Shown in pieces: positions 1-47,287 of a stretch of 47,287 nt of DNA. The translations under genes were made by a program, and so were the position numbers. This DNA comes from Desulfobacteraceae bacterium (GTDB taxonomy: Bacteria; Desulfobacterota; DSM-4660; Desulfatiglandales; HGW-15). The notes below the pieces were generated by a model. That model had not been told where the DNA came from. It saw only the letters and a list, made by a program, of their open reading frames with translations, and made no database searches. Each line of letters opens with the position of its first letter. Position 1 is the stretch's first letter. Location: positions 1 through 47,287 of the forward strand of contig JASFEQ010000001.1 in the NCBI GenBank assembly GCA_050124735.1. The letters run 5' to 3'.

Positions 1-103
1 TCCTATCGAAGTGTTACCCCTACAGACAACACTTTGGGGTTGAATTGTCCCAGCCTATAATGGCTAACTTTTTTGAAAAAAGTTAAAGATCGGAGAATAA
101 TGG

Positions 104-952
104 ATGGGTCCGATGGGGGCGGAAAGTGAAATCAGAGAGAAGGCCTTGGCCATGGGCGCTAGGGCGGTCGGGATTGCGTCTGTTGAGGCCATAAACCGGA
201 TTGCCCCGCCCGGTCACAGACCGGATGACCTGCTAAAAGGGGCCATGAGCGTGGTGGTATTGGGGGGAGGGGAACCCACGGCGGGTGCCTGGAGAACGGG
301 GACCAACAGGGTATTGGGAAGCATCGGTTACAATAGGAGTCAATTGGCATCTGATGCTCGCCAACTCTCCTATTACATTGAAGAGCGTTTTAGACACTAC
401 ACCATTCCCATTCCCACCGGGGACTGGATCGGTCATTATCCTTATATGAGCTTGAAGCTCTGTGCGGAGATGGCGGGGTTGGGAACCCGTTCCATGGCGG
501 CTGGCATCCTCTTGAATCCCCGATACGGATTGCTCTACTTTAATGGTGTCATCACCAGCATGCCACTGCAGGAAGATGGACCGCTCGCCGAACCTGTCTG
601 TCCGCACAGTTCTTGCGTGCGACTTTGGGAGGAGAAACAGACCACTCCATGTCTCTCTTCCTGTCCAGATTGCCTTTCAGGCGAAATAAGAGACGGGAAA
701 ATCCACTGGATGGAATATCGTCAGGACTGTTGCTATCCCAGGGCACAAACAACCGCTATGGATGCATTTCGAAAGCTCCTTTTAGGAGCGGTCAACGAGA
801 CGGACCGTGAGAGACGGAAAGCCATCCTATTTGGGAGCCACTTTACCAGGGCGGTTCGCAGTATCGCTTATGCCAACGAACTTTCGGCACAATGTTTTAA
901 TTGCCTGAAAAGATGCCCGGTCATCACAAAAAGGGGTCGCAAGTTGCAGTGA
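104..952 (+). CDS. Cys-rich Fe-S protein, epoxyqueuosine-reductase/reductive-dehalogenase-like (tentative)
   Basis: 282-aa ORF. C-terminal Cys clusters (CPHSSC, CLSSCPDC, CFNCLKRCP) suggest Fe-S binding. The family resemblance is judged by eye only. Confidence 0.4.
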   Translation: MGPMGAESEIREKALAMGARAVGIASVEAINRIAPPGHRPDDLLKGAMSVVVLGGGEPTAGAWRTGTNRVLGSIGYNRSQLASDARQLSYYIEERFRHYTIPIPTGDWIGHYPYMSLKLCAEMAGLGTRSMAAGILLNPRYGLLYFNGVITSMPLQEDGPLAEPVCPHSSCVRLWEEKQTTPCLSSCPDCLSGEIRDGKIHWMEYRQDCCYPRAQTTAMDAFRKLLLGAVNETDRERRKAILFGSHFTRAVRSIAYANELSAQCFNCLKRCPVITKRGRKLQ

Positions 953-1024
953 TGAGAAGGGCTGGCAGGCCATCGGAAGACCTGAGCGATTGACCATTGC
1001 AAATGGATTAGCAGGAGAACGCCT

Positions 1025-1288
1025 ATGCCAAGATTTGTTTCAATGGATGTGTATGAGCGTTACAAAGAGGAAGTCTGGAATTTAACCAACGCCAAGCAAA
1101 GAATGGAACCTGGCAAAAAGAACCGAGGACTTACTGATAAGGAAATCGCCTCTACATTAGGATTGACCGTCGAGGAGGTAACTGAGATCCGCTGCATTGC
1201 TGAGAGCGAGAAGATTCCGCTGGAAGCCTACTTGGATGCGGAAGATACGAAAGAGAAAAGGTTCAAACGGCCACCTGGCAAGAAATGA
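1025..1288 (+). CDS. small hypothetical protein with an HTH-like segment
   Basis: 87-aa ORF preceded by aggagaa. The segment LTDKEIASTLGLTVEEVTEI resembles a sigma-70 region-4/LuxR-type helix-turn-helix. Lies directly upstream of the Mo-enzyme gene. Confidence 0.35.
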   Translation: MPRFVSMDVYERYKEEVWNLTNAKQRMEPGKKNRGLTDKEIASTLGLTVEEVTEIRCIAESEKIPLEAYLDAEDTKEKRFKRPPGKK

Positions 1289-1341
1289 GAGTCAACCAGA
1301 TTTGATCCCGCATCAATCATAAAGGAGCATTGCAAAGTCAT

Positions 1342-3378
1342 ATGAAGAACGCCCAGATGATATCCACCCTTTGCAGGATGTGCCCGCAGGGCTGTGGGCT
1401 TGAGGTAACCGTCGAGAATGGAATTCCAGTAAGTCTAAAAGGTTCCAAAGACCACCCGTACAGCAAGGGTTGGCTCTGCGCCAAAGGAAGGGCTGCTCTG
1501 GATCTATTCCATTCTCCCCACAGGCTATCTTCTCCCCTGATTCGAAAGGAGGGAAAACTCGTCTCAGTAGAATGGGAGGAGGCCCTCGACTTTGTTGCAG
1601 AGAGACTTCACCGGCTGAGAGACCTGTACGGTTCCCAGAGTCTGGCCATCTATCAGGGAGAGGGAATTGGTCACCAGGAAATCAAGTATTACGTGAAACG
1701 TTTTGCCAATGTCTATGGGACCCCAAACTTCATGAGCGTAGGCTCCATATGTAATGTGGCTAGAACTATGGCTGATACCCTGACCTTTGGTGGTGTAACC
1801 AAACCGGATATCGCAAACACTCATTTTCTGATTATCTGGGGTGCAAATCCCTTCGCATCCAATGAACCTTTCCCGGCAAAAGAGATTAGCCAACTCAAAA
1901 AAAGAGGTGGAAAGCTTGTGGTGGTTGATCCTCGAAGGACTGAAGTGGCTTCTAAGGCGGATGTCCATCTGGCCATAAAACCCGGCGGCGATGAAATCCT
2001 CATCTTGAACATGCTTCATGTTATTTTAGGGGAAGATTTATGGGACAAGGGATTTACAGAGAAGTGGGTTCCCGGGTTCCATCGCTTCCACGAAACAGTT
2101 GTAGAGGATCGGTATGCCCCGGAAAACGGGGAGGCCCTGACCGGAATCCCTTCCGATCTGGTACGTCATCTTGCACGCTCATACACCGAGACTAAGCCGG
2201 CCTGCATATCCATGGGTAACGGTCTGGAGCACCACAGTTTCGGCACCAGCACCATGCGTCTGTTGGCCATAACGAAGGCCATCACGGGGAACCTGGATAT
2301 ACCTGGGGGAGACCTGTTCACACCAAGACCCAAGCTAAGGGATATGACAATGCCCTTGCCCGAACCACCCATGCCTCCCATAGGTTCAGAGGAATTCCGC
2401 CTCTTTTGTCAATCGCGCAAGGAGGCCCGCGCCCTTTCCCTTCCTAAAGCGATTTTACAGGAGGAACCTTATCCCATAAAAGGTTTGATTATCGCGGGGG
2501 GAAACCCCTCTCTTGAGTGGCCCCACACTAGCCAGACCCGCGAGGCCCTTGAAAAACTGGAATTCTTGATGGTCATTGACGTGGTTCGATCTCCCGACTC
2601 ACAGTATGCTGATGCAATTCTTCCCGCGTGTACTTTCCTGGAACGAGATGAGCATCAGGTGAATGTTTATCAAAACCTCCATAACATCACCTTTAGAAGG
2701 CGGGTCGTGGAGCCGGCGCATGGGCTTCCAGACCAGATGATTTGGGTCAAATTGGCACACAAGATGGGACTTGGTGAATACTTCCCATGGCAGAACTGCG
2801 AAGAAGGTATAGACCATATCCTGAGCCCCCTTGGTGTGACTTATCGGGATCTGGTCTCCAAAGGGGGGATATATGAATATGAAAAGAGAAGATACAAGAA
2901 ATATGAGGATCAGGGTTTCCACACCCCAAGCGGCAAAGTGGAGATATATTCTGAACGACTGAAGGGTCTCGGATATGACCCCTCCCCTATTCGAGAAGAT
3001 GCTCACCAAAAGGCGGATGTGTCAGACCGGTTTCCCCTGCATCTGACTACGGGCGGGAACCTTCTCTGTTACTTGCACTGGCAATTCCGTTACATTCCCA
3101 AGTTAAGAAAGATGGCTCCGGAGCCATTATTTGAAATACATCCAAATACGGCCCATCAATATGGACTTTCAGCAGGGGAGATGGCAGAGATTCGGACGAA
3201 GGATGGAAAAATTCAGCTCAAGACCCATCTTACTGATAATATCCGTCCCGACACCATACATATGCCTCAAGGCTGGGAAGAGGCCTCTGCCAACGAGCTC
3301 ACCCCTTCCGACGACACGGATCCCATTTCAGGATTCCCAAATCTAAAATCTTTGAGATGTTCTGTCCGCAAGATATGA
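1342..3378 (+). CDS. molybdopterin (bis-MGD) oxidoreductase, cytoplasmic MopB family
   Basis: N-terminal CRMCPQGCGL...LCAKG is a 4Fe-4S motif typical of Mo/W bis-PGD enzymes. About 680 aa with no twin-arginine signal. The ATG at 1342 is preferred over the TTG at 1330 because the aaaggag RBS lies at 1321-1327. Confidence 0.85.
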   Translation: MKNAQMISTLCRMCPQGCGLEVTVENGIPVSLKGSKDHPYSKGWLCAKGRAALDLFHSPHRLSSPLIRKEGKLVSVEWEEALDFVAERLHRLRDLYGSQSLAIYQGEGIGHQEIKYYVKRFANVYGTPNFMSVGSICNVARTMADTLTFGGVTKPDIANTHFLIIWGANPFASNEPFPAKEISQLKKRGGKLVVVDPRRTEVASKADVHLAIKPGGDEILILNMLHVILGEDLWDKGFTEKWVPGFHRFHETVVEDRYAPENGEALTGIPSDLVRHLARSYTETKPACISMGNGLEHHSFGTSTMRLLAITKAITGNLDIPGGDLFTPRPKLRDMTMPLPEPPMPPIGSEEFRLFCQSRKEARALSLPKAILQEEPYPIKGLIIAGGNPSLEWPHTSQTREALEKLEFLMVIDVVRSPDSQYADAILPACTFLERDEHQVNVYQNLHNITFRRRVVEPAHGLPDQMIWVKLAHKMGLGEYFPWQNCEEGIDHILSPLGVTYRDLVSKGGIYEYEKRRYKKYEDQGFHTPSGKVEIYSERLKGLGYDPSPIREDAHQKADVSDRFPLHLTTGGNLLCYLHWQFRYIPKLRKMAPEPLFEIHPNTAHQYGLSAGEMAEIRTKDGKIQLKTHLTDNIRPDTIHMPQGWEEASANELTPSDDTDPISGFPNLKSLRCSVRKI

Positions 3379-3449
3379 GAAGAGAGTGATAGATCAGTGT
3401 TAGGGGAGGTCCATAAGATCATGAAATTCACTGCCTTGGTTTCAGGAAC

Positions 3450-4715
3450 TCATAATCTCGGATGTCCCCCCTTTTCCTCCTGGTTTTTTCTATCAACCCT
3501 TTCAGGTTTTAAGACTGCCGTAAGAACGAGGCCTAGGAGACTAAGAAGGGCACACCCCAGAAAAGCCGTTTGATAGCTGGAGGTCACATCAAAAATGTAG
3601 CCAGTCAGCCATGGACCGAGAGCGCCTCCCACTGTAAAGCCAAAAGCAATCACACCCAGAATCAAACCATGGGATTCCAATCCAAAGAGCACGGCCACCA
3701 GAGGCGACTCCGCAACAACGCATCCCCCGTAGGCAAAGCCAAAGAAAACCGCAAAGGCGTATAGCATCCAGGCTATTTTGGCTGGTACCAGCCAGAACAA
3801 TGCAGCTGCCATCAGGCTGAAACCGATGAGAAAGACTTTTCGACTTCCAATGATATCAGCAGCTCTACCCAACAATACCTTCCCCAAAATGCTCACCCCG
3901 CCAATGGTCGCCAATATGTTGGCCGCACTGGCAGGAGAAATTCCTAGTTCCGTGGCATGGGCTGCAATATGCACCATGATAGAAAATACACCGAATCCAA
4001 AACAGAAAATCATGGCGAAAAGCACCCAGAAGGGCCTGGTATGAATGGCCTCCCCTAAGGAAAGCCCTCCATTTCTGGGGTTCGAACCCTTTCGGCTACT
4101 TTGATTTTCACCATAGGCGAGTTGCCCCAACTGAGAGGGATCACGCCTCAGGAGCTGCGCAGATAACACGATAACTGCCAAAACTATACTGCCTAGTATG
4201 ATGTAAGATATTCGCCAGCCATGCGTGGAGATAAGCCCATTCGCTATCGGTGGTCCGATCAGGGCACCGATGCCAATGCCAGCCGTCACAATACCTGTCA
4301 TCATGCCTCTTCTCAGGACAAACCATCTGACCACAGTTGTCATAAGAGGGACAAATCCACCACCCATACCGGTTCCCAAGATTAAGCCGAAAGATAGATA
4401 CAGCTGCCAGAGGGCCTCAAGCTGTGACATGAGAAGATAGCCGATACCCAATAGTAAGCCACAGACTGACATCACTATTCGGGGTCCAAACCTATCGTTT
4501 AGCCCGCCCATGGCAATCCCGAGCAGGCCCATGGTAATCGAGCAAAGAGAGAAGGCACCTGATGTCATTGCCCTGGACCAGCCAAATTCATTGAGTATGG
4601 GTTTGAAAAAGACCCCAAATGCATAAAACACAGTCCACATGACCACCATGATAAGGAAGGCTGCCCCGACCACGAAGTAGCCGTAAAATATTCCATGTTC
4701 ATCTTCCCGTTTCAT
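3450..4715 (-). CDS. MFS transporter (oxalate/formate-antiporter-like)
   Basis: 421 aa with about 12 hydrophobic helices and a central hydrophilic loop. The N-terminal FYGYFVVGAAFLIM...GVFFKP pattern is typical of the OFA subfamily. Confidence 0.8.
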   Translation of the reverse strand: MKREDEHGIFYGYFVVGAAFLIMVVMWTVFYAFGVFFKPILNEFGWSRAMTSGAFSLCSITMGLLGIAMGGLNDRFGPRIVMSVCGLLLGIGYLLMSQLEALWQLYLSFGLILGTGMGGGFVPLMTTVVRWFVLRRGMMTGIVTAGIGIGALIGPPIANGLISTHGWRISYIILGSIVLAVIVLSAQLLRRDPSQLGQLAYGENQSSRKGSNPRNGGLSLGEAIHTRPFWVLFAMIFCFGFGVFSIMVHIAAHATELGISPASAANILATIGGVSILGKVLLGRAADIIGSRKVFLIGFSLMAAALFWLVPAKIAWMLYAFAVFFGFAYGGCVVAESPLVAVLFGLESHGLILGVIAFGFTVGGALGPWLTGYIFDVTSSYQTAFLGCALLSLLGLVLTAVLKPERVDRKNQEEKGGHPRL

Positions 4716-4820
4716 TTCCGCTTTCCTAGATGGAGGGGTCGGATCTTCATTCTTGGCAAACCCGCCTTCTTTTCATGTGTTAGGGGACGATCATCACCTG
4801 GACGTCCCCTCTTTTTGGAT

Positions 4821-5645
4821 CTAATTTGGATGGATGGTAACAGATATGAGCTGGCCCTTTCTGAAAATCCTGGCCTCCACAGGGTCCTTAACCTGCTTTA
4901 AGGCGTTTCTCATAGGGCTCACGCTGTCAACGGCTCGTCCCCCGACCTCCACAATGATATCCCCGCGCTCTAATCCGTCTCTTTCGGCACGACTCTGTTT
5001 CCTCACATCAGAGACCAGAACGCCATGTGTCGAAGCAAAGGAAAAGGCCTGTGCCAGTGAAGGGGTGAGGTCCTGAAGCGTCACGCCATAGTGTTCCTCC
5101 ACCTTCCCTTGCTCTTTGAGCGGGACAGACGCCTCTTTGAATAACCTTTCCGAGACAAAGATGGGGGCATTGAACTTCAGGGCCATGACTATGGAGTCAC
5201 TCGGTCTTGCATCGATCTCTATGTCTGAGCTTCCCTCTTTTATCACAAGGGTGGCATAATAGACGCCTTTATGAATATGGGTGACGATCACCCGTTCAAT
5301 CCTTAGATTGGCCCCCTCAATTACCCTTTCCAACAAATCGTGGGTAAGCGGACGGAAGTGCTCGATCCCGTTCATCTCCGAATGAATGGCATTGGCCTCA
5401 AAATGGCTGATCCAAATAAAGAGCCCACGTTCCTCAAGAGCGTCGGAGAGGATAACAACGGGTTGTTGGCTTCCAGGATCAATGATCAGTCGGTGGACCT
5501 TTGTCTGCATGAGATGATTTTTGTCAAAAGCGACTGAAATGAAGTCTTCTCCGAGCGTTTGACCACCAGGCCAGATCGACGCGGCGAACCAAAGTCCGAC
5601 GGTGACCAAAAGCATTATCATTTTCTCTCTTAATAGGGTTCCCAT
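4821..5645 (-). CDS. membrane-anchored bifunctional nuclease (DUF151/BFN) domain protein with C-terminal PDZ domain
   Basis: N-terminal TM/signal segment. BFN-like core (FEANAIHSEMNGIEHFRPLTHDLL...YYATLVI...DARPSDSIVMAL). C-terminal PDZ-like segment (GVLVSDVRKQSRAERDGLERGDIIVEVGG). Confidence 0.7.
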   Translation of the reverse strand: MGTLLREKMIMLLVTVGLWFAASIWPGGQTLGEDFISVAFDKNHLMQTKVHRLIIDPGSQQPVVILSDALEERGLFIWISHFEANAIHSEMNGIEHFRPLTHDLLERVIEGANLRIERVIVTHIHKGVYYATLVIKEGSSDIEIDARPSDSIVMALKFNAPIFVSERLFKEASVPLKEQGKVEEHYGVTLQDLTPSLAQAFSFASTHGVLVSDVRKQSRAERDGLERGDIIVEVGGRAVDSVSPMRNALKQVKDPVEARIFRKGQLISVTIHPN

Positions 5646-5950
5646 TAGTCCATTCCTCCCATTAGGCGTTCTCTCCGGACTTAAATCTCATACCACAGAA
5701 AAGCTGTAAACGTGCATAAGATCAAGTCTCAACTTTTGCATCTAGCCTGCTGCCCATCTGCAAATGAACAAAGGGGCACTTGCAGTTTCCAGATCAGAAA
5801 TGAGACATTTTTCGGCAAGGTCAAGAAAATCAAGGGATTGCGCGGAGACGTACATATGGCACGTCGCACAAGGAATCCCGCCGATTGACGCAGACCTGCC
5901 CGCCAGATGGCAGGCAGGGATTGCAAAAAAGGGGCATTTCTGGATGGAAA

Positions 5951-7045
5951 CTAGCCTATCTTGAGGGTCTGTTCATAGGCCTCTTTCATGGCCTTGGAGA
6001 GGAGTTGGACTCCTTCGTCAGCCTTCTTCTCAAGCTCCTTACTCACAGAATAGAGCCCTTTTAATACGTCCAGAATGGATCCCAGCTCACGGAGAAAGAT
6101 GTCTGCGGCCTGCCTATCCTCCTGGGCCGCCTCTGATATGGCAGCCGCTGCCAGCAGTCCGCTTTGAAGGGCAGGGCCAATCCCTTCATAGGTTATGGGC
6201 AAAATCAGACTGGCAGCGTCCCCTATGAGCAGGATGTTTCCTAGGGCCGGGGAGAAAGAGCCCGAAATGAGTGCGCCGTGGAGCATGGGTTCTAAACAGC
6301 CATCCTTCCACACCGGTTTGGTGGATGGATCAAAGCCTCGATTGATCAGGGTTTGATTTATCTCCTCCCTCAGTTCTCCAATTCCACTCCCTTCAATTAA
6401 AAATACGTCCCCTTTATGGATGATATCAAATCTTTGATGAGGCCGGGACTTTGGGAAAAACCAGTGAAAGTAATCCCTTTCAATATCAACTGTGCCTTTA
6501 TAGCATTCCCGCATTGGGCCCATATACGGAACTTTGAGAGTTGGAAATAAAGCCTTCCTCACCCGGGAGGTAGCGCCATCCGCTCCAATGACAAATCTCG
6601 CACCAAGTTCTTGCTCTTCATTGTCTATCTTGACCCTGACTCTACACTGGCCCTCAGCCTGGGTGACGCCAAGAAACCTGGTCCGATCCCATATCTCCAC
6701 CCCCTCCTCTTCTGCCCTCTGATTCATCCAGAAGTCCAAATCTCTTCTCCAAGCGATTGGCGTCTGCCACTCAATGACCTGAGGCTCCACGCCTGGAAAA
6801 TGTAGCATGTGTCCGGATAAATAGTGGGGATCCACCAAGACATCCGGAGGAACATCCCCGAATTCTTGTTCAACGACGCTATGAGCCCATACGCCCATGA
6901 TCATTCCGGTGCACGCCTTCTCTCGGGGCAGTCTCTTCTTCTCCAGGAGAAGCGTTCTAAACCCATTCTGGGCACACTTTTTCGCAGCCACGGACCCCCC
7001 TGGACCGGCACCGACGACGATGACATCATACTTTCTATTAATCAT
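5951..7045 (-). CDS. FAD-dependent oxidoreductase, geranylgeranyl-reductase family
   Basis: N-terminal dinucleotide fold YDVIVVGAGPGGSVAAKKCAQNGFRTLLLEKK...CTG. Length 364 aa. Confidence 0.8.
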   Translation of the reverse strand: MINRKYDVIVVGAGPGGSVAAKKCAQNGFRTLLLEKKRLPREKACTGMIMGVWAHSVVEQEFGDVPPDVLVDPHYLSGHMLHFPGVEPQVIEWQTPIAWRRDLDFWMNQRAEEEGVEIWDRTRFLGVTQAEGQCRVRVKIDNEEQELGARFVIGADGATSRVRKALFPTLKVPYMGPMRECYKGTVDIERDYFHWFFPKSRPHQRFDIIHKGDVFLIEGSGIGELREEINQTLINRGFDPSTKPVWKDGCLEPMLHGALISGSFSPALGNILLIGDAASLILPITYEGIGPALQSGLLAAAAISEAAQEDRQAADIFLRELGSILDVLKGLYSVSKELEKKADEGVQLLSKAMKEAYEQTLKIG

Positions 7046-7208
7046 TGAGTTCGTCCTTATAATGTTTTGAGCATTCGGTCATTCTTATTTTGATATTGTT
7101 TGGAATTTGATATTTGGTGCTTGGGATTTACCTGCCTTGTTTATCCGGTAGCCTAAACACGCCTAGGTGGGACTACCCCGTTTTCAGATTCGGCCTCAGG
7201 GCCGGTTT

Positions 7209-8156
7209 TCACTTCCACTGCGACAACATCCTGGCCATAATTGTCCTGATTCCCTGGTCGGGTTTTTCTTTTGGGGCTATTTTTAGGAGAATATCAAGAA
7301 AGGCCTGGGCGGACGGGGAAAGGCGTTGCTTTTTAAGATAGGCTATACTTACATCCAGGAATATCCGTTGGCCTTTAATGGGGACAGCGACAAGCTTTTT
7401 TTCCTGGAGTTCAACCGCCGCGGCTTCTTTTACTATAAAAGAGACACCGTCTCCTCTCTGGACGAGCTGTTTGATAAACTCCGCATTGCCCGTTTCCATC
7501 AAGATCTCTGGTGAGATGCCATTGTCATCAAATAACGCAATGACCAGTTTTCTCGTCGCAGATCCTCTCTCCGTCATAATGAGAGGTTCTCTCGCCAATT
7601 CGGCAAGGGTGATATATCTCTTCTTTGCCAGGGGGTGTTCCGGCGCTAGTATCAGGACCAGTTCCTCCCGGCTGAAAGGAATAAAACATATTTCAGGATT
7701 ATCTTAGACCTTGGCTATGACTGCCACCTCATTTCTCAAATCAAGCAGGCTATGAATCATGTCCAAAGAACTACCTTCATCCAGATGGATCTTGATGTGA
7801 GGGTAGGCACCTCGAAAGCTGGTGATCAGCAAAGGCATAAAATATCGGGCATAGCTCTTTGAGGTCCCCAGGCGCAACATGCCCCTCTTCAGCTCCTTCA
7901 GGTCATCGATTAGGTCTTCAATCTCTTTTTCATATTCAAAAACCTTTGCCGCATAATCATAAAGGGTTTTTCCTTCATCGGTCAGAAAGATTCTTCGGCC
8001 CTTTTTTTTGAAGAGCTTTAGATTGCATGAATCTTCAAGGAGTTTTATCTGGGCGGTGACGGCCGGCTGTGTAATGTAGAGCTTCTCCGCCGCCCTAGTA
8101 CAACTTAGATATCTTGCAGTCTGACAAAATACTCTGAGCTGATTGAAATTGAGCAT
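7209..8156 (-). pseudogene. LysR-family transcriptional regulator interrupted by an in-frame TAA at 7704-7706
   Basis: ORFs 7704..8156 (HTH, LNFNQLRVFCQTARYLSCTRAAEKLYITQPAVTAQIKLLE) and 7209..7598 (effector domain) share one frame (both end coordinates are 2 mod 3). Translation across the gap reads AKV*DNPEICFIPFSREELVLILAPEHPLAKKRYITLAELAREPLIM, a contiguous LysR sequence with one stop. Confidence 0.8.
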
Positions 8157-8187
8157 GGAAGCCCTTCCCTTACCTCTTCCCCAAAAA

Positions 8188-8420
8188 GACTGTGTCGTAA
8201 TCTGTCATCCCCCGCCGCAAGCGTCGGGAGATCCAGAAAGGATTGAATTCATTTATATATTCTGGATTCCCCTTCGATGCTTCGACCTTGCTCAGCATCG
8301 ACCCTGAGCTATGTCGAAGGGTCGACTTCGCTCAGGGTGGTGAGCCTGTCAAACCACGGATCTCGTCCACCCCTGGTGGACTCGCCCGGAATGACGGGCT
8401 CGAAGTAATACGACACAGTG
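8188..8420. repeat. composite foldback repeat: outer inverted arms flanking a TCGAC/GCTCAG hairpin module
   Basis: The left arm gactgtgtcgtaatctgtcatccc...gggagatcc matches the reverse complement of the right arm ggatctcg...ggaatgacgggctcgaagtaatacgacacagt. The inner module at 8270-8355 is near-identical to part of the repeat at 46155-46240. Confidence 0.7.
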
Positions 8421-8457
8421 CCAAAGAGGAGAAGTCGTTTATGGTGGATGCCTAAAT

Positions 8458-8500
8458 AAATTTTATGGATGAGAGCGAATCATAAGAAAATTTTATGGAT
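8458..8500 (+). promoter_or_regulatory. two direct 13-nt repeats (aaattttatggat) spaced 30 bp; candidate regulator sites
   Basis: Exact copies at 8458-8470 and 8488-8500, immediately upstream of a TTGACA hexamer. Confidence 0.25.
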
Positions 8501-8518
8501 ACCATAAAAAAAATGGAA

Positions 8519-8547
8519 TTGACAGAATTTTTTTAATATTTAATTAT
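8519..8547 (+). promoter_or_regulatory. candidate sigma70-type promoter (TTGACA-N17-AATTAT) behind an A-tract
   Basis: TTGACA at 8519-8524 and a weak -10 at 8542-8547, with an A8 tract upstream. It would produce a leader of about 680 nt ahead of the ABC operon. Confidence 0.3.
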
Positions 8548-8602
8548 GCTTAAGCTCGAAAAATGGCTCCGCTTCGTTTCCCATTTAAAGTGATGAAACA
8601 TG

Positions 8603-8626
8603 GGAGTATTGGAGTAATGGGTGAGA
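8603..8626 (+). repeat. short GGAGTAAT-type octamer array (2-3 units)
   Basis: ggagtatt ggagtaat gggtgaga. Same unit as the arrays at 42206 and 45797. Confidence 0.5.
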
Positions 8627-9228
8627 GTAAGAAGATCCCAATCTTAATTTTAGGTTTTCCTTTCCAATATTCCCTTGGCGCCGCAGTGATATCTAGACCG
8701 AAATAAGGCCTATTATTTCATTCACTTGTTGCTAGCGTTTCCTTTGCCGGGTTGACCTGTCCATCCTGGAATCCAACCTTTTTCTGTTTTTCAACAGAGA
8801 GCCCAAATGGGATTTCATATTGCAACTTCCTTTTCAGACATGTGTTATTTATTAAAACCTTTCTTTTTCCGTCTTTTCATTAGTGTTTCCGGGTTAATCA
8901 AAATTCTTTAACAACTTAAACTTCCATGACTTGCTTACAGTGTTGAACTCTTTACTCAACTAAGTCCTTCATAACCCGAAGGAATGCTGAAAGAATGGAA
9001 GACAGGATGGCAAGAGGACGAGAATAGTATAATCAGTCTTTTCTCTTCCTTTGGCCCATCACTACAGTGCAGCCGTGTTAACTGCGGGACGGAGTGAAGC
9101 GGAGCTGAGTTGGTCTAGTTATCTTCCACTTAACCTTTAACCAACAAATTTTGAAGGGAGGGAGAAGATGGCAAAGGTAGGTCAGGCTGCGGATAACGTG
9201 CTTTGAAACCTCAAGGAAGGAGGGACGA

Positions 9229-10563
9229 ATGATGAATAGACATTTTTTTACTTTTTTAATAGGTATCCTGTTAGTCGCTATGGTTCTCGGCGGTAGCGCT
9301 AAGTCTGTAAGATCAGCACCCAAAGAAATCCTAATAGGCGGCACCGAGGCCCTGACGGGTCCTTATGCGGCTTTCGGCCAGGGTGTCTTTGGACTGAGGG
9401 CGGCTATCGAGGATATCAACAAAGAGGGTGGCGTATACGTAAAAGAGTTCGGAAAAAAAATACCTCTCAAATTAATTGTCCGCGATAACCAGAGCGATAT
9501 GCTCAAGGTGGCGAGTCTTACCGAGCAGTTGATTGTCGGCGAAAAGCTCCACTTCCTTGTAGAGGCTCTGACTCCACCACATGTGCGCCAAGGTGCGGCT
9601 ACGATGGCTCAAAAATATAAGATCCCTTATGTTACGGGCGTCGGCCCTTTTGAATCCTGGCAAGGGATACGAGAGGCCATTACGCCGGCTTGGCAATATA
9701 CTTGGGCTTATGGGTTTGCCATAGGCACGCCTCCTCCAAAAGATGATTTTCGACATGGTAAACAAGGATATTTAATGGTGCCCACATGGTTCGGTGCCCT
9801 GGGTGCCTACGCCGACAGGACCAACAAGAAAGTGGCTGCCTTTGGCGCCGATGACCCGGACGGTAGAAATTGGTACATGGCATTTACGGGGCTTGCGACA
9901 GATGCAGGGTATGATTGTTACCGTGCCAAGGACCAATTCGGCATATTCCCACCGGGTACGACCAACTTCACGTCCATCATACGGGAGTGGAAAAAATATG
10001 GGTGTGAAATACTCTGGGGCAATAGTCCTGCCCCTGATTACGCGATTTTGTGGCGACAATCCCGGGCCATGGGTTTTAAGCCCAAGATCGTTTTTGCCAC
10101 AAGGGCAGCCCTTTTCCCTCGTGATGTGGGAGCCTGGGGCGGTGACCTACCCCAGGCTGTCGGTATGGAAACTTTCTGGGATCCTTCTATTCAGAATGCG
10201 GCCGGTATTGGGGGCACCACCCCACGATCGCTGGCGGAACGATGGACTAAAAAGACCGGAGAGCCATTGAACCAGTCCATCGGCTGGTCTTATATGTCCG
10301 TGCAGGTAATCATTGATGCCATCACGAGAGCTGGTTCAATTGACCGAGAAAAAGTGAACAAAGCTTTAGCGGATACCGATTTGAAATCAATTTTTGGGCG
10401 TATCGTGTTTGATAAAAAGACACAGTTTCACCGCATGCACGTGGCATTTGGTCAGTGGCAGAAGACGGATAAACCATGGAAATGGGAGGCACCTATCGTC
10501 TTTTCATTTAACGAGGACATACCGGCGACGGCTAAAATGATTTTCCCCATGCCTTACGACTAA
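9229..10563 (+). CDS. ABC transporter substrate-binding protein, Liv/branched-chain amino acid type (family 4 SBP)
   Basis: 444 aa. Signal peptide MMNRHFFTFLIGILLVAMVLGGSA, RBS ggaaggaggg, and a periplasmic binding-protein fold pattern (IGGTEALTGPYAAFG). First gene of a five-gene Liv-type operon. Confidence 0.8.
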   Translation: MMNRHFFTFLIGILLVAMVLGGSAKSVRSAPKEILIGGTEALTGPYAAFGQGVFGLRAAIEDINKEGGVYVKEFGKKIPLKLIVRDNQSDMLKVASLTEQLIVGEKLHFLVEALTPPHVRQGAATMAQKYKIPYVTGVGPFESWQGIREAITPAWQYTWAYGFAIGTPPPKDDFRHGKQGYLMVPTWFGALGAYADRTNKKVAAFGADDPDGRNWYMAFTGLATDAGYDCYRAKDQFGIFPPGTTNFTSIIREWKKYGCEILWGNSPAPDYAILWRQSRAMGFKPKIVFATRAALFPRDVGAWGGDLPQAVGMETFWDPSIQNAAGIGGTTPRSLAERWTKKTGEPLNQSIGWSYMSVQVIIDAITRAGSIDREKVNKALADTDLKSIFGRIVFDKKTQFHRMHVAFGQWQKTDKPWKWEAPIVFSFNEDIPATAKMIFPMPYD

Positions 10564-10584
10564 AACAAGGATAGATAGATGAAA

Positions 10585-10617
10585 CAGGGCTTGGGCCACA
10601 CGCTGGCCTAAGCCCTG
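10585..10617 (+). terminator. intra-operon stem-loop after the SBP gene (possible attenuator or mRNA stabiliser)
   Basis: cagggcttgggcca-cacgc-tggcctaagccctg forms a 14-bp stem with one mismatch, 22 nt after the stop codon. Only a short TT follows. Confidence 0.35.
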
Positions 10618-10741
10618 TTCGATGTAGTGGAAGGGCAGGTAAACCTGTCTGAGCCTAGTTTAATAAAGAAATACGTTTGGCGGTGGCCGTTAACTTCGAG
10701 CCGGTGGACAAAGACAGACAAAGTGAAAGAGGGCTGGTGAA

Positions 10742-11467
10742 ATGGAAGTACCGATTCTTTCAGTAATAAAAGTAAATATGCATTTTGGAGGATTGGTCGC
10801 TGTTTATGATCTGAGTTTTGATGTTCAGGCGGGTGAAGTCCTGGGCCTGATGGGCCCAAACGGTGCCGGCAAATCAACATTGTTAAATATTATATCGGGT
10901 GTATACAAACCAACCCATGGAACCGTAAAGTTTAAAGGAAATCACATTACGACTCTGGCCCCGCATAGGATCTGCCACCTTGGAATTGCCAGAACGTTTC
11001 AGATCCCTCAGCCCTTTGTTAATCTAACGGCTCTACAAAACATCATGGTAGCGGCCGAATATGGAAGAGGCATTGGAAAAGCTGCGGCCGAAAGTGAGGC
11101 TATTAAAATACTTGATATGGTAGATCTTTTGGAAAAGAAAGATGTTTTCACCAGAGATCTGGCAGCGATAACTCTGAAAAGGCTTGAATTAGCGAGAGCT
11201 CTGGCCAGCAAACCAACATTAGTGCTGCTTGATGAGATGGCTGCGGGCTTAACCGAAGAGGAAACCCCGCGGCTGTTAGAGATCTTACAACGGGTGCGTG
11301 AAATGGGCATAACATATATATTGATCGAGCATGTTATGCGAGTAATGACCAAGGCGGTTGATAGGATTGTGGTCATGGATAAGGGCATGAAAATTGCCGA
11401 AGGATCACCTAATGAGGTGATGGAAGATAAGAAGGTCATTGAGGCCTATTTGGGTGCGTCTGCATAA
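10742..11467 (+). CDS. livG: ABC transporter ATP-binding protein, LivG-like
   Basis: Walker A GPNGAGKST, Walker B LVLLDEMAAGL, and the LivG-type C-terminus VIEAYLG. Confidence 0.85.
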   Translation: MEVPILSVIKVNMHFGGLVAVYDLSFDVQAGEVLGLMGPNGAGKSTLLNIISGVYKPTHGTVKFKGNHITTLAPHRICHLGIARTFQIPQPFVNLTALQNIMVAAEYGRGIGKAAAESEAIKILDMVDLLEKKDVFTRDLAAITLKRLELARALASKPTLVLLDEMAAGLTEEETPRLLEILQRVREMGITYILIEHVMRVMTKAVDRIVVMDKGMKIAEGSPNEVMEDKKVIEAYLGASA

Positions 11468-11518
11468 ACGGGAGATACTATTTAACATCGAAGTAAGATA
11501 GAGAAATATAGCCAGGAA

Positions 11519-12238
11519 ATGCCTGAGGAAACATTACTGAAAGTAAGCCATATAGATGCGTTTCATGGGAGCTTCCAAGCCCTGTGGGATGTATCCCTGT
11601 CAATTAAACCCACAGAAATTGTTGCTATTATTGGCGCCAATGGATCAGGTAAATCCACCCTTCTGGACACAATCTCGGGCCTAGTGCATCCGGCTGAAGG
11701 CGATATTGAGTTTGAGGGTAAGAATATCTCCGCATTGGAACCATTCCGGATAGTTGATCTTGGCATATCCCAAGTTCCAGAAGGAAGAAGGGTTTTCCCC
11801 GACCTGAGTGTTATGGAAAATCTATTTATTGGTTCATACAATCGTAAGGCAAGGTCCGATAAAGCACAAAATCTCAAACAGGTTCAACAGCTCTTCCCTG
11901 TGCTAAAAGCCAGAAAAACGCAACTGGCAAAAACACTGAGCGGTGGAGAGCAACAGATGTTAGCCATAGGCAGGAGCCTCATGTCCAGCCCTAAACTGAT
12001 GCTCTTAGATGAAATGTCCCTTGGCCTTGCTCCCATCATTGTGAATGAACTGTATAGGGTTTTGAGGGAAATTAGAGAAAGAGGCATTACTATTCTATTT
12101 GTAGAACAGAATGTAAGGCGAAGCCTCACAGAAGCGGACAGGGCCTATATTATGGAAACAGGGCGCATTGTTTTGAGCGGCAACGTAGCGGAACTCCGGG
12201 AGGAGGAGAAGGTAAAAAAGGCCTATTTTGGAGACTAA
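11519..12238 (+). CDS. livF: ABC transporter ATP-binding protein, LivF-like
   Basis: Walker A GANGSGKST, signature LSGGEQQMLAIGRSL, Walker B LMLLDEMSLGLAP, C-terminus KKAYFG. Confidence 0.85.
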   Translation: MPEETLLKVSHIDAFHGSFQALWDVSLSIKPTEIVAIIGANGSGKSTLLDTISGLVHPAEGDIEFEGKNISALEPFRIVDLGISQVPEGRRVFPDLSVMENLFIGSYNRKARSDKAQNLKQVQQLFPVLKARKTQLAKTLSGGEQQMLAIGRSLMSSPKLMLLDEMSLGLAPIIVNELYRVLREIRERGITILFVEQNVRRSLTEADRAYIMETGRIVLSGNVAELREEEKVKKAYFGD

Positions 12239-12260
12239 ACTCGAATAGGATGGATTGCAG

Positions 12261-13127
12261 ATGACCTTATTGGCTGATTTGTCTACACCGATAGTGATGG
12301 GTATTCTGTTGGGCGGGTTATACGCGGTCATTGCGTTAGGTCTTTCGCTGGTTTTCGGGGTGGTAAAGGAGATGAACATAGCCCACGGAGATCTGGTCAT
12401 ATTGGGCAGCTACCTTGCTTATACCATCATGACTTCTTTCGGCGTAGACCCTATTCTGAGCTTAATTATAGGGATGCCCCTATTTTTTGGGCTTGGGTTT
12501 GTTATCCAAAAATATCTTCTGAACCGTGCGTTTAAAATATCAATGGACGCCACCTTGATCATTGCTTTTGGCATATCTATTATTTTACAAAACACATACC
12601 AACTTATCTGGTCACCTATGTCCAGGGGTTTGACAACATCCTATGCCCTTAAAAGTTTTAGTGCCGGCCCATTTTTTTTCCCCTTCGTATATCTGTTAAA
12701 TTTTGTTGTGGCCATAGCCGTGATGATTTGCCTCCGTGAATTCCTCAGAAGAACATATCTGGGCGTGGCTATTAGGTCAGCGGCCCAAGACATGAAAGCG
12801 GCTCATCTGATGGGGATAAACACGAATCGAGTCTTCGCATACACCTTCGCTATTGGTATGGTGCTGGCTGCTGTTGCTGGTGTACTTCTTGGATTGACTT
12901 TTCCCTTTACACCCACATCAGGACTGCCCTTCCTCATCATTGCCCTTGGTGTTGTGGTATTGGGGGGTATGGGTAGCATAGCCGGGACATTAATAGGGGG
13001 TATCGCCTTTGGCTTAGCGCAAACCCTTGGTGGACATTTCTTTGGTGTTGCTGCTCAGATGCTCGTTGCTTACACAATGGTACTTGTCGTACTAGCTGTG
13101 ATACCTCGAGGTATATTTGGCCGTTAG
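12261..13127 (+). CDS. livH: ABC transporter permease, LivH-like
   Basis: Polytopic membrane protein with a LivH-type pattern (LGLSLVFGVVKEMNIAHGD; C-terminal GGMGSIAGTLIGG). The ATG at 12261 is preferred over the TTG at 12255. Confidence 0.8.
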   Translation: MTLLADLSTPIVMGILLGGLYAVIALGLSLVFGVVKEMNIAHGDLVILGSYLAYTIMTSFGVDPILSLIIGMPLFFGLGFVIQKYLLNRAFKISMDATLIIAFGISIILQNTYQLIWSPMSRGLTTSYALKSFSAGPFFFPFVYLLNFVVAIAVMICLREFLRRTYLGVAIRSAAQDMKAAHLMGINTNRVFAYTFAIGMVLAAVAGVLLGLTFPFTPTSGLPFLIIALGVVVLGGMGSIAGTLIGGIAFGLAQTLGGHFFGVAAQMLVAYTMVLVVLAVIPRGIFGR

Positions 13128-13134
13128 GAGGAAC

Positions 13135-14112
13135 ATGAAAGCCACCATTCCTCGACAACATGGGAAGTTAATACTGCAAATAGCGGTCATCGCTTTGCTG
13201 GCCCTGTTTCCGATAATAGGAGTGCCACGCGCTTGGACCCTTTACCTCTTTCTCTTTTTTAATTATTTGGCCATGGCGAATATGTGGAATTTGCTTGCTG
13301 GTTACAGTGGGCTCATATGTCTGTGTCCCGCGGCCTTTATTGGGCTGGCGGGATACACCCTAACCATAATGACATGGCTGGGCGTGCCTTACTATTTCGG
13401 AATAGCATTTGGTGGCATTGTAGCAGCATTATTTGCCATACTCATATCTATTCCTGTCTTCAGGCTGAGAGGGATCTATTTCGCTATCGGAACACTCGTT
13501 GTACCTGAAATATTGAGGTTCGTGTTTTTGCTTTGGAAACCCGTTGGCGGGGACACATTTGGCAGAGGTGCGGGTTATTCGGTGAAAGGGCTTGATGGGA
13601 CATCCGAATCGCATCTCTATTGGTTTGCTCTGGCTATTGGGATTGTATCAATTTTCCTCATGCGATATATCTTGCGTTCAAAACTGGGAAGGGGGCTGGC
13701 TGCGATCCGTGATAACGATGATACAGCTGCAAGTTGTGGGATCAACGTCTTCAACTTAAAGTTGTACTCCTTTGTCATTGCCGCCCTCATTACAGGAATA
13801 GCCGGGGCAATTCTATATATCTACCATGGATATATTGAGCCGGCAAGCGCCTTCAGTATAGGGTGGCTAGTCACGATCATACTCGCCACTGTTATAGGAG
13901 GGGAAGGCACCGAAGAGGGACCGATAGTAGGAACGATTATCGTTGTATTTTTGCACTTCCTACTCGCCCGATATGCTGAAATTAGCCTCATCATACAAGG
14001 TATCATATTGATCAGCATTATGTTGCTGGCACCTCAAGGTATTATGGGTTTCGTTCGCAAGACCAAGACTTACCAGTCCCTGTTAGAATTAGTCGCCAGG
14101 CCTGCGAGTTAA
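13135..14112 (+). CDS. livM: ABC transporter permease, LivM-like
   Basis: Polytopic protein with a LivM pattern (NLLAGYSGLICLCPAAFIGLGAY; RDNDDTAASCGINVF). The ATG at 13135 follows the aggagg RBS at 13126-13131. Confidence 0.8.
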   Translation: MKATIPRQHGKLILQIAVIALLALFPIIGVPRAWTLYLFLFFNYLAMANMWNLLAGYSGLICLCPAAFIGLAGYTLTIMTWLGVPYYFGIAFGGIVAALFAILISIPVFRLRGIYFAIGTLVVPEILRFVFLLWKPVGGDTFGRGAGYSVKGLDGTSESHLYWFALAIGIVSIFLMRYILRSKLGRGLAAIRDNDDTAASCGINVFNLKLYSFVIAALITGIAGAILYIYHGYIEPASAFSIGWLVTIILATVIGGEGTEEGPIVGTIIVVFLHFLLARYAEISLIIQGIILISIMLLAPQGIMGFVRKTKTYQSLLELVARPAS

Positions 14113-14245
14113 TGTGGATTAAAACCCATCCCGTTAAAACGCATCTCCTTTGTCCCTAAGGTCTCCAGGCCTCCTAGCTTAAATAAATATTATAGACTAC
14201 AGCAATTCATAATTAAAATTTATACATGCCATAATAAAAAAAAAT

Positions 14246-14274
14246 TTGACAACATTTTTGTGAGGTTAGATATT
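14246..14274 (+). promoter_or_regulatory. candidate sigma70 promoter TTGACA-N17-GATATT behind an A9 tract
   Basis: aaaaaaaaatTTGACAacatttttgtgaggttaGATATT lies about 225 nt upstream of the ppsA-like start, in an AT-rich 387-bp intergenic region. Confidence 0.4.
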
Positions 14275-14499
14275 TAATCTTGTTTTTAGTTAGCGGGGCA
14301 GCGTGATCACAATTCCTGTTCGTCACGTCCAATCCTGGTCTACTTCACGTTATCTGATATCAGAATCTCGTTCCCTGTTGATATATACCGCTCATCTTCT
14401 TTTCTGACCCACTTTGCGTATGTTTGTTCTTTTTATCCTTAAAATCGTTACTTATTGGATCAATGATTACATAAACCTTTGACAAAAGGAGGGATAAAA

Positions 14500-16359
14500 A
14501 TGGCAGAGGAAAAAGCAGGAAGGTTTCCGGATCCGCACGAGTTTCAAGCTCCACCTGAGCTTGAAGGCTGGGAAGAGATGTACCCATCCCACTACCTATT
14601 CTCAAAGGACAGAGAAGATTGGGAAAAAGGTCAATTCTGGTATCAAGACAAGATACACGCGCCAGAGCCCATGCCCCCATTGGACCTGATCTTCCAGGAG
14701 GCGTGGCAGATCGCTCTCTCGCAATACACCACCAGGGTATTCTGCATCCCACCTGCCCAAGGGATCGCACATAGGATGGTTGGGTGCTACATGTATATCA
14801 GTGCCCTTGCGCCACCGCCAGACGAGATCATCGGTGAGAAGGCCCAACTCTTTGAGAAGAGGGTCTTCTATGTATTTGAGCACTATGATGAACTGTGGGA
14901 CAAATGGCTGACCAAATTCAAGGCCTTAGGCGAGGAGATGGAAGCCGTGAAGGTTCCACAGGAACTTCCCAAATTCGTTCCCGAAGAGGAGGTACTACCC
15001 GCACCTAAAGGCTACTATGTGACCTATGACCTTATCGAGGCCTTTGACAAACTGGTCAATCAAATGTTTAAGGGCTGGCAGTATCATTTCGAGATGCTCA
15101 ACCTGACCTATCTTGCCTATCTTATGTTCGCCGATGTGTGCAGGAAGCTTTTTCCGGGAATTAGTGAGAGCGCAATCGGCAAGATGGTGGCCGGGGCCTA
15201 TGTGTCCATGTTTCGTCCAGAGGAGGAACTCTGCCGTCTGTCCAGATTGGCGCGTGACTCACGCGGTGTGGCGGATATTCTCAAAAAGGATGTCTCCGTG
15301 AAGGATAAGATAAAGGAATTGAACAAGATCCCCGATGGCAAAGGGTGGCTTGAGGAATATGATAAGGCCACAGACCCGTGGTTCTATGTATCTTGCGGAA
15401 GTGGCTGGTTTCATTATGAAGGAAGCTGGATCACGATGCCTGAGGTCCCTTATACCTATATCAAGAGCTATTTAGAACGTCTAGATAACGGAGAAAACAT
15501 CGAGCGCTCCCTGGATGAGATCGAGAAACAGAGGGATCAGATCGTTAAAGAATACGTGAACCTCATAAAGACGGACGAAGACAAGAAGTCTTTCAACGAC
15601 GCCTACAACACCATTCGAACCATTTACAAGTATGCGGAGGACCACCTCTTCTGGGTTGAGCACTGGTTTCACACCATATGGTTCCGAAAAATAAAGGAAC
15701 TTGGAAGCCTCCTTGTCAATAATGGGATGCTCAATGAAGTGGACGACATATTTATGTTCAACCGCTATGAAATTCCTCAGCTCCTCAGCGAGCTGGCAAT
15801 CGGTTGGGCGTTGGGCGTGGATGTGCCCACCAGAGGTCAGTACTATAAAACCACGGCTCAAAAGCGAAGAAAGATTCTTGAGGCGGCGAGCAAGTGGAAT
15901 CCCATACCTGCCTTAGGTGTACCGCCCGAAGAAGTGGCCGAGCCTTTCACCATCATGCTTTGGGGTATTACCACGGACAAAGTGAAAGAATGGCTCAAAG
16001 GTGTGGAAGCACCAGCGACTGAAGATGTCTCAGAGCTCAAGGGGTTTGCCTCTTCGGCGGGCGTTGTTGAGGGCCCGGCACGGGTACTCAAGCTGCTTGG
16101 GGAGATTTTAGATCTTCAACCCGGAGAGATAATGGTCTGTCCCAATACCAACCCCTCATGGGCTCCCGTGTTTGGGAAAATCAAGGCTGCGGTTACGGAC
16201 ATCGGTGGGCTGACCTGCCACGCGGCTATTGTGTGCAGAGAATATGGTGTCCCCTCAGTGACCGGTACGGGTGTTGCCACGTCGGTCATCAAGACCGGCG
16301 ACATTTTAAGGGTCGATGGTGACACGGGTGTGGTCACCATTGTGAAAAGAGCAGGGTAG
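14500..16359 (+). CDS. PEP-utilising-enzyme swivel-domain protein, phenylphosphate-synthase alpha (PpsA)-like
   Basis: The C-terminal 100 aa carry the mobile phosphohistidine domain (GGLTCHAAIVCREYGVPSVTGTG), which nearly matches the PEP-utiliser His signature. The N-terminal ~500 aa are not a PEP/pyruvate TIM barrel. The ATG at 14500 follows the aaggaggg RBS. Confidence 0.7.
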   Translation: MAEEKAGRFPDPHEFQAPPELEGWEEMYPSHYLFSKDREDWEKGQFWYQDKIHAPEPMPPLDLIFQEAWQIALSQYTTRVFCIPPAQGIAHRMVGCYMYISALAPPPDEIIGEKAQLFEKRVFYVFEHYDELWDKWLTKFKALGEEMEAVKVPQELPKFVPEEEVLPAPKGYYVTYDLIEAFDKLVNQMFKGWQYHFEMLNLTYLAYLMFADVCRKLFPGISESAIGKMVAGAYVSMFRPEEELCRLSRLARDSRGVADILKKDVSVKDKIKELNKIPDGKGWLEEYDKATDPWFYVSCGSGWFHYEGSWITMPEVPYTYIKSYLERLDNGENIERSLDEIEKQRDQIVKEYVNLIKTDEDKKSFNDAYNTIRTIYKYAEDHLFWVEHWFHTIWFRKIKELGSLLVNNGMLNEVDDIFMFNRYEIPQLLSELAIGWALGVDVPTRGQYYKTTAQKRRKILEAASKWNPIPALGVPPEEVAEPFTIMLWGITTDKVKEWLKGVEAPATEDVSELKGFASSAGVVEGPARVLKLLGEILDLQPGEIMVCPNTNPSWAPVFGKIKAAVTDIGGLTCHAAIVCREYGVPSVTGTGVATSVIKTGDILRVDGDTGVVTIVKRAG

Positions 16360-16363
16360 AAGA

Positions 16364-17476
16364 ATGACGGAGCGATGCTCCGAAGGTCCAATGATGGAGA
16401 TCCATATGGATTACATCCTTAACTTTGAGAAGGTGGACAAGGGTTCACTTCCGTTGGTGGGTGGCAAGAATGCCAGTCTGGGAGAGATGATCAAGGCTGG
16501 CATTCGGGTCCCACCCGGATTTGCCGTGACCACAGAGAGCTACCTGAATTTCATAACCGAGACAGGAATCAAAGATAAGATCTATCGTATCCTTTCTGAC
16601 GTTAACCCTGATGACGTGGAATCTCTCAATAATGTAGCGGCCGAAGTTCGAAACTTGATCAACAGCACCTCCATGTCGGAGGATGTTCAAGCAGCCATAG
16701 AAGAGGGTTACTCTCAGCTTTGTGAGAAGTGCCGTGTTGAAGTTGTGCCTGTGGCAGTTCGCTCCAGCGCCACAGCTGAAGATCTGCCCACAGCCAGCTT
16801 TGCTGGGCAACAAGAAACTTATCTCTGGGTTCAAGGGGCAGCTCAGGTGGGTGACAGCGTTCAGAAGTGCTGGGCAAGCCTATTTACACCCCGCGCCATC
16901 AGTTACAGGATCAAGAATAATTTTCCCCACGAAAAGGTGTTGATCAGCGTGGGGATACAGGAAATGGTCAACTCCAAGGCAGCAGGTGTGATGTTTACCA
17001 TTAACCCCACCGATGGTGACCCATCGAAGGTGGTCATTGAAGGGAGTTGGGGACTGGGCGAGACAGTCGTGTCAGGGTCCGTAAACCCTGATAAATTTGT
17101 TGTAGACAAAGTGCTCCTGGAGGCCAGCGAAAAGACCATATCGAACAAGCACATTGAATGTATCTTTGACCCAAGCAAGGGAGAAGTGGTCAACGCGGAT
17201 GTGGATCCCAACAGGCAGGATACATGCTGCATAGAGGAGGAGGAGATAAAGGCGCTTGTAAAGATGGGGAAAGAGATTGAAGCCCATTACGGGCGTGCTA
17301 TGGATATCGAGTGGGCCATTGATAAGGACATGCCTTTTCCGGAGAACATGTTTATTGTTCAAGCCCGTCCAGAGACCGTGTGGAGTCAGCGGGAGAAGGA
17401 ATCCGTTCTCGGCAAAAAGAGTGGATATGAGCTACTGATGGAAAAGGCATTATCCACGATAAAGGTCAAATCCTAG
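16364..17476 (+). CDS. PEP synthase/PPDK N-terminal ATP-grasp domain protein, PpsB-like
   Basis: LPLVGGKNASLGEMIKAGIRVPPGFAVTT...VAVRSSATAEDLPTASFAGQQETYL...MDIEWA is the typical nucleotide-binding domain of PEP synthase. The start is uncertain; ATGs at 16391, 16394 and 16406 are alternatives. Confidence 0.75.
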   Translation: MTERCSEGPMMEIHMDYILNFEKVDKGSLPLVGGKNASLGEMIKAGIRVPPGFAVTTESYLNFITETGIKDKIYRILSDVNPDDVESLNNVAAEVRNLINSTSMSEDVQAAIEEGYSQLCEKCRVEVVPVAVRSSATAEDLPTASFAGQQETYLWVQGAAQVGDSVQKCWASLFTPRAISYRIKNNFPHEKVLISVGIQEMVNSKAAGVMFTINPTDGDPSKVVIEGSWGLGETVVSGSVNPDKFVVDKVLLEASEKTISNKHIECIFDPSKGEVVNADVDPNRQDTCCIEEEEIKALVKMGKEIEAHYGRAMDIEWAIDKDMPFPENMFIVQARPETVWSQREKESVLGKKSGYELLMEKALSTIKVKS

Positions 17477-17634
17477 ATACGAAAGAAGGCCGCTGGAGCC
17501 ACAAGGAGGATATCTGCGCTAAAAATCAGGGAGATAACCCGTCGATTATGGGCGCTCCAACGTATTCTTAAAGATGTAGAGATTAGAAAGAGGCATATCA
17601 TTTTTGGAACTTAATTTTTAGAAAGGAGAAGGAC

Positions 17635-19038
17635 ATGAAAGACTTGAGGGATTTTATTGCCAAATGCGAAGAGGAGGGACAGCTTCACAGGATCAAAGCG
17701 GAAGTAGACTGGGATCTGGAGCTCTCCCACATTGCCAAGCTCAATGAGGAGAAAAAGGGACCCGCTCTCCTCTTTGAGAACGTAAAGGGCTCTGAATGGC
17801 CCATTATCACCAGCACCTGCACGACCACGGAAAGGCTCGCCATGATCATGGGTATGCCCAAAGAGACCCCTCTGGTTGAGATCATGAGGCATTGGGTGGA
17901 AATAGGGAGCAGGAAGATCCCGCCCAAGTTGGTAAAGACCGGACCGTGCAAGGAAAACAAGATCACGGGGGACGAGATTGACCTGTTTAAATTTCCCGTG
18001 CCCAAGTTTTTTCCCAGGGATGGGGGGCGTTATTTCGGGACAGCCCACGCCGTGGTTACCAAAGACCCGGACTCGGGCTGGGTCAACTTGGGGACCTACC
18101 GGCTCCAGCTGCTCGAGAAGAATATCCTGGGGACCCAGTTCATCAAGGGAAAACACTCCGATATCATGCTCAAGAAGTACCAGGCCATGGGCAAACCCAT
18201 GCCGGTGGCCGTCATTGTGGGCACGGATCCCATCATGTTCGTCATGGGCGGCGCCAGGTTCTCCGCATTTGAGTCGGAGTATGATCTGGCCGGCTCAATC
18301 CGCGGCGAGCCCATCGAGGTGGTTAAGTGCGAGACCAACGACCTGATCGTCCCTGCCGGGACGGAAATCGTCGTGGAGGGCGAGGTGGACGCTGATGAGT
18401 TTATAGATGAAGGGCCTTTCGGCGAATACACGGGCTACTATTCGGGGGTGGGATCTAGCCCACGGAATTTTATCAAGGTCAATTGCGTCACCCACCGGAA
18501 CAACCCCATCTTCATGGCCACGACGGTGGGCCGGGCCGTTACCGACACCCACATGTGCCTGTCCCTTGCATACGGCGCCACCCTGTGGCAGCAGCTTAGT
18601 GACATGAGGATTCCCGGAATCAAGGCCGTTTACTGTCCTCCGGAGGCAGCGGGAAGGTTCATTGCCATCATTTCTGTGACACAGATGTATCCGGGCCATT
18701 CAAATCAGGTCTTAACCGCGGCCATATCCACCGAAATGGGGGCTTACGGCCTCAAGACCGTTATCGTGGTGGACGACGACATCGATCCCTGGGACATTCC
18801 CAGGGTCTTGTACGCCCTGGCCTTCCGGAATCAACCCAATCGCGCCCAGATCATTCAGCGGGGTCGGTCCACGCCCCTGGATCCTTCCCTGCCCATTGAC
18901 CAGCGGTGGATAACGGGCCGTCTCCTCATTGATGCGACTATTCCCTATGATTGGGAAAATAAGCCTATCAGAATCGAGCTCGATCCTGAAATGGTCAAAA
19001 AAGTCCAGGCCCGCTGGAGCGAACTGGGACTTGAGTAA
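17635..19038 (+). CDS. UbiD-family prenylated-FMN-dependent (de)carboxylase
   Basis: 467 aa with UbiD hallmarks (DLRDFI...CEEEGQL, EGPFGEYTGYYSG). RBS aaaggagaagg. Confidence 0.85.
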   Translation: MKDLRDFIAKCEEEGQLHRIKAEVDWDLELSHIAKLNEEKKGPALLFENVKGSEWPIITSTCTTTERLAMIMGMPKETPLVEIMRHWVEIGSRKIPPKLVKTGPCKENKITGDEIDLFKFPVPKFFPRDGGRYFGTAHAVVTKDPDSGWVNLGTYRLQLLEKNILGTQFIKGKHSDIMLKKYQAMGKPMPVAVIVGTDPIMFVMGGARFSAFESEYDLAGSIRGEPIEVVKCETNDLIVPAGTEIVVEGEVDADEFIDEGPFGEYTGYYSGVGSSPRNFIKVNCVTHRNNPIFMATTVGRAVTDTHMCLSLAYGATLWQQLSDMRIPGIKAVYCPPEAAGRFIAIISVTQMYPGHSNQVLTAAISTEMGAYGLKTVIVVDDDIDPWDIPRVLYALAFRNQPNRAQIIQRGRSTPLDPSLPIDQRWITGRLLIDATIPYDWENKPIRIELDPEMVKKVQARWSELGLE

Positions 19039-19059
19039 CCACAAACGGACGCGGACCAA

Positions 19060-19102
19060 GACAGGCTTTATTCGGCCGAGACTCGGCCGAATAAAGCCTG
19101 TC
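19060..19102. other. perfect 43-bp palindrome (21-bp arms, 1-nt centre); stem-loop, possible terminator or protein site
   Basis: gacaggctttattcggccgag-a-ctcggccgaataaagcctgtc lies 22 nt after the ubiD-like stop. No U-tract follows. Confidence 0.6.
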
Positions 19103-19143
19103 CCGCTCAAATGAAGGTTATGGGTGAGTAAGGAGGCCAGATC

Positions 19144-19653
19144 ATGTCGGATGAAAACATATTGGCGGGCAAGAAAATCCTCATCGTGGATGATGAGCCT
19201 GATGTTTTGGATGTTTTGGAGGAACTACTCTCCATCTGCCATGTGAAAAAGGCTTCCACTTTTGATGAAGCCAGCAAGCTCCTGGAAGCAGAGGATTTCG
19301 ATTTGGCGATTTTGGATATTATGGGTGTTGACGGCTACAAGCTCCTGGACATGGCCAAGAAAAGGAACATAACGACCGTCATGTTGACCGCCCACGCATT
19401 CAGCCCTGACAATCTCGTGAAATCCATAAAAGAAGGAGCCGATTCTTACCTCCCCAAGGAGGAGATGAAAAATATTACGACTTTCTTGGTCGATATATTA
19501 AACGCCAAAAAAGAGAAGAAAAGTCCATGGGGTCCTTGGCAGGAGCGGTTGCCCTCCTCCTATTTTGAAAAGAGATGGGGGGCCGCGTGGAAGGATAATG
19601 ACAAGGAATTTTGGGAGAGATTCAGGGCAAGTATTAAAGCCAGGAAATCCTAA
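19144..19653 (+). CDS. stand-alone CheY-type response-regulator receiver with a Trp-rich C-terminal tail
   Basis: Acidic pocket IVDDEPD, phospho-acceptor D in LAILDIMG, T in VMLTAH, K in YLPK. The ~50-aa tail (SPWGPWQERLPSSYFEKRWGAAWKDNDKEFWERF) has no recognisable output domain. Confidence 0.8.
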   Translation: MSDENILAGKKILIVDDEPDVLDVLEELLSICHVKKASTFDEASKLLEAEDFDLAILDIMGVDGYKLLDMAKKRNITTVMLTAHAFSPDNLVKSIKEGADSYLPKEEMKNITTFLVDILNAKKEKKSPWGPWQERLPSSYFEKRWGAAWKDNDKEFWERFRASIKARKS

Positions 19654-19679
19654 TCACTTCTTAAGTTGGGAGGTTAGCC

Positions 19680-20936
19680 ATGGGGATTGCAGTGGTTGGC
19701 ATGCTTGATGAGCGGGAAGAGGGCCTGAGCATAATTAAGGAACACATAGAGAGACGTGGACATAAAGTGATCTTGATCGATATCACCATGGGTACGGGTG
19801 CGATCACGTCCTCCCTACAAGCGGAGATCTCCTGCGAAGACCTGGCTAAAGCGGGTGGAACAACCATAGATGCGATCAAGGAGATGCTGGCCAAAGAGAG
19901 AGACAAAGCCACGTCGATCATGGCGACAGGCCTGGGTAAGAGGTTGGTCGATCTTTACCAGGCCGGCGAATTGGAAGGGATTATAGCTGTCGGCGGCATG
20001 ACGGGGACATTCATCACCCTCTCTGCCATGAAACAATTGCCATTCGGAATGCCTAAGGTCCTCATCTCGAGCGTAGCGGCCATGCCAGCCTATGCAAAGA
20101 AGCTGGCGGAGTATTTTGGGGTCAGAGATATCACTGTGATGCACAGTGTGGTTGATACGGTGGGCCTAAATCCCCTGGTGAGGAATCTGATGGCGAATGG
20201 CGCTGGTGCCATATGCGGTATGGTTGAGGAATTGGAACCATCCCCAGAGGCAGAAAAACCCTCTATTGCCATCACCGAATTTGGCTTCTGCGACAAAGGG
20301 GCCCATTATGTAAGAGAACTCCTGGAAGAGGATTACAATATCATCTCCTTCCATGCCACCGGACTGGGGGAGAAGGCGGCCGTGGACCTGGTCAGCCAAG
20401 GCTTATTCGAGGCATTTATCGACCTAGTTCCGGGCGGTTTCAGCGAATTTCTCCTGGGAGGAAATCGTGCTGCAGGCCCGGACCGCTTGGATGCCGGTAT
20501 AAATCAGGGCAAACCCTATATCCTCTCACCATGCGGATTTGATATGATCAGTTGTGGGCCTATACAGAGAAGAGATGAAGGTGACCCCCTTTGGGTCTCC
20601 CGCAAGCTGGCAGAGAGGAAACTTCTACTTCAGGATGCCATGAGGGTCCAGGCCAGAACAAGTCTGGAAGAAATACACACCATTGCGCGAGCTGTGGCTG
20701 AAAAACTGAACAGGCATGAGGACAAAAAGCTGGTCAAGTTTGTCATCCCGACCCAGGGTTTCTCCTCGATCAGTGTAAAGGGAGGTGCCTTATATGATCC
20801 GGACTTAGACCGGGCCTTTATTGATGAACTGAGAAAGAATTTGGATCCCGAAATAGAAATCATAGAGGTTGAGACCCACATCAACACACCGGAATTTGGT
20901 AGATCCGTTGTGGAGGCCCTCAAGCAGATTCTGTGA
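19680..20936 (+). CDS. UPF0261 / Tm-1-like ATP-binding domain protein
   Basis: 418 aa. The pattern VGMLDEREEGL...GHKVILID..., GIIAVGGMTGTFITLSAMKQLPFGMPKVLISSVA, FHATGLGEKA and HINTPEF matches the UPF0261 family as I recall it. Confidence 0.65.
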   Translation: MGIAVVGMLDEREEGLSIIKEHIERRGHKVILIDITMGTGAITSSLQAEISCEDLAKAGGTTIDAIKEMLAKERDKATSIMATGLGKRLVDLYQAGELEGIIAVGGMTGTFITLSAMKQLPFGMPKVLISSVAAMPAYAKKLAEYFGVRDITVMHSVVDTVGLNPLVRNLMANGAGAICGMVEELEPSPEAEKPSIAITEFGFCDKGAHYVRELLEEDYNIISFHATGLGEKAAVDLVSQGLFEAFIDLVPGGFSEFLLGGNRAAGPDRLDAGINQGKPYILSPCGFDMISCGPIQRRDEGDPLWVSRKLAERKLLLQDAMRVQARTSLEEIHTIARAVAEKLNRHEDKKLVKFVIPTQGFSSISVKGGALYDPDLDRAFIDELRKNLDPEIEIIEVETHINTPEFGRSVVEALKQIL

Positions 20937-20993
20937 ATGAAGACAATGTTAGTGAATGATAGATAACTGAACAAGGAAAGAGAAGGTCTTGTT

Positions 20994-21554
20994 ATGTCAA
21001 AACGCATTGTGATTGGAATATCAGGGGCAAGCGGCGTGATTTATGGGATAAAAATGCTCAATCTTCTTCAGGAAAAGGACTTTCAGACCCATCTCATTAT
21101 CTCCGAATCCGGAAGGCAGAACATTGAGATTGAGACGAGCTACAAGGCCGATGAGGTGGCTGCCATGGCCGACTATACGTATGACAACAGGGATGTGGGC
21201 GCCGCTCTCGCCAGCGGCTCATACTTAACCGAAGGTATGGTGGTTGTTCCGTGTACCATAAAGACACTATCCGGGATTGCCAATTCTTACACAAACAACC
21301 TCCTCGTCAGGGCGGCTGATGTGACTTTGAAAGAAAAGCGGAAACTGGTTCTCATGGTGAGAGAAACGCCACTCCACGTGGGCCACCTCAGCCTTATGAT
21401 GAAGACCGCCAACATGGGGGCCCACATTTTGCCACCCATACCCTCTTTCTATCATAAACCGAAAAGCATTGACGATATTATCCACCAAACCATAGGGAAG
21501 ATCTTTGATTACATAGGGATAGAGCACAATCTGTTCAAAAGGTGGGGCGAGTAA
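20994..21554 (+). CDS. ubiX: flavin prenyltransferase UbiX
   Basis: IGISGASGVIYGIKML, VVPCTIKTLSGIANSYTNNLLVRAADVTLKEKRKLVLMVRETPL. 186 aa. Confidence 0.9.
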   Translation: MSKRIVIGISGASGVIYGIKMLNLLQEKDFQTHLIISESGRQNIEIETSYKADEVAAMADYTYDNRDVGAALASGSYLTEGMVVVPCTIKTLSGIANSYTNNLLVRAADVTLKEKRKLVLMVRETPLHVGHLSLMMKTANMGAHILPPIPSFYHKPKSIDDIIHQTIGKIFDYIGIEHNLFKRWGE

Positions 21555-21580
21555 GACAGTGGGAAGGTGTGATAGAGGGA

Positions 21581-22423
21581 TTAATATTCGGGGGGTAATT
21601 CCTTGAGTTGAGCCAAGGAAAAGACGGGGCCATCCTTGCAAACATATTGATCTCCGATATTGCATCGCCCGCACATGCCAATGCCGCATTTCATGCGCAT
21701 TTCCAGGGAAAGGATAATTTTTTCAGGAGAAAACTTTCGTTCTTCCAGGACAGGCTCTGTTAATTTGATCATAATGGGCGGACCGCACACAATGGCGATG
21801 GCGTTATCGGCACTGGTGATCTTCTGTTTCGTTATCTCAGGCACAAACCCCACATTATATTTCCATTTGGGATCATCGGTGGCATCCACGGTGATGTGCA
21901 TATTGATATCATCCCTTTGTTCCCATTTTGCCAGCTCATCCTTGTAAAGCAACATACCTGGAGCCCTGGCCCCGTATATGACGGTGATGTCTTTGAACTT
22001 TGGACGATTATCCGGATGTAGCATATAGACGATACTTGATCTCAATGTGGTGAAGGCAAAGCCACCCCCGATAATCACCACATTTTTACCTTCCATTTCT
22101 CTCCACGGGTACCAGTTCCCAAGAGGCCCCCGAATGCCCATCGCATCACCCTCTCTCATGTTATGGAGATGGTTCGTGACAAGCCCTACCCTATTCACCG
22201 TAAAAGTGAGAAAACCCTTTTCCGTGGGAGATGAGGCGATGCCGATGGGGATCTCTCCCTTTCCCGCGATGGACAACTCTGCGAATTGGCCAGGGACATA
22301 GGTAAACTTCTTCCCATCCTCAGGGTTGAGGAAGACCAACCTGAAGGTCTTGAGATTTTCATCTTCAGTCTCGGTGGTAATTTTATCGATACGAACCGGA
22401 TAGGGCAAATAAGGATTTTCCAA
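21581..22423 (-). CDS. FAD/NAD(P)H-binding oxidoreductase with C-terminal 2Fe-2S motif (FlxA / HydG / AsrB-like)
   Basis: Ferredoxin-reductase-type fold (PGQFAELSI, VVIIGGGFAFTTL) and a C-terminal CGIGMCGRCNIGDQYVCKDGPVF. Confidence 0.8.
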   Translation of the reverse strand: MENPYLPYPVRIDKITTETEDENLKTFRLVFLNPEDGKKFTYVPGQFAELSIAGKGEIPIGIASSPTEKGFLTFTVNRVGLVTNHLHNMREGDAMGIRGPLGNWYPWREMEGKNVVIIGGGFAFTTLRSSIVYMLHPDNRPKFKDITVIYGARAPGMLLYKDELAKWEQRDDINMHITVDATDDPKWKYNVGFVPEITKQKITSADNAIAIVCGPPIMIKLTEPVLEERKFSPEKIILSLEMRMKCGIGMCGRCNIGDQYVCKDGPVFSLAQLKELPPEY

Positions 22424-22450
22424 TGGGCCGCCCCTTCATTCTTAATTTGA

Positions 22451-23488
22451 TCAAAAGTTGTTCATTAATTGGAAAACCTGCCTGATATCTATGTTCACGG
22501 GACACTGCTGGACGCAACGACCACATCCCGAGCATTGAACCCCATTGTTGTATTTGTCCACGTAATACTTCAGTTTGTGCATAAACCGCTGACGTACACG
22601 CTGGACCTTTCTCTCTCTCGGATTGTGACCGGAGGCGTGAAAGGTGAAAAGGGGAAACATGCAGGAATCCCAGTTCCTGATGCGATCTCCAGCCTTTCCC
22701 TGCACCTCATCCTGGATATCAAAGCACCAGCATGTGGGGCAAAGGTAGGTGCAGGTGCCGCAATTGATGCATGCAAAAGCCGTCTCTTCCCAGAAAGGTG
22801 CCTCAAAGACCTCCTTTACCGCCTTTGCACGCAACCTGTCTGTAGGAACCTCAGATGCTATTTTTTCCGCAGCGGCTGTGGCCAGTTCTTCAGCCTGTTC
22901 CAGCGTGGATTCATTGGGCGAAGATTTCTGTCCCGTCTTTTCTAAAAACGTCTCCCCTTTTTCGGTCAGGGCCCGGGCCAAAAAGGAATCTCCCAGGTCG
23001 AATAAGAGCACATCCAGCCCTTTTTCATCAAAGGGACCCCCGCCTACTGATGTACAGAAACATGTGGCACAGGGCTCGTTGCAGCCCAGTCCCACCAGCG
23101 TGGTCTCCCCAAAACGTTGAACCCACCACGGATCTCTGTATTCACGGTTGTCAAAATTGGCTCTAACGATCTGAAAGGCATGTGCATCGCAGGGCCTTAT
23201 ACCCACGATCGCTTGGGGGAAATAGTCTTTTGATGCCTCTTTTAGGATCATGGCATCAGGGCTGTTATTTTCGAGCGCGTATTCAAACATACGCTCCGAT
23301 TGGGGATAAACAAGAGACTTGGGGCTGAGGCGCGTGTTCCGGAACGTGAAGTCAGGCTTCTTCCCCTCGTCTATGGACCTGAAAACGTGAAAATCCCCGT
23401 CCTTGACCGGAACGATTATCTTATAAGCTTCTCGCAGGCCTTCTAAAGCCTTGGTCCATTCTTCATTGGTGAATAGCGTATTGCGCAT
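22451..23488 (-). CDS. 4Fe-4S protein, AsrA / sulfhydrogenase-beta / FlxB-like
   Basis: 345 aa with CINCGTCTYLCPTCWCFD and CSGCGRCVQQCPVNIDI. Adjacent to the FAD/NAD subunit, as in asrAB/hydBG/flxAB. Confidence 0.7.
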   Translation of the reverse strand: MRNTLFTNEEWTKALEGLREAYKIIVPVKDGDFHVFRSIDEGKKPDFTFRNTRLSPKSLVYPQSERMFEYALENNSPDAMILKEASKDYFPQAIVGIRPCDAHAFQIVRANFDNREYRDPWWVQRFGETTLVGLGCNEPCATCFCTSVGGGPFDEKGLDVLLFDLGDSFLARALTEKGETFLEKTGQKSSPNESTLEQAEELATAAAEKIASEVPTDRLRAKAVKEVFEAPFWEETAFACINCGTCTYLCPTCWCFDIQDEVQGKAGDRIRNWDSCMFPLFTFHASGHNPRERKVQRVRQRFMHKLKYYVDKYNNGVQCSGCGRCVQQCPVNIDIRQVFQLMNNF

Positions 23489-23604
23489 ATAATTTCCGTT
23501 TTTTGTTCTTGCATTCCCTCTGGTTCATTGTGAGGCGAGAGATCCAAGTCATTGGGGAGAGTACTGACACCCAGGGCCTTCCAAACGTTTCACACCGGAC
23601 TCAT

Positions 23605-24555
23605 TTACCGAATGAACGCATTGTAATCATCTGGTCTGTATACGTCCAGGGGAGGTCTCTGATCCAGATCAAGCCCCGCCTCCCAGGAAAAGAGCTCCTG
23701 CGCGTCCTTGTTCAGTTTCTTGGTAAATTGGCGCACCGGAATACCCACCGGGCAAGCCCTCTCACAGGCGCCGCAGTCGGTGCATCGTCCGGCGCAGTGG
23801 TACGCCCGCAGAATGTGGAAGGTCATGGTGTCTATGGGATCATTACTCTTCCCCACCCATTGTGGCCTTGATTCATCCACAAAGCAGGTGGGGCAGTAAC
23901 ACAAAGGGCAGGCCTCTCTACACGCATAACACCGGATGCAGTTGGAAATGGCCCGCGTGAAAAATCCCCACTTCTGCTCACTACTCATCTTCTCAGTATT
24001 TTCCACATCTTTGTATGCAGCGACTTTTTTCTGCTCTTCAACGGGTTCGTCCACCATTTCATCATATTCAACAGGATTTCGATGGGTACAGATGGCGCAG
24101 TTGGTTTGCAGAAAATCCTTTTTGTCAAACTTCTCTTCAAAATCCCGGCCACTGACGGTGAATTGGCCGCCCCTTTCTGCCACCTCCAATATTTCCCTCA
24201 AACCCACAGCCCTTTCCACGGCTCTGTGATTGATCATGCCGGTGCAAGGGATCCCGACGATATAGAGCTGTTCTCGTCTTATCTGATTTTCTGTGACATG
24301 GGTGACTATATTTCTCGAATTGCAGCCATTCGCCACAATACCCATTCTATCTGTTCTCTTTGTGATATAGTTGCAGAGGTTGAGACCACAGTGGCTATCC
24401 CAGTGAAGAAGATTGACCTCTTCCGGGTTTCTGATGAGAACAGGCGCATTCATCATGGGCACCGTGCCTTTCTTGTACCCAATAAAGACGTCTACAGTAC
24501 CCTTTTCAAGAAGCTTCTTAGCGATTTCTCTGATCTTTTCACTGTATTCCAGCAT
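23605..24555 (-). CDS. 4Fe-4S protein, FlxC-like
   Basis: 316 aa with CIRCYACREACPLCYCPTCF and CTDCGACERACPVGIP. Its ATG overlaps the mvhD-like stop in TAATG. Confidence 0.65.
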   Translation of the reverse strand: MLEYSEKIREIAKKLLEKGTVDVFIGYKKGTVPMMNAPVLIRNPEEVNLLHWDSHCGLNLCNYITKRTDRMGIVANGCNSRNIVTHVTENQIRREQLYIVGIPCTGMINHRAVERAVGLREILEVAERGGQFTVSGRDFEEKFDKKDFLQTNCAICTHRNPVEYDEMVDEPVEEQKKVAAYKDVENTEKMSSEQKWGFFTRAISNCIRCYACREACPLCYCPTCFVDESRPQWVGKSNDPIDTMTFHILRAYHCAGRCTDCGACERACPVGIPVRQFTKKLNKDAQELFSWEAGLDLDQRPPLDVYRPDDYNAFIR

Positions 24556-24986
24556 TACGCCACCTTGGCTCTTTTCTTGATGAGGTATTTCGCGGGGCCC
24601 AGAGTTTTCACTTCCTCTGTGATGGCCTGCGCCACTTCAACAAATTTTGTGGCCTCGGCGGAAGATATCCAGGAGAAATGGAGCCTGCCCGCTTCGATGC
24701 CGATATGTTCCAAAAGCCCTTTCAATAAAGCGAATTTCCTTCGCGCGTAGTAATTACCCTCCAGGTAATGGCAGTCCCCTGGGTGTCACCCTGAAACCCA
24801 CACACCGTCTGATCCCTGCCGGAAGGCGGCCAGTATAAACTTAGGGCTTACCCGGCCAGAACAGGGAACCCTGATCATCCTAAAATTGGGGGGGTATTGA
24901 AGACGGCTCACACCAGCCAGGTCTGCCGCACCATAACTGCACCAGTAACAGAGAAAAGTCGTAATTTTTGGTTCCCAATCGTTCAT
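24555..24986 (-). CDS. mvhD: MvhD/FlxD-like 2Fe-2S protein, predicted selenoprotein (in-frame UGA at 24786-24788)
   Basis: MNDWEPKITTFLCYWCSYGAADLAGVSRLQYPPNFRMIRVPCSGRV...DGVWVSG-[UGA]-HPGDCHYLEGNYYARRKF...LGPAKYLIKKRAKVA. The UGA replaces the Cys of the conserved GC-x-x-GDCHY motif. The frame stays open for 76 more codons and ends in TAATG with the next gene. RBS ggggaga precedes the ATG at 24986. Confidence 0.8.
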
Positions 24987-25147
24987 CTTATCTCCCCATT
25001 GAGCAGGACCTAAAATGGGCTCACATTGTGGAATTATGGGTACCAAACTTGAAAGACAGTACCCGGACAAGATAACGCCCGAAACAGGAAAAAGGGCATG
25101 CGTAGGACGACTCAACAGCCCTCACTGTGAATTTTCAGAGGCCTTAT

Positions 25148-25411
25148 GAGACTGTCGAAAAACCGGCTTCTGAGAGGCTGATGGAAAATGTCCATATGCA
25201 AGTTGAGCCTTGCGAAATCCCGCTCTGTCGTAGATCCCGCTCGCGGGACGGGAGCTTCCGAAATCCCGAGGAATGAGGCGTACATATAGTACGCTGCAGT
25301 GACGAGGGATGAGGGTAACGCAGCCCTTCGATGCTTCGACGTTGCATAGCATCGACCCTGAGCTTGTCGAACGGCCTGCCGAACGGCAGATAGGCTTTTT
25401 CCGAAAGCCTC
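25148..25411. repeat. dispersed modular MITE-like repeat, copy B (264 bp)
   Basis: Near-identical to 45977-46265 and, minus two inserts, to 38636-38786. The imperfect terminal inverted repeats are gagactgtcgaaaaacc and ggctttttccgaaagcctc. Confidence 0.8.
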
Positions 25412-26181
25412 TATAGCATATATTGTTTTTCTAAGCTATGACTGATTTTCTCAGCCGATTCCTTAGTCGCCTTTATGACGCCCTCCATCTTATCGTCATT
25501 CAGACTCGTCTTGAATCCTACAACCCAGATGGCTGATATCAGATGATTCTCTGCCTTAATGGGCGAAGCTACTGCCCGGACGCCAAGGATGTACTCCTCA
25601 TAATCGGTAGCATATCCTTTCTCCCTCGCCATTCTTACCGCCTGAAGATACCCCTCCGGATCTGTAATCGAATGCTCTGTAAAAGAGGAAAGCCCCTTCT
25701 TGCGAATGATTTCCCTGGCCTTCTCATCGCGCATCGTCGCCAAAAAGACTTTTCCTACCGCCCCGGCCAGCAGAGGAATGGTGGCACCCCTTGTGGAAGT
25801 CATCTTGAGGTCTTGTTTGGACTCAACGATGTCGAGGATGGTGACGCGTTCTCCATTCAAGACGCCCACAAATACCGATTCCTCCGTCTTTTCCATCAAG
25901 TCTTCCATGACGGGTCTTACCAGGTCTTTTAGATCGATTTGGGAGTAGGCAGATCTCCCCAGTTCAAGGAGTGTGAGGCCCAATATATATCGCTTTGTCG
26001 TCGGGTCTCGTATGATGGTCCCCAACGCCTCCAGGGCCGAGGTAATTCCGTGGACGGTGCTTTTGCCGATTTCAAGACGCTTTGCCAGGTCACTGATGCC
26101 CAGTCCCCCATCGGTATCGGAGATGAGCTTCAGGATTTGAAAGGCCTTTTTTACGGAAGGGGCTTGATACTTTCCGGACAT
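25411..26181 (-). CDS. IclR-family transcriptional regulator
   Basis: N-terminal wHTH (AFQILKLISDTDGGLGISDLAKRLEIGKSTVHGITSAL) and a C-terminal IclR effector domain. 256 aa. Confidence 0.85.
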   Translation of the reverse strand: MSGKYQAPSVKKAFQILKLISDTDGGLGISDLAKRLEIGKSTVHGITSALEALGTIIRDPTTKRYILGLTLLELGRSAYSQIDLKDLVRPVMEDLMEKTEESVFVGVLNGERVTILDIVESKQDLKMTSTRGATIPLLAGAVGKVFLATMRDEKAREIIRKKGLSSFTEHSITDPEGYLQAVRMAREKGYATDYEEYILGVRAVASPIKAENHLISAIWVVGFKTSLNDDKMEGVIKATKESAEKISHSLEKQYML

Positions 26182-26307
26182 CGTTCTCCATGCTGAACAA
26201 ATTTGGACACTTTACATCCTTTACTATCTTCTGTCAACAACTATTTATTCCGAATCTATTTGCCCCATACTAACACGCTAGAGAACTGCGGGGGCGAGCT
26301 TTTCCCC

Positions 26308-26335
26308 TTGACAAAAGGCAGAAACCTGTTATCAT
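26308..26335 (+). promoter_or_regulatory. candidate sigma70 promoter TTGACA-N16-TATCAT for the hdrA-like operon
   Basis: ccTTGACAaaaggcagaaacctgtTATCATtcg lies about 105 nt upstream of the hdrA-like start. Confidence 0.4.
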
Positions 26336-26349
26336 TCGTTCAGCTTACT

Positions 26350-26365
26350 GTTCATAATGATGAAC
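26350..26365. promoter_or_regulatory. candidate operator palindrome GTTCAT-N4-ATGAAC
   Basis: gttcataatgatgaac lies 15 bp downstream of the putative -10, in the divergent iclR/hdrA region. Confidence 0.3.
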
Positions 26366-26441
26366 TTTAGAACCAAGGCCATGAAAGCAGGGCCGAGTCC
26401 TCGGATGAATCTCATCCCAGGCATCATAGGGGTTAGCTGCG

Positions 26442-27743
26442 TTGAACCAGAAAGCAGTGCTTGTCATAGGTGGTGGTATTGCAGGCATTCAGGCCTCCAT
26501 AGACCTGGCCAACATGGGCATTAAGGTCTATCTTGTTGAGAAGAAACCGAGCATAGGGGGAAGAATGGCCCAACTGGACAAGACCTTTCCCACCAATGAC
26601 TGTTCAATGTGTATCTTAGCCCCAAAGATGATCGAATGCGCCAACCATGACAATATCGAACTCCTGACCTATTCTGAACTGGCAGAACTGAAAGGCAAAC
26701 CGGGGAAATTTAAGGCCAAGGTCATAAAGAAGGCCCGTTTTGTGGAAGAGGACAAATGTGTCGGTTGTGGGGACTGCGCTGAAAAGTGTCCCACAAAGGC
26801 GGATGATGAGTTCAATACCGGCCTGGGCAAAAGGAAGGCGATTTATAAATATTTTCCCCAGGCAGTCCCCTCCACATATGTTATAGATCCAGATCATTGC
26901 CGAACGATGCAAGGAAAGAAATGCGGTGTCTGTGAAAAGATATGTAAGGCCAATGCCGTCAATTACGGACAGAAAGACAAGGTCTTGGCCCTCAATATAG
27001 GTGCCGTGGTTCTGGCCACCGGATTTGATCTCTATGATGTGGCTCCCTTGAAGGAATACGGCTGGGGAAGTATCAAGAATGTCATTACTGCCATGCAGTT
27101 TGAGAGAATGATATGCGCTTCCGGCCCCACCGGTGGGCATCTAAAGCGCCCTTCTGACGATAAGGAACCCAAGAGATTGGCTTTCATTCAATGTGTGGGA
27201 TCAAGGGATATCCGGCACAAAAGGTATTGTTCCGCCGTCTGCTGCATGCACGCCACAAAAGAGGCCATTCTCGCTCGTGAGCACTATCCAGGACTCACAT
27301 CAACTATATTTTACATGGATATGAGGGCAGCCGGAAAAGGTTTCCAGGAGTACGTTCGCAGGGCCAAAAGTCAGTATGCTGTGGAATATGTACGTGCAAG
27401 GCCGGGCCGGGTGACCGAGAATGAGGAGAATAACAATCCGGTCATTCATTATGAGGATACGATCAATAGAGCGTTCAACGCCAGAGAATTTGATATGGTC
27501 ATTCTATGCCAGGCCCTCGTACCGAGCGAGAGCAATCTCTCCGTCGCAGAAAATCTGGGTATTGAATTGGATGAGTTCGGTTTTATCTCCACACCCCAAG
27601 AACTCATCAACCCGTTCGGTACAACCAAGGAAGGAATCTTTGGATGTGGCTTTTGCCAATCTCCCATGGACGTACCCGATTCTGTTATCAGGGCATCGGC
27701 AGCAGCGTCCAAGGTGGCCGAAGTCATGGCACATGGTTCCTAA
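26442..27743 (+). CDS. hdrA: HdrA-like FAD/Fe-S flavoprotein (module 1)
   Basis: VLVIGGGIAGIQASIDLANMGIKVYLVEKKPSIGGRM...FPTNDCSMCIL; ferredoxin insert CVGCGDCAEKCP / CGVCEKICKANA; QCVGSRD...YCSAVCCMHATK; C-terminal GIFGCGFCQSPMDVPDSVIRASAAA. TTG start. Confidence 0.8.
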   Translation: MNQKAVLVIGGGIAGIQASIDLANMGIKVYLVEKKPSIGGRMAQLDKTFPTNDCSMCILAPKMIECANHDNIELLTYSELAELKGKPGKFKAKVIKKARFVEEDKCVGCGDCAEKCPTKADDEFNTGLGKRKAIYKYFPQAVPSTYVIDPDHCRTMQGKKCGVCEKICKANAVNYGQKDKVLALNIGAVVLATGFDLYDVAPLKEYGWGSIKNVITAMQFERMICASGPTGGHLKRPSDDKEPKRLAFIQCVGSRDIRHKRYCSAVCCMHATKEAILAREHYPGLTSTIFYMDMRAAGKGFQEYVRRAKSQYAVEYVRARPGRVTENEENNNPVIHYEDTINRAFNAREFDMVILCQALVPSESNLSVAENLGIELDEFGFISTPQELINPFGTTKEGIFGCGFCQSPMDVPDSVIRASAAASKVAEVMAHGS

Positions 27744-27757
27744 GGAAAGACGTCAAT

Positions 27758-29473
27758 ATGTCAATTAGGGTAGGGGTTTTTATTTGCCACTGTGGTACAA
27801 ACATCGGCGGTATCGTTGATGTACCGAAGGTTGTGGAGTATGCGCGGACCCTGCCCAACGTTGTTTATACCGAGGGCAATCTCTATACCTGCTCGGAGGA
27901 CGGCCTCTCTTCTATTCGGAACATTATAAAGGAACATCATCTAAATCGGGTGGTGGTCGCCTCTTGTACGCCGCGCACGCATGAACCCTTATTCAAAAGA
28001 AACTGCGAGTTAGCCGGCCTCAATAAATATCTGTTTGAGTTTGTCAACATCAGGGAGCATTGCTCCTGGGTCCATATGGACAGGCATGAGGACGCCACCC
28101 TAAAGGCGAAGGACCTGGTCCGCATGGGGGTGGCTAAGGTTACGCTGTTAAGGCCGCAAGAGGATTTGTCCACAGATGTTATAAAGGCATCCTTAGTCAT
28201 TGGGGGTGGAATTTCCGGTCTCTCAGCGGCCCTGACACTCGCCAACCAGGGCTATCAGGTTGAATTAATCGAAAAGAAAGATAGGCTGGGCGGGCTTTTG
28301 AGAGATATAAACAGGGTCTTTCCCACGAATGAGCCCTCTGCGGACCTCCTTGATCCCTTACTCAATGCCGTCTCCAATCACGAAAGGATAAAGGTCCACC
28401 TTGGTGTGGAACTGATCGGTGTGAATGGTTTTCTCGGGAATTTCAAGGCAGAGATCAAGAAAAAGGGTAAGACCCAAGAGTTGAAGGTGGGCACCATAAT
28501 TGTGGCTGTGGGCGCAGAGGAACTTAAGCCGACAGGGCTTTTTGGGTATGATCAGTTTCATAATGCGATGACGCAACTCGAATTCGAGCAGGAGTTCAAG
28601 TCAAATTACTCTGACTTGGACCGGGTTGTCATGATAAATTGCGTTGGCGCAAGGGTGGAGGAAAGGACATATTGCGGGCGGTTTTGTTGTATCACAGGCA
28701 TGAAGAATGCCATCCTCATAAAAGAGGCGAATCCGCAGGCGGAGATAAGTATTTTGCAAAGGGATATTATGGCCGGTGGAAAGGTCTTTGAGGACTATTA
28801 CAGAAGAGCACTCCAGATGGGGATTAGATTCATCCGGTATAATGTGGATCGGCCCCCCAAAATTTCGGGTTCCGATAATTTAGCCCAGAAGGTTGAAGTC
28901 TACCATGAGCTCATTGGAGAGAATATTGAAATCGACGTGGATCTCGTGCTCTTGAATACACCCCTCGTCCCCAGAGAGGACAACGAGCAACTTTCCAAGA
29001 TCATGAGAATACCCATTGGGAGTGAGGGATTTTTTTTGGAGGCCCATCAGAAACTCAGACCGGTTGAGTTCCCTTCTGACGGTCTGTTTATTGCAGGATG
29101 TGCACGTTATCCCACAGAGATAGCGGAGTGTATTGCGCAGGGCTATGCGGCTGCAGCCAAGGCGGCTATCCCCATGGCCCAGGGACAGGTGGTCAGCGAG
29201 GCTTTTACCGCTGAGGTTGATCCTTTGAAATGCTCTACCTGCGGGAGGTGTGTGGGCATCTGTCCTTTCGGTGCCATAGATTGGACCGATTGGAAGGATA
29301 TGATGGGAGAAAGCAGGAAAGTAGCCCTAGCCAACCCTACCGAGTGTAAGGGATGCGGCTTATGCGTGGCCTCTTGTCTCAGTGGTGCTATTCAGCTAAA
29401 GGGGTTTACTGATGAAGAGATTTTGGCCATGGTTAGTACCACGGCGGAAACTCATGAACTAATCGTAGCTTAG
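27758..29473 (+). CDS. hdrA: HdrA-like flavoprotein (module 2) with N-terminal Cys-rich domain and C-terminal 2x[4Fe-4S] ferredoxin
   Basis: VGVFICHCGTNIGG...ASCTPRTHEPLF...IREHCSWVH; second FAD fold LVIGGGISGLSAALTLANQGYQVELIEKKDRLGG; NCVGARVEERTYCGRFCCITGMK; CSTCGRCVGICPFGA and CKGCGLCVASCLSGA. The ATG at 27758 follows aaggaaag; the long ORF start at 27644 overlaps the previous gene. Confidence 0.8.
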   Translation: MSIRVGVFICHCGTNIGGIVDVPKVVEYARTLPNVVYTEGNLYTCSEDGLSSIRNIIKEHHLNRVVVASCTPRTHEPLFKRNCELAGLNKYLFEFVNIREHCSWVHMDRHEDATLKAKDLVRMGVAKVTLLRPQEDLSTDVIKASLVIGGGISGLSAALTLANQGYQVELIEKKDRLGGLLRDINRVFPTNEPSADLLDPLLNAVSNHERIKVHLGVELIGVNGFLGNFKAEIKKKGKTQELKVGTIIVAVGAEELKPTGLFGYDQFHNAMTQLEFEQEFKSNYSDLDRVVMINCVGARVEERTYCGRFCCITGMKNAILIKEANPQAEISILQRDIMAGGKVFEDYYRRALQMGIRFIRYNVDRPPKISGSDNLAQKVEVYHELIGENIEIDVDLVLLNTPLVPREDNEQLSKIMRIPIGSEGFFLEAHQKLRPVEFPSDGLFIAGCARYPTEIAECIAQGYAAAAKAAIPMAQGQVVSEAFTAEVDPLKCSTCGRCVGICPFGAIDWTDWKDMMGESRKVALANPTECKGCGLCVASCLSGAIQLKGFTDEEILAMVSTTAETHELIVA

Positions 29474-29497
29474 AGTCTCTATGGGAAGCAGGGGAAA

Positions 29498-29977
29498 TTG
29501 AAAGGACTGAAAACAGAGATTGAGCGGCTTATCCGAGAAAACAACCTCTATCTCTGTTTAGAGTGCGGTAAATGTTCTGCTGTCTGCCCGATGCTGGATT
29601 TCTATGGGGAATACGTCTACGACCGTTCCCCTAGAGGCGTCGTAGAGCGACTATCCCTTGACCCTGAGAAGATTGATGATGAAGCCCTGTGGTATTGCCT
29701 GGCCTGTAAAGAGTGCACTTTCTTTTGCCCCTGCGGGATCAATTTCCAAGGCTTTATGATGGAGCTAAGGGAACTTTTACTGCAACGTGGATATGACGAG
29801 CATGCCCTTTTTTGTCCTGTGTGTGGCCGTTACATCATGCCCAAAAAGGAATTTGAACATCTACAAAAAGGGGAGAGTTCTGAAAAGATAGGCGAGCTTC
29901 TGTCCGTGTGTGAAAGGTGCAAGAAAAACAGTTATGTGGACATCCTATACAAGGTGTGCTCTGGGCACAAGGGATAA
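29498..29977 (+). CDS. HdrC-like 2x[4Fe-4S] protein with C-terminal Cys-pair tail
   Basis: CLECGKCSAVCP and CLACKECTFFCP in the HdrC spacing, then CPVCG...CERC. The TTG start is uncertain. Confidence 0.6.
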   Translation: MKGLKTEIERLIRENNLYLCLECGKCSAVCPMLDFYGEYVYDRSPRGVVERLSLDPEKIDDEALWYCLACKECTFFCPCGINFQGFMMELRELLLQRGYDEHALFCPVCGRYIMPKKEFEHLQKGESSEKIGELLSVCERCKKNSYVDILYKVCSGHKG

Positions 29978-30010
29978 GGCGTGAATCAAGCGTTTGGTCG
30001 CTGAAGATAG

Positions 30011-30303
30011 CTAGTGCGCTGTACCTTAAATTTCAATACTAGAAGACTCTGTCTTCCCGTCCATTGAGCGATGGCCCATTCCTTCAAGACGATATCTAAA
30101 GCGTCCTGGGGAGGTGGTCTGATCTTAGAGGGTTTAAATGGACTATGACTTGGTCGGGACGACACATTCTGCCAGGGGTTTTAGGGTGTAAACCCTCAAA
30201 GATCAGACCACGGCGATGCTCAGTGGAATTTCTTCTGAGATATCGTCTTTCAGGAACAGGCCATCACTCCAAACGATAGAAATATATGATGCAGTGCACT
30301 AGA
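30011..30303. repeat. ~293-bp imperfect foldback (long inverted-repeat) element
   Basis: Three nested arm pairs: ctagtgcgctg/cagtgcactag (30011/30293); tgagcgatggcccattccttcaagacgatatct versus agatatcgtctttcaggaacaggccatcactcc; gtggtctgatcttagagggttta (30114-30136) versus taaaccctcaaagatcagaccac (30189-30211). Confidence 0.7.
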
Positions 30304-30396
30304 TATATGGAAACAGGCCAAGCGGTTTCTTAATCGCTCGTCTGCCTTTAAGCTCACTTTTAATATTTCTGCTAGGAATAGAAAGGAGAATACGTT

Positions 30397-30666
30397 ATGG
30401 CAATTGATGAAGAGAAACTGTCAGGGGCCGAGAGTCTCAGGAAGACCAGGACCTATGGCAAATTCAGGTGCCATAATCCAAGCTGTATGGGAAGAATTGA
30501 GGTTGCGCCAGGGGCCAAGCTCTGCAAGTGCCCCGAATGCGGTCTTGAGTTCCGTGTATCTTGGATTCGCCCTGATTTTCCTCGCATACGGGGTCCCGTA
30601 TGGGATGTGAACAAAAGAATCGCCCAAGAGACTGTGGACAAAAAGGGCGGCGGAAAAAAGCAGTAA
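30397..30666 (+). CDS. small zinc-ribbon protein
   Basis: 89 aa. CHNPSC...CKCPEC forms four Cys in a ribbon arrangement, followed by a basic tail. RBS aaaggagaa. Ends 18 nt before the AOR gene. Confidence 0.55.
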   Translation: MAIDEEKLSGAESLRKTRTYGKFRCHNPSCMGRIEVAPGAKLCKCPECGLEFRVSWIRPDFPRIRGPVWDVNKRIAQETVDKKGGGKKQ

Positions 30667-30684
30667 AGAAAGGGGAATAAAAAA

Positions 30685-32625
30685 ATGGCATTAGATAGGA
30701 AGGTAGCTTACATCGATCTTTCCAAGGGTGAGATTGAAACCAGGCCCATTCCGCTTGAGGTTCGAAAGAAATTCCTCGGCGGTAGAGGGCTGGATGCATA
30801 TTTGCTTTATAACCATACGAAGAAAGGTTGTAACCCGATCGGCCCTGGAAATGCGCTCATGGTGAGCGGCGGTATCTTATGCGGGACCTGCGCTTCTGCC
30901 ACATCCAGAACGCACGTCATGGCAAAATCTCCGCTCTCAAATTTACTCGGCAGCACCAATATGGGGGGATTTTTTTCTCCCGAAATGGCTTGGGCCGGCT
31001 TTCACCATCTGGTCATCAAGGGCAAGGCGAAAAAGCCGTGCTATCTCTGGATCCACAACGGTGAAATAGAGATACGAGATGCCGACAACCTGTGGGGCAA
31101 GTCTGTTACGGATACGCAATGGGCCATTAGGGAAGAATTGGGAGATGAAGACATCAAGAGCATGGTGATCGGCCCGGCGGGTGAGAACCTGGTCAGGTTC
31201 GCCAATGTGATGACAGGTATCAAGAACGCTGGTGGTAGAACGGGTATGGGTTGCGTGATGGGGTCCAAAAACCTCAAGGCCATAGCTGCCAGAGGAACGA
31301 TGGACATAAAGATTGCCCATCCCGTCGACGCCTTAGAGTACAACAAGCGATTCATTGATCAAATCACAAGTTCCAAAGTAAACCAAACCATGGGAACGCT
31401 GGGGACACCTTTCATCTGGGGAGCGACCAATTCCTGGGGCGGTGTAAGGACCAGGAATTTCCAGCACAACCAGTGTGAATATGCGGATGACATCGAACCG
31501 GAGAGACTGGATGAGATCGCTGCGGAAACCATGGGAGAGCATCACATGGTCGGGTGCTTTGGCTGTCAGGTGCACTGCCGTGCACAATATAAGATTCCGT
31601 CCGGTCCCTATGCAGGGACATATGATGAAGGACCTGAGTACACCACGCAATGTGCATTTGGTGCACAACCGGACACCAAGAATGCCGTGACCGTACTGAC
31701 TGGGAATCATCTGGTTAATCAGTTTGGCATGGATTGCCTGGAAACGGGAAGTCTTATCTCCTGGGCCATGGAGCTCTATGAAAAGGGAATCCTCACCAGC
31801 AAAGAGACTGACGGCATTGATCTGAGATTCGGAAATGATGAAGCCCTCCTGGAGATGGTCGAACGCATTTGCTATAGGAAGGGCTTTCTCGGAGATACAC
31901 TGGCTGATGGAGGCATTTTGGCCGCCGAAAAGATTGGGAAGGACTCCTTTGAATATCTCGTTCAGGTCAAGGGGATGAACAACCTGAACTCGGACGAGCG
32001 GGCAACGCCAGCGCTGGCACTCAACGTGGCCACAGCCTCAAGGGGTTCAGATCATTTGAGGAGCCGCCCTGCTATCGACCTCTACCATTTGCCCGAGGAA
32101 GTCCTGAGGAAGATATACAGCAATCCTGTGCCCTACGATGGGCCGTTGACCTCTGAGCATACCGATTATGAGGGAAAGCCTTGGCAGGTTTTTTGGCAAG
32201 AGACTTGTTTCATGGGCGTGGACGCTCTCGGGATTTGCAAATATCACACCACCTTTCTCGGGCCAACCCTTCCCAATTTTGAAGATTGGTCCAAGGTGCT
32301 CTATTACAATACGGGGCTGGAATTGACTCCTTTAGAAATCTGGACCATTGCTGAGAGGTGCAACAACATGGAGAGACTCTTCAATCTCAGGGAGGGATTG
32401 ATAAGGGATGACTTGATGAAGGGTGACATGCTTTGTCACCGCTATTTTGATGAACCGTGCACGCGCGGAGCGCCTGATGTTATTGGAATGACCATAGATC
32501 GGGAAAAGTTCAACAAGATGCTTGATGAATTCTACGAGCACCACGGCTGGGACAAAAACGGTGTTCCTCTTCCCAAGACTCTTAAGAGACTTGACATAGA
32601 GAAAGAGCCATCCCACCTGCTCTAA
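30685..32625 (+). CDS. tungsten/molybdopterin aldehyde:ferredoxin oxidoreductase (AOR) family enzyme
   Basis: 646 aa. AOR N-terminal domain (KVAYIDLSKGEIETRPIP...FLGGRGL), 4Fe-4S ligands CFGCQVHC (CxxCxxxC) plus DALGICKY, and RGSDHLRS. Confidence 0.85.
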   Translation: MALDRKVAYIDLSKGEIETRPIPLEVRKKFLGGRGLDAYLLYNHTKKGCNPIGPGNALMVSGGILCGTCASATSRTHVMAKSPLSNLLGSTNMGGFFSPEMAWAGFHHLVIKGKAKKPCYLWIHNGEIEIRDADNLWGKSVTDTQWAIREELGDEDIKSMVIGPAGENLVRFANVMTGIKNAGGRTGMGCVMGSKNLKAIAARGTMDIKIAHPVDALEYNKRFIDQITSSKVNQTMGTLGTPFIWGATNSWGGVRTRNFQHNQCEYADDIEPERLDEIAAETMGEHHMVGCFGCQVHCRAQYKIPSGPYAGTYDEGPEYTTQCAFGAQPDTKNAVTVLTGNHLVNQFGMDCLETGSLISWAMELYEKGILTSKETDGIDLRFGNDEALLEMVERICYRKGFLGDTLADGGILAAEKIGKDSFEYLVQVKGMNNLNSDERATPALALNVATASRGSDHLRSRPAIDLYHLPEEVLRKIYSNPVPYDGPLTSEHTDYEGKPWQVFWQETCFMGVDALGICKYHTTFLGPTLPNFEDWSKVLYYNTGLELTPLEIWTIAERCNNMERLFNLREGLIRDDLMKGDMLCHRYFDEPCTRGAPDVIGMTIDREKFNKMLDEFYEHHGWDKNGVPLPKTLKRLDIEKEPSHLL

Positions 32626-32646
32626 TGACTGGAAAGGAGAAGATCC

Positions 32647-33144
32647 ATGGAGAAAATGCTGATGATAGATTACCAGAAGTGCACTGGCTGCCGACTCTGC
32701 GAGCTGGTCTGCTCAGTCATGCATGACGGTGTTTCAAACCCTGCCAGAAGTCGTATAAAGGTCATGAAGTGGGAGTCAGAGGGATTGTATATCCCCATGT
32801 CCTGTCAGCAATGTGAGGATGCGCCATGCATGAATGTGTGCCCTGTGAAGGCCATCTCTCGCGATGAGGACTACGGTTTCTTACTCGTTGATTATGATGT
32901 GTGCATTGGTTGCCGCAGCTGCGTGGCTGTCTGTCCTTTTGGCGCCATGAATTATAACGACCTGGACAAGAAGGTATTCAAATGCGACCTCTGCGGGGGC
33001 GAACCCCAATGTGTGCGGTTTTGCGATGTAAAAGCCGTGGATTATGTGGATGCAGCAAGACTAAGTCTACACAAGAAAAAAGATGCGGCACGGCGCTTAT
33101 CCGCCGCACAGAGGGAGGCCTCAGCCTTACAGGCTGCCCTGTAA
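32647..33144 (+). CDS. four-cluster [4Fe-4S] electron-transfer subunit (AorA/BamC/DmsB-like)
   Basis: 16 Cys in four motifs: CTGCRLCELVC, CQQCEDAPCMNVCP, CIGCRSCVAVCP, CDLCGGEPQCVRFC. Confidence 0.8.
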   Translation: MEKMLMIDYQKCTGCRLCELVCSVMHDGVSNPARSRIKVMKWESEGLYIPMSCQQCEDAPCMNVCPVKAISRDEDYGFLLVDYDVCIGCRSCVAVCPFGAMNYNDLDKKVFKCDLCGGEPQCVRFCDVKAVDYVDAARLSLHKKKDAARRLSAAQREASALQAAL

Positions 33145-33193
33145 TTTCCATTTTGGCCTTCCATGCATCTTGAGGGTTTTGTCCAAAATGCCA

Positions 33194-33229
33194 AAAAGAG
33201 GTTTATGGCCTCGGCCATAAACCTCTTTT
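33194..33229. terminator. bidirectional stem-loop terminator between convergent genes
   Basis: aaaagaggtttatggcc-tc-ggccataaacctctttt forms a stem of about 15 bp, flanked by an A-run on one side and a T-run on the other. Confidence 0.6.
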
Positions 33230-33252
33230 CTCATTCCTAGGGCGTCTACGCC

Positions 33253-33525
33253 TTACCCACCGGCAAGCATGAGAATAAGTTGGATTTCGTCCCCATCCTT
33301 GACTGACTTGGCCAGTTCTTCCGGATAAGCACTTTCATTGTTCACGTAGACTTCTACCACATTGAGTAGTTTACCCTTTTTATCAAACAGGCCTTCTTTC
33401 ATGCCGGGATACTGCTGCACCAACTGATCGAGGCAATCGCCCACCGTCCCACCCTCGACCTCCACCATCTCTAAGCCATCGGTATAGGTACGATGGGTCT
33501 TATGGATGTTCACTTTTACACTCAC
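33253..33525 (-). CDS. MoaD/ThiS-family ubiquitin-fold sulfur-carrier protein (C-terminal GG)
   Basis: 90 aa ending LILMLAGG. GTG start after ggaaggag. Comparable to the MoaD-like maturation factor encoded in AOR operons. Confidence 0.7.
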   Translation of the reverse strand: MSVKVNIHKTHRTYTDGLEMVEVEGGTVGDCLDQLVQQYPGMKEGLFDKKGKLLNVVEVYVNNESAYPEELAKSVKDGDEIQLILMLAGG

Positions 33526-33735
33526 ATTTTACTCCTTCCTGGTCAAATGGCCACAATGCGCACAATGAGGGTTCTTCTTGATCTTAAATCCTCTGAACTC
33601 TAATTTCAACCCTAGGTTCCCCTGGTTTCTTATGGATAAAAGGTAATTCTCAGTATAACATCGGCAAGAGGTCTGTTTCAATGCCAACAGAACGGCCCAA
33701 ATGAAGAAAGAAGTTGAAAACCTAACAGATTTGCC

Positions 33736-35181
33736 TTGATGATTGGACACAAGATGTCACTTTCCGAAGCACAGATAAAGCCCAGAAAAAGAATGGCCAT
33801 TATCGCCAGCTACTTCAAGGGGGAGACCTATGGCCTCCTGGGGCCACAGATGGCTGCGACCGTTATCCTGGAGAATACGCCCTATGATTGTATTGTCGTA
33901 ACAGTCGCGCGTGAAGATGATAAAACCATCCTCAAAAGGGTCTTGGCTGAGTATTTCGGGGCGCAAAGGCCCATCATTGGTTTCTCCTTGTTGAGCGGGC
34001 GCCAAGACCTCTTCGCCCTCGCTCAGGAACTCAAGGATGAAGGAGCCCTCACCATCTTAGCGGGCCCTCAGGCGGATGTGGACTACCTGGGGGAGACGGA
34101 CTGGCAGTATCATTCCCACCGGTTTCAAGGGCTCTCTGAAAATTTTTCCTTCTCCCTCCCAGGACCGGCAGAGCAGGCCATCCACCTCTTGGAAAATCTA
34201 GGTAGAGATGGCGGGAAGGGAAGCCCGGGACTACTATGCTTTCGAAAGAATGGTGAAATAATTCAAAATCCCAAGCAGGGATGGGATGAGAAGTTTTTGG
34301 GTGAGATGAGATGGAATAATATCTATATAATAATGAAAACAGGTCTCGTCCCCCTGAAGATCCGCACCGGCCAAGTATTGCAACAGATAGGATGTCCCTA
34401 TGCCGCCCAAGAGCGGTCTGTTGAGATAGACGATCCCGTCTCTTTGGGGAACGGGGCAAAAAAGGTCATACTCCCTTTCAGTGGATGTGCCTTCTGCGAT
34501 GTGGCCGTTGATAAGGGTCTTTACGGTACATTGGAGATGGAGACGGTTGTTCGTCAGATCCGCTGCTTACCAGAAAGGGGGGATGGCAGGAAAATCCCCT
34601 TTGAATTGATCAATGAGAATCCTCTACCCAGGCTGCCACGCTTATTGACAGCGCTCAGGGAAACAAAAATCAGCGTATCCCAGATAAACCTTATTATGCG
34701 GGCAGACTGGTTTCTGAAGGGGGAGAATCATTTGCGCCAGGCCCTGAAATTGGCCAGGGGCATGGGTGTGAGTATCCTTTTGGCATCGGTGGGCTTTGAG
34801 TCTTTCGATGATCGGATCTTGGGCAATTTAAACAAAGGCTTGAGTGTGGAGACGAACCTGCGTGCCATTCGCCTGATGAGGAAACTCAAAGAGGAATTCC
34901 CTTGGCAATGGGGATATTCCAGAAAAGAGGGGGCCATCCATGGGTTCATCCATCCCACGCCATGGGATACGCAAGAGACCTTCGCCAATATCCAAAAAAC
35001 CATAGACCAGTATGACCTCGCCATTGATATCCTCCCTCAGCATAGCACCCCTCTCATCATCCACCACGCCTCAAGGTTAGGGGATTGGATCCGGGAAATC
35101 GAACAGAGGGATGGGATCCAGTTCAGACGACATGGATCGATCATCGAGTGGTGGAGGGTTGGAGACAGATTCACACTCTGA
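33736..35181 (+). CDS. B12-binding-like / radical-SAM-like protein with non-canonical Cys spacing (tentative)
   Basis: N-terminal Rossmann-like segment (MAIIASYF...IIGFSLLSG...LTILAGPQA). GCPY (C220) and GCAFC (C251, C254) are separated by 30 residues. GFESFDDRILGNLNKG resembles the radical-SAM GxES...KG motif. Start uncertain (33739, 33754 or 33793). Confidence 0.45.
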   Translation: MMIGHKMSLSEAQIKPRKRMAIIASYFKGETYGLLGPQMAATVILENTPYDCIVVTVAREDDKTILKRVLAEYFGAQRPIIGFSLLSGRQDLFALAQELKDEGALTILAGPQADVDYLGETDWQYHSHRFQGLSENFSFSLPGPAEQAIHLLENLGRDGGKGSPGLLCFRKNGEIIQNPKQGWDEKFLGEMRWNNIYIIMKTGLVPLKIRTGQVLQQIGCPYAAQERSVEIDDPVSLGNGAKKVILPFSGCAFCDVAVDKGLYGTLEMETVVRQIRCLPERGDGRKIPFELINENPLPRLPRLLTALRETKISVSQINLIMRADWFLKGENHLRQALKLARGMGVSILLASVGFESFDDRILGNLNKGLSVETNLRAIRLMRKLKEEFPWQWGYSRKEGAIHGFIHPTPWDTQETFANIQKTIDQYDLAIDILPQHSTPLIIHHASRLGDWIREIEQRDGIQFRRHGSIIEWWRVGDRFTL

Positions 35182-35493
35182 CACCCTCTGTTCTCTCATC
35201 TTTTATCAGTCGCCCCCAAAACGGTTGCAGGATATCTCTCATCGCTCCATACACGATTAACCGTCTCGCCTTTCAGCACACGCCCTGATAAACACCCCCA
35301 CAAACCTGAAGTCGATAGATCCCATAATCTGAATGGCCTCTGACGGTCTATTTTTCTGGTCTGTTCATTATAGAGAACGATCAAGGCAAATCAAAAGCTT
35401 CTCCTGGTGGCTGATTGTTGGGACTACAAATATTAAAAAAGTATATATTTTCAATATTATAAGATATGCTACAAAAAAATGGACGGAATCTGC

Positions 35494-35521
35494 TTGACAA
35501 ACTAGTTTTGAACGCTATAAT
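35494..35521 (+). promoter_or_regulatory. strong candidate sigma70 promoter TTGACA-N16-TATAAT
   Basis: ctTTGACAaactagttttgaacgcTATAATaat has both hexamers at consensus, an A7 tract upstream, and lies about 110 nt before the ferredoxin gene. Confidence 0.55.
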
Positions 35522-35630
35522 AATATACTAATATTTGTTCTGAGTACTGAACTCAAAACAGAGGCAAGGTTGGTAAGGAAACTATCAGAAACTTACTATA
35601 TGACCCCACAACGTGAGAAAGGACTGACCC

Positions 35631-36119
35631 ATGACCTCAAAGACGCTTTCCGTGGATCCCGCCAAGTGCAATGGCTGCAAAGACTGTGAGCTCGTTTGCG
35701 CCAAGAGACATAACGGCGTTAGTAAGCCGACGCGGAGTCGCATACGCATCGTTCAAGGGGATACTCATGACGGATTCTATCTGCCCATGACGTGCCAGCA
35801 ATGCGAGAATCCTCCCTGCCTAGCAGCATGCCCAAATAATGCCATATCTCGGGACAATGCCTTGAACAGAGTGATGATCCGGGACGCACTCTGTATCGGA
35901 TGCCAGATGTGCGTTTCCGCATGTCCGTTCGGAGCCATGGCATTTGATAACGATTTGGGACTGGCCTTTAAGTGTGATCTTTGTGACGGGAATCCCGAGT
36001 GTGTCCGTGTCTGTGAACCGAAGGCCTTAGAATACGTGGAGGGGCACAAGCTTCATTATCCCCGGATCCGCGACTCGGCGGAGAGGCACTATCAGGTTAT
36101 GCGCCGCATGGTGAGTTAG
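35631..36119 (+). CDS. four-cluster [4Fe-4S] ferredoxin, paralog of 32647..33144
   Basis: CNGCKDCELVC, CQQCENPPCLAACP, CIGCQMCVSACP, CDLCDGNPECVRVC. Collinear with the AOR-linked Fe-S subunit. Confidence 0.8.
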   Translation: MTSKTLSVDPAKCNGCKDCELVCAKRHNGVSKPTRSRIRIVQGDTHDGFYLPMTCQQCENPPCLAACPNNAISRDNALNRVMIRDALCIGCQMCVSACPFGAMAFDNDLGLAFKCDLCDGNPECVRVCEPKALEYVEGHKLHYPRIRDSAERHYQVMRRMVS

Positions 36120-36198
36120 TTACAAAAACCCCTGCCCGCTCGCTCATCATCTGAGCATCGCAATGAGAAAGTGTGAGAAATATCGAGGAGACCATACC

Positions 36199-36603
36199 AT
36201 GTCCTTTTTTCGAGTAAACAACAGGTGCAACGGCTGTTTAGCCTGCGTTCAGAACTGCCCTGCGAACGCCTTGAGGGCTACGGACCAAGGAGAGGAAAGA
36301 ACGCTCCTGCATAACATGACCCTTTGCGCCCGATGCGGCAATTGTTGGAGAATATGCCCCCAGAAAGCCATAGAATTCAACCATTTATTAGATGGTGCCT
36401 GGGATGAGGTGGCCAGCATGAAGCTTGTCCGCTGTATGATTTGTGGTGAGCCCCTCTATACCTTAGATTTCAAAGAAACACTCGCCGAAAGGGTTACTCA
36501 TAACGTTGAGTCCCTGTGTCCCCATCATCGTCAGGCCCTTTCCCTCACGGCATGGAAACATCTTGCCCCCGCCTTGAGTGAAACAAAGGGAGTCCAAAAA
36601 TGA
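36199..36603 (+). CDS. 2x[4Fe-4S] ferredoxin-domain protein with C-terminal Cys/His ribbon
   Basis: CNGCLACVQNCP, CARCGNCWRICP, then CMICGEP...CPHH. The ATG at 36199 follows gaggag. The stop overlaps the next start (ATGA). Confidence 0.65.
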   Translation: MSFFRVNNRCNGCLACVQNCPANALRATDQGEERTLLHNMTLCARCGNCWRICPQKAIEFNHLLDGAWDEVASMKLVRCMICGEPLYTLDFKETLAERVTHNVESLCPHHRQALSLTAWKHLAPALSETKGVQK

Positions 36604-37274
36604 TTGTAGGGAAGCGCAAACCGATTGAGGATATTGCCAATTCCATAACGGACTTTCGGAAAGTCCTGATACTGGGCTGTGGGACCTGTGTAACCGTCTG
36701 CCTTACCGGTGGCGATAAGGAAGCTCGAGCCTTGGCCCGAGATCTTGCCAGTGGCAGATATTTCAAGGAAAATGCTCCAACTTTTCAAGTGGATACGATC
36801 GAGAGGCAGTGCGAGTGGGATCTGGTGAAAACCCATCTCCATTTACCGCCGGATACCGATGCCATATTGTCTCTGGCATGCGGAGCGGGTGTGCAGACCT
36901 TGGCCGATGTTTTCAGCCAATTGCCTGTGATACCGGCCCTAAATACAACCTTTCTTGGCGCCCTTGACGAGCCGGGCATCTGGCGTGAAAAATGCCAAGG
37001 ATGTGGGGATTGTATCGTGGCCGATACGGGCGGGATATGCCCGGTCTCACGTTGTGCCAAGCGGCTCTTAAACGGTCCTTGCGGCGGCTCAGTTCAGGGT
37101 AAGTGCGAAATAAAGGGGGACGTGGACTGCGCCTGGCATCTCATAATCAATCGTCTCAAGGCACTGGGCAGGATCGACGATTATGAAAAGATCCATCCTC
37201 CAAAGGACTGGTCTACTGAGAGGGGAGCGGGCCCCCGAAAATTGGAGAGCATTGCGCAACCAGACTTGCCCTGA
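36600..37274 (+). CDS. MetV-like protein (methylene-THF reductase C-terminal-domain family)
   Basis: LILGCGTCVTVC, CQGCGDC and the hallmark CPVSRCAKRLLNGPCGGS motif. 224 aa. No metF in the window. Confidence 0.65.
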   Translation: MIVGKRKPIEDIANSITDFRKVLILGCGTCVTVCLTGGDKEARALARDLASGRYFKENAPTFQVDTIERQCEWDLVKTHLHLPPDTDAILSLACGAGVQTLADVFSQLPVIPALNTTFLGALDEPGIWREKCQGCGDCIVADTGGICPVSRCAKRLLNGPCGGSVQGKCEIKGDVDCAWHLIINRLKALGRIDDYEKIHPPKDWSTERGAGPRKLESIAQPDLP

Positions 37275-37535
37275 ATGACCAACCAGACTTATCTTCTCCG
37301 TTCCAACCTCATTTACAAACAGCGTACAAACAAAAAGGCCTTTGCAGTGCAGAGAGGGGGCTCTTTCTCTTCATAAGGTGCCTTCTTGTCTTGTGCGTAT
37401 GGCCCACATAGCCTAAGCCCACAAACTATCTCACATGGCTAGATCCTCTGGGGAGAGAAAAGATACCATGCATCGAGTCCCATGACGCGCTATTATATAA
37501 GTTATATAAATTATAGTTAACTAATATTGAAGTTA

Positions 37536-37564
37536 TTGACAAATATATTTATATTATATAATAT
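37536..37564 (+). promoter_or_regulatory. candidate promoter TTGACA-N15-TATAAT (or N17-TAATAT) in an AT-rich tract
   Basis: attTTGACAaatatatttatattaTATAATat lies about 85 nt upstream of the PilZ gene. Confidence 0.35.
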
Positions 37565-37644
37565 TATATAGAATTTAATCTAATAGACTCCGAACTTGAG
37601 GAATTGTGGGACAACCGGTCTAGCGGGATACAGGAGGTGTAAAC

Positions 37645-38031
37645 TTGGCGATTACAATTGAAAGGCGCAAACACACCAGAGGTGACATCAGATGGCCCAT
37701 TACCGTCTTAGCCGATCACGGCAACATAAAAGGGGAAACGATAAATATATCCGTGGATGGCCTATCCATACGCTGTGATGAACCCTTGATGATTAATGAG
37801 GTTTTTCGAATCGCCATCCTGCCCCCAGACCGCCAGGCCATAGGAGTTAGTGGCAAGGTGATCTGGTCGGATCTTTATGCCATTGATCCCAATGACACGG
37901 CTGTTGGTTTGGGCCTCTGTTTTGTGAGAATTTCTGATGAGGATCGGAAAATTTTTGAAGATGCCGTCTCCGCCCTCGTCTCGAACAATGAAATGATAGA
38001 GGAAAACCGTCCAAAAGCAGTGCTTCAGTGA
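37645..38031 (+). CDS. single-domain PilZ c-di-GMP-binding protein
   Basis: RRKHTR (RxxxR) and NISVDG (D/NxSxxG). TTG start 8 nt after aggagg. Confidence 0.75.
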   Translation: MAITIERRKHTRGDIRWPITVLADHGNIKGETINISVDGLSIRCDEPLMINEVFRIAILPPDRQAIGVSGKVIWSDLYAIDPNDTAVGLGLCFVRISDEDRKIFEDAVSALVSNNEMIEENRPKAVLQ

Positions 38032-38128
38032 AAATCCCCGCAGCACGGCTTTCCCCCTCTTCATTCCTGTCTTGTACAGCGCTTCAAGACAGGACTCCCT
38101 ATCAAACCGGCCTCTAAAAGGGATTCCC

Positions 38129-38470
38129 TTATTTCTTTTCAGTATCCGATATATCTTCTGGAATGGGCGAGAGTTTTCCATCTGCCGTTCGATAAGGAAC
38201 AGCCCTTAAGAACATTCCAGCCTCGCCCGTTTCAGCAATTCGCCAAAGTCGTCCTGTAACCGTATCGAGCATGAACTGGTCTTTGGCGGAATCGGATATC
38301 TGACCAAAAACGAACCGACCACCCGCCGTGTTCAGAATTTCTTGTCTCGGTTTCTGTTGTGCCTGTGACGATCCTATGCCAAACGGTTGTGGGAACACAT
38401 TTGTGGCGCTCAGTAGCAATACTGAAATTAAGGTCAATGCCGTCACAAACTGTTTTTTGTTTCGCCCCAT
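38129..38470 (-). CDS. small exported hypothetical protein
   Basis: 113 aa with signal peptide MGRNKKQFVTALTLISVLLLSATNVFPQ. Confidence 0.5.
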   Translation of the reverse strand: MGRNKKQFVTALTLISVLLLSATNVFPQPFGIGSSQAQQKPRQEILNTAGGRFVFGQISDSAKDQFMLDTVTGRLWRIAETGEAGMFLRAVPYRTADGKLSPIPEDISDTEKK

Positions 38471-38635
38471 ATTTATCCTCCCATCTAAGATTCTTGCTTT
38501 CCTTAGGATGGCACAACGTAAAAGTGTGTCAAGGCATTTATTTGGATGATACCTGCCTGTCGTGTGTGGAGGTTTTGGGAAGATTTCACTCTCAATTAAA
38601 GCGGTTCAGTCGAGTTGCCGGGACAGGCATGTGAG

Positions 38636-38786
38636 GAGACTGCCGAAAAACCGACTTTTGGGAGGCTGATGGAAAATGTCCAGATGCAAGGCTTCCGAAA
38701 TCGCGAGGAATGAGGCGTACATAGAAGTACGCCGCAGTGACGAGGGATGAGGGTAACGCAGCAGATGGGCGTTTTCCGACAGCCTC
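38636..38786. repeat. dispersed MITE-like repeat, minimal copy C (151 bp)
   Basis: Shares both termini and the core (ggctgatggaaaatgtcca.atgcaag...gaggaatgaggcgtacata.aagtacgccgcagtgacgagggatgagggtaacgcag...cagatgggcgttttccgacagcctc) with copies B and D, but lacks their two internal modules. Confidence 0.8.
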
Positions 38787-38795
38787 AATAGCGTC

Positions 38796-39674
38796 TCAGC
38801 CCAATTCATTAAAATAGGTTGACCTCAAGTCTCTGGAAGGATCAACCCTTGGCTCAGATACACAGACGTCCTTATCAACTGGATGCTCCTCGGTCATCAC
38901 TTTGATCCCTGTAACCCCTGGGACTCTTTTCACCACCTCACCCATCCTCTTGACCAATTCCGATTCCTCGGCTAATGGGGCGTCTGTCTTCAAGGAAACA
39001 AATCCATTATTGATGCATACTTCCACGCCTGGTTTTACGTCCGCAAGAAATGTCCTGACCTGGGCAGCGAGGGCCAAATCTCCCATGGCCTTTTTTAATT
39101 CTGGCGTTGTCTTAAACTGATCCAACTCTGCAACCTGGCAAATGGTGGTCACAGCATCCTGCACCGTAAGCTTGTCGATATGCAGGACAAGATCGTAGAG
39201 ACTGGGATCTGATGGATCGTATCCATAAAGCCTCTGGCTCCATTTTCTTCGCTGTTCATCAACTTTTCTTATGAGACGCAAGGCCTCTTTTCTGGAAACT
39301 TTGTAGCGCTCCATCACATCTTCTACACGATCGGCTAATCCCAAGATAATTCGGATCTTTAGCACCTGTGGAATATCTTTCACAAAAAAATTACAAGCGA
39401 AGCCATGATAGACTATGTTGTCTCTCTTCAGATGATTTAGGAGTGCCGCTTGAATGTAGTTAATGTATTTTTCTTTTCCACGGGTAAAGCGATCCAGAAA
39501 CGAGGGGGCATCTTCAATGGCTTGAGTAAGCTTTACCTCGGGGATGTTGAAATCTTCTGAGGCCTTCAACAAGACCTCTCGAGAGATGCAATCATATCCC
39601 AATCCCTGAGCGGTCTTCTCGGCAATCTCTCTACCGCTTTTATATGAACCTCTTGAGATCGTGATAATACCCAT
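38796..39674 (-). CDS. cytidylate-kinase-like family protein with C-terminal BON-like domain
   Basis: MGIITISRGSYKSGREIAEKTAQGLGYDCISREVL; C-terminal VSLKTDAPLAEESELVKRMGEVVKRVPGVTGIKV. The ATG at 39674 follows ggaggtgg. Confidence 0.65.
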   Translation of the reverse strand: MGIITISRGSYKSGREIAEKTAQGLGYDCISREVLLKASEDFNIPEVKLTQAIEDAPSFLDRFTRGKEKYINYIQAALLNHLKRDNIVYHGFACNFFVKDIPQVLKIRIILGLADRVEDVMERYKVSRKEALRLIRKVDEQRRKWSQRLYGYDPSDPSLYDLVLHIDKLTVQDAVTTICQVAELDQFKTTPELKKAMGDLALAAQVRTFLADVKPGVEVCINNGFVSLKTDAPLAEESELVKRMGEVVKRVPGVTGIKVMTEEHPVDKDVCVSEPRVDPSRDLRSTYFNELG

Positions 39675-40078
39675 CTTCCACCTCCTTTGCATCAGCGAGT
39701 GGCTATGGAGTACCCTGTCTTGGCATTCCCGCAATACGAGATGACACGAAATATAGGTTAGCGACACGTAAGCGAAGAAGTGCTCCAGATACAGAGGGAA
39801 GGAATTTCTTGGATTCGCGGGCTACCAGTTCTACTTTTAACAATTGACTGCAGAGGGCAAAACCTTGCTGCAGGGTTAATCATGGTATTTATGAAGTGAA
39901 CGCTATTCATTTATTGTTGATTTCCAGGGAATTGTCAAGCCATATCTCATTAACATGGCATTTGACGGCATGATTAAAGACTTGATAGTGTGATCATTAC
40001 ACATTAGAAGATTCATGGGTAATATACAATTTCATCTAACTGTATGAACCCTGATACTTCTACAAAGGAGGATTTTTC

Positions 40079-40372
40079 ATGAGCGTACTTGTCGATTTAT
40101 CCATCTTTCCTTTGGACAAGGGAGACAGCTTGAGCGCCCATGTGGCAAGGGTGTTGAAAATTATTAGAGATAGTGGCTTGGCCTATAAAACTGGACCCAT
40201 GGGAACAAGCGTCGAGGGGGAATGGGACGAAGTCATGGGTCTGGTGAATAATTGCTTTCAAGAACTAAAGAAAGACTGCGACCGGGTCTACGTGGCCCTT
40301 AAAATGGATTACAGGAAAGGGCCTTCTGGCCGCATTGAGAGTAAGGTGAGGTCTGTGCAAGAAAAACTGTAA
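40079..40372 (+). CDS. MTH1187/YkoF-like (UPF0045) protein
   Basis: 97 aa; VDLSIFPLDKGDSLSAHVARVLKIIRDSGLAYKTGPMGTSVEGEWDEV. RBS aaaggagg. Confidence 0.75.
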   Translation: MSVLVDLSIFPLDKGDSLSAHVARVLKIIRDSGLAYKTGPMGTSVEGEWDEVMGLVNNCFQELKKDCDRVYVALKMDYRKGPSGRIESKVRSVQEKL

Positions 40373-40482
40373 ACGGATAGGTCCGGTTTAAAACGGGACC
40401 GTCCATGGAGGAGGACTGAACTGGGAATGTCATGCTGCACCCGAGCAGGCCTGGCTATGATTGCTGAAGGAAGGAGGTTCGC

Positions 40483-41373
40483 ATGCAAAGTAGAGACCTT
40501 AAAGGGGTTATCCCGGCTATCGTCACACCATTCGCTACAGATGGTGAACTGGACACGGATGGCCTCACACGCCTGACCAGGTTTCTATTGGACAATGGTG
40601 TTCACGGCATCATGACAACAGGAGGTAACGGTGAATTCCCTCATCTCCTGAGAGAAGAGAAAAGGATGGTCACTGATACTGTGGTTAAAGAGGTGAATGG
40701 GGTGGTACCGGTCATTGCAGGAACTGCCGCATGCAGTACCAGAGAAACGCTCTTACTTTCAAAAGATGCAAAAGAAGTTGGGGCAAATGCCGTGATTCTT
40801 ACCCCCCCATATTTTTACAAGCTTCCCGATAAATCCATCTTCAGACATTTTAAGACATTATCGAATAACCTTGAAATACCTATAATAGTCTATAACAATC
40901 CTCTTTACACGGGGAATAACATTAGCCCAGACCTGATAGATAAAATCGCTAATTTCAAAGGGGTCATCGGTCTGAAACAGAGCAACTCTGATCTGGGGCA
41001 GCTCGTTGAAACAATCAGGAGGAGTGGCGAAAAGATCTCCATCTGCACAGGGATTGACAGCCAGTTCTATCCATCCCTTTGCGCAGGAGCAGAGGGCATT
41101 TTTTCAACAGCAGCCTGTGTCATTCCTAAACAAATGGTTAAGATATACCACCATACAGAAAACGGAAAACATGACGAGGCCTTTGGCCTTCACATGAAGA
41201 TTCAAGAATTGAATCGTCTGCTTGAATATGACCCCGGGTATGTGGCGCCTTGTAAAGAAGCTTTGAGCATGTTAGGGCTTCCAGGGGGACCGGTGAGAGA
41301 GCCCTTGCCGGAACTGAGTCCCGAGGAAAAAGAGAGCTTGAAGCAAGCTTTAGCAAATCTGAATCTCTTCTAA
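40483..41373 (+). CDS. dihydrodipicolinate synthase (DapA/NAL) family lyase
   Basis: GVIPAIVTPF...GIMTTGGNGEF, YNNPLYTG, GLKQS (Schiff-base Lys). 296 aa. Confidence 0.8.
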   Translation: MQSRDLKGVIPAIVTPFATDGELDTDGLTRLTRFLLDNGVHGIMTTGGNGEFPHLLREEKRMVTDTVVKEVNGVVPVIAGTAACSTRETLLLSKDAKEVGANAVILTPPYFYKLPDKSIFRHFKTLSNNLEIPIIVYNNPLYTGNNISPDLIDKIANFKGVIGLKQSNSDLGQLVETIRRSGEKISICTGIDSQFYPSLCAGAEGIFSTAACVIPKQMVKIYHHTENGKHDEAFGLHMKIQELNRLLEYDPGYVAPCKEALSMLGLPGGPVREPLPELSPEEKESLKQALANLNLF

Positions 41374-41390
41374 CTAGGGAGAGCTTTACA

Positions 41391-42137
41391 TTGGAAAACC
41401 AATGGGACATAAGCTTGGAGTTGGGTTCTGGGCCTCCGCCTGATAGCGTTATATGCCCCTTGGATGGGGCTGAGATGGTATTGGTGCCCCAGGGTCCATT
41501 CCTAATGGGGATAACGGAAGAAGAACTTCGGCAGATTTTCGTTTTGGATCAGAGACAGAATCCCGTATTCGCCACAGAGATTCCTGCCCGAACGGTACAT
41601 GTTAAGACCTTCTACATAGACAGATATCCGGTGACCAACTTTCAGTATAGAAAATTCGTTGAAGAAACCGGGCATCGAGAGCCCGGGCTCTGGCGCCACC
41701 CTTCGTGGGGACAGCCTATGCAGCCTGTTGTCTTTGTGGGCTGGGCGGATGCAAGGGCTTATGCCAAGTGGGCGGGAAAATCCCTTCCCACAGAGGCCCA
41801 ATGGGAGAAGACTGGGCGGGGGACTGACGGTCGTCTGTGGGCGTGGGGCCACGAATTCCTCCCTGACAGGTGCAATTCTAGAGAATACGGTCTTGAGCGC
41901 ACATCTGAAATCGGCATCTTCGACAAGGGGATGAGCCCATTTGGGTGCTACGACATGTGCGGGAATGTCTGGGAGATGTGTGAAGGTAAATGGCTGGGTG
42001 AGCATCTGCCCATGCGAGGAGGATGCTTCTTAGGCTCTGCCACCTTCGTCAGGGTCACTTGTCGATGGACGCCTGAGGACCCCGACAATGGCGCCCACTG
42101 GCTTGGATTCCGCTGTGTAAAGGAGATCCCCGATTAA
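41391..42137 (+). CDS. formylglycine-generating-enzyme (SUMF1/FGE) family protein
   Basis: MVLVPQGPFLMG, YIDRYPVTNFQYRKFVEETGH, WADARAYAKWAGKSLPTEAQWEK, GNVWEM, RGGCF. Start uncertain (TTG at 41391 or an internal Met). Confidence 0.75.
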   Translation: MENQWDISLELGSGPPPDSVICPLDGAEMVLVPQGPFLMGITEEELRQIFVLDQRQNPVFATEIPARTVHVKTFYIDRYPVTNFQYRKFVEETGHREPGLWRHPSWGQPMQPVVFVGWADARAYAKWAGKSLPTEAQWEKTGRGTDGRLWAWGHEFLPDRCNSREYGLERTSEIGIFDKGMSPFGCYDMCGNVWEMCEGKWLGEHLPMRGGCFLGSATFVRVTCRWTPEDPDNGAHWLGFRCVKEIPD

Positions 42138-42205
42138 GACCACGAAATCCGGGCTCGGATAATTTCCACTCCATGTTGTTGATATCTGCTCTTTCCCTTC
42201 GCCAG

Positions 42206-42326
42206 GGAGTAAAGGAGTAATGGAGTGATGGAGTAGTGGAGTAATGTAAACCCCGCACGCTCCGGGGAACGACCGTCTCTTTGTTGGCTATTTCAATACT
42301 CCAGTACTCCAACTCTCCAATACTCC
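42206..42326. repeat. inverted pair of octamer arrays (5x GGAGTRRW, 49-bp spacer, 4x reverse units)
   Basis: ggagtaaa ggagtaat ggagtgat ggagtagt ggagtaat at 42206-42245; aatactcc agtactcc aactctcc aatactcc at 42295-42326. The spacer contains a ccccg-N7-cgggg hairpin. Confidence 0.8.
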
Positions 42327-42482
42327 GTGTCCTTGCATCTGTGTGCTGAACTTGACTTACAACCGGCTTTCCCCTATACTTTTAACCAATTACGATCTTG
42401 CCTTTGATGTCCTGATGTCATTCCATGAATAAGCCCACAATCCTAGGGGCTTGTTTTTGATAATGACTGAAGGCATATTTTT

Positions 42483-44237
42483 TTGCATGCCCGCAGGGGG
42501 ACTGCACATTTGGCTTCTGAGGAACAATCAAAAACCCAATTCTTCCAAATTTCACGCCTAGACAGCATTAAGACCAAAATAATTGTTTTCGCTCTGCTGG
42601 CCACCATCATTCCCACAGTGATTATGGGCTGGGTTTCCTATGTTCAGAACAGGAGATTCTTGAGCGATAACATTAGGCAGGAACTGAGAGTTGTCACGGC
42701 CCAAACTTCTAGAGAAGTCGCCCTGTGGCTCCATAGAAAGCTCAATGATGCACGCACATACACTGTTTCAGACACCGTTTTAAAATATCGTGAGAAGCTT
42801 TTCCGCACGGACACGCCACACATTGAAAAAGTGGATGCCCAACGTCGGATCAAAGACTACTTCCGATCTTTGTTGGGGAAATTCGAGGAGTACGAAGAAC
42901 TCATACTCCTGGATCTAAACGGAAAAACACTGGCCACGAGTGCAAAAAAGGCAACTCCCTTAAAAATGCCAGAAAAGTGGATGGAGACGGCGCGATCTGA
43001 CGAACCTATCGTCGGACAACCCTATCTTGACCAGTCCTCACAGATCCCGGTCATGGTCATCGCCACGCCCATATTAGCTGGCCGCAACCGCATACTGGGT
43101 GTCCTAGCCATTAAGCTGAACTTTAAAGCCATCGGTTTGATGCTGAAAAACTACGCTCAGGGAGAGGCGGTAGACCTGCAACTCATCACAAAGGAAGGCA
43201 TTTTGCTTGTCAGTTCTCTGCCCATCCCAATGAAGACCCTCAGAAAGATCATGGTAGACAGGACTTTGGAAAGGCTCTTTTCCGAGGAGGGAATTCCCCT
43301 GAAATACACCGGTTACCAGGGTAAGGCGGTGGTGGGGACACTCAAAAAAGTAAAGGAATTGGAATGGGGTGTTGTGGCCGAAAAAGACAGGCAGGAGGCA
43401 TATGCGGAGATTGTTCGGCTCCGAAACCTGACCCTGGGGCTGTTTGCGGGGGTGCTGCTTCTTATTGGACTTTGCGCATATCTCCTTGGTCTAAGCATCG
43501 TACGACCTCTGGCCAGGTTGACGAAGGGAGCCGATAAAGTGTCTGGGGGCGATCTGGAGGTGGATCTTCCAGTCCTCAGTCGCAGTGAGGTAGGTTACCT
43601 AACCCAGGTGTTCAACCAAATGGTGGCACGCCTCCGCAAGGGACGAGAACAACTGGCCTCAGCAAACGAGGCCTTAAAGGATAAGAACAAGGAATTAGAA
43701 ATTCTCTCGATAACTGACAGCTTGACAGGACTTTACAACCGCAAACATCTTATGGAGTCGTTGACCAAGGAGATAGGTCGCTCCAGGCGATATGAACGCC
43801 CTTTTGCACTGTTGATCATTGATATTGATCACTTCAAGAAATTCAACGACGCATATGGCCACCTGGCAGGAGACGACGTCCTCCGTAAAATGGGCAACGT
43901 ATTCCGGGAATCAATCCGTAACTGTGACTATGCAGCGCGCTATGGTGGAGAGGAATTCATAATTTTCATGCCCGAAATCGGGCAGGATGATGGCGTGAAG
44001 GCGGCAGAGCGCATCAGGGGCAGCGTGGCCAAAGAGAAAATTGATGCCAATGGACATTCAGTGACAGTCACCATAAGTGTGGGCATCGCTTCATTCCCAG
44101 AACACGGAGACGATGCTCAGGCCATAATTAGCAAGGCTGATGAGGCCCTGTATCAGGCCAAGAGGCGCGGTCGTGACCGTGTGGTTCTTGCCGGTAGCGG
44201 CCGGAAAAAGAAAAAGAAGAAGAAGGCAGCGCAATGA
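42483..44237 (+). CDS. membrane sensor diguanylate cyclase (Cache-like periplasmic domain, HAMP, GGDEF)
   Basis: Two TM segments flank a ~270-aa extracytoplasmic domain. HAMP is followed by a coiled coil. GGEEF follows an RNCD I-site five residues upstream. The tail is GRKKKKKKKAAQ. TTG start. Confidence 0.8.
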   Translation: MHARRGTAHLASEEQSKTQFFQISRLDSIKTKIIVFALLATIIPTVIMGWVSYVQNRRFLSDNIRQELRVVTAQTSREVALWLHRKLNDARTYTVSDTVLKYREKLFRTDTPHIEKVDAQRRIKDYFRSLLGKFEEYEELILLDLNGKTLATSAKKATPLKMPEKWMETARSDEPIVGQPYLDQSSQIPVMVIATPILAGRNRILGVLAIKLNFKAIGLMLKNYAQGEAVDLQLITKEGILLVSSLPIPMKTLRKIMVDRTLERLFSEEGIPLKYTGYQGKAVVGTLKKVKELEWGVVAEKDRQEAYAEIVRLRNLTLGLFAGVLLLIGLCAYLLGLSIVRPLARLTKGADKVSGGDLEVDLPVLSRSEVGYLTQVFNQMVARLRKGREQLASANEALKDKNKELEILSITDSLTGLYNRKHLMESLTKEIGRSRRYERPFALLIIDIDHFKKFNDAYGHLAGDDVLRKMGNVFRESIRNCDYAARYGGEEFIIFMPEIGQDDGVKAAERIRGSVAKEKIDANGHSVTVTISVGIASFPEHGDDAQAIISKADEALYQAKRRGRDRVVLAGSGRKKKKKKKAAQ

Positions 44238-44272
44238 CGTGAGACGGGATTGACGTGTTAAGCTTTGATCTC

Positions 44273-45058
44273 CTAGCGGGCTCCCACCAAAGTCTGAAAG
44301 ATCCACCCATGGATTCCTTGCTCAGAATGTACCCGCACCCACTCTCCTTTATATGAATACCCTACAACCGGAGCGCCTTTCCCCAATGTGGTGAGGACTT
44401 TGCTTTTGAGATCAGGGGCTTCCCTGAGATTGCTCATTTTCAGCACCCGGAGGGACAAAGGCTCGGTAAATAGGATTTCACCCTTGATGACGGGTATCTT
44501 TTCGTGCGGCCCCATTCGTATCTGACCAGCCTTGATGTGACTCATCGCCTGACTGGTCAGGTAAAGGGCACCCCCGTAGTTTTCCTTTTTAAACTCCAGA
44601 GCGCTCATCTGCATCAGCTGCTTGGCCTTAATAACATCTGGATCCTTCTCCCCAGCCCCTAACTCCACCTTAAGGTTCCTCAAGGCAATCTCAGCCTCAG
44701 CCATATTCGATGCGGCCTCTGCCTTGCTCTCCAGACTGGCCAACTTTGCTTTGGCCCTTACCACTTCCTGAATGGCATCGTCCAACACCTTTTGTTGTGT
44801 TTTCTGGCGTTCCTCAAGCTTCTTTATTTGGGCGTTTTTCTCTAACATCTGCATGTGCATTTTGGAGACGCTGTCTTTGAGGTCCTTACGCTCGGCCTTG
44901 GTTTTTGCCAAGGCCGTCCTTAGCTCCTTGTTTTCTTTCTGCAGTGCCGTTTCCGACACTTCTGTCTGGCTGCCCGTGGTGACACATGCCGTGATGAGAC
45001 AGACAGAAACGGCCCACACCAAAGGTAAATGGTTGTGGTTAACCCTTTTCCCTTCCAT
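44273..45058 (-). CDS. lipoprotein with coiled-coil region and C-terminal bacterial SH3 domain
   Basis: Lipobox LITAC, a heptad-rich middle region, and C-terminal LREAPDLKSKVLTTLGKGAPVVGYSYKGEWVRVHSEQGIHGWI. Confidence 0.65.
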   Translation of the reverse strand: MEGKRVNHNHLPLVWAVSVCLITACVTTGSQTEVSETALQKENKELRTALAKTKAERKDLKDSVSKMHMQMLEKNAQIKKLEERQKTQQKVLDDAIQEVVRAKAKLASLESKAEAASNMAEAEIALRNLKVELGAGEKDPDVIKAKQLMQMSALEFKKENYGGALYLTSQAMSHIKAGQIRMGPHEKIPVIKGEILFTEPLSLRVLKMSNLREAPDLKSKVLTTLGKGAPVVGYSYKGEWVRVHSEQGIHGWIFQTLVGAR

Positions 45059-45171
45059 TTGGCGATCCTTTTTATTCGAAATGATTAAAAGTGAGTCTTT
45101 TTGATAAAGATTATAAAGAAATAAGCTCTATGTGTCAATAAAGAACCAGGGGTATTCATTGGAATGTGGGG

Positions 45172-45777
45172 TCACGTCCTGGAAAGAAGTTCTGGTTTGA
45201 CCTTCTTGAGGAAGGTTACGCAGGCCGCTGTGATTATTCCCTCTATAAGCATGACTGGGATATGACCTGCCACCACGATTTTTGCTGCGGGCAAAAAGGC
45301 CTCACCCGTCAGATAAAGAGAGATACCCACAAGAATACCGCTCAAAAAGATGGCCAGCGATCCAGCCATAAATGCCGAGACTGAAGATACATAGCTTTTT
45401 GATGTCTTGGTCGCAAGTCGTGCAAAAAGGAAGTAGGAAATCAGCGCCGGGACGGCCATATTAAAGGTATTGACACCTAAAGCTGTAATGCCCCCATATT
45501 GGAACATGATGCTCTGGAGCAGAAGCCCCACAAAAATCGCAGGAAAGGAGAGCCAACCAAGGATAAGGCCTACCAACCCGTTTAGGACCAGGTGCACGGA
45601 TGCGACCCCCATGGGAACATGAATCAGGCCTGCTACAAAAAAGCCAGCGGATAAGACCCCCACTTTTGGAATATCTTCATTATTGAGCTTTTTCAGGGCC
45701 ACACCCAGGCCTGCTGCGGTCAACGCGGCACCGCCTGCGAGAACGGGAGTGGCCAACACGCCTTCAGAGATGTGCAT
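45172..45777 (-). CDS. cbiM: ECF-type cobalt/nickel transporter substrate component CbiM/NikM
   Basis: Starts MHISEGVL, the metal-ligating N-terminus typical of CbiM, followed by a polytopic membrane protein. The ATG at 45777 is preferred to the TTG at 45789. Confidence 0.8.
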   Translation of the reverse strand: MHISEGVLATPVLAGGAALTAAGLGVALKKLNNEDIPKVGVLSAGFFVAGLIHVPMGVASVHLVLNGLVGLILGWLSFPAIFVGLLLQSIMFQYGGITALGVNTFNMAVPALISYFLFARLATKTSKSYVSSVSAFMAGSLAIFLSGILVGISLYLTGEAFLPAAKIVVAGHIPVMLIEGIITAACVTFLKKVKPELLSRT

Positions 45778-45796
45778 GATAAGACCCAATTACCCT

Positions 45797-45836
45797 GGAG
45801 TGATGGAATAATGGAGTAATGGAGTGATGGATAACT
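45797..45836 (+). repeat. octamer array, 5 units of GGAGTAAT type
   Basis: ggagtgat ggaataat ggagtaat ggagtgat ggataact, beginning 20 bp upstream of the cbiM start codon on the opposite strand. Confidence 0.75.
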
Positions 45837-45976
45837 CAAAACCTAAAGCTCGGAAACTTTAATCAACTGCAACACTCCAATAAGGCAGGGCTCCAGCACT
45901 CCAAAAGCCTTGAAAAACGACCCGAACTACATCTACAGTTCCGAAGATGCTCAGGGGCCGGTGGAAAAATGCCATT

Positions 45977-46265
45977 GAGACTGTCGAAAAATCGGCTTAT
46001 GAGAGGCTGTTGGAAAATGTCCATATGCAAATTGAGCCTTGCGAAATCCCGCTCTGTCGTAGATCCCGCTCGCGGGACGGGAGCTTCCGAAATCCCGAGG
46101 AATGAGGCGTACATAGTAGTACGCCGCAGTGACGAGGGATAAGGGTAACGCAGCCCTTCGATGCTTCGACGTTGCTCAGCATCGACCCTGAGCGATGTCG
46201 AAGGGTCGACTTTGCTCAGGGCCATGAGCTTGTCGAATGGCAGATGGGCGTTTTCCGACAGCCTC
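45977..46265. repeat. dispersed modular MITE-like repeat, copy D (289 bp)
   Basis: Collinear with copy B. It contains the 52-bp module ttgagccttgcgaaatcccgctctgtcgtagatcccgctcgcgggacgggag and the TCGAC/GCTCAG hairpin module also seen at 8270-8355. Confidence 0.8.
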
Positions 46266-46440
46266 ATTAAAAAACCACCAAGACTCAACGGGATCTTCCT
46301 ACCCTTATAGCCTTCGTGGTCTATTCTTATCGGTCGTCGTGTCCTTTGTACCAGGCTTCTTGCCTGCTGATACTTCTATTATCTAAAGGGCATTGTGCTG
46401 TCAACATATTTCAGACATACAGGGCCGTGGAAAAGCCCTT

Positions 46441-47286
46441 TTATGTCCACCTTCCAGGTATCTTTGTATTGCAGACCTTACAGCGACCCTTCTCCATATT
46501 GAACTGACCCAGGAAATAACCCTTCCTCTCTATAAGTATCCTTCCGCAATTATGGCAATACGTGTGGCACCCTTCGTGACCGGGCACATTGCCTAGATAG
46601 ACGTAATGAATTCCTTCCTTTAGAGCCAAATTTCTGAATTGTTCCAGTCTCGTTATGGGCGTCGGCGGCAATCTATTCAGCTTGTATTGTGGGAAAAACC
46701 TCAAGAAATGGAGAGGATAGTCGGGTCCAAGTTTATCTAAAATCCATCCGCACATTCGTTTGATCATATCAGGATCATCCAAATAGGTGGGGACCACAAG
46801 CGTGGTCATTTCAAACCAGACGCCTTCTCGGTGGAGGGTCTTGAAGGCGTTGAGGACGGGCCACAGAGTGCCACCATTAAGAGCCAGGTAAATGCGGTTG
46901 TCATAGGATTTCAGATTGATATTGGCCGCATCAAGATATTTGCTAAGCTCCAGGAGGGGTTTTTTGTTTATGTACCCATTGGAGACTAAAACGTTTTTCA
47001 ATCCCGCCTCTCTGGCTAGTTTGGACGTATCATACATGTATTCATAATAGGTAATCGCCTCTGAATATGTATAAGCTATGGAAGGCGCGTTGGCCTTTTT
47101 TGCTGCCATTACCACATCGGAAGGAAACAATTCGTAGTGCCGAACCTCTTCCGGCTTCCGCTGAGAAATCTCCCAGTTCTGGCAATTGAGACACCTGAAA
47201 TTGCACCCTGTAGTGGCTAGGGAAAATGTGGGAGTAGTCGGATAAAAATGATTCAAGGGTTTCTTTTCAATGGGATCAACGTGCAC
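46441..47286 (-). CDS. AmmeMemoRadiSam-system radical SAM enzyme (5' end outside the window)
   Basis: DPIEKKPLNHFYP...SLATTGCNFRCLNCQNWEISQ (CxxxCxxC) and a C-terminal CHTYCHNCG...CKVCNTKIPG ribbon. The ORF runs to the window edge. Confidence 0.8.
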   Translation of the reverse strand: MHVDPIEKKPLNHFYPTTPTFSLATTGCNFRCLNCQNWEISQRKPEEVRHYELFPSDVVMAAKKANAPSIAYTYSEAITYYEYMYDTSKLAREAGLKNVLVSNGYINKKPLLELSKYLDAANINLKSYDNRIYLALNGGTLWPVLNAFKTLHREGVWFEMTTLVVPTYLDDPDMIKRMCGWILDKLGPDYPLHFLRFFPQYKLNRLPPTPITRLEQFRNLALKEGIHYVYLGNVPGHEGCHTYCHNCGRILIERKGYFLGQFNMEKGRCKVCNTKIPGRWT

Positions 47287-47287
47287 A

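What the first reader, a model, noticed from the sequence alone, without database searches (positions are those of the whole stretch)
14246..21554. Split Pps-like dikinase, single UbiD and UbiX in an operon with an embedded CheY receiver and a Tm-1/UPF0261 protein: candidate undescribed ATP-dependent aromatic carboxylation module
Seen in the sequence: six co-directional genes sit behind one AT-rich promoter region.
- A 620-aa protein whose only recognisable part is a C-terminal PEP-utiliser swivel His domain (GGLTCHAAIVCREYGVP).
- A ~360-aa PEP-synthase-type ATP-grasp protein (VGGKNASLGEM).
- A UbiD-family enzyme (EGPFGEYTGYY).
- A receiver with all phospho-relay residues and a Trp-rich tail.
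- A UPF0261/Tm-1-like ATP-binding protein.
- UbiX.

Established knowledge: a split PpsA/PpsB dikinase feeding a UbiD-like carboxylase is the logic of phenylphosphate synthase/carboxylase (Thauera aromatica, Geobacter metallireducens). It is also the logic of the phenylphosphoamidate route for aniline (Desulfatiglans anilini).

Inference: this version differs from those systems.
- It has no PpsC, no PpcC phosphatase-like subunit and no PpcD-like small subunit.
- It has only one UbiD paralog.
- It has a dedicated prFMN synthase.
- It has two extra genes never assigned to such systems.

The Tm-1-like protein normally partners a PEP-hydrolase-like TIM barrel, so it could be an accessory or stimulatory component of the dikinase. 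The receiver could gate activity post-translationally. The substrate is unknown.
Basis: partly seen in the sequence, partly recalled or inferred. Interest (0 to 1): 0.78.

Follow-up and report, generated by a model that had tools for sequence, protein, structure and literature searches.

The report
Anaerobic phenol-activation operon with unassigned kinase-like partner
The six genes are a strict-anaerobe version of the known pathway that phosphorylates and then carboxylates phenol, not a new module, but one of them belongs to a distinct, unstudied branch of a newly recognised phenol-kinase family that is encoded next to the carboxylase gene in several bacterial phyla.

Summary
Six co-directional genes at 14500-21554 encode a PpsA-like swivel-His protein, a PpsB-like ATP-grasp protein, a UbiD, a stand-alone receiver, a UPF0261 protein and UbiX.

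"Undescribed module" is not supported. The UbiD passes NCBI's phenylphosphate carboxylase beta model. The same six Pfam families sit in the published phenol cluster of Desulfatiglans anilini, where a UPF0261 protein and a small receiver are phenol-induced but have no assigned function.

What is new is the comparative result:
- The window's UPF0261 belongs to a distinct clade with invariant changes from MarK, the only characterised family member (an ADP-forming phenolic kinase, 2025).
- In 42 of 43 UbiD-linked loci from Desulfobacterota and Chloroflexota, this clade is encoded directly after the UbiD, or with one gene between.
- In about 12 Acidobacteriota loci it sits next to a biotin carboxylase that is also flanked by a MarK-like kinase.
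- A separate kinase is found in nearly every locus with enough flank.

I infer that it handles the aryl phosphate at the carboxylation step, as the Thauera delta subunit does. A second, cheaper phenol kinase is the main rival.

The receiver is a lineage-restricted accessory, present in about one third of loci.

The parts
14246..14274 (+). Promoter-like site TTGACA-17 nt-GATATT in the AT-rich 387-bp gap between the ABC permease gene and ppsA. It would give a leader of about 225 nt.
   Evidence: 10 of 12 matches, the best site in the region, but the count of sites is not above shuffles. Sequence. No Rfam family matched anywhere in the window at gathering score.
14500..16359 (+). PpsA-like component of a two-component small-molecule dikinase (619 aa). 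It has a C-terminal swivel phospho-His domain (His574) and a 500-aa N-terminal domain that belongs to the PRK08296 family.
   Evidence: PF00391, 84 bits, residues 547-617. NF006153, 864 bits against a cutoff of 578, full length; the best PDB hits are rifampin phosphotransferases 5FBS/5HV1, in the swivel domain only. No PEP/pyruvate TIM-barrel domain was found in this protein or in PpsB.
16391..17476 (+). PpsB-like ATP-grasp (nucleotide-binding) component of the dikinase. The ORF opens at 16364; a public gene call on an identical contig starts at the ATG at 16391 (361 aa).
   Evidence: PPDK_N, 407 bits; matches only the N-terminal third of PEP synthase models (427 bits against a cutoff of 598); gene call of 361 aa.
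17635..19038 (+). UbiD-family (prFMN-dependent) carboxylase of the phenylphosphate carboxylase beta type. It is the only UbiD gene in the window.
   Evidence: TIGR02724 phenyl_P_beta 506 bits against a cutoff of 469; phenyl_P_alpha 219 against 565; VdcC 341 against 650; three UbiD domains. PDB relatives are UbiD decarboxylases.
19144..19653 (+). Stand-alone CheY-like receiver (169 aa) with a conserved Trp-rich C-terminal tail (WQERLPSSYFEKRWGAAW...FWERFRASIKAR). It is an accessory regulatory component.
   Evidence: Response_reg, 53 bits. D16, D17, D58, T82 and K105 present, and the tail conserved in 18 homologues; present in 12 of 43 UbiD-linked loci, at variable positions.
19680..20936 (+). 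UPF0261 / Tm-1-like / MarK-family protein of a distinct 'clade 1' (418 aa). It is a conserved partner gene of aryl-phosphate carboxylases.
   Evidence: both UPF0261 domains. MarK 9MPY at E=1.8e-41; the model matches only Tm-1 and MarK over the full length; clade signature residues; synteny.
20994..21554 (+). UbiX flavin prenyltransferase, the prFMN synthase for the UbiD.
   Evidence: NF004685, 261 bits against a cutoff of 188. Flavoprotein, 144 bits. UbiX present in 17 of 21 well-flanked related loci.
9229..14112 (+). Liv-type ABC importer directly upstream (binding protein, two ATPases, two permeases). This is context and a possible uptake system; its link to the operon is unproven.
   Evidence: The same arrangement lies upstream of ppsA in L002, with 70-82% identity. 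Transporters of this type are also near the cluster in L020, L027, L075 and L081.
7209..8156 (-). LysR-type regulator gene interrupted by one in-frame TAA (7704-7706). LysR is the most common accessory gene of related clusters.
   Evidence: LysR is present in 15-16 of 24 related loci. It is 61% identical to the LysR of L006.

Best explanation
The six genes are an operon for ATP-dependent activation and para-carboxylation of phenol, or a close phenolic or anilinic analogue. It belongs to an uncultured strictly anaerobic Desulfatiglandales-like bacterium with a benzoyl-CoA-reductase-like gene set next door.

Proposed steps:
1. PpsB (ATP-grasp) and PpsA (swivel His574 plus a substrate-binding N-terminal domain) form a two-component dikinase. 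It makes the aryl phosphate from ATP, giving AMP and Pi.
2. The single PpcB-type UbiD, loaded with prFMN made by UbiX, carboxylates the ring.
3. The UPF0261 protein belongs to a separate clade of the MarK phenolic-kinase family and is a core partner of the carboxylase. It keeps the His/Gly pair that MarK uses to hold the phenolic oxygen, but has an altered nucleotide site and pocket. My committed reading is that it binds the aryl phosphate and removes or transfers the phosphoryl group at the carboxylation step. That is the job of the HAD-type delta subunit in Thauera, which this operon lacks.
4. The receiver with its conserved Trp-rich tail is a lineage-restricted regulator.

Status of each step: family assignments and synteny are shown. 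Substrate identity, the direction of phosphoryl transfer by the UPF0261 protein, and any physical complex with UbiD are inferred.

Confidence split: pathway identity about 0.85; UPF0261 being functionally part of the module about 0.85; the specific delta-like role about 0.35. The overall figure of 0.55 weighs these together.
For: Family assignments:
- The UbiD is above the phenyl_P_beta cutoff. PpsA is in the PRK08296 family. Neither PpsA nor PpsB has a PEP-utilizers_C domain, so the pair is not a PEP synthase.

Context in the window:
- An AFOR, Fer4_11, HdrA/HdrC-like and MvhD-like gene set plus an IclR regulator lie at 21.6-33.1 kb.

Synteny:
- 38 of 39 loci with at least 63% identical UPF0261 and enough flank carry a UbiD. 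The median gap from UbiD to UPF0261 is 72 bp.
- The adjacency holds in 42 of 43 UbiD-linked loci, through three different placements of ppsAB, in Desulfobacterota and Chloroflexota.
- PpsA plus PpsB are present in 20 of 21 well-flanked loci, and UbiX in 17 of 21.
- Clade members at 57-61% identity in about 12 Acidobacteriota loci lie directly before a biotin-dependent carboxylase, whose other flank is a MarK-like UPF0261 in most of them (9 to 11 of the 12, depending on the call). This copies the marK-acvCDEF operon, with the clade-1 protein where the phosphatase would be.
- So the clade travels with two unrelated carboxylase types, and where the flank is adequate a separate kinase is nearly always present.

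Residues:
- Phenolic-oxygen ligands G195 and H219 (MarK numbering) are conserved.
- DTK becomes DER, G225 becomes D/E, H304 becomes Q, H348 becomes L/I, and there are two pocket cysteines. These changes are invariant or nearly so (41-44 of 44 sequences), apart from I/L at 348 and D/E at 225.

Literature:
- MarK is an ATP-to-ADP phenolic kinase.
- In Thauera the delta subunit is a phosphatase-family protein needed for phenylphosphate carboxylation.
- In D. anilini the delta homologue was not detected in the proteome, carboxylase activity could not be shown in extracts, and UPF0261 proteins are co-induced with the phe and ani clusters.
Against: - No biochemical activity is known for this clade. 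The only family precedent (MarK) is a forward kinase.
- 5 of 24 related loci also carry a HAD hydrolase. In two Chloroflexi loci it lies directly after the UPF0261 gene, so the protein does not simply replace a phosphatase everywhere.
- The D. anilini UPF0261 proteins (403, 404 and 411 aa) were not among the 80 closest genomic relatives. They probably belong to other paralogue groups, so their proteomic induction supports the family, not this clade.
- In D. anilini two UbiD subunits alone converted phenylphosphoamidate in vitro without a UPF0261 protein.
- The window holds no 4-hydroxybenzoate-CoA ligase or 4-hydroxybenzoyl-CoA reductase genes, so the substrate is unconfirmed.
- I could not get model coordinates, so the clustering of the signature residues rests on alignment to MarK only.
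Confidence: 0.55

Rival explanations
1. The UPF0261 protein is a second, ADP-forming phenol kinase of the MarK type. It costs one ATP equivalent, against two for the AMP-forming PpsAB. The two could serve as a cheap low-affinity and a costly high-affinity route in an energy-limited anaerobe.
For: - It rests on the only demonstrated activity of the family.
- The phenolic-oxygen ligands are conserved, and Arg replaces the ATP-contacting Lys conservatively.
- The energy budget of phenol activation in sulfate reducers is an acknowledged problem.
Against: - The clade co-occurs with another dedicated kinase (PpsAB or a MarK-like protein) in nearly all well-flanked loci, and it sits next to the carboxylase gene rather than next to the kinase genes.
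- Many loci also carry canonical DTK/DSK paralogues that would fit the kinase role better.
- H304 is more than 90% conserved among MarK homologues but is Gln in 43 of 44 sequences of this clade.
- An acidic residue replaces G225, and Glu sits next to the Arg in the nucleotide motif.
Confidence: 0.3
2. One reading: a previously undescribed ATP-dependent aromatic carboxylation module. The Tm-1-like protein is a stimulatory accessory of the dikinase, and the receiver gates activity post-translationally.
For: - The operon lacks PpsC, PpcA and the gamma and delta subunits.
- No function has been published for the two extra genes. No paper in the searched library links UPF0261 or Tm-1-like proteins to these systems.
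Against: - The same six families are in the published D. anilini phe cluster.
- The UbiD is a PpcB equivalog.
- The clade also occurs without PpsAB, next to biotin carboxylases, so it is not a dikinase-specific accessory.
- The receiver is missing from about two thirds of related clusters.
Confidence: 0.08
3. The UPF0261 protein is a non-catalytic ATP- or ligand-binding protein. It might act as a sensor, or as a scaffold or chaperone for the carboxylase, in the way Tm-1 acts by binding rather than by catalysis.
For: - Tm-1 is the closest structural match (TM 0.73), and it works by ATP-bridged binding.
- The nucleotide motif is altered.
- Wild-type MarK with Glu at position 16 is nearly inactive.
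Against: The invariant polar and cysteine residues in the pocket region (E193, C197, D/E225, S285, C286, Q304) look like a maintained active site rather than a degenerate one. Gene position and tight spacing do not separate this reading from a catalytic subunit.
Confidence: 0.15
4. UbiD plus UbiX form a catabolic hydroxy-aromatic acid decarboxylase (Vdc/Bsd-like), and the neighbouring genes are unrelated.
For: UbiD enzymes are reversible. An ABC importer of the type that takes up aromatic acids lies upstream.
Against: - The VdcC model scores 341 against a cutoff of 650, while phenyl_P_beta passes.
- There is no VdcD-type small subunit gene.
- ppsAB is conserved with the UbiD in 20 of 21 well-flanked loci.
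Confidence: 0.05

Closest known systems
Phenol (phe) gene cluster of Desulfatiglans anilini DSM 4660, H567DRAFT_02049-02059/61 (Xie and Muller 2018; Xie et al. 2020)
   Same: It has the same six Pfam families: ppsA 02052, ppsB 02051, a single ppcB 02059, ubiX 02056, a UPF0261 02057 (and 02061), and a 175-aa stand-alone receiver 02050. The cluster has no ppsC and no ppc gamma or delta genes. The host is a strictly anaerobic Desulfatiglans-type bacterium with Bam-type benzoyl-CoA reductase. The UPF0261 protein and the receiver are phenol-induced in proteomes.
   Different: The window operon is compact, with no CoA ligase, hcr genes or AMP ligase interleaved. Its gene order differs, with the UPF0261 gene directly after UbiD and the receiver. 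The D. anilini UPF0261 proteins are 403-411 aa and were not among the closest 80 genomic relatives, so they probably belong to other paralogue groups. Orthology was not tested.
Phenylphosphate synthase PpsABC and phenylphosphate carboxylase PpcABCD of Thauera aromatica
   Same: A two-protein His-swivel/ATP-grasp dikinase feeds a UbiD-family carboxylase. The UbiD passes the PpcB equivalog model.
   Different: The window has no PpsC, no second UbiD (PpcA), no 10-kDa gamma subunit and no 18-kDa HAD-type delta subunit. It has a UPF0261 protein, a receiver and an operon-encoded UbiX instead.
MarK (Saro_1862) of Novosphingobium aromaticivorans, PDB 9MPY
   Same: The two-domain UPF0261 fold (E=1.8e-41 by sequence; Foldseek E=3.8e-29). 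The Gly/His pair that hydrogen-bonds the phenolic oxygen is conserved. It is encoded with a carboxylase that acts on an aryl phosphate.
   Different: About 26-30% identity. DTK becomes DER at the ATP site. H304 becomes Gln, H348 becomes Ile/Leu and G225 becomes Asp/Glu, and there are two pocket cysteines. The partner carboxylase is a UbiD, not AcvCDE. A separate kinase is present in nearly all related loci with adequate flank.
HpeHI / AcvAB / CreHI two-component aromatic dikinases
   Same: PpsA/PpsB homologues with a swivel His protein plus an ATP-grasp protein, forming AMP.
   Different: Those feed biotin-dependent carboxylases or oxidases in aerobes. Here the partner is a PpcB-type UbiD in an anaerobe.

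Membership tests
Phenylphosphate synthase (PpsAB[C]) | Alpha component of about 70 kDa with a C-terminal PEP-utiliser swivel domain carrying the phospho-His, and no PEP/pyruvate TIM barrel | tested here: met
   619 aa. PF00391 at residues 547-617, with His574. No PF02896 domain. NF006153 at full length, 864 bits against a cutoff of 578.
Phenylphosphate synthase (PpsAB[C]) | Separate beta component of about 40 kDa that matches the ATP-grasp N-terminus of PEP synthase | tested here: met
   PPDK_N at 407 bits. It matches only positions 4-345 of the PEP synthase model.
Phenylphosphate synthase (PpsAB[C]) | Stimulatory gamma component (PpsC, 24 kDa) | tested here: not met
   None of the 37 window proteins scanned against Pfam shows a CBS domain, and there is no candidate gene in the operon. 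It is also absent from the D. anilini cluster. The component is not essential in Thauera.
Phenylphosphate synthase (PpsAB[C]) | Catalyses phenol + ATP to phenylphosphate + AMP + Pi | not testable with these tools
   Needs an enzyme assay.
Phenylphosphate carboxylase (PpcABCD) | Beta subunit: UbiD-family protein matching TIGR02724 | tested here: met
   506 bits against a cutoff of 469.
Phenylphosphate carboxylase (PpcABCD) | Alpha subunit: a second UbiD paralogue (TIGR02723) | tested here: not met
   There is only one UbiD in the 47-kb window, and it scores 219 against 565 on the alpha model. A second UbiD occurs in only 2 of 43 related loci. The rest of the genome was not seen.
Phenylphosphate carboxylase (PpcABCD) | Gamma (10 kDa) and delta (18 kDa, HAD phosphatase family) subunits encoded with the UbiD genes | tested here: not met
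   The operon gaps (4-158 bp) leave no room for such a gene, and no HAD Pfam hit appears among the window proteins scanned. HAD genes are present in 5 of 24 related loci.
D. anilini-type phe cluster | Co-located ppsA, ppsB, a single ppcB, ubiX, a UPF0261 gene and a small stand-alone receiver | tested here: met
   Met at the Pfam-family level. Orthology of the UPF0261 and receiver genes could not be tested because the sequences were not retrievable.
D. anilini-type phe cluster | [quoted passage not shown] | tested here: not met
   No AMP-binding or xanthine-dehydrogenase-type proteins were found in the window.
MarK-type aromatic kinase (UPF0261) | Two-domain UPF0261 fold | tested here: met
   PF06792 plus PF23189. 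9MPY at E=1.8e-41. The model (pLDDT 82) matches only Tm-1 and MarK over the full length.
MarK-type aromatic kinase (UPF0261) | ATP-site Lys (MarK K16, Tm-1 K20) in a D-T-K motif | tested here: not met
   The motif is D10-E11-R12 in the window. It is D-E-R in 43 of 44 UbiD-linked clade-1 sequences and in all 9 Acidobacteriota-type ones.
MarK-type aromatic kinase (UPF0261) | Phenolic-oxygen ligands G195 and H219 | tested here: met
   G202 and H225 in the window. They are also conserved in Tm-1, so they are not specific to kinases.
MarK-type aromatic kinase (UPF0261) | Pi-stacking H304 (more than 90% conserved among MarK homologues) and ketone-binding H348 | tested here: not met
   Q318 and I364 in the window. 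The positions are Gln and Leu/Ile throughout the clade.
UbiX flavin prenyltransferase | Matches the UbiX subfamily models | tested here: met
   NF004685 at 261 bits against 188. TIGR00421 at 245 against 109.
Single-domain CheY-like response regulator | Receiver fold with the acidic pocket, phospho-Asp, Thr and Lys, and no output domain | tested here: met
   PF00072 at 53 bits. D16, D17, D58, T82 and K105 are present. The 50-aa tail has no Pfam match. No histidine kinase gene was found in the window.

The most novel reading that the evidence does not exclude
The clade-1 UPF0261 protein is a carboxylase-coupled aryl-phosphate:ADP phosphotransferase, in effect a MarK run backwards. The phosphoryl group put on phenol by PpsAB (or on hydroxyacetophenones by MarK-like kinases in Acidobacteriota) would then be a recyclable activating group, given back to ADP at or after carboxylation.

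This would halve the ATP cost of phenol activation. It would explain how sulfate reducers and syntrophs afford the pathway. It could also explain why phenylphosphate carboxylase assays without ADP failed in D. anilini extracts.

Thermodynamics make full recovery from phenylphosphate doubtful. That is my estimate and was not computed.
Probability: 0.1. Interest if true: 0.85.

Novelty: new variant of a known kind. Interest (0 to 1): 0.5.

Why it matters
In strict anaerobes the phenylphosphate carboxylase has not been fully reconstituted:
- Geobacter and Desulfatiglans lack the gamma subunit, and the delta subunit is missing or unexpressed.
- Activity could not be shown in D. anilini extracts.
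- The authors state that the four-ATP cost is hard to reconcile with a sulfate reducer's energy budget.

A conserved, carboxylase-adjacent member of the only recently characterised MarK family is an obvious, cheap-to-test candidate for the missing component.

The clade is very abundant in sediment metagenomes. More than 2,000 relatives scored E<=1e-30, and the best 120 are all at least 78% identical. Its function therefore bears on anaerobic turnover of phenolics in nature. It would also add a second activity or substrate range to a protein family found from bacteria to plants.

Tried and rejected
1. Retrieving D. anilini sequences to test orthology.
   - They were not among the 80 genomic loci kept.
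   - They were not in the top 120 homologues of the window protein or of a paralogue.
   - Matching by length and molecular weight from the proteome table gave no hit.
2. Reading Schleinitz 2009 (Geobacter) and Schuhle and Fuchs 2004 (Thauera): not held. What I say about Geobacter rests on other papers' summaries and on memory.
3. A leader RNA or riboswitch upstream of ppsA: no Rfam match.
4. Promoter and terminator scan: site counts are not convincingly above shuffles.
5. A prFMN-related role for the UPF0261 protein, such as DMAP supply or cofactor maturation. I rejected this as the main idea for two reasons. The clade also sits beside biotin carboxylases with no UbiD or UbiX. In Chloroflexi it stays with UbiD when UbiX is elsewhere.
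6. A PpsC-like dikinase accessory role. I rejected it for the same reason, since the Acidobacteriota operons have no PpsAB.
7. Stand-alone clade members in Syntrophorhabdales and Solirubrobacterales: their neighbours were uninformative.
8. Structure model: no coordinates were available to me, so I could not measure distances between the signature residues.
9. Naphthalene and phenanthrene carboxylase clusters: a different gene set, with several UbiDs plus ParA/MinD ATPases.

Full report
**1. Observation**

Pfam and NCBIfam give these assignments.

| Gene | Coordinates | Evidence |
|---|---|---|
| PpsA-like | 14500-16359 | 619 aa from the ATG behind a GGAGG. PF00391 covers only residues 547-617. 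The whole length matches NF006153 of the PRK08296 family (864 bits, cutoff 578). |
| PpsB-like | 16364/16391-17476 | PPDK_N, 407 bits. |
| UbiD | 17635-19038 | All three UbiD domains. |
| Receiver | 19144-19653 | Response_reg, 53 bits. |
| UPF0261 | 19680-20936 | Both UPF0261 domains. |
| UbiX | 20994-21554 | NF004685, 261 bits against 188. |

Neither dikinase protein has the PEP/pyruvate TIM barrel, so the pair is not a PEP synthase or a PPDK. The catalytic His is His574, and the receiver has D16, D17, D58, T82 and K105. Gaps between the genes are 4-158 bp, and a convergent gene follows UbiX. The same order occurs on other metagenome contigs.

The best promoter-like site is at 14246-14274, but such sites are not enriched over shuffles. 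No Rfam family matches anywhere in the window.

**2. What the enzymes are**

The UbiD passes NCBI's equivalog model for phenylphosphate carboxylase subunit beta (506 bits against 469). It fails the alpha model (219 against 565) and the VdcC model (341 against 650).

The closest solved relatives of PpsA are rifampin phosphotransferases, matched only in the swivel domain. The literature describes PpsA/PpsB homologues (HpeHI, AcvAB, CreHI) as two-component dikinases. In these the swivel His shuttles between an ATP-grasp protein and a substrate-binding domain.

**3. Surroundings in the window**

- Upstream is a Liv-type ABC importer (9229-14112).
- Further up is a LysR gene with one in-frame TAA.
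- Downstream on the other strand are an AsrB/HydG-like flavoprotein, an AsrA/HydB-like Fe-S protein, an FrhB-like protein, an MvhD-like protein with a probable selenocysteine codon, and an IclR regulator.
- After these come two HdrA-like proteins, an HdrC-like protein, and an aldehyde:ferredoxin oxidoreductase with a Fer4_11 partner.

This last set is the make-up expected of a class II (Bam-type) benzoyl-CoA reductase. I say that from my knowledge of that system; no specific model was available to test it. The closest named relatives of the window proteins come from Desulfatiglandales and Desulfobacteraceae MAGs.

**4. Is the gene set conserved?**

I searched one genome per GTDB species with the UPF0261 protein. 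This returned 80 loci at 49-82% identity, which I mapped with the window proteins.

- 38 of 39 loci with at least 63% identity and enough upstream flank carry a UbiD.
- 30 of those have the UbiD directly upstream, with a median gap of 72 bp.
- In 42 of 43 UbiD-linked loci the order is UbiD, then optionally one gene (the receiver or a second UPF0261), then this UPF0261.
- The adjacency survives three different placements of ppsAB: upstream on the same strand; divergent; and downstream in Chloroflexota (UbiD-UPF0261-PpsA-PpsB).
- In 21 well-flanked loci, PpsA plus PpsB occur in 20, UbiX in 17 and the receiver in 7.

So the UPF0261 gene is a core member of the cluster, and the receiver is an accessory of the closer relatives. 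The receiver's Trp-rich tail is more conserved than much of its receiver domain.

Other recurrent accessory genes in 24 loci:

| Accessory gene | Loci (of 24) |
|---|---|
| LysR regulator | 15-16 |
| Small LpdD homologue beside UbiX | 11 |
| HAD hydrolase | 5 |
| NUDIX hydrolase | 4 |
| AMP-binding ligase | 4 |
| Membrane protein | 6 (a second family in 3 more) |

The LpdD homologue is absent from the window.

**5. The UPF0261 protein**

Its closest solved relatives are MarK (9MPY, E=1.8e-41) and tomato Tm-1. A model with pLDDT 82 matches only these two over the full length. In 2025 MarK was shown to be an ATP-to-ADP kinase for the phenolic hydroxyl of acetovanillone and related aromatics. That was the first catalytic activity reported for the family.

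Clustering the 100-odd UPF0261 proteins in the loci gives several groups:
- clade 1, which holds the window protein;
- a MarK-like group;
- two main groups of paralogues, plus a few single outliers.

Clade 1 keeps G195 and H219 (MarK numbering), which hold the phenolic oxygen. It also has a set of differences, constant or nearly so:

| MarK position or motif | Clade 1 |
|---|---|
| D-T-K nucleotide motif | D-E-R |
| G225 | Asp/Glu |
| H304 | Gln |
| H348 | Leu/Ile |
| 193 | Glu |
| 197 and 286 | Cys |

H304 is reported as more than 90% conserved among MarK homologues. Clade 1 is therefore not a MarK orthologue.

**6. A second context for clade 1**

Clade-1 members at 57-61% identity in about 12 Acidobacteriota loci lie immediately before a two-gene biotin-dependent carboxylase. 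One gene encodes an HMGL-like/PYC_OADA carboxyltransferase fused to a biotinyl domain. The other encodes a biotin carboxylase. In most of these loci (9 to 11, depending on the call) the far side of the carboxylase is a MarK-like UPF0261.

This mirrors the marK-acvCDEF operon (kinase, carboxylase, phosphatase). The differences are that no HAD phosphatase was seen in the one locus I annotated (L070), and that the clade-1 protein sits beside the carboxylase.

Clade 1 thus accompanies two unrelated carboxylase types. Both types act on an aryl phosphate, assuming the Acidobacteriota carboxylase works like AcvCDE, which I did not test. Where the flank is adequate, another dedicated kinase is nearly always present.

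**7. What is already published**

The D. anilini phe cluster (H567DRAFT_02049-02059) contains:
- ppsB 02051 and ppsA 02052;
- ubiX 02056;
- a single ppcB 02059;
- CoA-ligase and hcr genes.

The proteome table of the 2020 paper shows three more relevant genes.

| Locus tag | Protein | Proteome behaviour |
|---|---|---|
| 02050 | 175-aa stand-alone receiver | Raised about 6- to 9-fold on phenol. |
| 02057 | UPF0261 | Area 2.5e9 on phenol, against at most 5e7 on other substrates. |
| 02061 | Third UPF0261 | Low and constitutive. |

The genes were drawn as unassigned arrows. No paper in the searched library connects UPF0261 or Tm-1-like proteins with phenylphosphate or UbiD systems.

The D. anilini proteins are shorter and were not among the closest 80 loci. 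They probably belong to the paralogue groups, and I could not test this.

The same papers record three open problems:
- Phenylphosphate carboxylase activity could not be shown in extracts.
- The delta homologue was not detected in the proteome.
- The energy cost is unexplained.

**8. Mechanism**

Shown:
- the family identities;
- operon compactness;
- conserved adjacency to the carboxylase;
- the clade signature.

Inferred, for the pathway as a whole: PpsAB forms phenylphosphate or an analogue. The PpcB-type UbiD, with prFMN from UbiX, carboxylates it.

Inferred, for the clade-1 protein:
- It handles the aryl phosphate at that step, which is the role of the Thauera delta subunit. I put this at about 0.35.
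- The main rival is that it is a second, ADP-forming kinase (about 0.3). That is simpler biochemically. It fits poorly with the near-constant presence of other kinases, the position next to the carboxylase, and the changed nucleotide motif.
- A non-catalytic binding role is possible (about 0.15).
- HAD hydrolases in 5 of 24 loci argue against a simple phosphatase replacement.
- The most novel reading is ATP recovery from the aryl phosphate. I give it about 0.1 because phenylphosphate is probably a poorer phosphoryl donor than ATP. That is my estimate and was not computed.

The receiver has no kinase partner in the window. Its role is unknown beyond regulation.

**9. Verdict**

- The claim of an undescribed module is not supported. 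This is the Desulfatiglans/Geobacter-style variant of a known system.
- The worthwhile residue is a distinct, abundant, carboxylase-linked clade of the MarK family. It has no assigned function and comes with a clear set of experiments.

Noticed in passing
window 7209-8156 (-): A LysR-type regulator gene is interrupted by a single in-frame TAA at 7704-7706, where the L006 homologue has Glu. LysR is the most common accessory gene of related pps-ubiD clusters. The presumptive regulator may therefore be a pseudogene here, or this may be an assembly error.
   Followed up: partly
window 24558-25115 (-): An MvhD/FlpD-like gene has an in-frame stop inside the motif G*HPGDCHY. This is probably a selenocysteine codon, so the ORF list truncates the protein at 109 aa.
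   Followed up: partly
window 26442-33144 (+) and 21581-25115 (-): The region holds two HdrA-like proteins, an HdrC-like protein, an AFOR (646 aa) with a Fer4_11 partner, and AsrA/AsrB-like, FrhB-like and MvhD-like genes plus IclR. This is the composition expected of a Bam-type (class II) benzoyl-CoA reductase module. An AFOR/Fer4 pair at 82-85% identity and an IclR lie beside the pps-ubiD cluster in L008 too.
   Followed up: partly
L058, L060, L063, L067, L068, L070, L072, L073, L074, L076, L080 (e.g. L070 9974-15912): An Acidobacteriota operon reads: clade-1 UPF0261, then carboxyltransferase/BCCP, then biotin carboxylase, then (in most loci) a MarK-like UPF0261. Two different UPF0261 proteins flank a biotin carboxylase, and no HAD phosphatase was seen in the one locus annotated (L070).
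   Followed up: partly
L002 11398-12588, L029 11889-13112, L021 5942-7201, L025 1891-3108 and others: Second UPF0261 paralogues (30-37% identical, with the canonical DSK/DTK motif) occur in 14 of the 43 UbiD-linked loci (16 proteins in the two main groups), often beside ppsAB or after ubiX. D. anilini likewise has three UPF0261 genes in its phe and ani clusters.
   Followed up: partly
L006 11257-11673, L043 11270-11761, L022 11955-12368 and 8 more loci: A small PF21758 gene beside UbiX in 11 of 24 related loci is a homologue of LpdD, the prFMNH2-binding chaperone (PDB 8PZH, E=5.6e-10). The window has no copy.
   Followed up: yes
window 19144-19653; L002, L003, L006, L010 and other loci: The receiver's 50-aa C-terminal tail (WQERLPSSYFEKRWGAAW.D.DKEFWERFRASIKAR) is nearly invariant across homologues at 61-86% identity and has no Pfam match. 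It is likely the output or interaction element of an undescribed single-domain response regulator family.
   Followed up: partly
L015 6690-7790, L017 1950-3092, L037 2902-4023, L065 2047-3147; L006 4917-6047: A Trp/Phe-rich multi-pass membrane protein of about 370 aa with no annotation recurs in 6 to 9 related clusters. It could be a phenol channel or transporter. The window has none.
   Followed up: no
window 9229-14112 (+): A five-gene Liv-type ABC importer sits directly upstream of the operon. It is syntenic in L002, and similar transporters lie near the cluster in L020, L027, L075 and L081. This could hint at an aromatic-acid or phenolic substrate that is imported.
   Followed up: no

Follow-up and report, generated by a model that had tools for sequence, protein, structure and literature searches.

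The 646-aa AOR-family protein encoded at this locus is, judged by sequence, a member of a distinct, uncharacterised clade that is neither BamB nor a canonical aldehyde oxidoreductase, and it probably connects to a flavoprotein module that splits electrons. The locus lies in a stretch of 47,287 nucleotides (the window, meaning the whole of the DNA analysed) from a Desulfobacteraceae bacterium, a host genome of the sulfate-reducer type. We favor, by somewhat better than an even chance, a flavin-based bifurcating complex of the Flx/Hdr type, with a tungsten enzyme standing in HdrB's place. The sequences directly show which genes are present, how their domains are built, which active-site residues are exchanged, which clade the enzyme belongs to and that the gene association recurs; complex formation, bifurcation, the enzyme's branch, its metal, substrate and direction are inferred. 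No published description of such an HdrA/Flx-wired AOR-family system was found.

Organization of the locus

Window ORFs and domain searches recovered every gene that a first-pass annotation had named, in the same order and at or near the same coordinates. On the plus strand, two HdrA-like flavoproteins, HdrA1 (433 aa; 26442..27743; NCBIfam HdrA2, 525 bits) and HdrA2 (571 aa; 27758..29473), are followed by an HdrC-like protein (159 aa, 14 Cys; 29498..29977; Pfam Fer4_8, NCBIfam HdrC models at ~1e-11), the four-Cys zinc-ribbon protein Znr (89 aa; 30397..30666), a WorL-type catalytic subunit of the AOR/WOR family (646 aa; 30685..32625; Pfam AFOR_N 2.4e-73, AFOR_C 1.1e-102) and Fd4, a four-[4Fe-4S] ferredoxin subunit of the WorS/AorA type (165 aa; 32647..33144; Pfam Fer4_11 and related) with exactly 16 Cys. 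A small MoaD/ThiS-like sulfur-carrier protein is encoded convergently on the minus strand (33253..33525; Pfam ThiS, NCBIfam moaD_arch and SAMP1), and its gene is present at 25 related loci. The adjoining 73-aa ORF (33529-33750) matches the C-terminus of a ThiF-like protein at related locus L082 and is the remnant of a ThiF/MoeB-like gene.

An IclR-family regulator (25411..26181, minus strand; Pfam HTH_IclR, IclR_C), divergent from hdrA1, stands at the head of an mvhD-flxCBA strand. The selenocysteine-containing MvhD suggested earlier is real: read-through translation of the MvhD/FlxD-like [2Fe-2S] adaptor gene (24986 to 24555, minus strand; Pfam FlpD) places U67 at an in-frame TGA (24788-24786) within the motif VSG-U-HPGDCHY, and runs on to a stop codon sharing one base with the start of flxC. 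FlxC-like (24555-23605; FrhB_N and Fer4), FlxB-like (23488-22451; Fer4_22, matching sulfhydrogenase beta and AsrA) and FlxA-like (22423-21581; FAD_binding_6, NAD_binding_1 and a DHODB Fe-S domain, matching sulfhydrogenase gamma and AsrB) genes come one after another on the minus strand and constitute an NAD(P)H-linked FAD/FeS module. The spacer at 26182-26441 carries promoter-like sites on both strands, including a sigma-70-like site at 26308 (TTGACA-16-TATCAT, TG upstream). The IclR regulator, situated between both operons, probably controls both; an iclR gene is transcribed away from the AOR unit at about 50 of 80 loci.

As noted earlier, the locus mixes two known patterns: it has a four-cluster subunit of the AorA type and a gene for a MoaD-like protein, alongside HdrA, MvhD(Sec) and Flx modules, which stand in place of an AorC-type flavoprotein. 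Among the scanned window ORFs of at least 140 aa there was no HdrB/HdrD (CCG-domain) or BamD gene and no NuoEFG-like gene, again in agreement with the first-pass annotation, and domain searches found no ETF gene at the locus.

The 420-bp gap between hdrC and Znr contains a palindromic, MITE-like insertion of 292 bp (30011..30302) that had been missed. It has inverted repeats, and its terminal inverted repeat CTAGTGCRCTG occurs in the window only at the insertion's two ends. No such insertion is present in the close relatives L001, L082 and L084, where the gap is ~125 bp. The RNA folds into a hairpin of -129 kcal/mol (z = -8.5), and the insertion could uncouple hdrC and Znr transcription. No terminator-like site was found on the plus strand between hdrC and Znr.

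Domain anatomy of the HdrA pair and HdrC

HdrA1 covers residues 145-568 of M. wolfeii HdrA (5odc; 465 bits) and consists of the TrxR-like FAD core with an inserted ferredoxin domain, lacking the N-terminal domain and the C-terminal ferredoxin domain. It retains the C194xxC197 pair together with Lys409 and Glu356 (5odc numbering). HdrA2 covers 5odc residues 5-239 and 318-639 (448 bits). Its TrxR-like FAD core is flanked by the N-terminal domain and the C-terminal 2x[4Fe-4S] domain and has no inserted ferredoxin domain; C194 and C197 are gone and Lys409 is retained. The 571-aa call begins with the HdrA N-terminus MSIRVGVFICHCG, and an alternative 609-aa ORF, from 27644, runs into the upstream gene. 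Jointly the two proteins supply one copy of each HdrA domain, with the CxxC pair only in HdrA1. The HdrC-like protein has two CxxCxxCxxxCP motifs and a C-terminal CxxC...CxxC, and has no HdrB partner. The HdrA1 proteins of L004 and L061 have a GltD/NfnB-like NAD(P)H module inserted, which gives them another path to pyridine nucleotides.

The catalytic subunit and its partners

The first-pass annotation had left open whether the 646-aa protein belongs to the BamB or to the AOR clade; neither placement held up. Its best PDB matches are PfAOR (313 bits, full length) and A. mobile WorL (309 bits), followed by AorB at 262 bits and by BamB at 210 bits over the N-terminal part only. In a neighbor-joining tree it falls outside the BamB branch and far from BamB. 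Residue alignment with 120 close homologues revealed no conserved W-ligand Cys: the sole candidate, C323, is Gly in 116 of them and is not aligned with Cys322 of BamB. The BamB Zn/proton-relay residues are likewise absent, and the partner subunit has four clusters, not three. Every defining feature of BamB that was tested thus fails, and a BamB orthologue or paralogue is ruled out as far as sequence can tell. Membership in the AorB-type or AOR sensu stricto groups fails because Glu313 and Tyr427 of PfAOR, second-shell residues implicated in aldehyde oxidation, are replaced by Thr320 and Ser436 in 120/120 close homologues. Relatives retrieved share 78-96% identity and come mostly from Desulfobacterota MAGs. 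The metal of this pterin oxidoreductase is probably tungsten.

Znr matches no Pfam or NCBIfam family, carries the conserved motifs RCHNPxC...KCxxC...PRIRGPVW and lies directly upstream of the AOR clade in almost every locus with enough flanking sequence; it is a candidate small subunit or maturation factor. Of the 81 regions compared (the window counted), 77 have an Fd4 gene after the AOR gene. The constant core of the clade is Znr-AOR-four-cluster ferredoxin, usually with a divergent IclR gene.

Conservation among relatives

The electron modules around this core are exchangeable: HdrA1/HdrA2/HdrC at this locus, a TmcC-like membrane anchor at others, or no module at all. The order HdrA1-HdrA2-HdrC-Znr-AOR-Fd is conserved in at least 16 relatives' loci (including L001-L004, L008, L014, L015, L061, L082, L084, L086-L088, L101 and L129), with HdrA2 identity down to 64%; since most of these are close relatives, shared ancestry accounts for part of the conservation. 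L084, a second assembly that is nearly identical, shows the entire arrangement of the window, with FlxA, FlxB, FlxC, MvhD and IclR, and only there and in the window does mvhD-flx lie beside iclR. At L083 (AOR 89% identical), a divergent IclR gene and HdrC-Znr-AOR-Fd are present and both hdrA1A2 and mvhD-flx are missing, which indicates that these two modules are gained or lost together while HdrC stays with the AOR unit. The metagenomic locus L092 is a tight operon, AOR-Fd-HdrA1-HdrA2-MvhD-FlxC-FlxB-FlxA-HdrC, whose AOR is 58% identical and has the same Thr/Ser signature; it represents an independent recurrence of the Hdr/Flx link to AOR. The flx genes are contiguous with HdrA1A2 in L089 and L092-L094.

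Comparative genomics supports the functional connection of the AOR unit with the Hdr/Flx genes that was suggested in the first-pass annotation. Against it, hdrA lies outside the conserved unit: hdrA genes stand beside the AOR unit in only 8 of the 80 best genomic loci, most of which have no hdrA and 18 of which have a TmcC-like membrane anchor. This rarity indicates that the Hdr module is an option, not a requirement. Close HdrA2 relatives also occur with no adjacent AOR (L089-L091).

Comparison with known systems

One close counterpart is class II benzoyl-CoA reductase, BamBCDEFGHI, of Geobacter metallireducens, whose BamE is a fused but likewise asymmetric HdrA pair served by an MvhD(Sec) adaptor. 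Both systems couple an AOR-family W subunit and a poly-ferredoxin subunit to two unequal HdrA halves, with a selenocysteine MvhD-type adaptor, an NAD(H)-linked input module and an aromatic-degradation context. Unlike in Bam, the catalytic subunit here lies outside the BamB clade, is more AOR-like and lacks Cys322 and the Zn/proton-relay site; the ferredoxin has four clusters rather than three; the HdrA halves are separate proteins; HdrC is a lone protein with nothing corresponding to BamD's HdrB-like part; NAD(P)H entry is of the Flx type (sulfhydrogenase beta/gamma-like) rather than the NuoEFG/Bfu type of BamGHI; and a zinc-ribbon protein is added.

FlxABCD-HdrABC of Desulfovibrio is an NADH dehydrogenase/heterodisulfide reductase. 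It shares with the locus FlxA-like NAD(P)H/FAD/[2Fe-2S], FlxB- and FlxC-like FeS, MvhD-like FlxD, HdrA and HdrC components. Here, however, an AOR-family enzyme and a ferredoxin subunit take the place of HdrB in the operon, so there is no DsrC/heterodisulfide site; HdrA is split into two complementary truncated paralogues, and the flx genes, arranged D-C-B-A, form part of a divergently transcribed operon. QmoABC likewise has two unequal HdrA-like flavoproteins (~430 and 570+ aa) and, after them, an HdrC-like FeS protein, but the HdrC-like protein here has no membrane (HdrE-like) domain, the larger HdrA-like protein has no fused MvhD domain and there is no apr/sat context. WOR1 of Acetomicrobium mobile and Eubacterium limosum (Class IV WOR, WorLS + WorABC) also joins WorL and a four-cluster WorS to an NAD- and ferredoxin-handling module; its electron-bifurcating module is of the Bfu type (NuoEFG-like FMN/FeS), whereas HdrA-type FAD, MvhD and Flx are found here, and A. 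mobile WorL (9mqx) retains Glu at the Glu313 position. AorABC of Aromatoleum aromaticum (Class III WOR) resembles the locus in its four-cluster AorA-type subunit, AOR-family catalytic subunit and nearby MoaD-like gene, but its AorC-type FAD subunit has no counterpart here and its catalytic subunit is only distantly related. To our knowledge, its operon includes no zinc-ribbon protein.

Proposed mechanism and alternatives

We propose a soluble multi-subunit pterin oxidoreductase whose catalytic core would be the AOR-family subunit, the four-cluster ferredoxin subunit and Znr, wired through the HdrC-like di-cluster protein to the asymmetric HdrA1/HdrA2 pair. The divergent operon would contribute the Sec-MvhD adaptor and NAD(P)H-binding FlxCBA. 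The assembly would work like FlxABCD-HdrABC, with the W enzyme replacing the heterodisulfide/DsrC site: NAD(P)H would feed, or be fed by, the bifurcating FAD via Flx and MvhD, one branch leading to ferredoxin and the other to the W centre, with HdrC and the four-cluster subunit as relays. Placing the W enzyme on this high-potential, HdrB-like branch appears to fit the anatomy slightly better than low-potential wiring, because HdrC is the component retained beside AOR, and the unit's other type of partner is a quinone-type anchor.

An unlikely alternative is that Znr-AOR-Fd is an ordinary Class II W oxidoreductase, a ferredoxin-linked aldehyde (e.g., aromatic) oxidoreductase under IclR, alongside which hdrA1A2C and mvhD-flxCBA, an independent NADH/ferredoxin module for a MetV/MTHFR-like or DsrC acceptor, landed in one lineage. 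The core unit is complete without Hdr genes at most loci, Class II is defined by WorL paired with a four-cluster WorS (PMC13328260), PfAOR and A. mobile WOR are the best PDB matches, and L089-L091 have HdrA1A2C-MvhD-Flx modules without AOR. The neighborhood at 33736..37274 on the plus strand bears on the same question. Pfam and NCBIfam searches identified there a radical-SAM-like protein (481 aa; 33736-35181), a second 16-Cys ferredoxin (35631-36119), a 2x[4Fe-4S] protein (146 aa; 36163-36603) and a MetV-like DUF5981 protein (36600-37274), each of whose families recurs near the AOR clade in 16-21 loci. MetV-like and MTHFR-like proteins are classical HdrA/MvhD partners; their genes recur at AOR-clade loci, and the Hdr module might serve them instead of AOR. 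Against such chance proximity, the L092 operon interleaves AOR-Fd with a complete Hdr/MvhD/Flx set, hdrA1A2 and mvhD-flx come and go together (L083 versus the window and L084), and the invariant replacement of Glu313 and Tyr427 does not suit an ordinary aldehyde oxidoreductase.

We consider it improbable that the W enzyme sits on the low-potential branch, in the manner of class II benzoyl-CoA reductase, a possibility that the first-pass annotation had raised. NAD(P)H and/or ferredoxin electrons would then be bifurcated at HdrA1, the low-potential electron reaching the W centre by way of the inserted ferredoxin domain and then the four-cluster subunit, to drive a very negative reduction such as aryl-CoA/aryl-acid dearomatisation or conversion of the newly made aromatic acid to the aldehyde, and the high-potential electron leaving via HdrC. 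In the benzoyl-CoA reductase structure the inserted ferredoxin domain of HdrA-like BamE does feed BamBC, with MvhD(Sec) as the adaptor; in L072 the unit is immediately preceded by bamBC; NuoEFG-like modules precede HdrA1A2-MvhD-FlxCBA-HdrC, near an AOR-Fd pair, in L093; and the locus adjoins a carboxylation operon. Yet the locus has no high-potential acceptor (HdrB/HdrD or ETF), the protein kept with the AOR unit is HdrC and not HdrA1, the presumably quinone-linked TmcC-type anchor is better matched to a couple of middle or high potential than to one under -580 mV, and the BamB active-site features are missing. That the protein is a BamB orthologue or paralogue, acting as a true subunit of a dearomatising aryl-CoA reductase, is very hard to credit, for all its similar length (646 versus 653 aa), aromatic context and HdrA-like and MvhD(Sec) neighbors: to the score, residue, cluster and tree evidence above is added the true BamB at L072, which reaches 820 bits against 4z3w.

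For the favored Flx/Hdr-type complex, the metabolic setting is suggested by the neighboring phenylphosphate synthase/carboxylase-type operon (14479..21554, plus strand), identified by Pfam and, for UbiD, by an NCBIfam equivalog. It encodes PpsA-like, PpsB-like, UbiD, receiver-domain, UPF0261 and UbiX proteins, and the UbiD (PpcB equivalog) scores 506 bits, above the 469-bit phenylphosphate carboxylase beta cut-off. The association with the AOR unit pointed out earlier recurs, pps/ubiD/ubiX-type genes lying near it at ten relatives' loci (L005, L009, L010, L014, L043, L051, L055, L067, L083 and L084). The bamBC genes beside the unit at L072 add to this aromatic context. Because it adjoins these genes, the locus probably serves a step in the anaerobic catabolism of phenolic compounds.

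Gene content and organization of the locus

The ORF map and family scans confirm the gene list of the first-pass annotation. On the forward strand, two HdrA-like flavoproteins (HdrA1, 433 aa, 26442-27743; HdrA2, 571 aa, 27758-29473) and an HdrC-like protein (159 aa, 29498-29977) are encoded ahead of a zinc-ribbon ORF without a family match (Znr, 89 aa, 30397-30666), the AOR-family protein (646 aa, 30685-32625) and a ferredoxin with 16 Cys (Fd4, 165 aa, 32647-33144). A MoaD-like gene lies on the reverse strand (33525-33253); with Fd4, it accounts for the four-cluster AorA-type subunit and MoaD-like gene proposed previously. The IclR gene (26181-25411, reverse strand) is divergent from hdrA1, and sigma-70-like hexamers occur on both strands of the spacer between them, the forward-strand hexamer at 26308 being the position from which the cluster had been taken to start. 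On the iclR strand, mvhD (24986-24555) carries an in-frame TGA (24788-24786) within VSG-U-HPGDCHY, as expected of the Sec-MvhD noted nearby. At its stop, mvhD overlaps with the beginning of a FlxC-like gene, and FlxB-like and FlxA-like genes come next. MvhD is assigned as a selenoprotein because of the motif and the read-through ORF only; no convincing SECIS-like hairpin was found after the TGA (minimum free energy fold of 57 nt, 24735-24791, reverse strand, z = +0.7). SelB genes were observed near the AOR unit in several related loci (L016, L020, L024 and L061). Rfam searches at gathering thresholds gave no match in the window.

Further upstream of the mvhD-flx genes is a phenylphosphate synthase/carboxylase-type operon (14479-21554), whose UbiD scores above the NCBIfam equivalog cut-off for phenylphosphate carboxylase beta. 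This operon also encodes a stand-alone receiver-domain protein and a UPF0261 protein, and is without the CoA ligase and HD-domain genes that are both present in the same operon of loci L083, L009 and L067. Elsewhere in the window are a 682-aa molybdopterin oxidoreductase of the DMSO-reductase family with an N-terminal Fe4S4 domain (1330-3378) and, near it, a truncated LysR-type gene (7704-8156) of 150 aa that retains only the start of the substrate domain. Beside moaD, a 73-aa ORF (33529-33750, reverse strand) is a remnant: its similarity to a ThiF/MoeB-like protein, intact in L082 (247 aa), is confined to the final 27 residues, which correspond to the C-terminus of that protein.

The gap between hdrC and Znr is 420 bp in the window versus about 125 bp in relatives because of a 292-bp MITE-like palindrome (30011-30302). 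This element has the terminal inverted repeat CTAGTGCRCTG and a predicted hairpin of -129 kcal/mol, is the sole copy in the window, and is missing from relatives L001, L082 and L084. No forward-strand terminator-like site was found between hdrC and Znr in a promoter and terminator scan that performs near chance level and is used for this statement only. The insertion could affect co-transcription in the window genome. A second length difference lies between the iclR stop and the mvhD start (24996-25412), where about 417 bp are missing in the near-identical locus L084 (gap about 45 bp); this stretch has no clear terminal inverted repeats and only a weak 27-nt inverted repeat. L084 in turn has extra DNA in the flxA/flxB and flxB/flxC gaps relative to the window.

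Identity of the AOR-family protein

By sequence, the 646-aa protein belongs to the AOR/WOR family of tungsto-pyranopterin oxidoreductases. AFOR_N (PF02730, 2.4e-73) and AFOR_C (PF01314, 1.1e-102) cover residues 6-638, and the cluster ligands C291, C294, C298 and C518 (in DALGIC) are invariant in 120/120 homologues and align with the CxxCxxxC and DSAGLC motifs of P. furiosus AOR (PfAOR). The best matches to solved structures are PfAOR over the full length (313 bits) and A. mobile WOR (309 bits), followed by AorB (262 bits), FOR (239 bits) and BamB (210 bits, covering the N-terminal two thirds only). A genuine BamB, encoded in the Syntrophus locus L072, scores 820 bits against 4z3w.

The first-pass annotation had considered both a BamB-like and an AOR-clade enzyme. 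Cys322 is a protein ligand of tungsten conserved in all BamB, which is also defined by the Zn-binding/proton-relay residues Glu251, His255, Glu257 and His260 (PMC12096430). In the window protein the C322 alignment column holds Asp, the four relay positions hold Ile, Thr, Ser and Arg, and the surrounding region is AOR-like (GTLGTPFIW). With 16 Cys, its partner could bind four clusters, compared with three in BamC, and the neighbor-joining (NJ) distances of the window protein are largest to BamB and YdhV. BamB residues, a three-cluster partner and close BamB similarity are all absent, and on these characters the protein is not a BamB. C323 was considered as a BamB-type ligand, as EGPEY-TTQ-C323 resembles BamB EGLPTY-MMK-C322 by eye, and was rejected: MAFFT does not align C323 with C322, and 116/120 homologues have Gly at that position.

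Aldehyde-oxidising members conserve second-shell Thr243, Glu313, Tyr427 and His448 in PfAOR numbering (PMC12096430, PMC13328260). Equivalents of Thr243 and His448 are kept, while Glu313 is replaced by Thr320 and Tyr427 by Ser436, both in 120/120 close homologues. An Arg in the MAFFT column of PfAOR Tyr452 was not used, as phmmer pairs Tyr452 with a conserved Tyr instead. In an NJ tree of 157 sequences, built without bootstrap and used for coarse placement only, the clade falls far from BamB and within a group of 30 uncharacterised proteins that all lack Glu at the position of Glu313; PfAOR, AmWOR1 and AorB join this group only at a node spanning 144 of the 157 tips. Judged by its residues and placement, the protein is not a canonical aldehyde oxidoreductase.

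Its own tight clade comprises hundreds of 646-aa proteins that are 80-94% identical to it, with 78-96% identity among the relatives retrieved, and the next relatives at 50% clustering are 62%, 49% and 46% identical. Relatives were found in 474 species-representative genomes, and the 80 best of these carriers are mostly Desulfobacterota MAGs (Desulfobacterales, Desulfatiglandales), some of them with a marine or sediment sample label.

Anatomy of the flavoprotein pair and HdrC

HdrA1 and HdrA2 were compared with M. wolfeii HdrA (5odc). HdrA1 spans residues 145-568 of 5odc, comprising the TrxR-like core and the inserted ferredoxin domain, and retains C194xxC197, Glu356 and Lys409. HdrA2 spans residues 5-239 and 318-639, comprising the core flanked by the N-terminal domain and the C-terminal ferredoxin domain; C194 and C197 are lost and there is no inserted domain. 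Each protein is incomplete alone, and the two jointly make up a single set of HdrA domains. Both paralogues (448-465 bits) keep a CVGSRD...YCSxVCC-type motif and Lys409, the Lys near N5 of the FAD. With an FAD-binding TrxR-like core, the Lys and the Cys motifs, both appear by sequence to be HdrA-type proteins. The HdrC-like protein has 14 Cys in total, including an extra C-terminal four-Cys motif (CPVC...CERC) after its two CxxCxxCxxxCP motifs, which suggests an added zinc-ribbon or rubredoxin-like element.

Conservation of the AOR unit

Window proteins were mapped onto 80 loci and all flanking ORFs were clustered, with counts given as loci. The first-pass annotation had proposed a search for neighbourhood conservation, and it was found: Znr-AOR-Fd4 (the AOR unit) forms the invariant core. 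Fd4 starts 21 bp after the AOR stop, and the AOR-Fd4 pair is present in 77/81 regions compared. A divergent IclR gene lies beside the unit in about 50/80 loci. MoaD is near it in 25, an EutA-like ATPase (PF06277) in 27, directly downstream of AOR-Fd4, and a radical-SAM-like protein of about 475-480 aa in 20; molybdopterin biosynthesis genes also recur. A MetV-like DUF5981 protein (21 loci) and a small di-cluster ferredoxin (16 loci) are accompanied by a second 16-Cys ferredoxin, or by an MTHFR-like or homocysteine-methyltransferase-like protein.

The slot between IclR and Znr is variable and is empty in many loci. In 18/80 it is occupied by a protein of about 340 aa whose N-terminus matches the TmcC/HmcE membrane-anchor family and whose C-terminus carries two [4Fe-4S] motifs; in three it holds MTHFR-like, ferredoxin and MetV-like genes, and in 8/80 HdrA1-HdrA2-HdrC. 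Since Znr-AOR-Fd4 is invariant and the Hdr genes occur in 8/80 loci, hdrA is an accessory, exchangeable module outside the constant core.

The window itself has the radical-SAM-like gene (33736-35181; weak matches to B12-type radical-SAM families) and no EutA-like gene. Neighbours of these two kinds were noted in L008, L009, L011, L014 and L077, among others. One possibility is that either protein has a role in cofactor or enzyme maturation. The trio at 35631-37274, recurrent near this AOR clade, comprises two ferredoxins, one of them the second with 16 Cys and the other a di-cluster protein of 146 aa, together with a MetV-like (DUF5981) protein; comparable arrangements were noted in L005 (7520-9614), L052 and L075. 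The 16-Cys ferredoxin of the trio is elsewhere swapped for an MTHFR-like or homocysteine-S-methyltransferase-like protein, and no MetF-like gene is present in the window. In the Syntrophus MAG locus L072 (6735-12460), Znr-AOR-Fd4 is immediately preceded, on the same strand, by a true bamB and a bamC-like gene.

Association of the Hdr/Flx genes with the AOR unit

The distribution of these genes raises the alternative that the Hdr genes are not functionally tied to the AOR unit. Most carriers of the unit are without Hdr genes nearby, the syntenic Hdr-AOR loci are mostly from close relatives, and MetV/MTHFR-like proteins, classical partners of HdrA and MvhD, also occur near the unit. Against this, several independent observations indicate that the link is real. 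In a search from the HdrA2 side, nine of the closest metagenomic relatives reach past hdrC, and six of these nine run into Znr or, contig permitting, Znr-AOR. HdrA2 identity is 69-91% in these six and 66-68% in the three without Znr, one of which continues into MvhD-FlxC. The full window layout recurs in an independent assembly that is 91-96% identical (L084: UbiX, then FlxA, FlxB, FlxC, MvhD and IclR on the minus strand, then HdrA1, HdrA2, HdrC, Znr, AOR and Fd4). L083, with an 89% identical AOR, reads PpsB-UbiD-RR-CoA ligase-UPF0261-HD-UbiX, IclR, HdrC-Znr-AOR-Fd4; both hdrA1A2 and mvhD-flxCBA are missing and HdrC remains beside the AOR unit. The hdrA1A2 and mvhD-flxCBA modules are present or absent together.

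More distant loci also combine these genes. L092 encodes AOR-Fd4-HdrA1-HdrA2-MvhD-FlxC-FlxB-FlxA-HdrC in one tightly packed operon, and its AOR, 58% identical, keeps the EGPEYT / SDER / SDH signature of the window protein. In L093 and L094, about 3 kb separates HdrA1-HdrA2-MvhD-FlxCBA-HdrC from a convergent pair of MoaD and Fd4 genes, which in L093 is followed by an AOR fragment, with NuoEFG-like genes upstream. The L093 region (324-12857) has two NuoF-like, one NuoE-like and NuoG-N-terminal-like genes before HdrA2-MvhD-FlxCBA-HdrC, and one NuoG-like piece (Fer2_4 and Fer4) is fused to HdrA1. From this order, Bfu-type and HdrA-type modules stand side by side, as in class II benzoyl-CoA reductase (BCR), near a convergent AOR-Fd. 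In L004 and L061 the HdrA1 homologue (899 aa; L061 4437-7136) keeps its position upstream of HdrA2-HdrC-Znr-AOR and has a GltD/NfnB-like module for NAD(P)H binding (Fer4_20 and Pyr_redox_2) inserted into it.

Comparison with known systems

The current classification of WOR-type enzymes has five classes: WorL alone (I), WorL with a four-cluster WorS (II; PMC13328260), WorL/WorS plus an FAD subunit (III), plus Bfu-type WorABC, or BCR (IV), and membrane-associated enzymes, clade 41 (V). Hdr-like partners are mentioned there for BCR only. By sequence, the AOR core is a Class II WOR; the Hdr/MvhD/Flx wiring is outside this classification, and TmcC-type wiring would fall within it only if the present clade is clade 41. 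Unlike Class III (AorABC), the window operon is without an FAD-containing AorC-type subunit and its flavoproteins are HdrA-like, in keeping with the proposal that HdrA, MvhD(Sec) and Flx modules take the place of AorC. NuoE/F/G-like genes of the Class IV WorABC kind were not found among the window ORFs scanned, and NuoEFG-like genes appeared only in the distant locus L093.

The content of FlxABCD-HdrABC, with FlxA (NAD(P)H/FAD/2Fe-2S), FlxB, FlxC (FeS) and MvhD-like FlxD, is matched in the window at the level of domain architecture only. That system has HdrB, a CCG-domain catalytic subunit, whereas no CCG-domain protein occurs among the window ORFs scanned. The BamB neighbourhood shares HdrA-like and MvhD(Sec) analogues with the window but has a three-cluster BamC, an HdrBC-like BamD and NuoEFG-like BamGHI; neither CCG-domain nor NuoEFG-like genes were found among the window ORFs scanned, as had been noted for HdrD/BamD and NuoEFG at first reading. 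QmoABC comprises QmoA/QmoB-type HdrA paralogues and QmoC with a membrane haem-b domain, and is encoded with apr/sat genes. The window HdrC-like protein (159 aa) has no membrane domain and only a weak qmoC match (5e-8), and neither apr nor sat turned up in the window.

In a cryo-EM preprint on class II BCR (2026), BamE is described as an asymmetric HdrA dimer in fused form, with one FAD that bifurcates. Its C-terminal ferredoxin domain takes electrons in, with an MvhD(Sec) adaptor, its inserted ferredoxin domain feeds the W subunits, and its TrxR-domain cluster feeds HdrBC-like BamD. The window has the same logic in separate proteins, with Flx-type rather than NuoEFG-type NAD(H) input and with HdrC alone, without the HdrB-like catalytic part. 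Full-text literature searches found no description of this AOR clade or of an AOR-Flx/Hdr association, and such genes are not mentioned in the D. anilini phenol and aniline papers.

Proposed mechanism and implications

The locus is predicted to encode a flavin-based bifurcating (or confurcating) complex of the Flx/Hdr type. FlxABC and the Sec-containing MvhD would couple NAD(P)(H) to the FAD carried by HdrA1/HdrA2, with ferredoxin on one branch and the putative W enzyme, through its four-cluster subunit, on the other. BCR-like low-potential wiring of the W enzyme is possible. We favor the HdrB-like, higher-potential branch, as inferred from three points: where hdrA is missing, HdrC is retained beside the AOR unit; in other loci the partner is an anchor of the TmcC type, presumably quinone-linked; and the aldehyde-chemistry residues are replaced. 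Functional statements on the AOR/Hdr/Flx complex derive from sequence and gene context. The recurrent pps/ppcB/ubiX genes, the CoA ligases and the bamBC of L072 point to a putative role in phenolic or aromatic catabolism.

Among tungsten enzymes, to our knowledge, class II BCR alone is driven by a bifurcating module of the HdrA type. A tentative reading, which we regard as more doubtful than probable, is that the window encodes a second kind: a new AOR clade, with a Thr/Ser active site and an obligate zinc-ribbon partner, in the HdrB position of a Flx/Hdr-type complex. Its substrate would be an intermediate derived from phenol and its reaction one other than aldehyde chemistry; coupling of this reaction to the reduction of ferredoxin by NAD(P)H would make a step of anaerobic phenol breakdown energy-conserving. 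In other lineages the same core would work on the quinone pool via the TmcC-like anchor. Examples of such a reaction would be reductive para-hydroxy or para-amino removal, or another mid- to high-potential reduction.

The complex is a concrete target for purification, with testable predictions of subunits, metals (W, Se) and cofactors. If it works as proposed, it would be a new catalytic partner for HdrA-type bifurcation, and a single W-enzyme core would be able to pair with a soluble bifurcating module in some cases and a membrane anchor in others. The AOR clade repeatedly adjoins phenylphosphate synthase/carboxylase genes, and a complex working in this way may identify a missing or alternative step in the anaerobic degradation of phenolic compounds by sulfate reducers.
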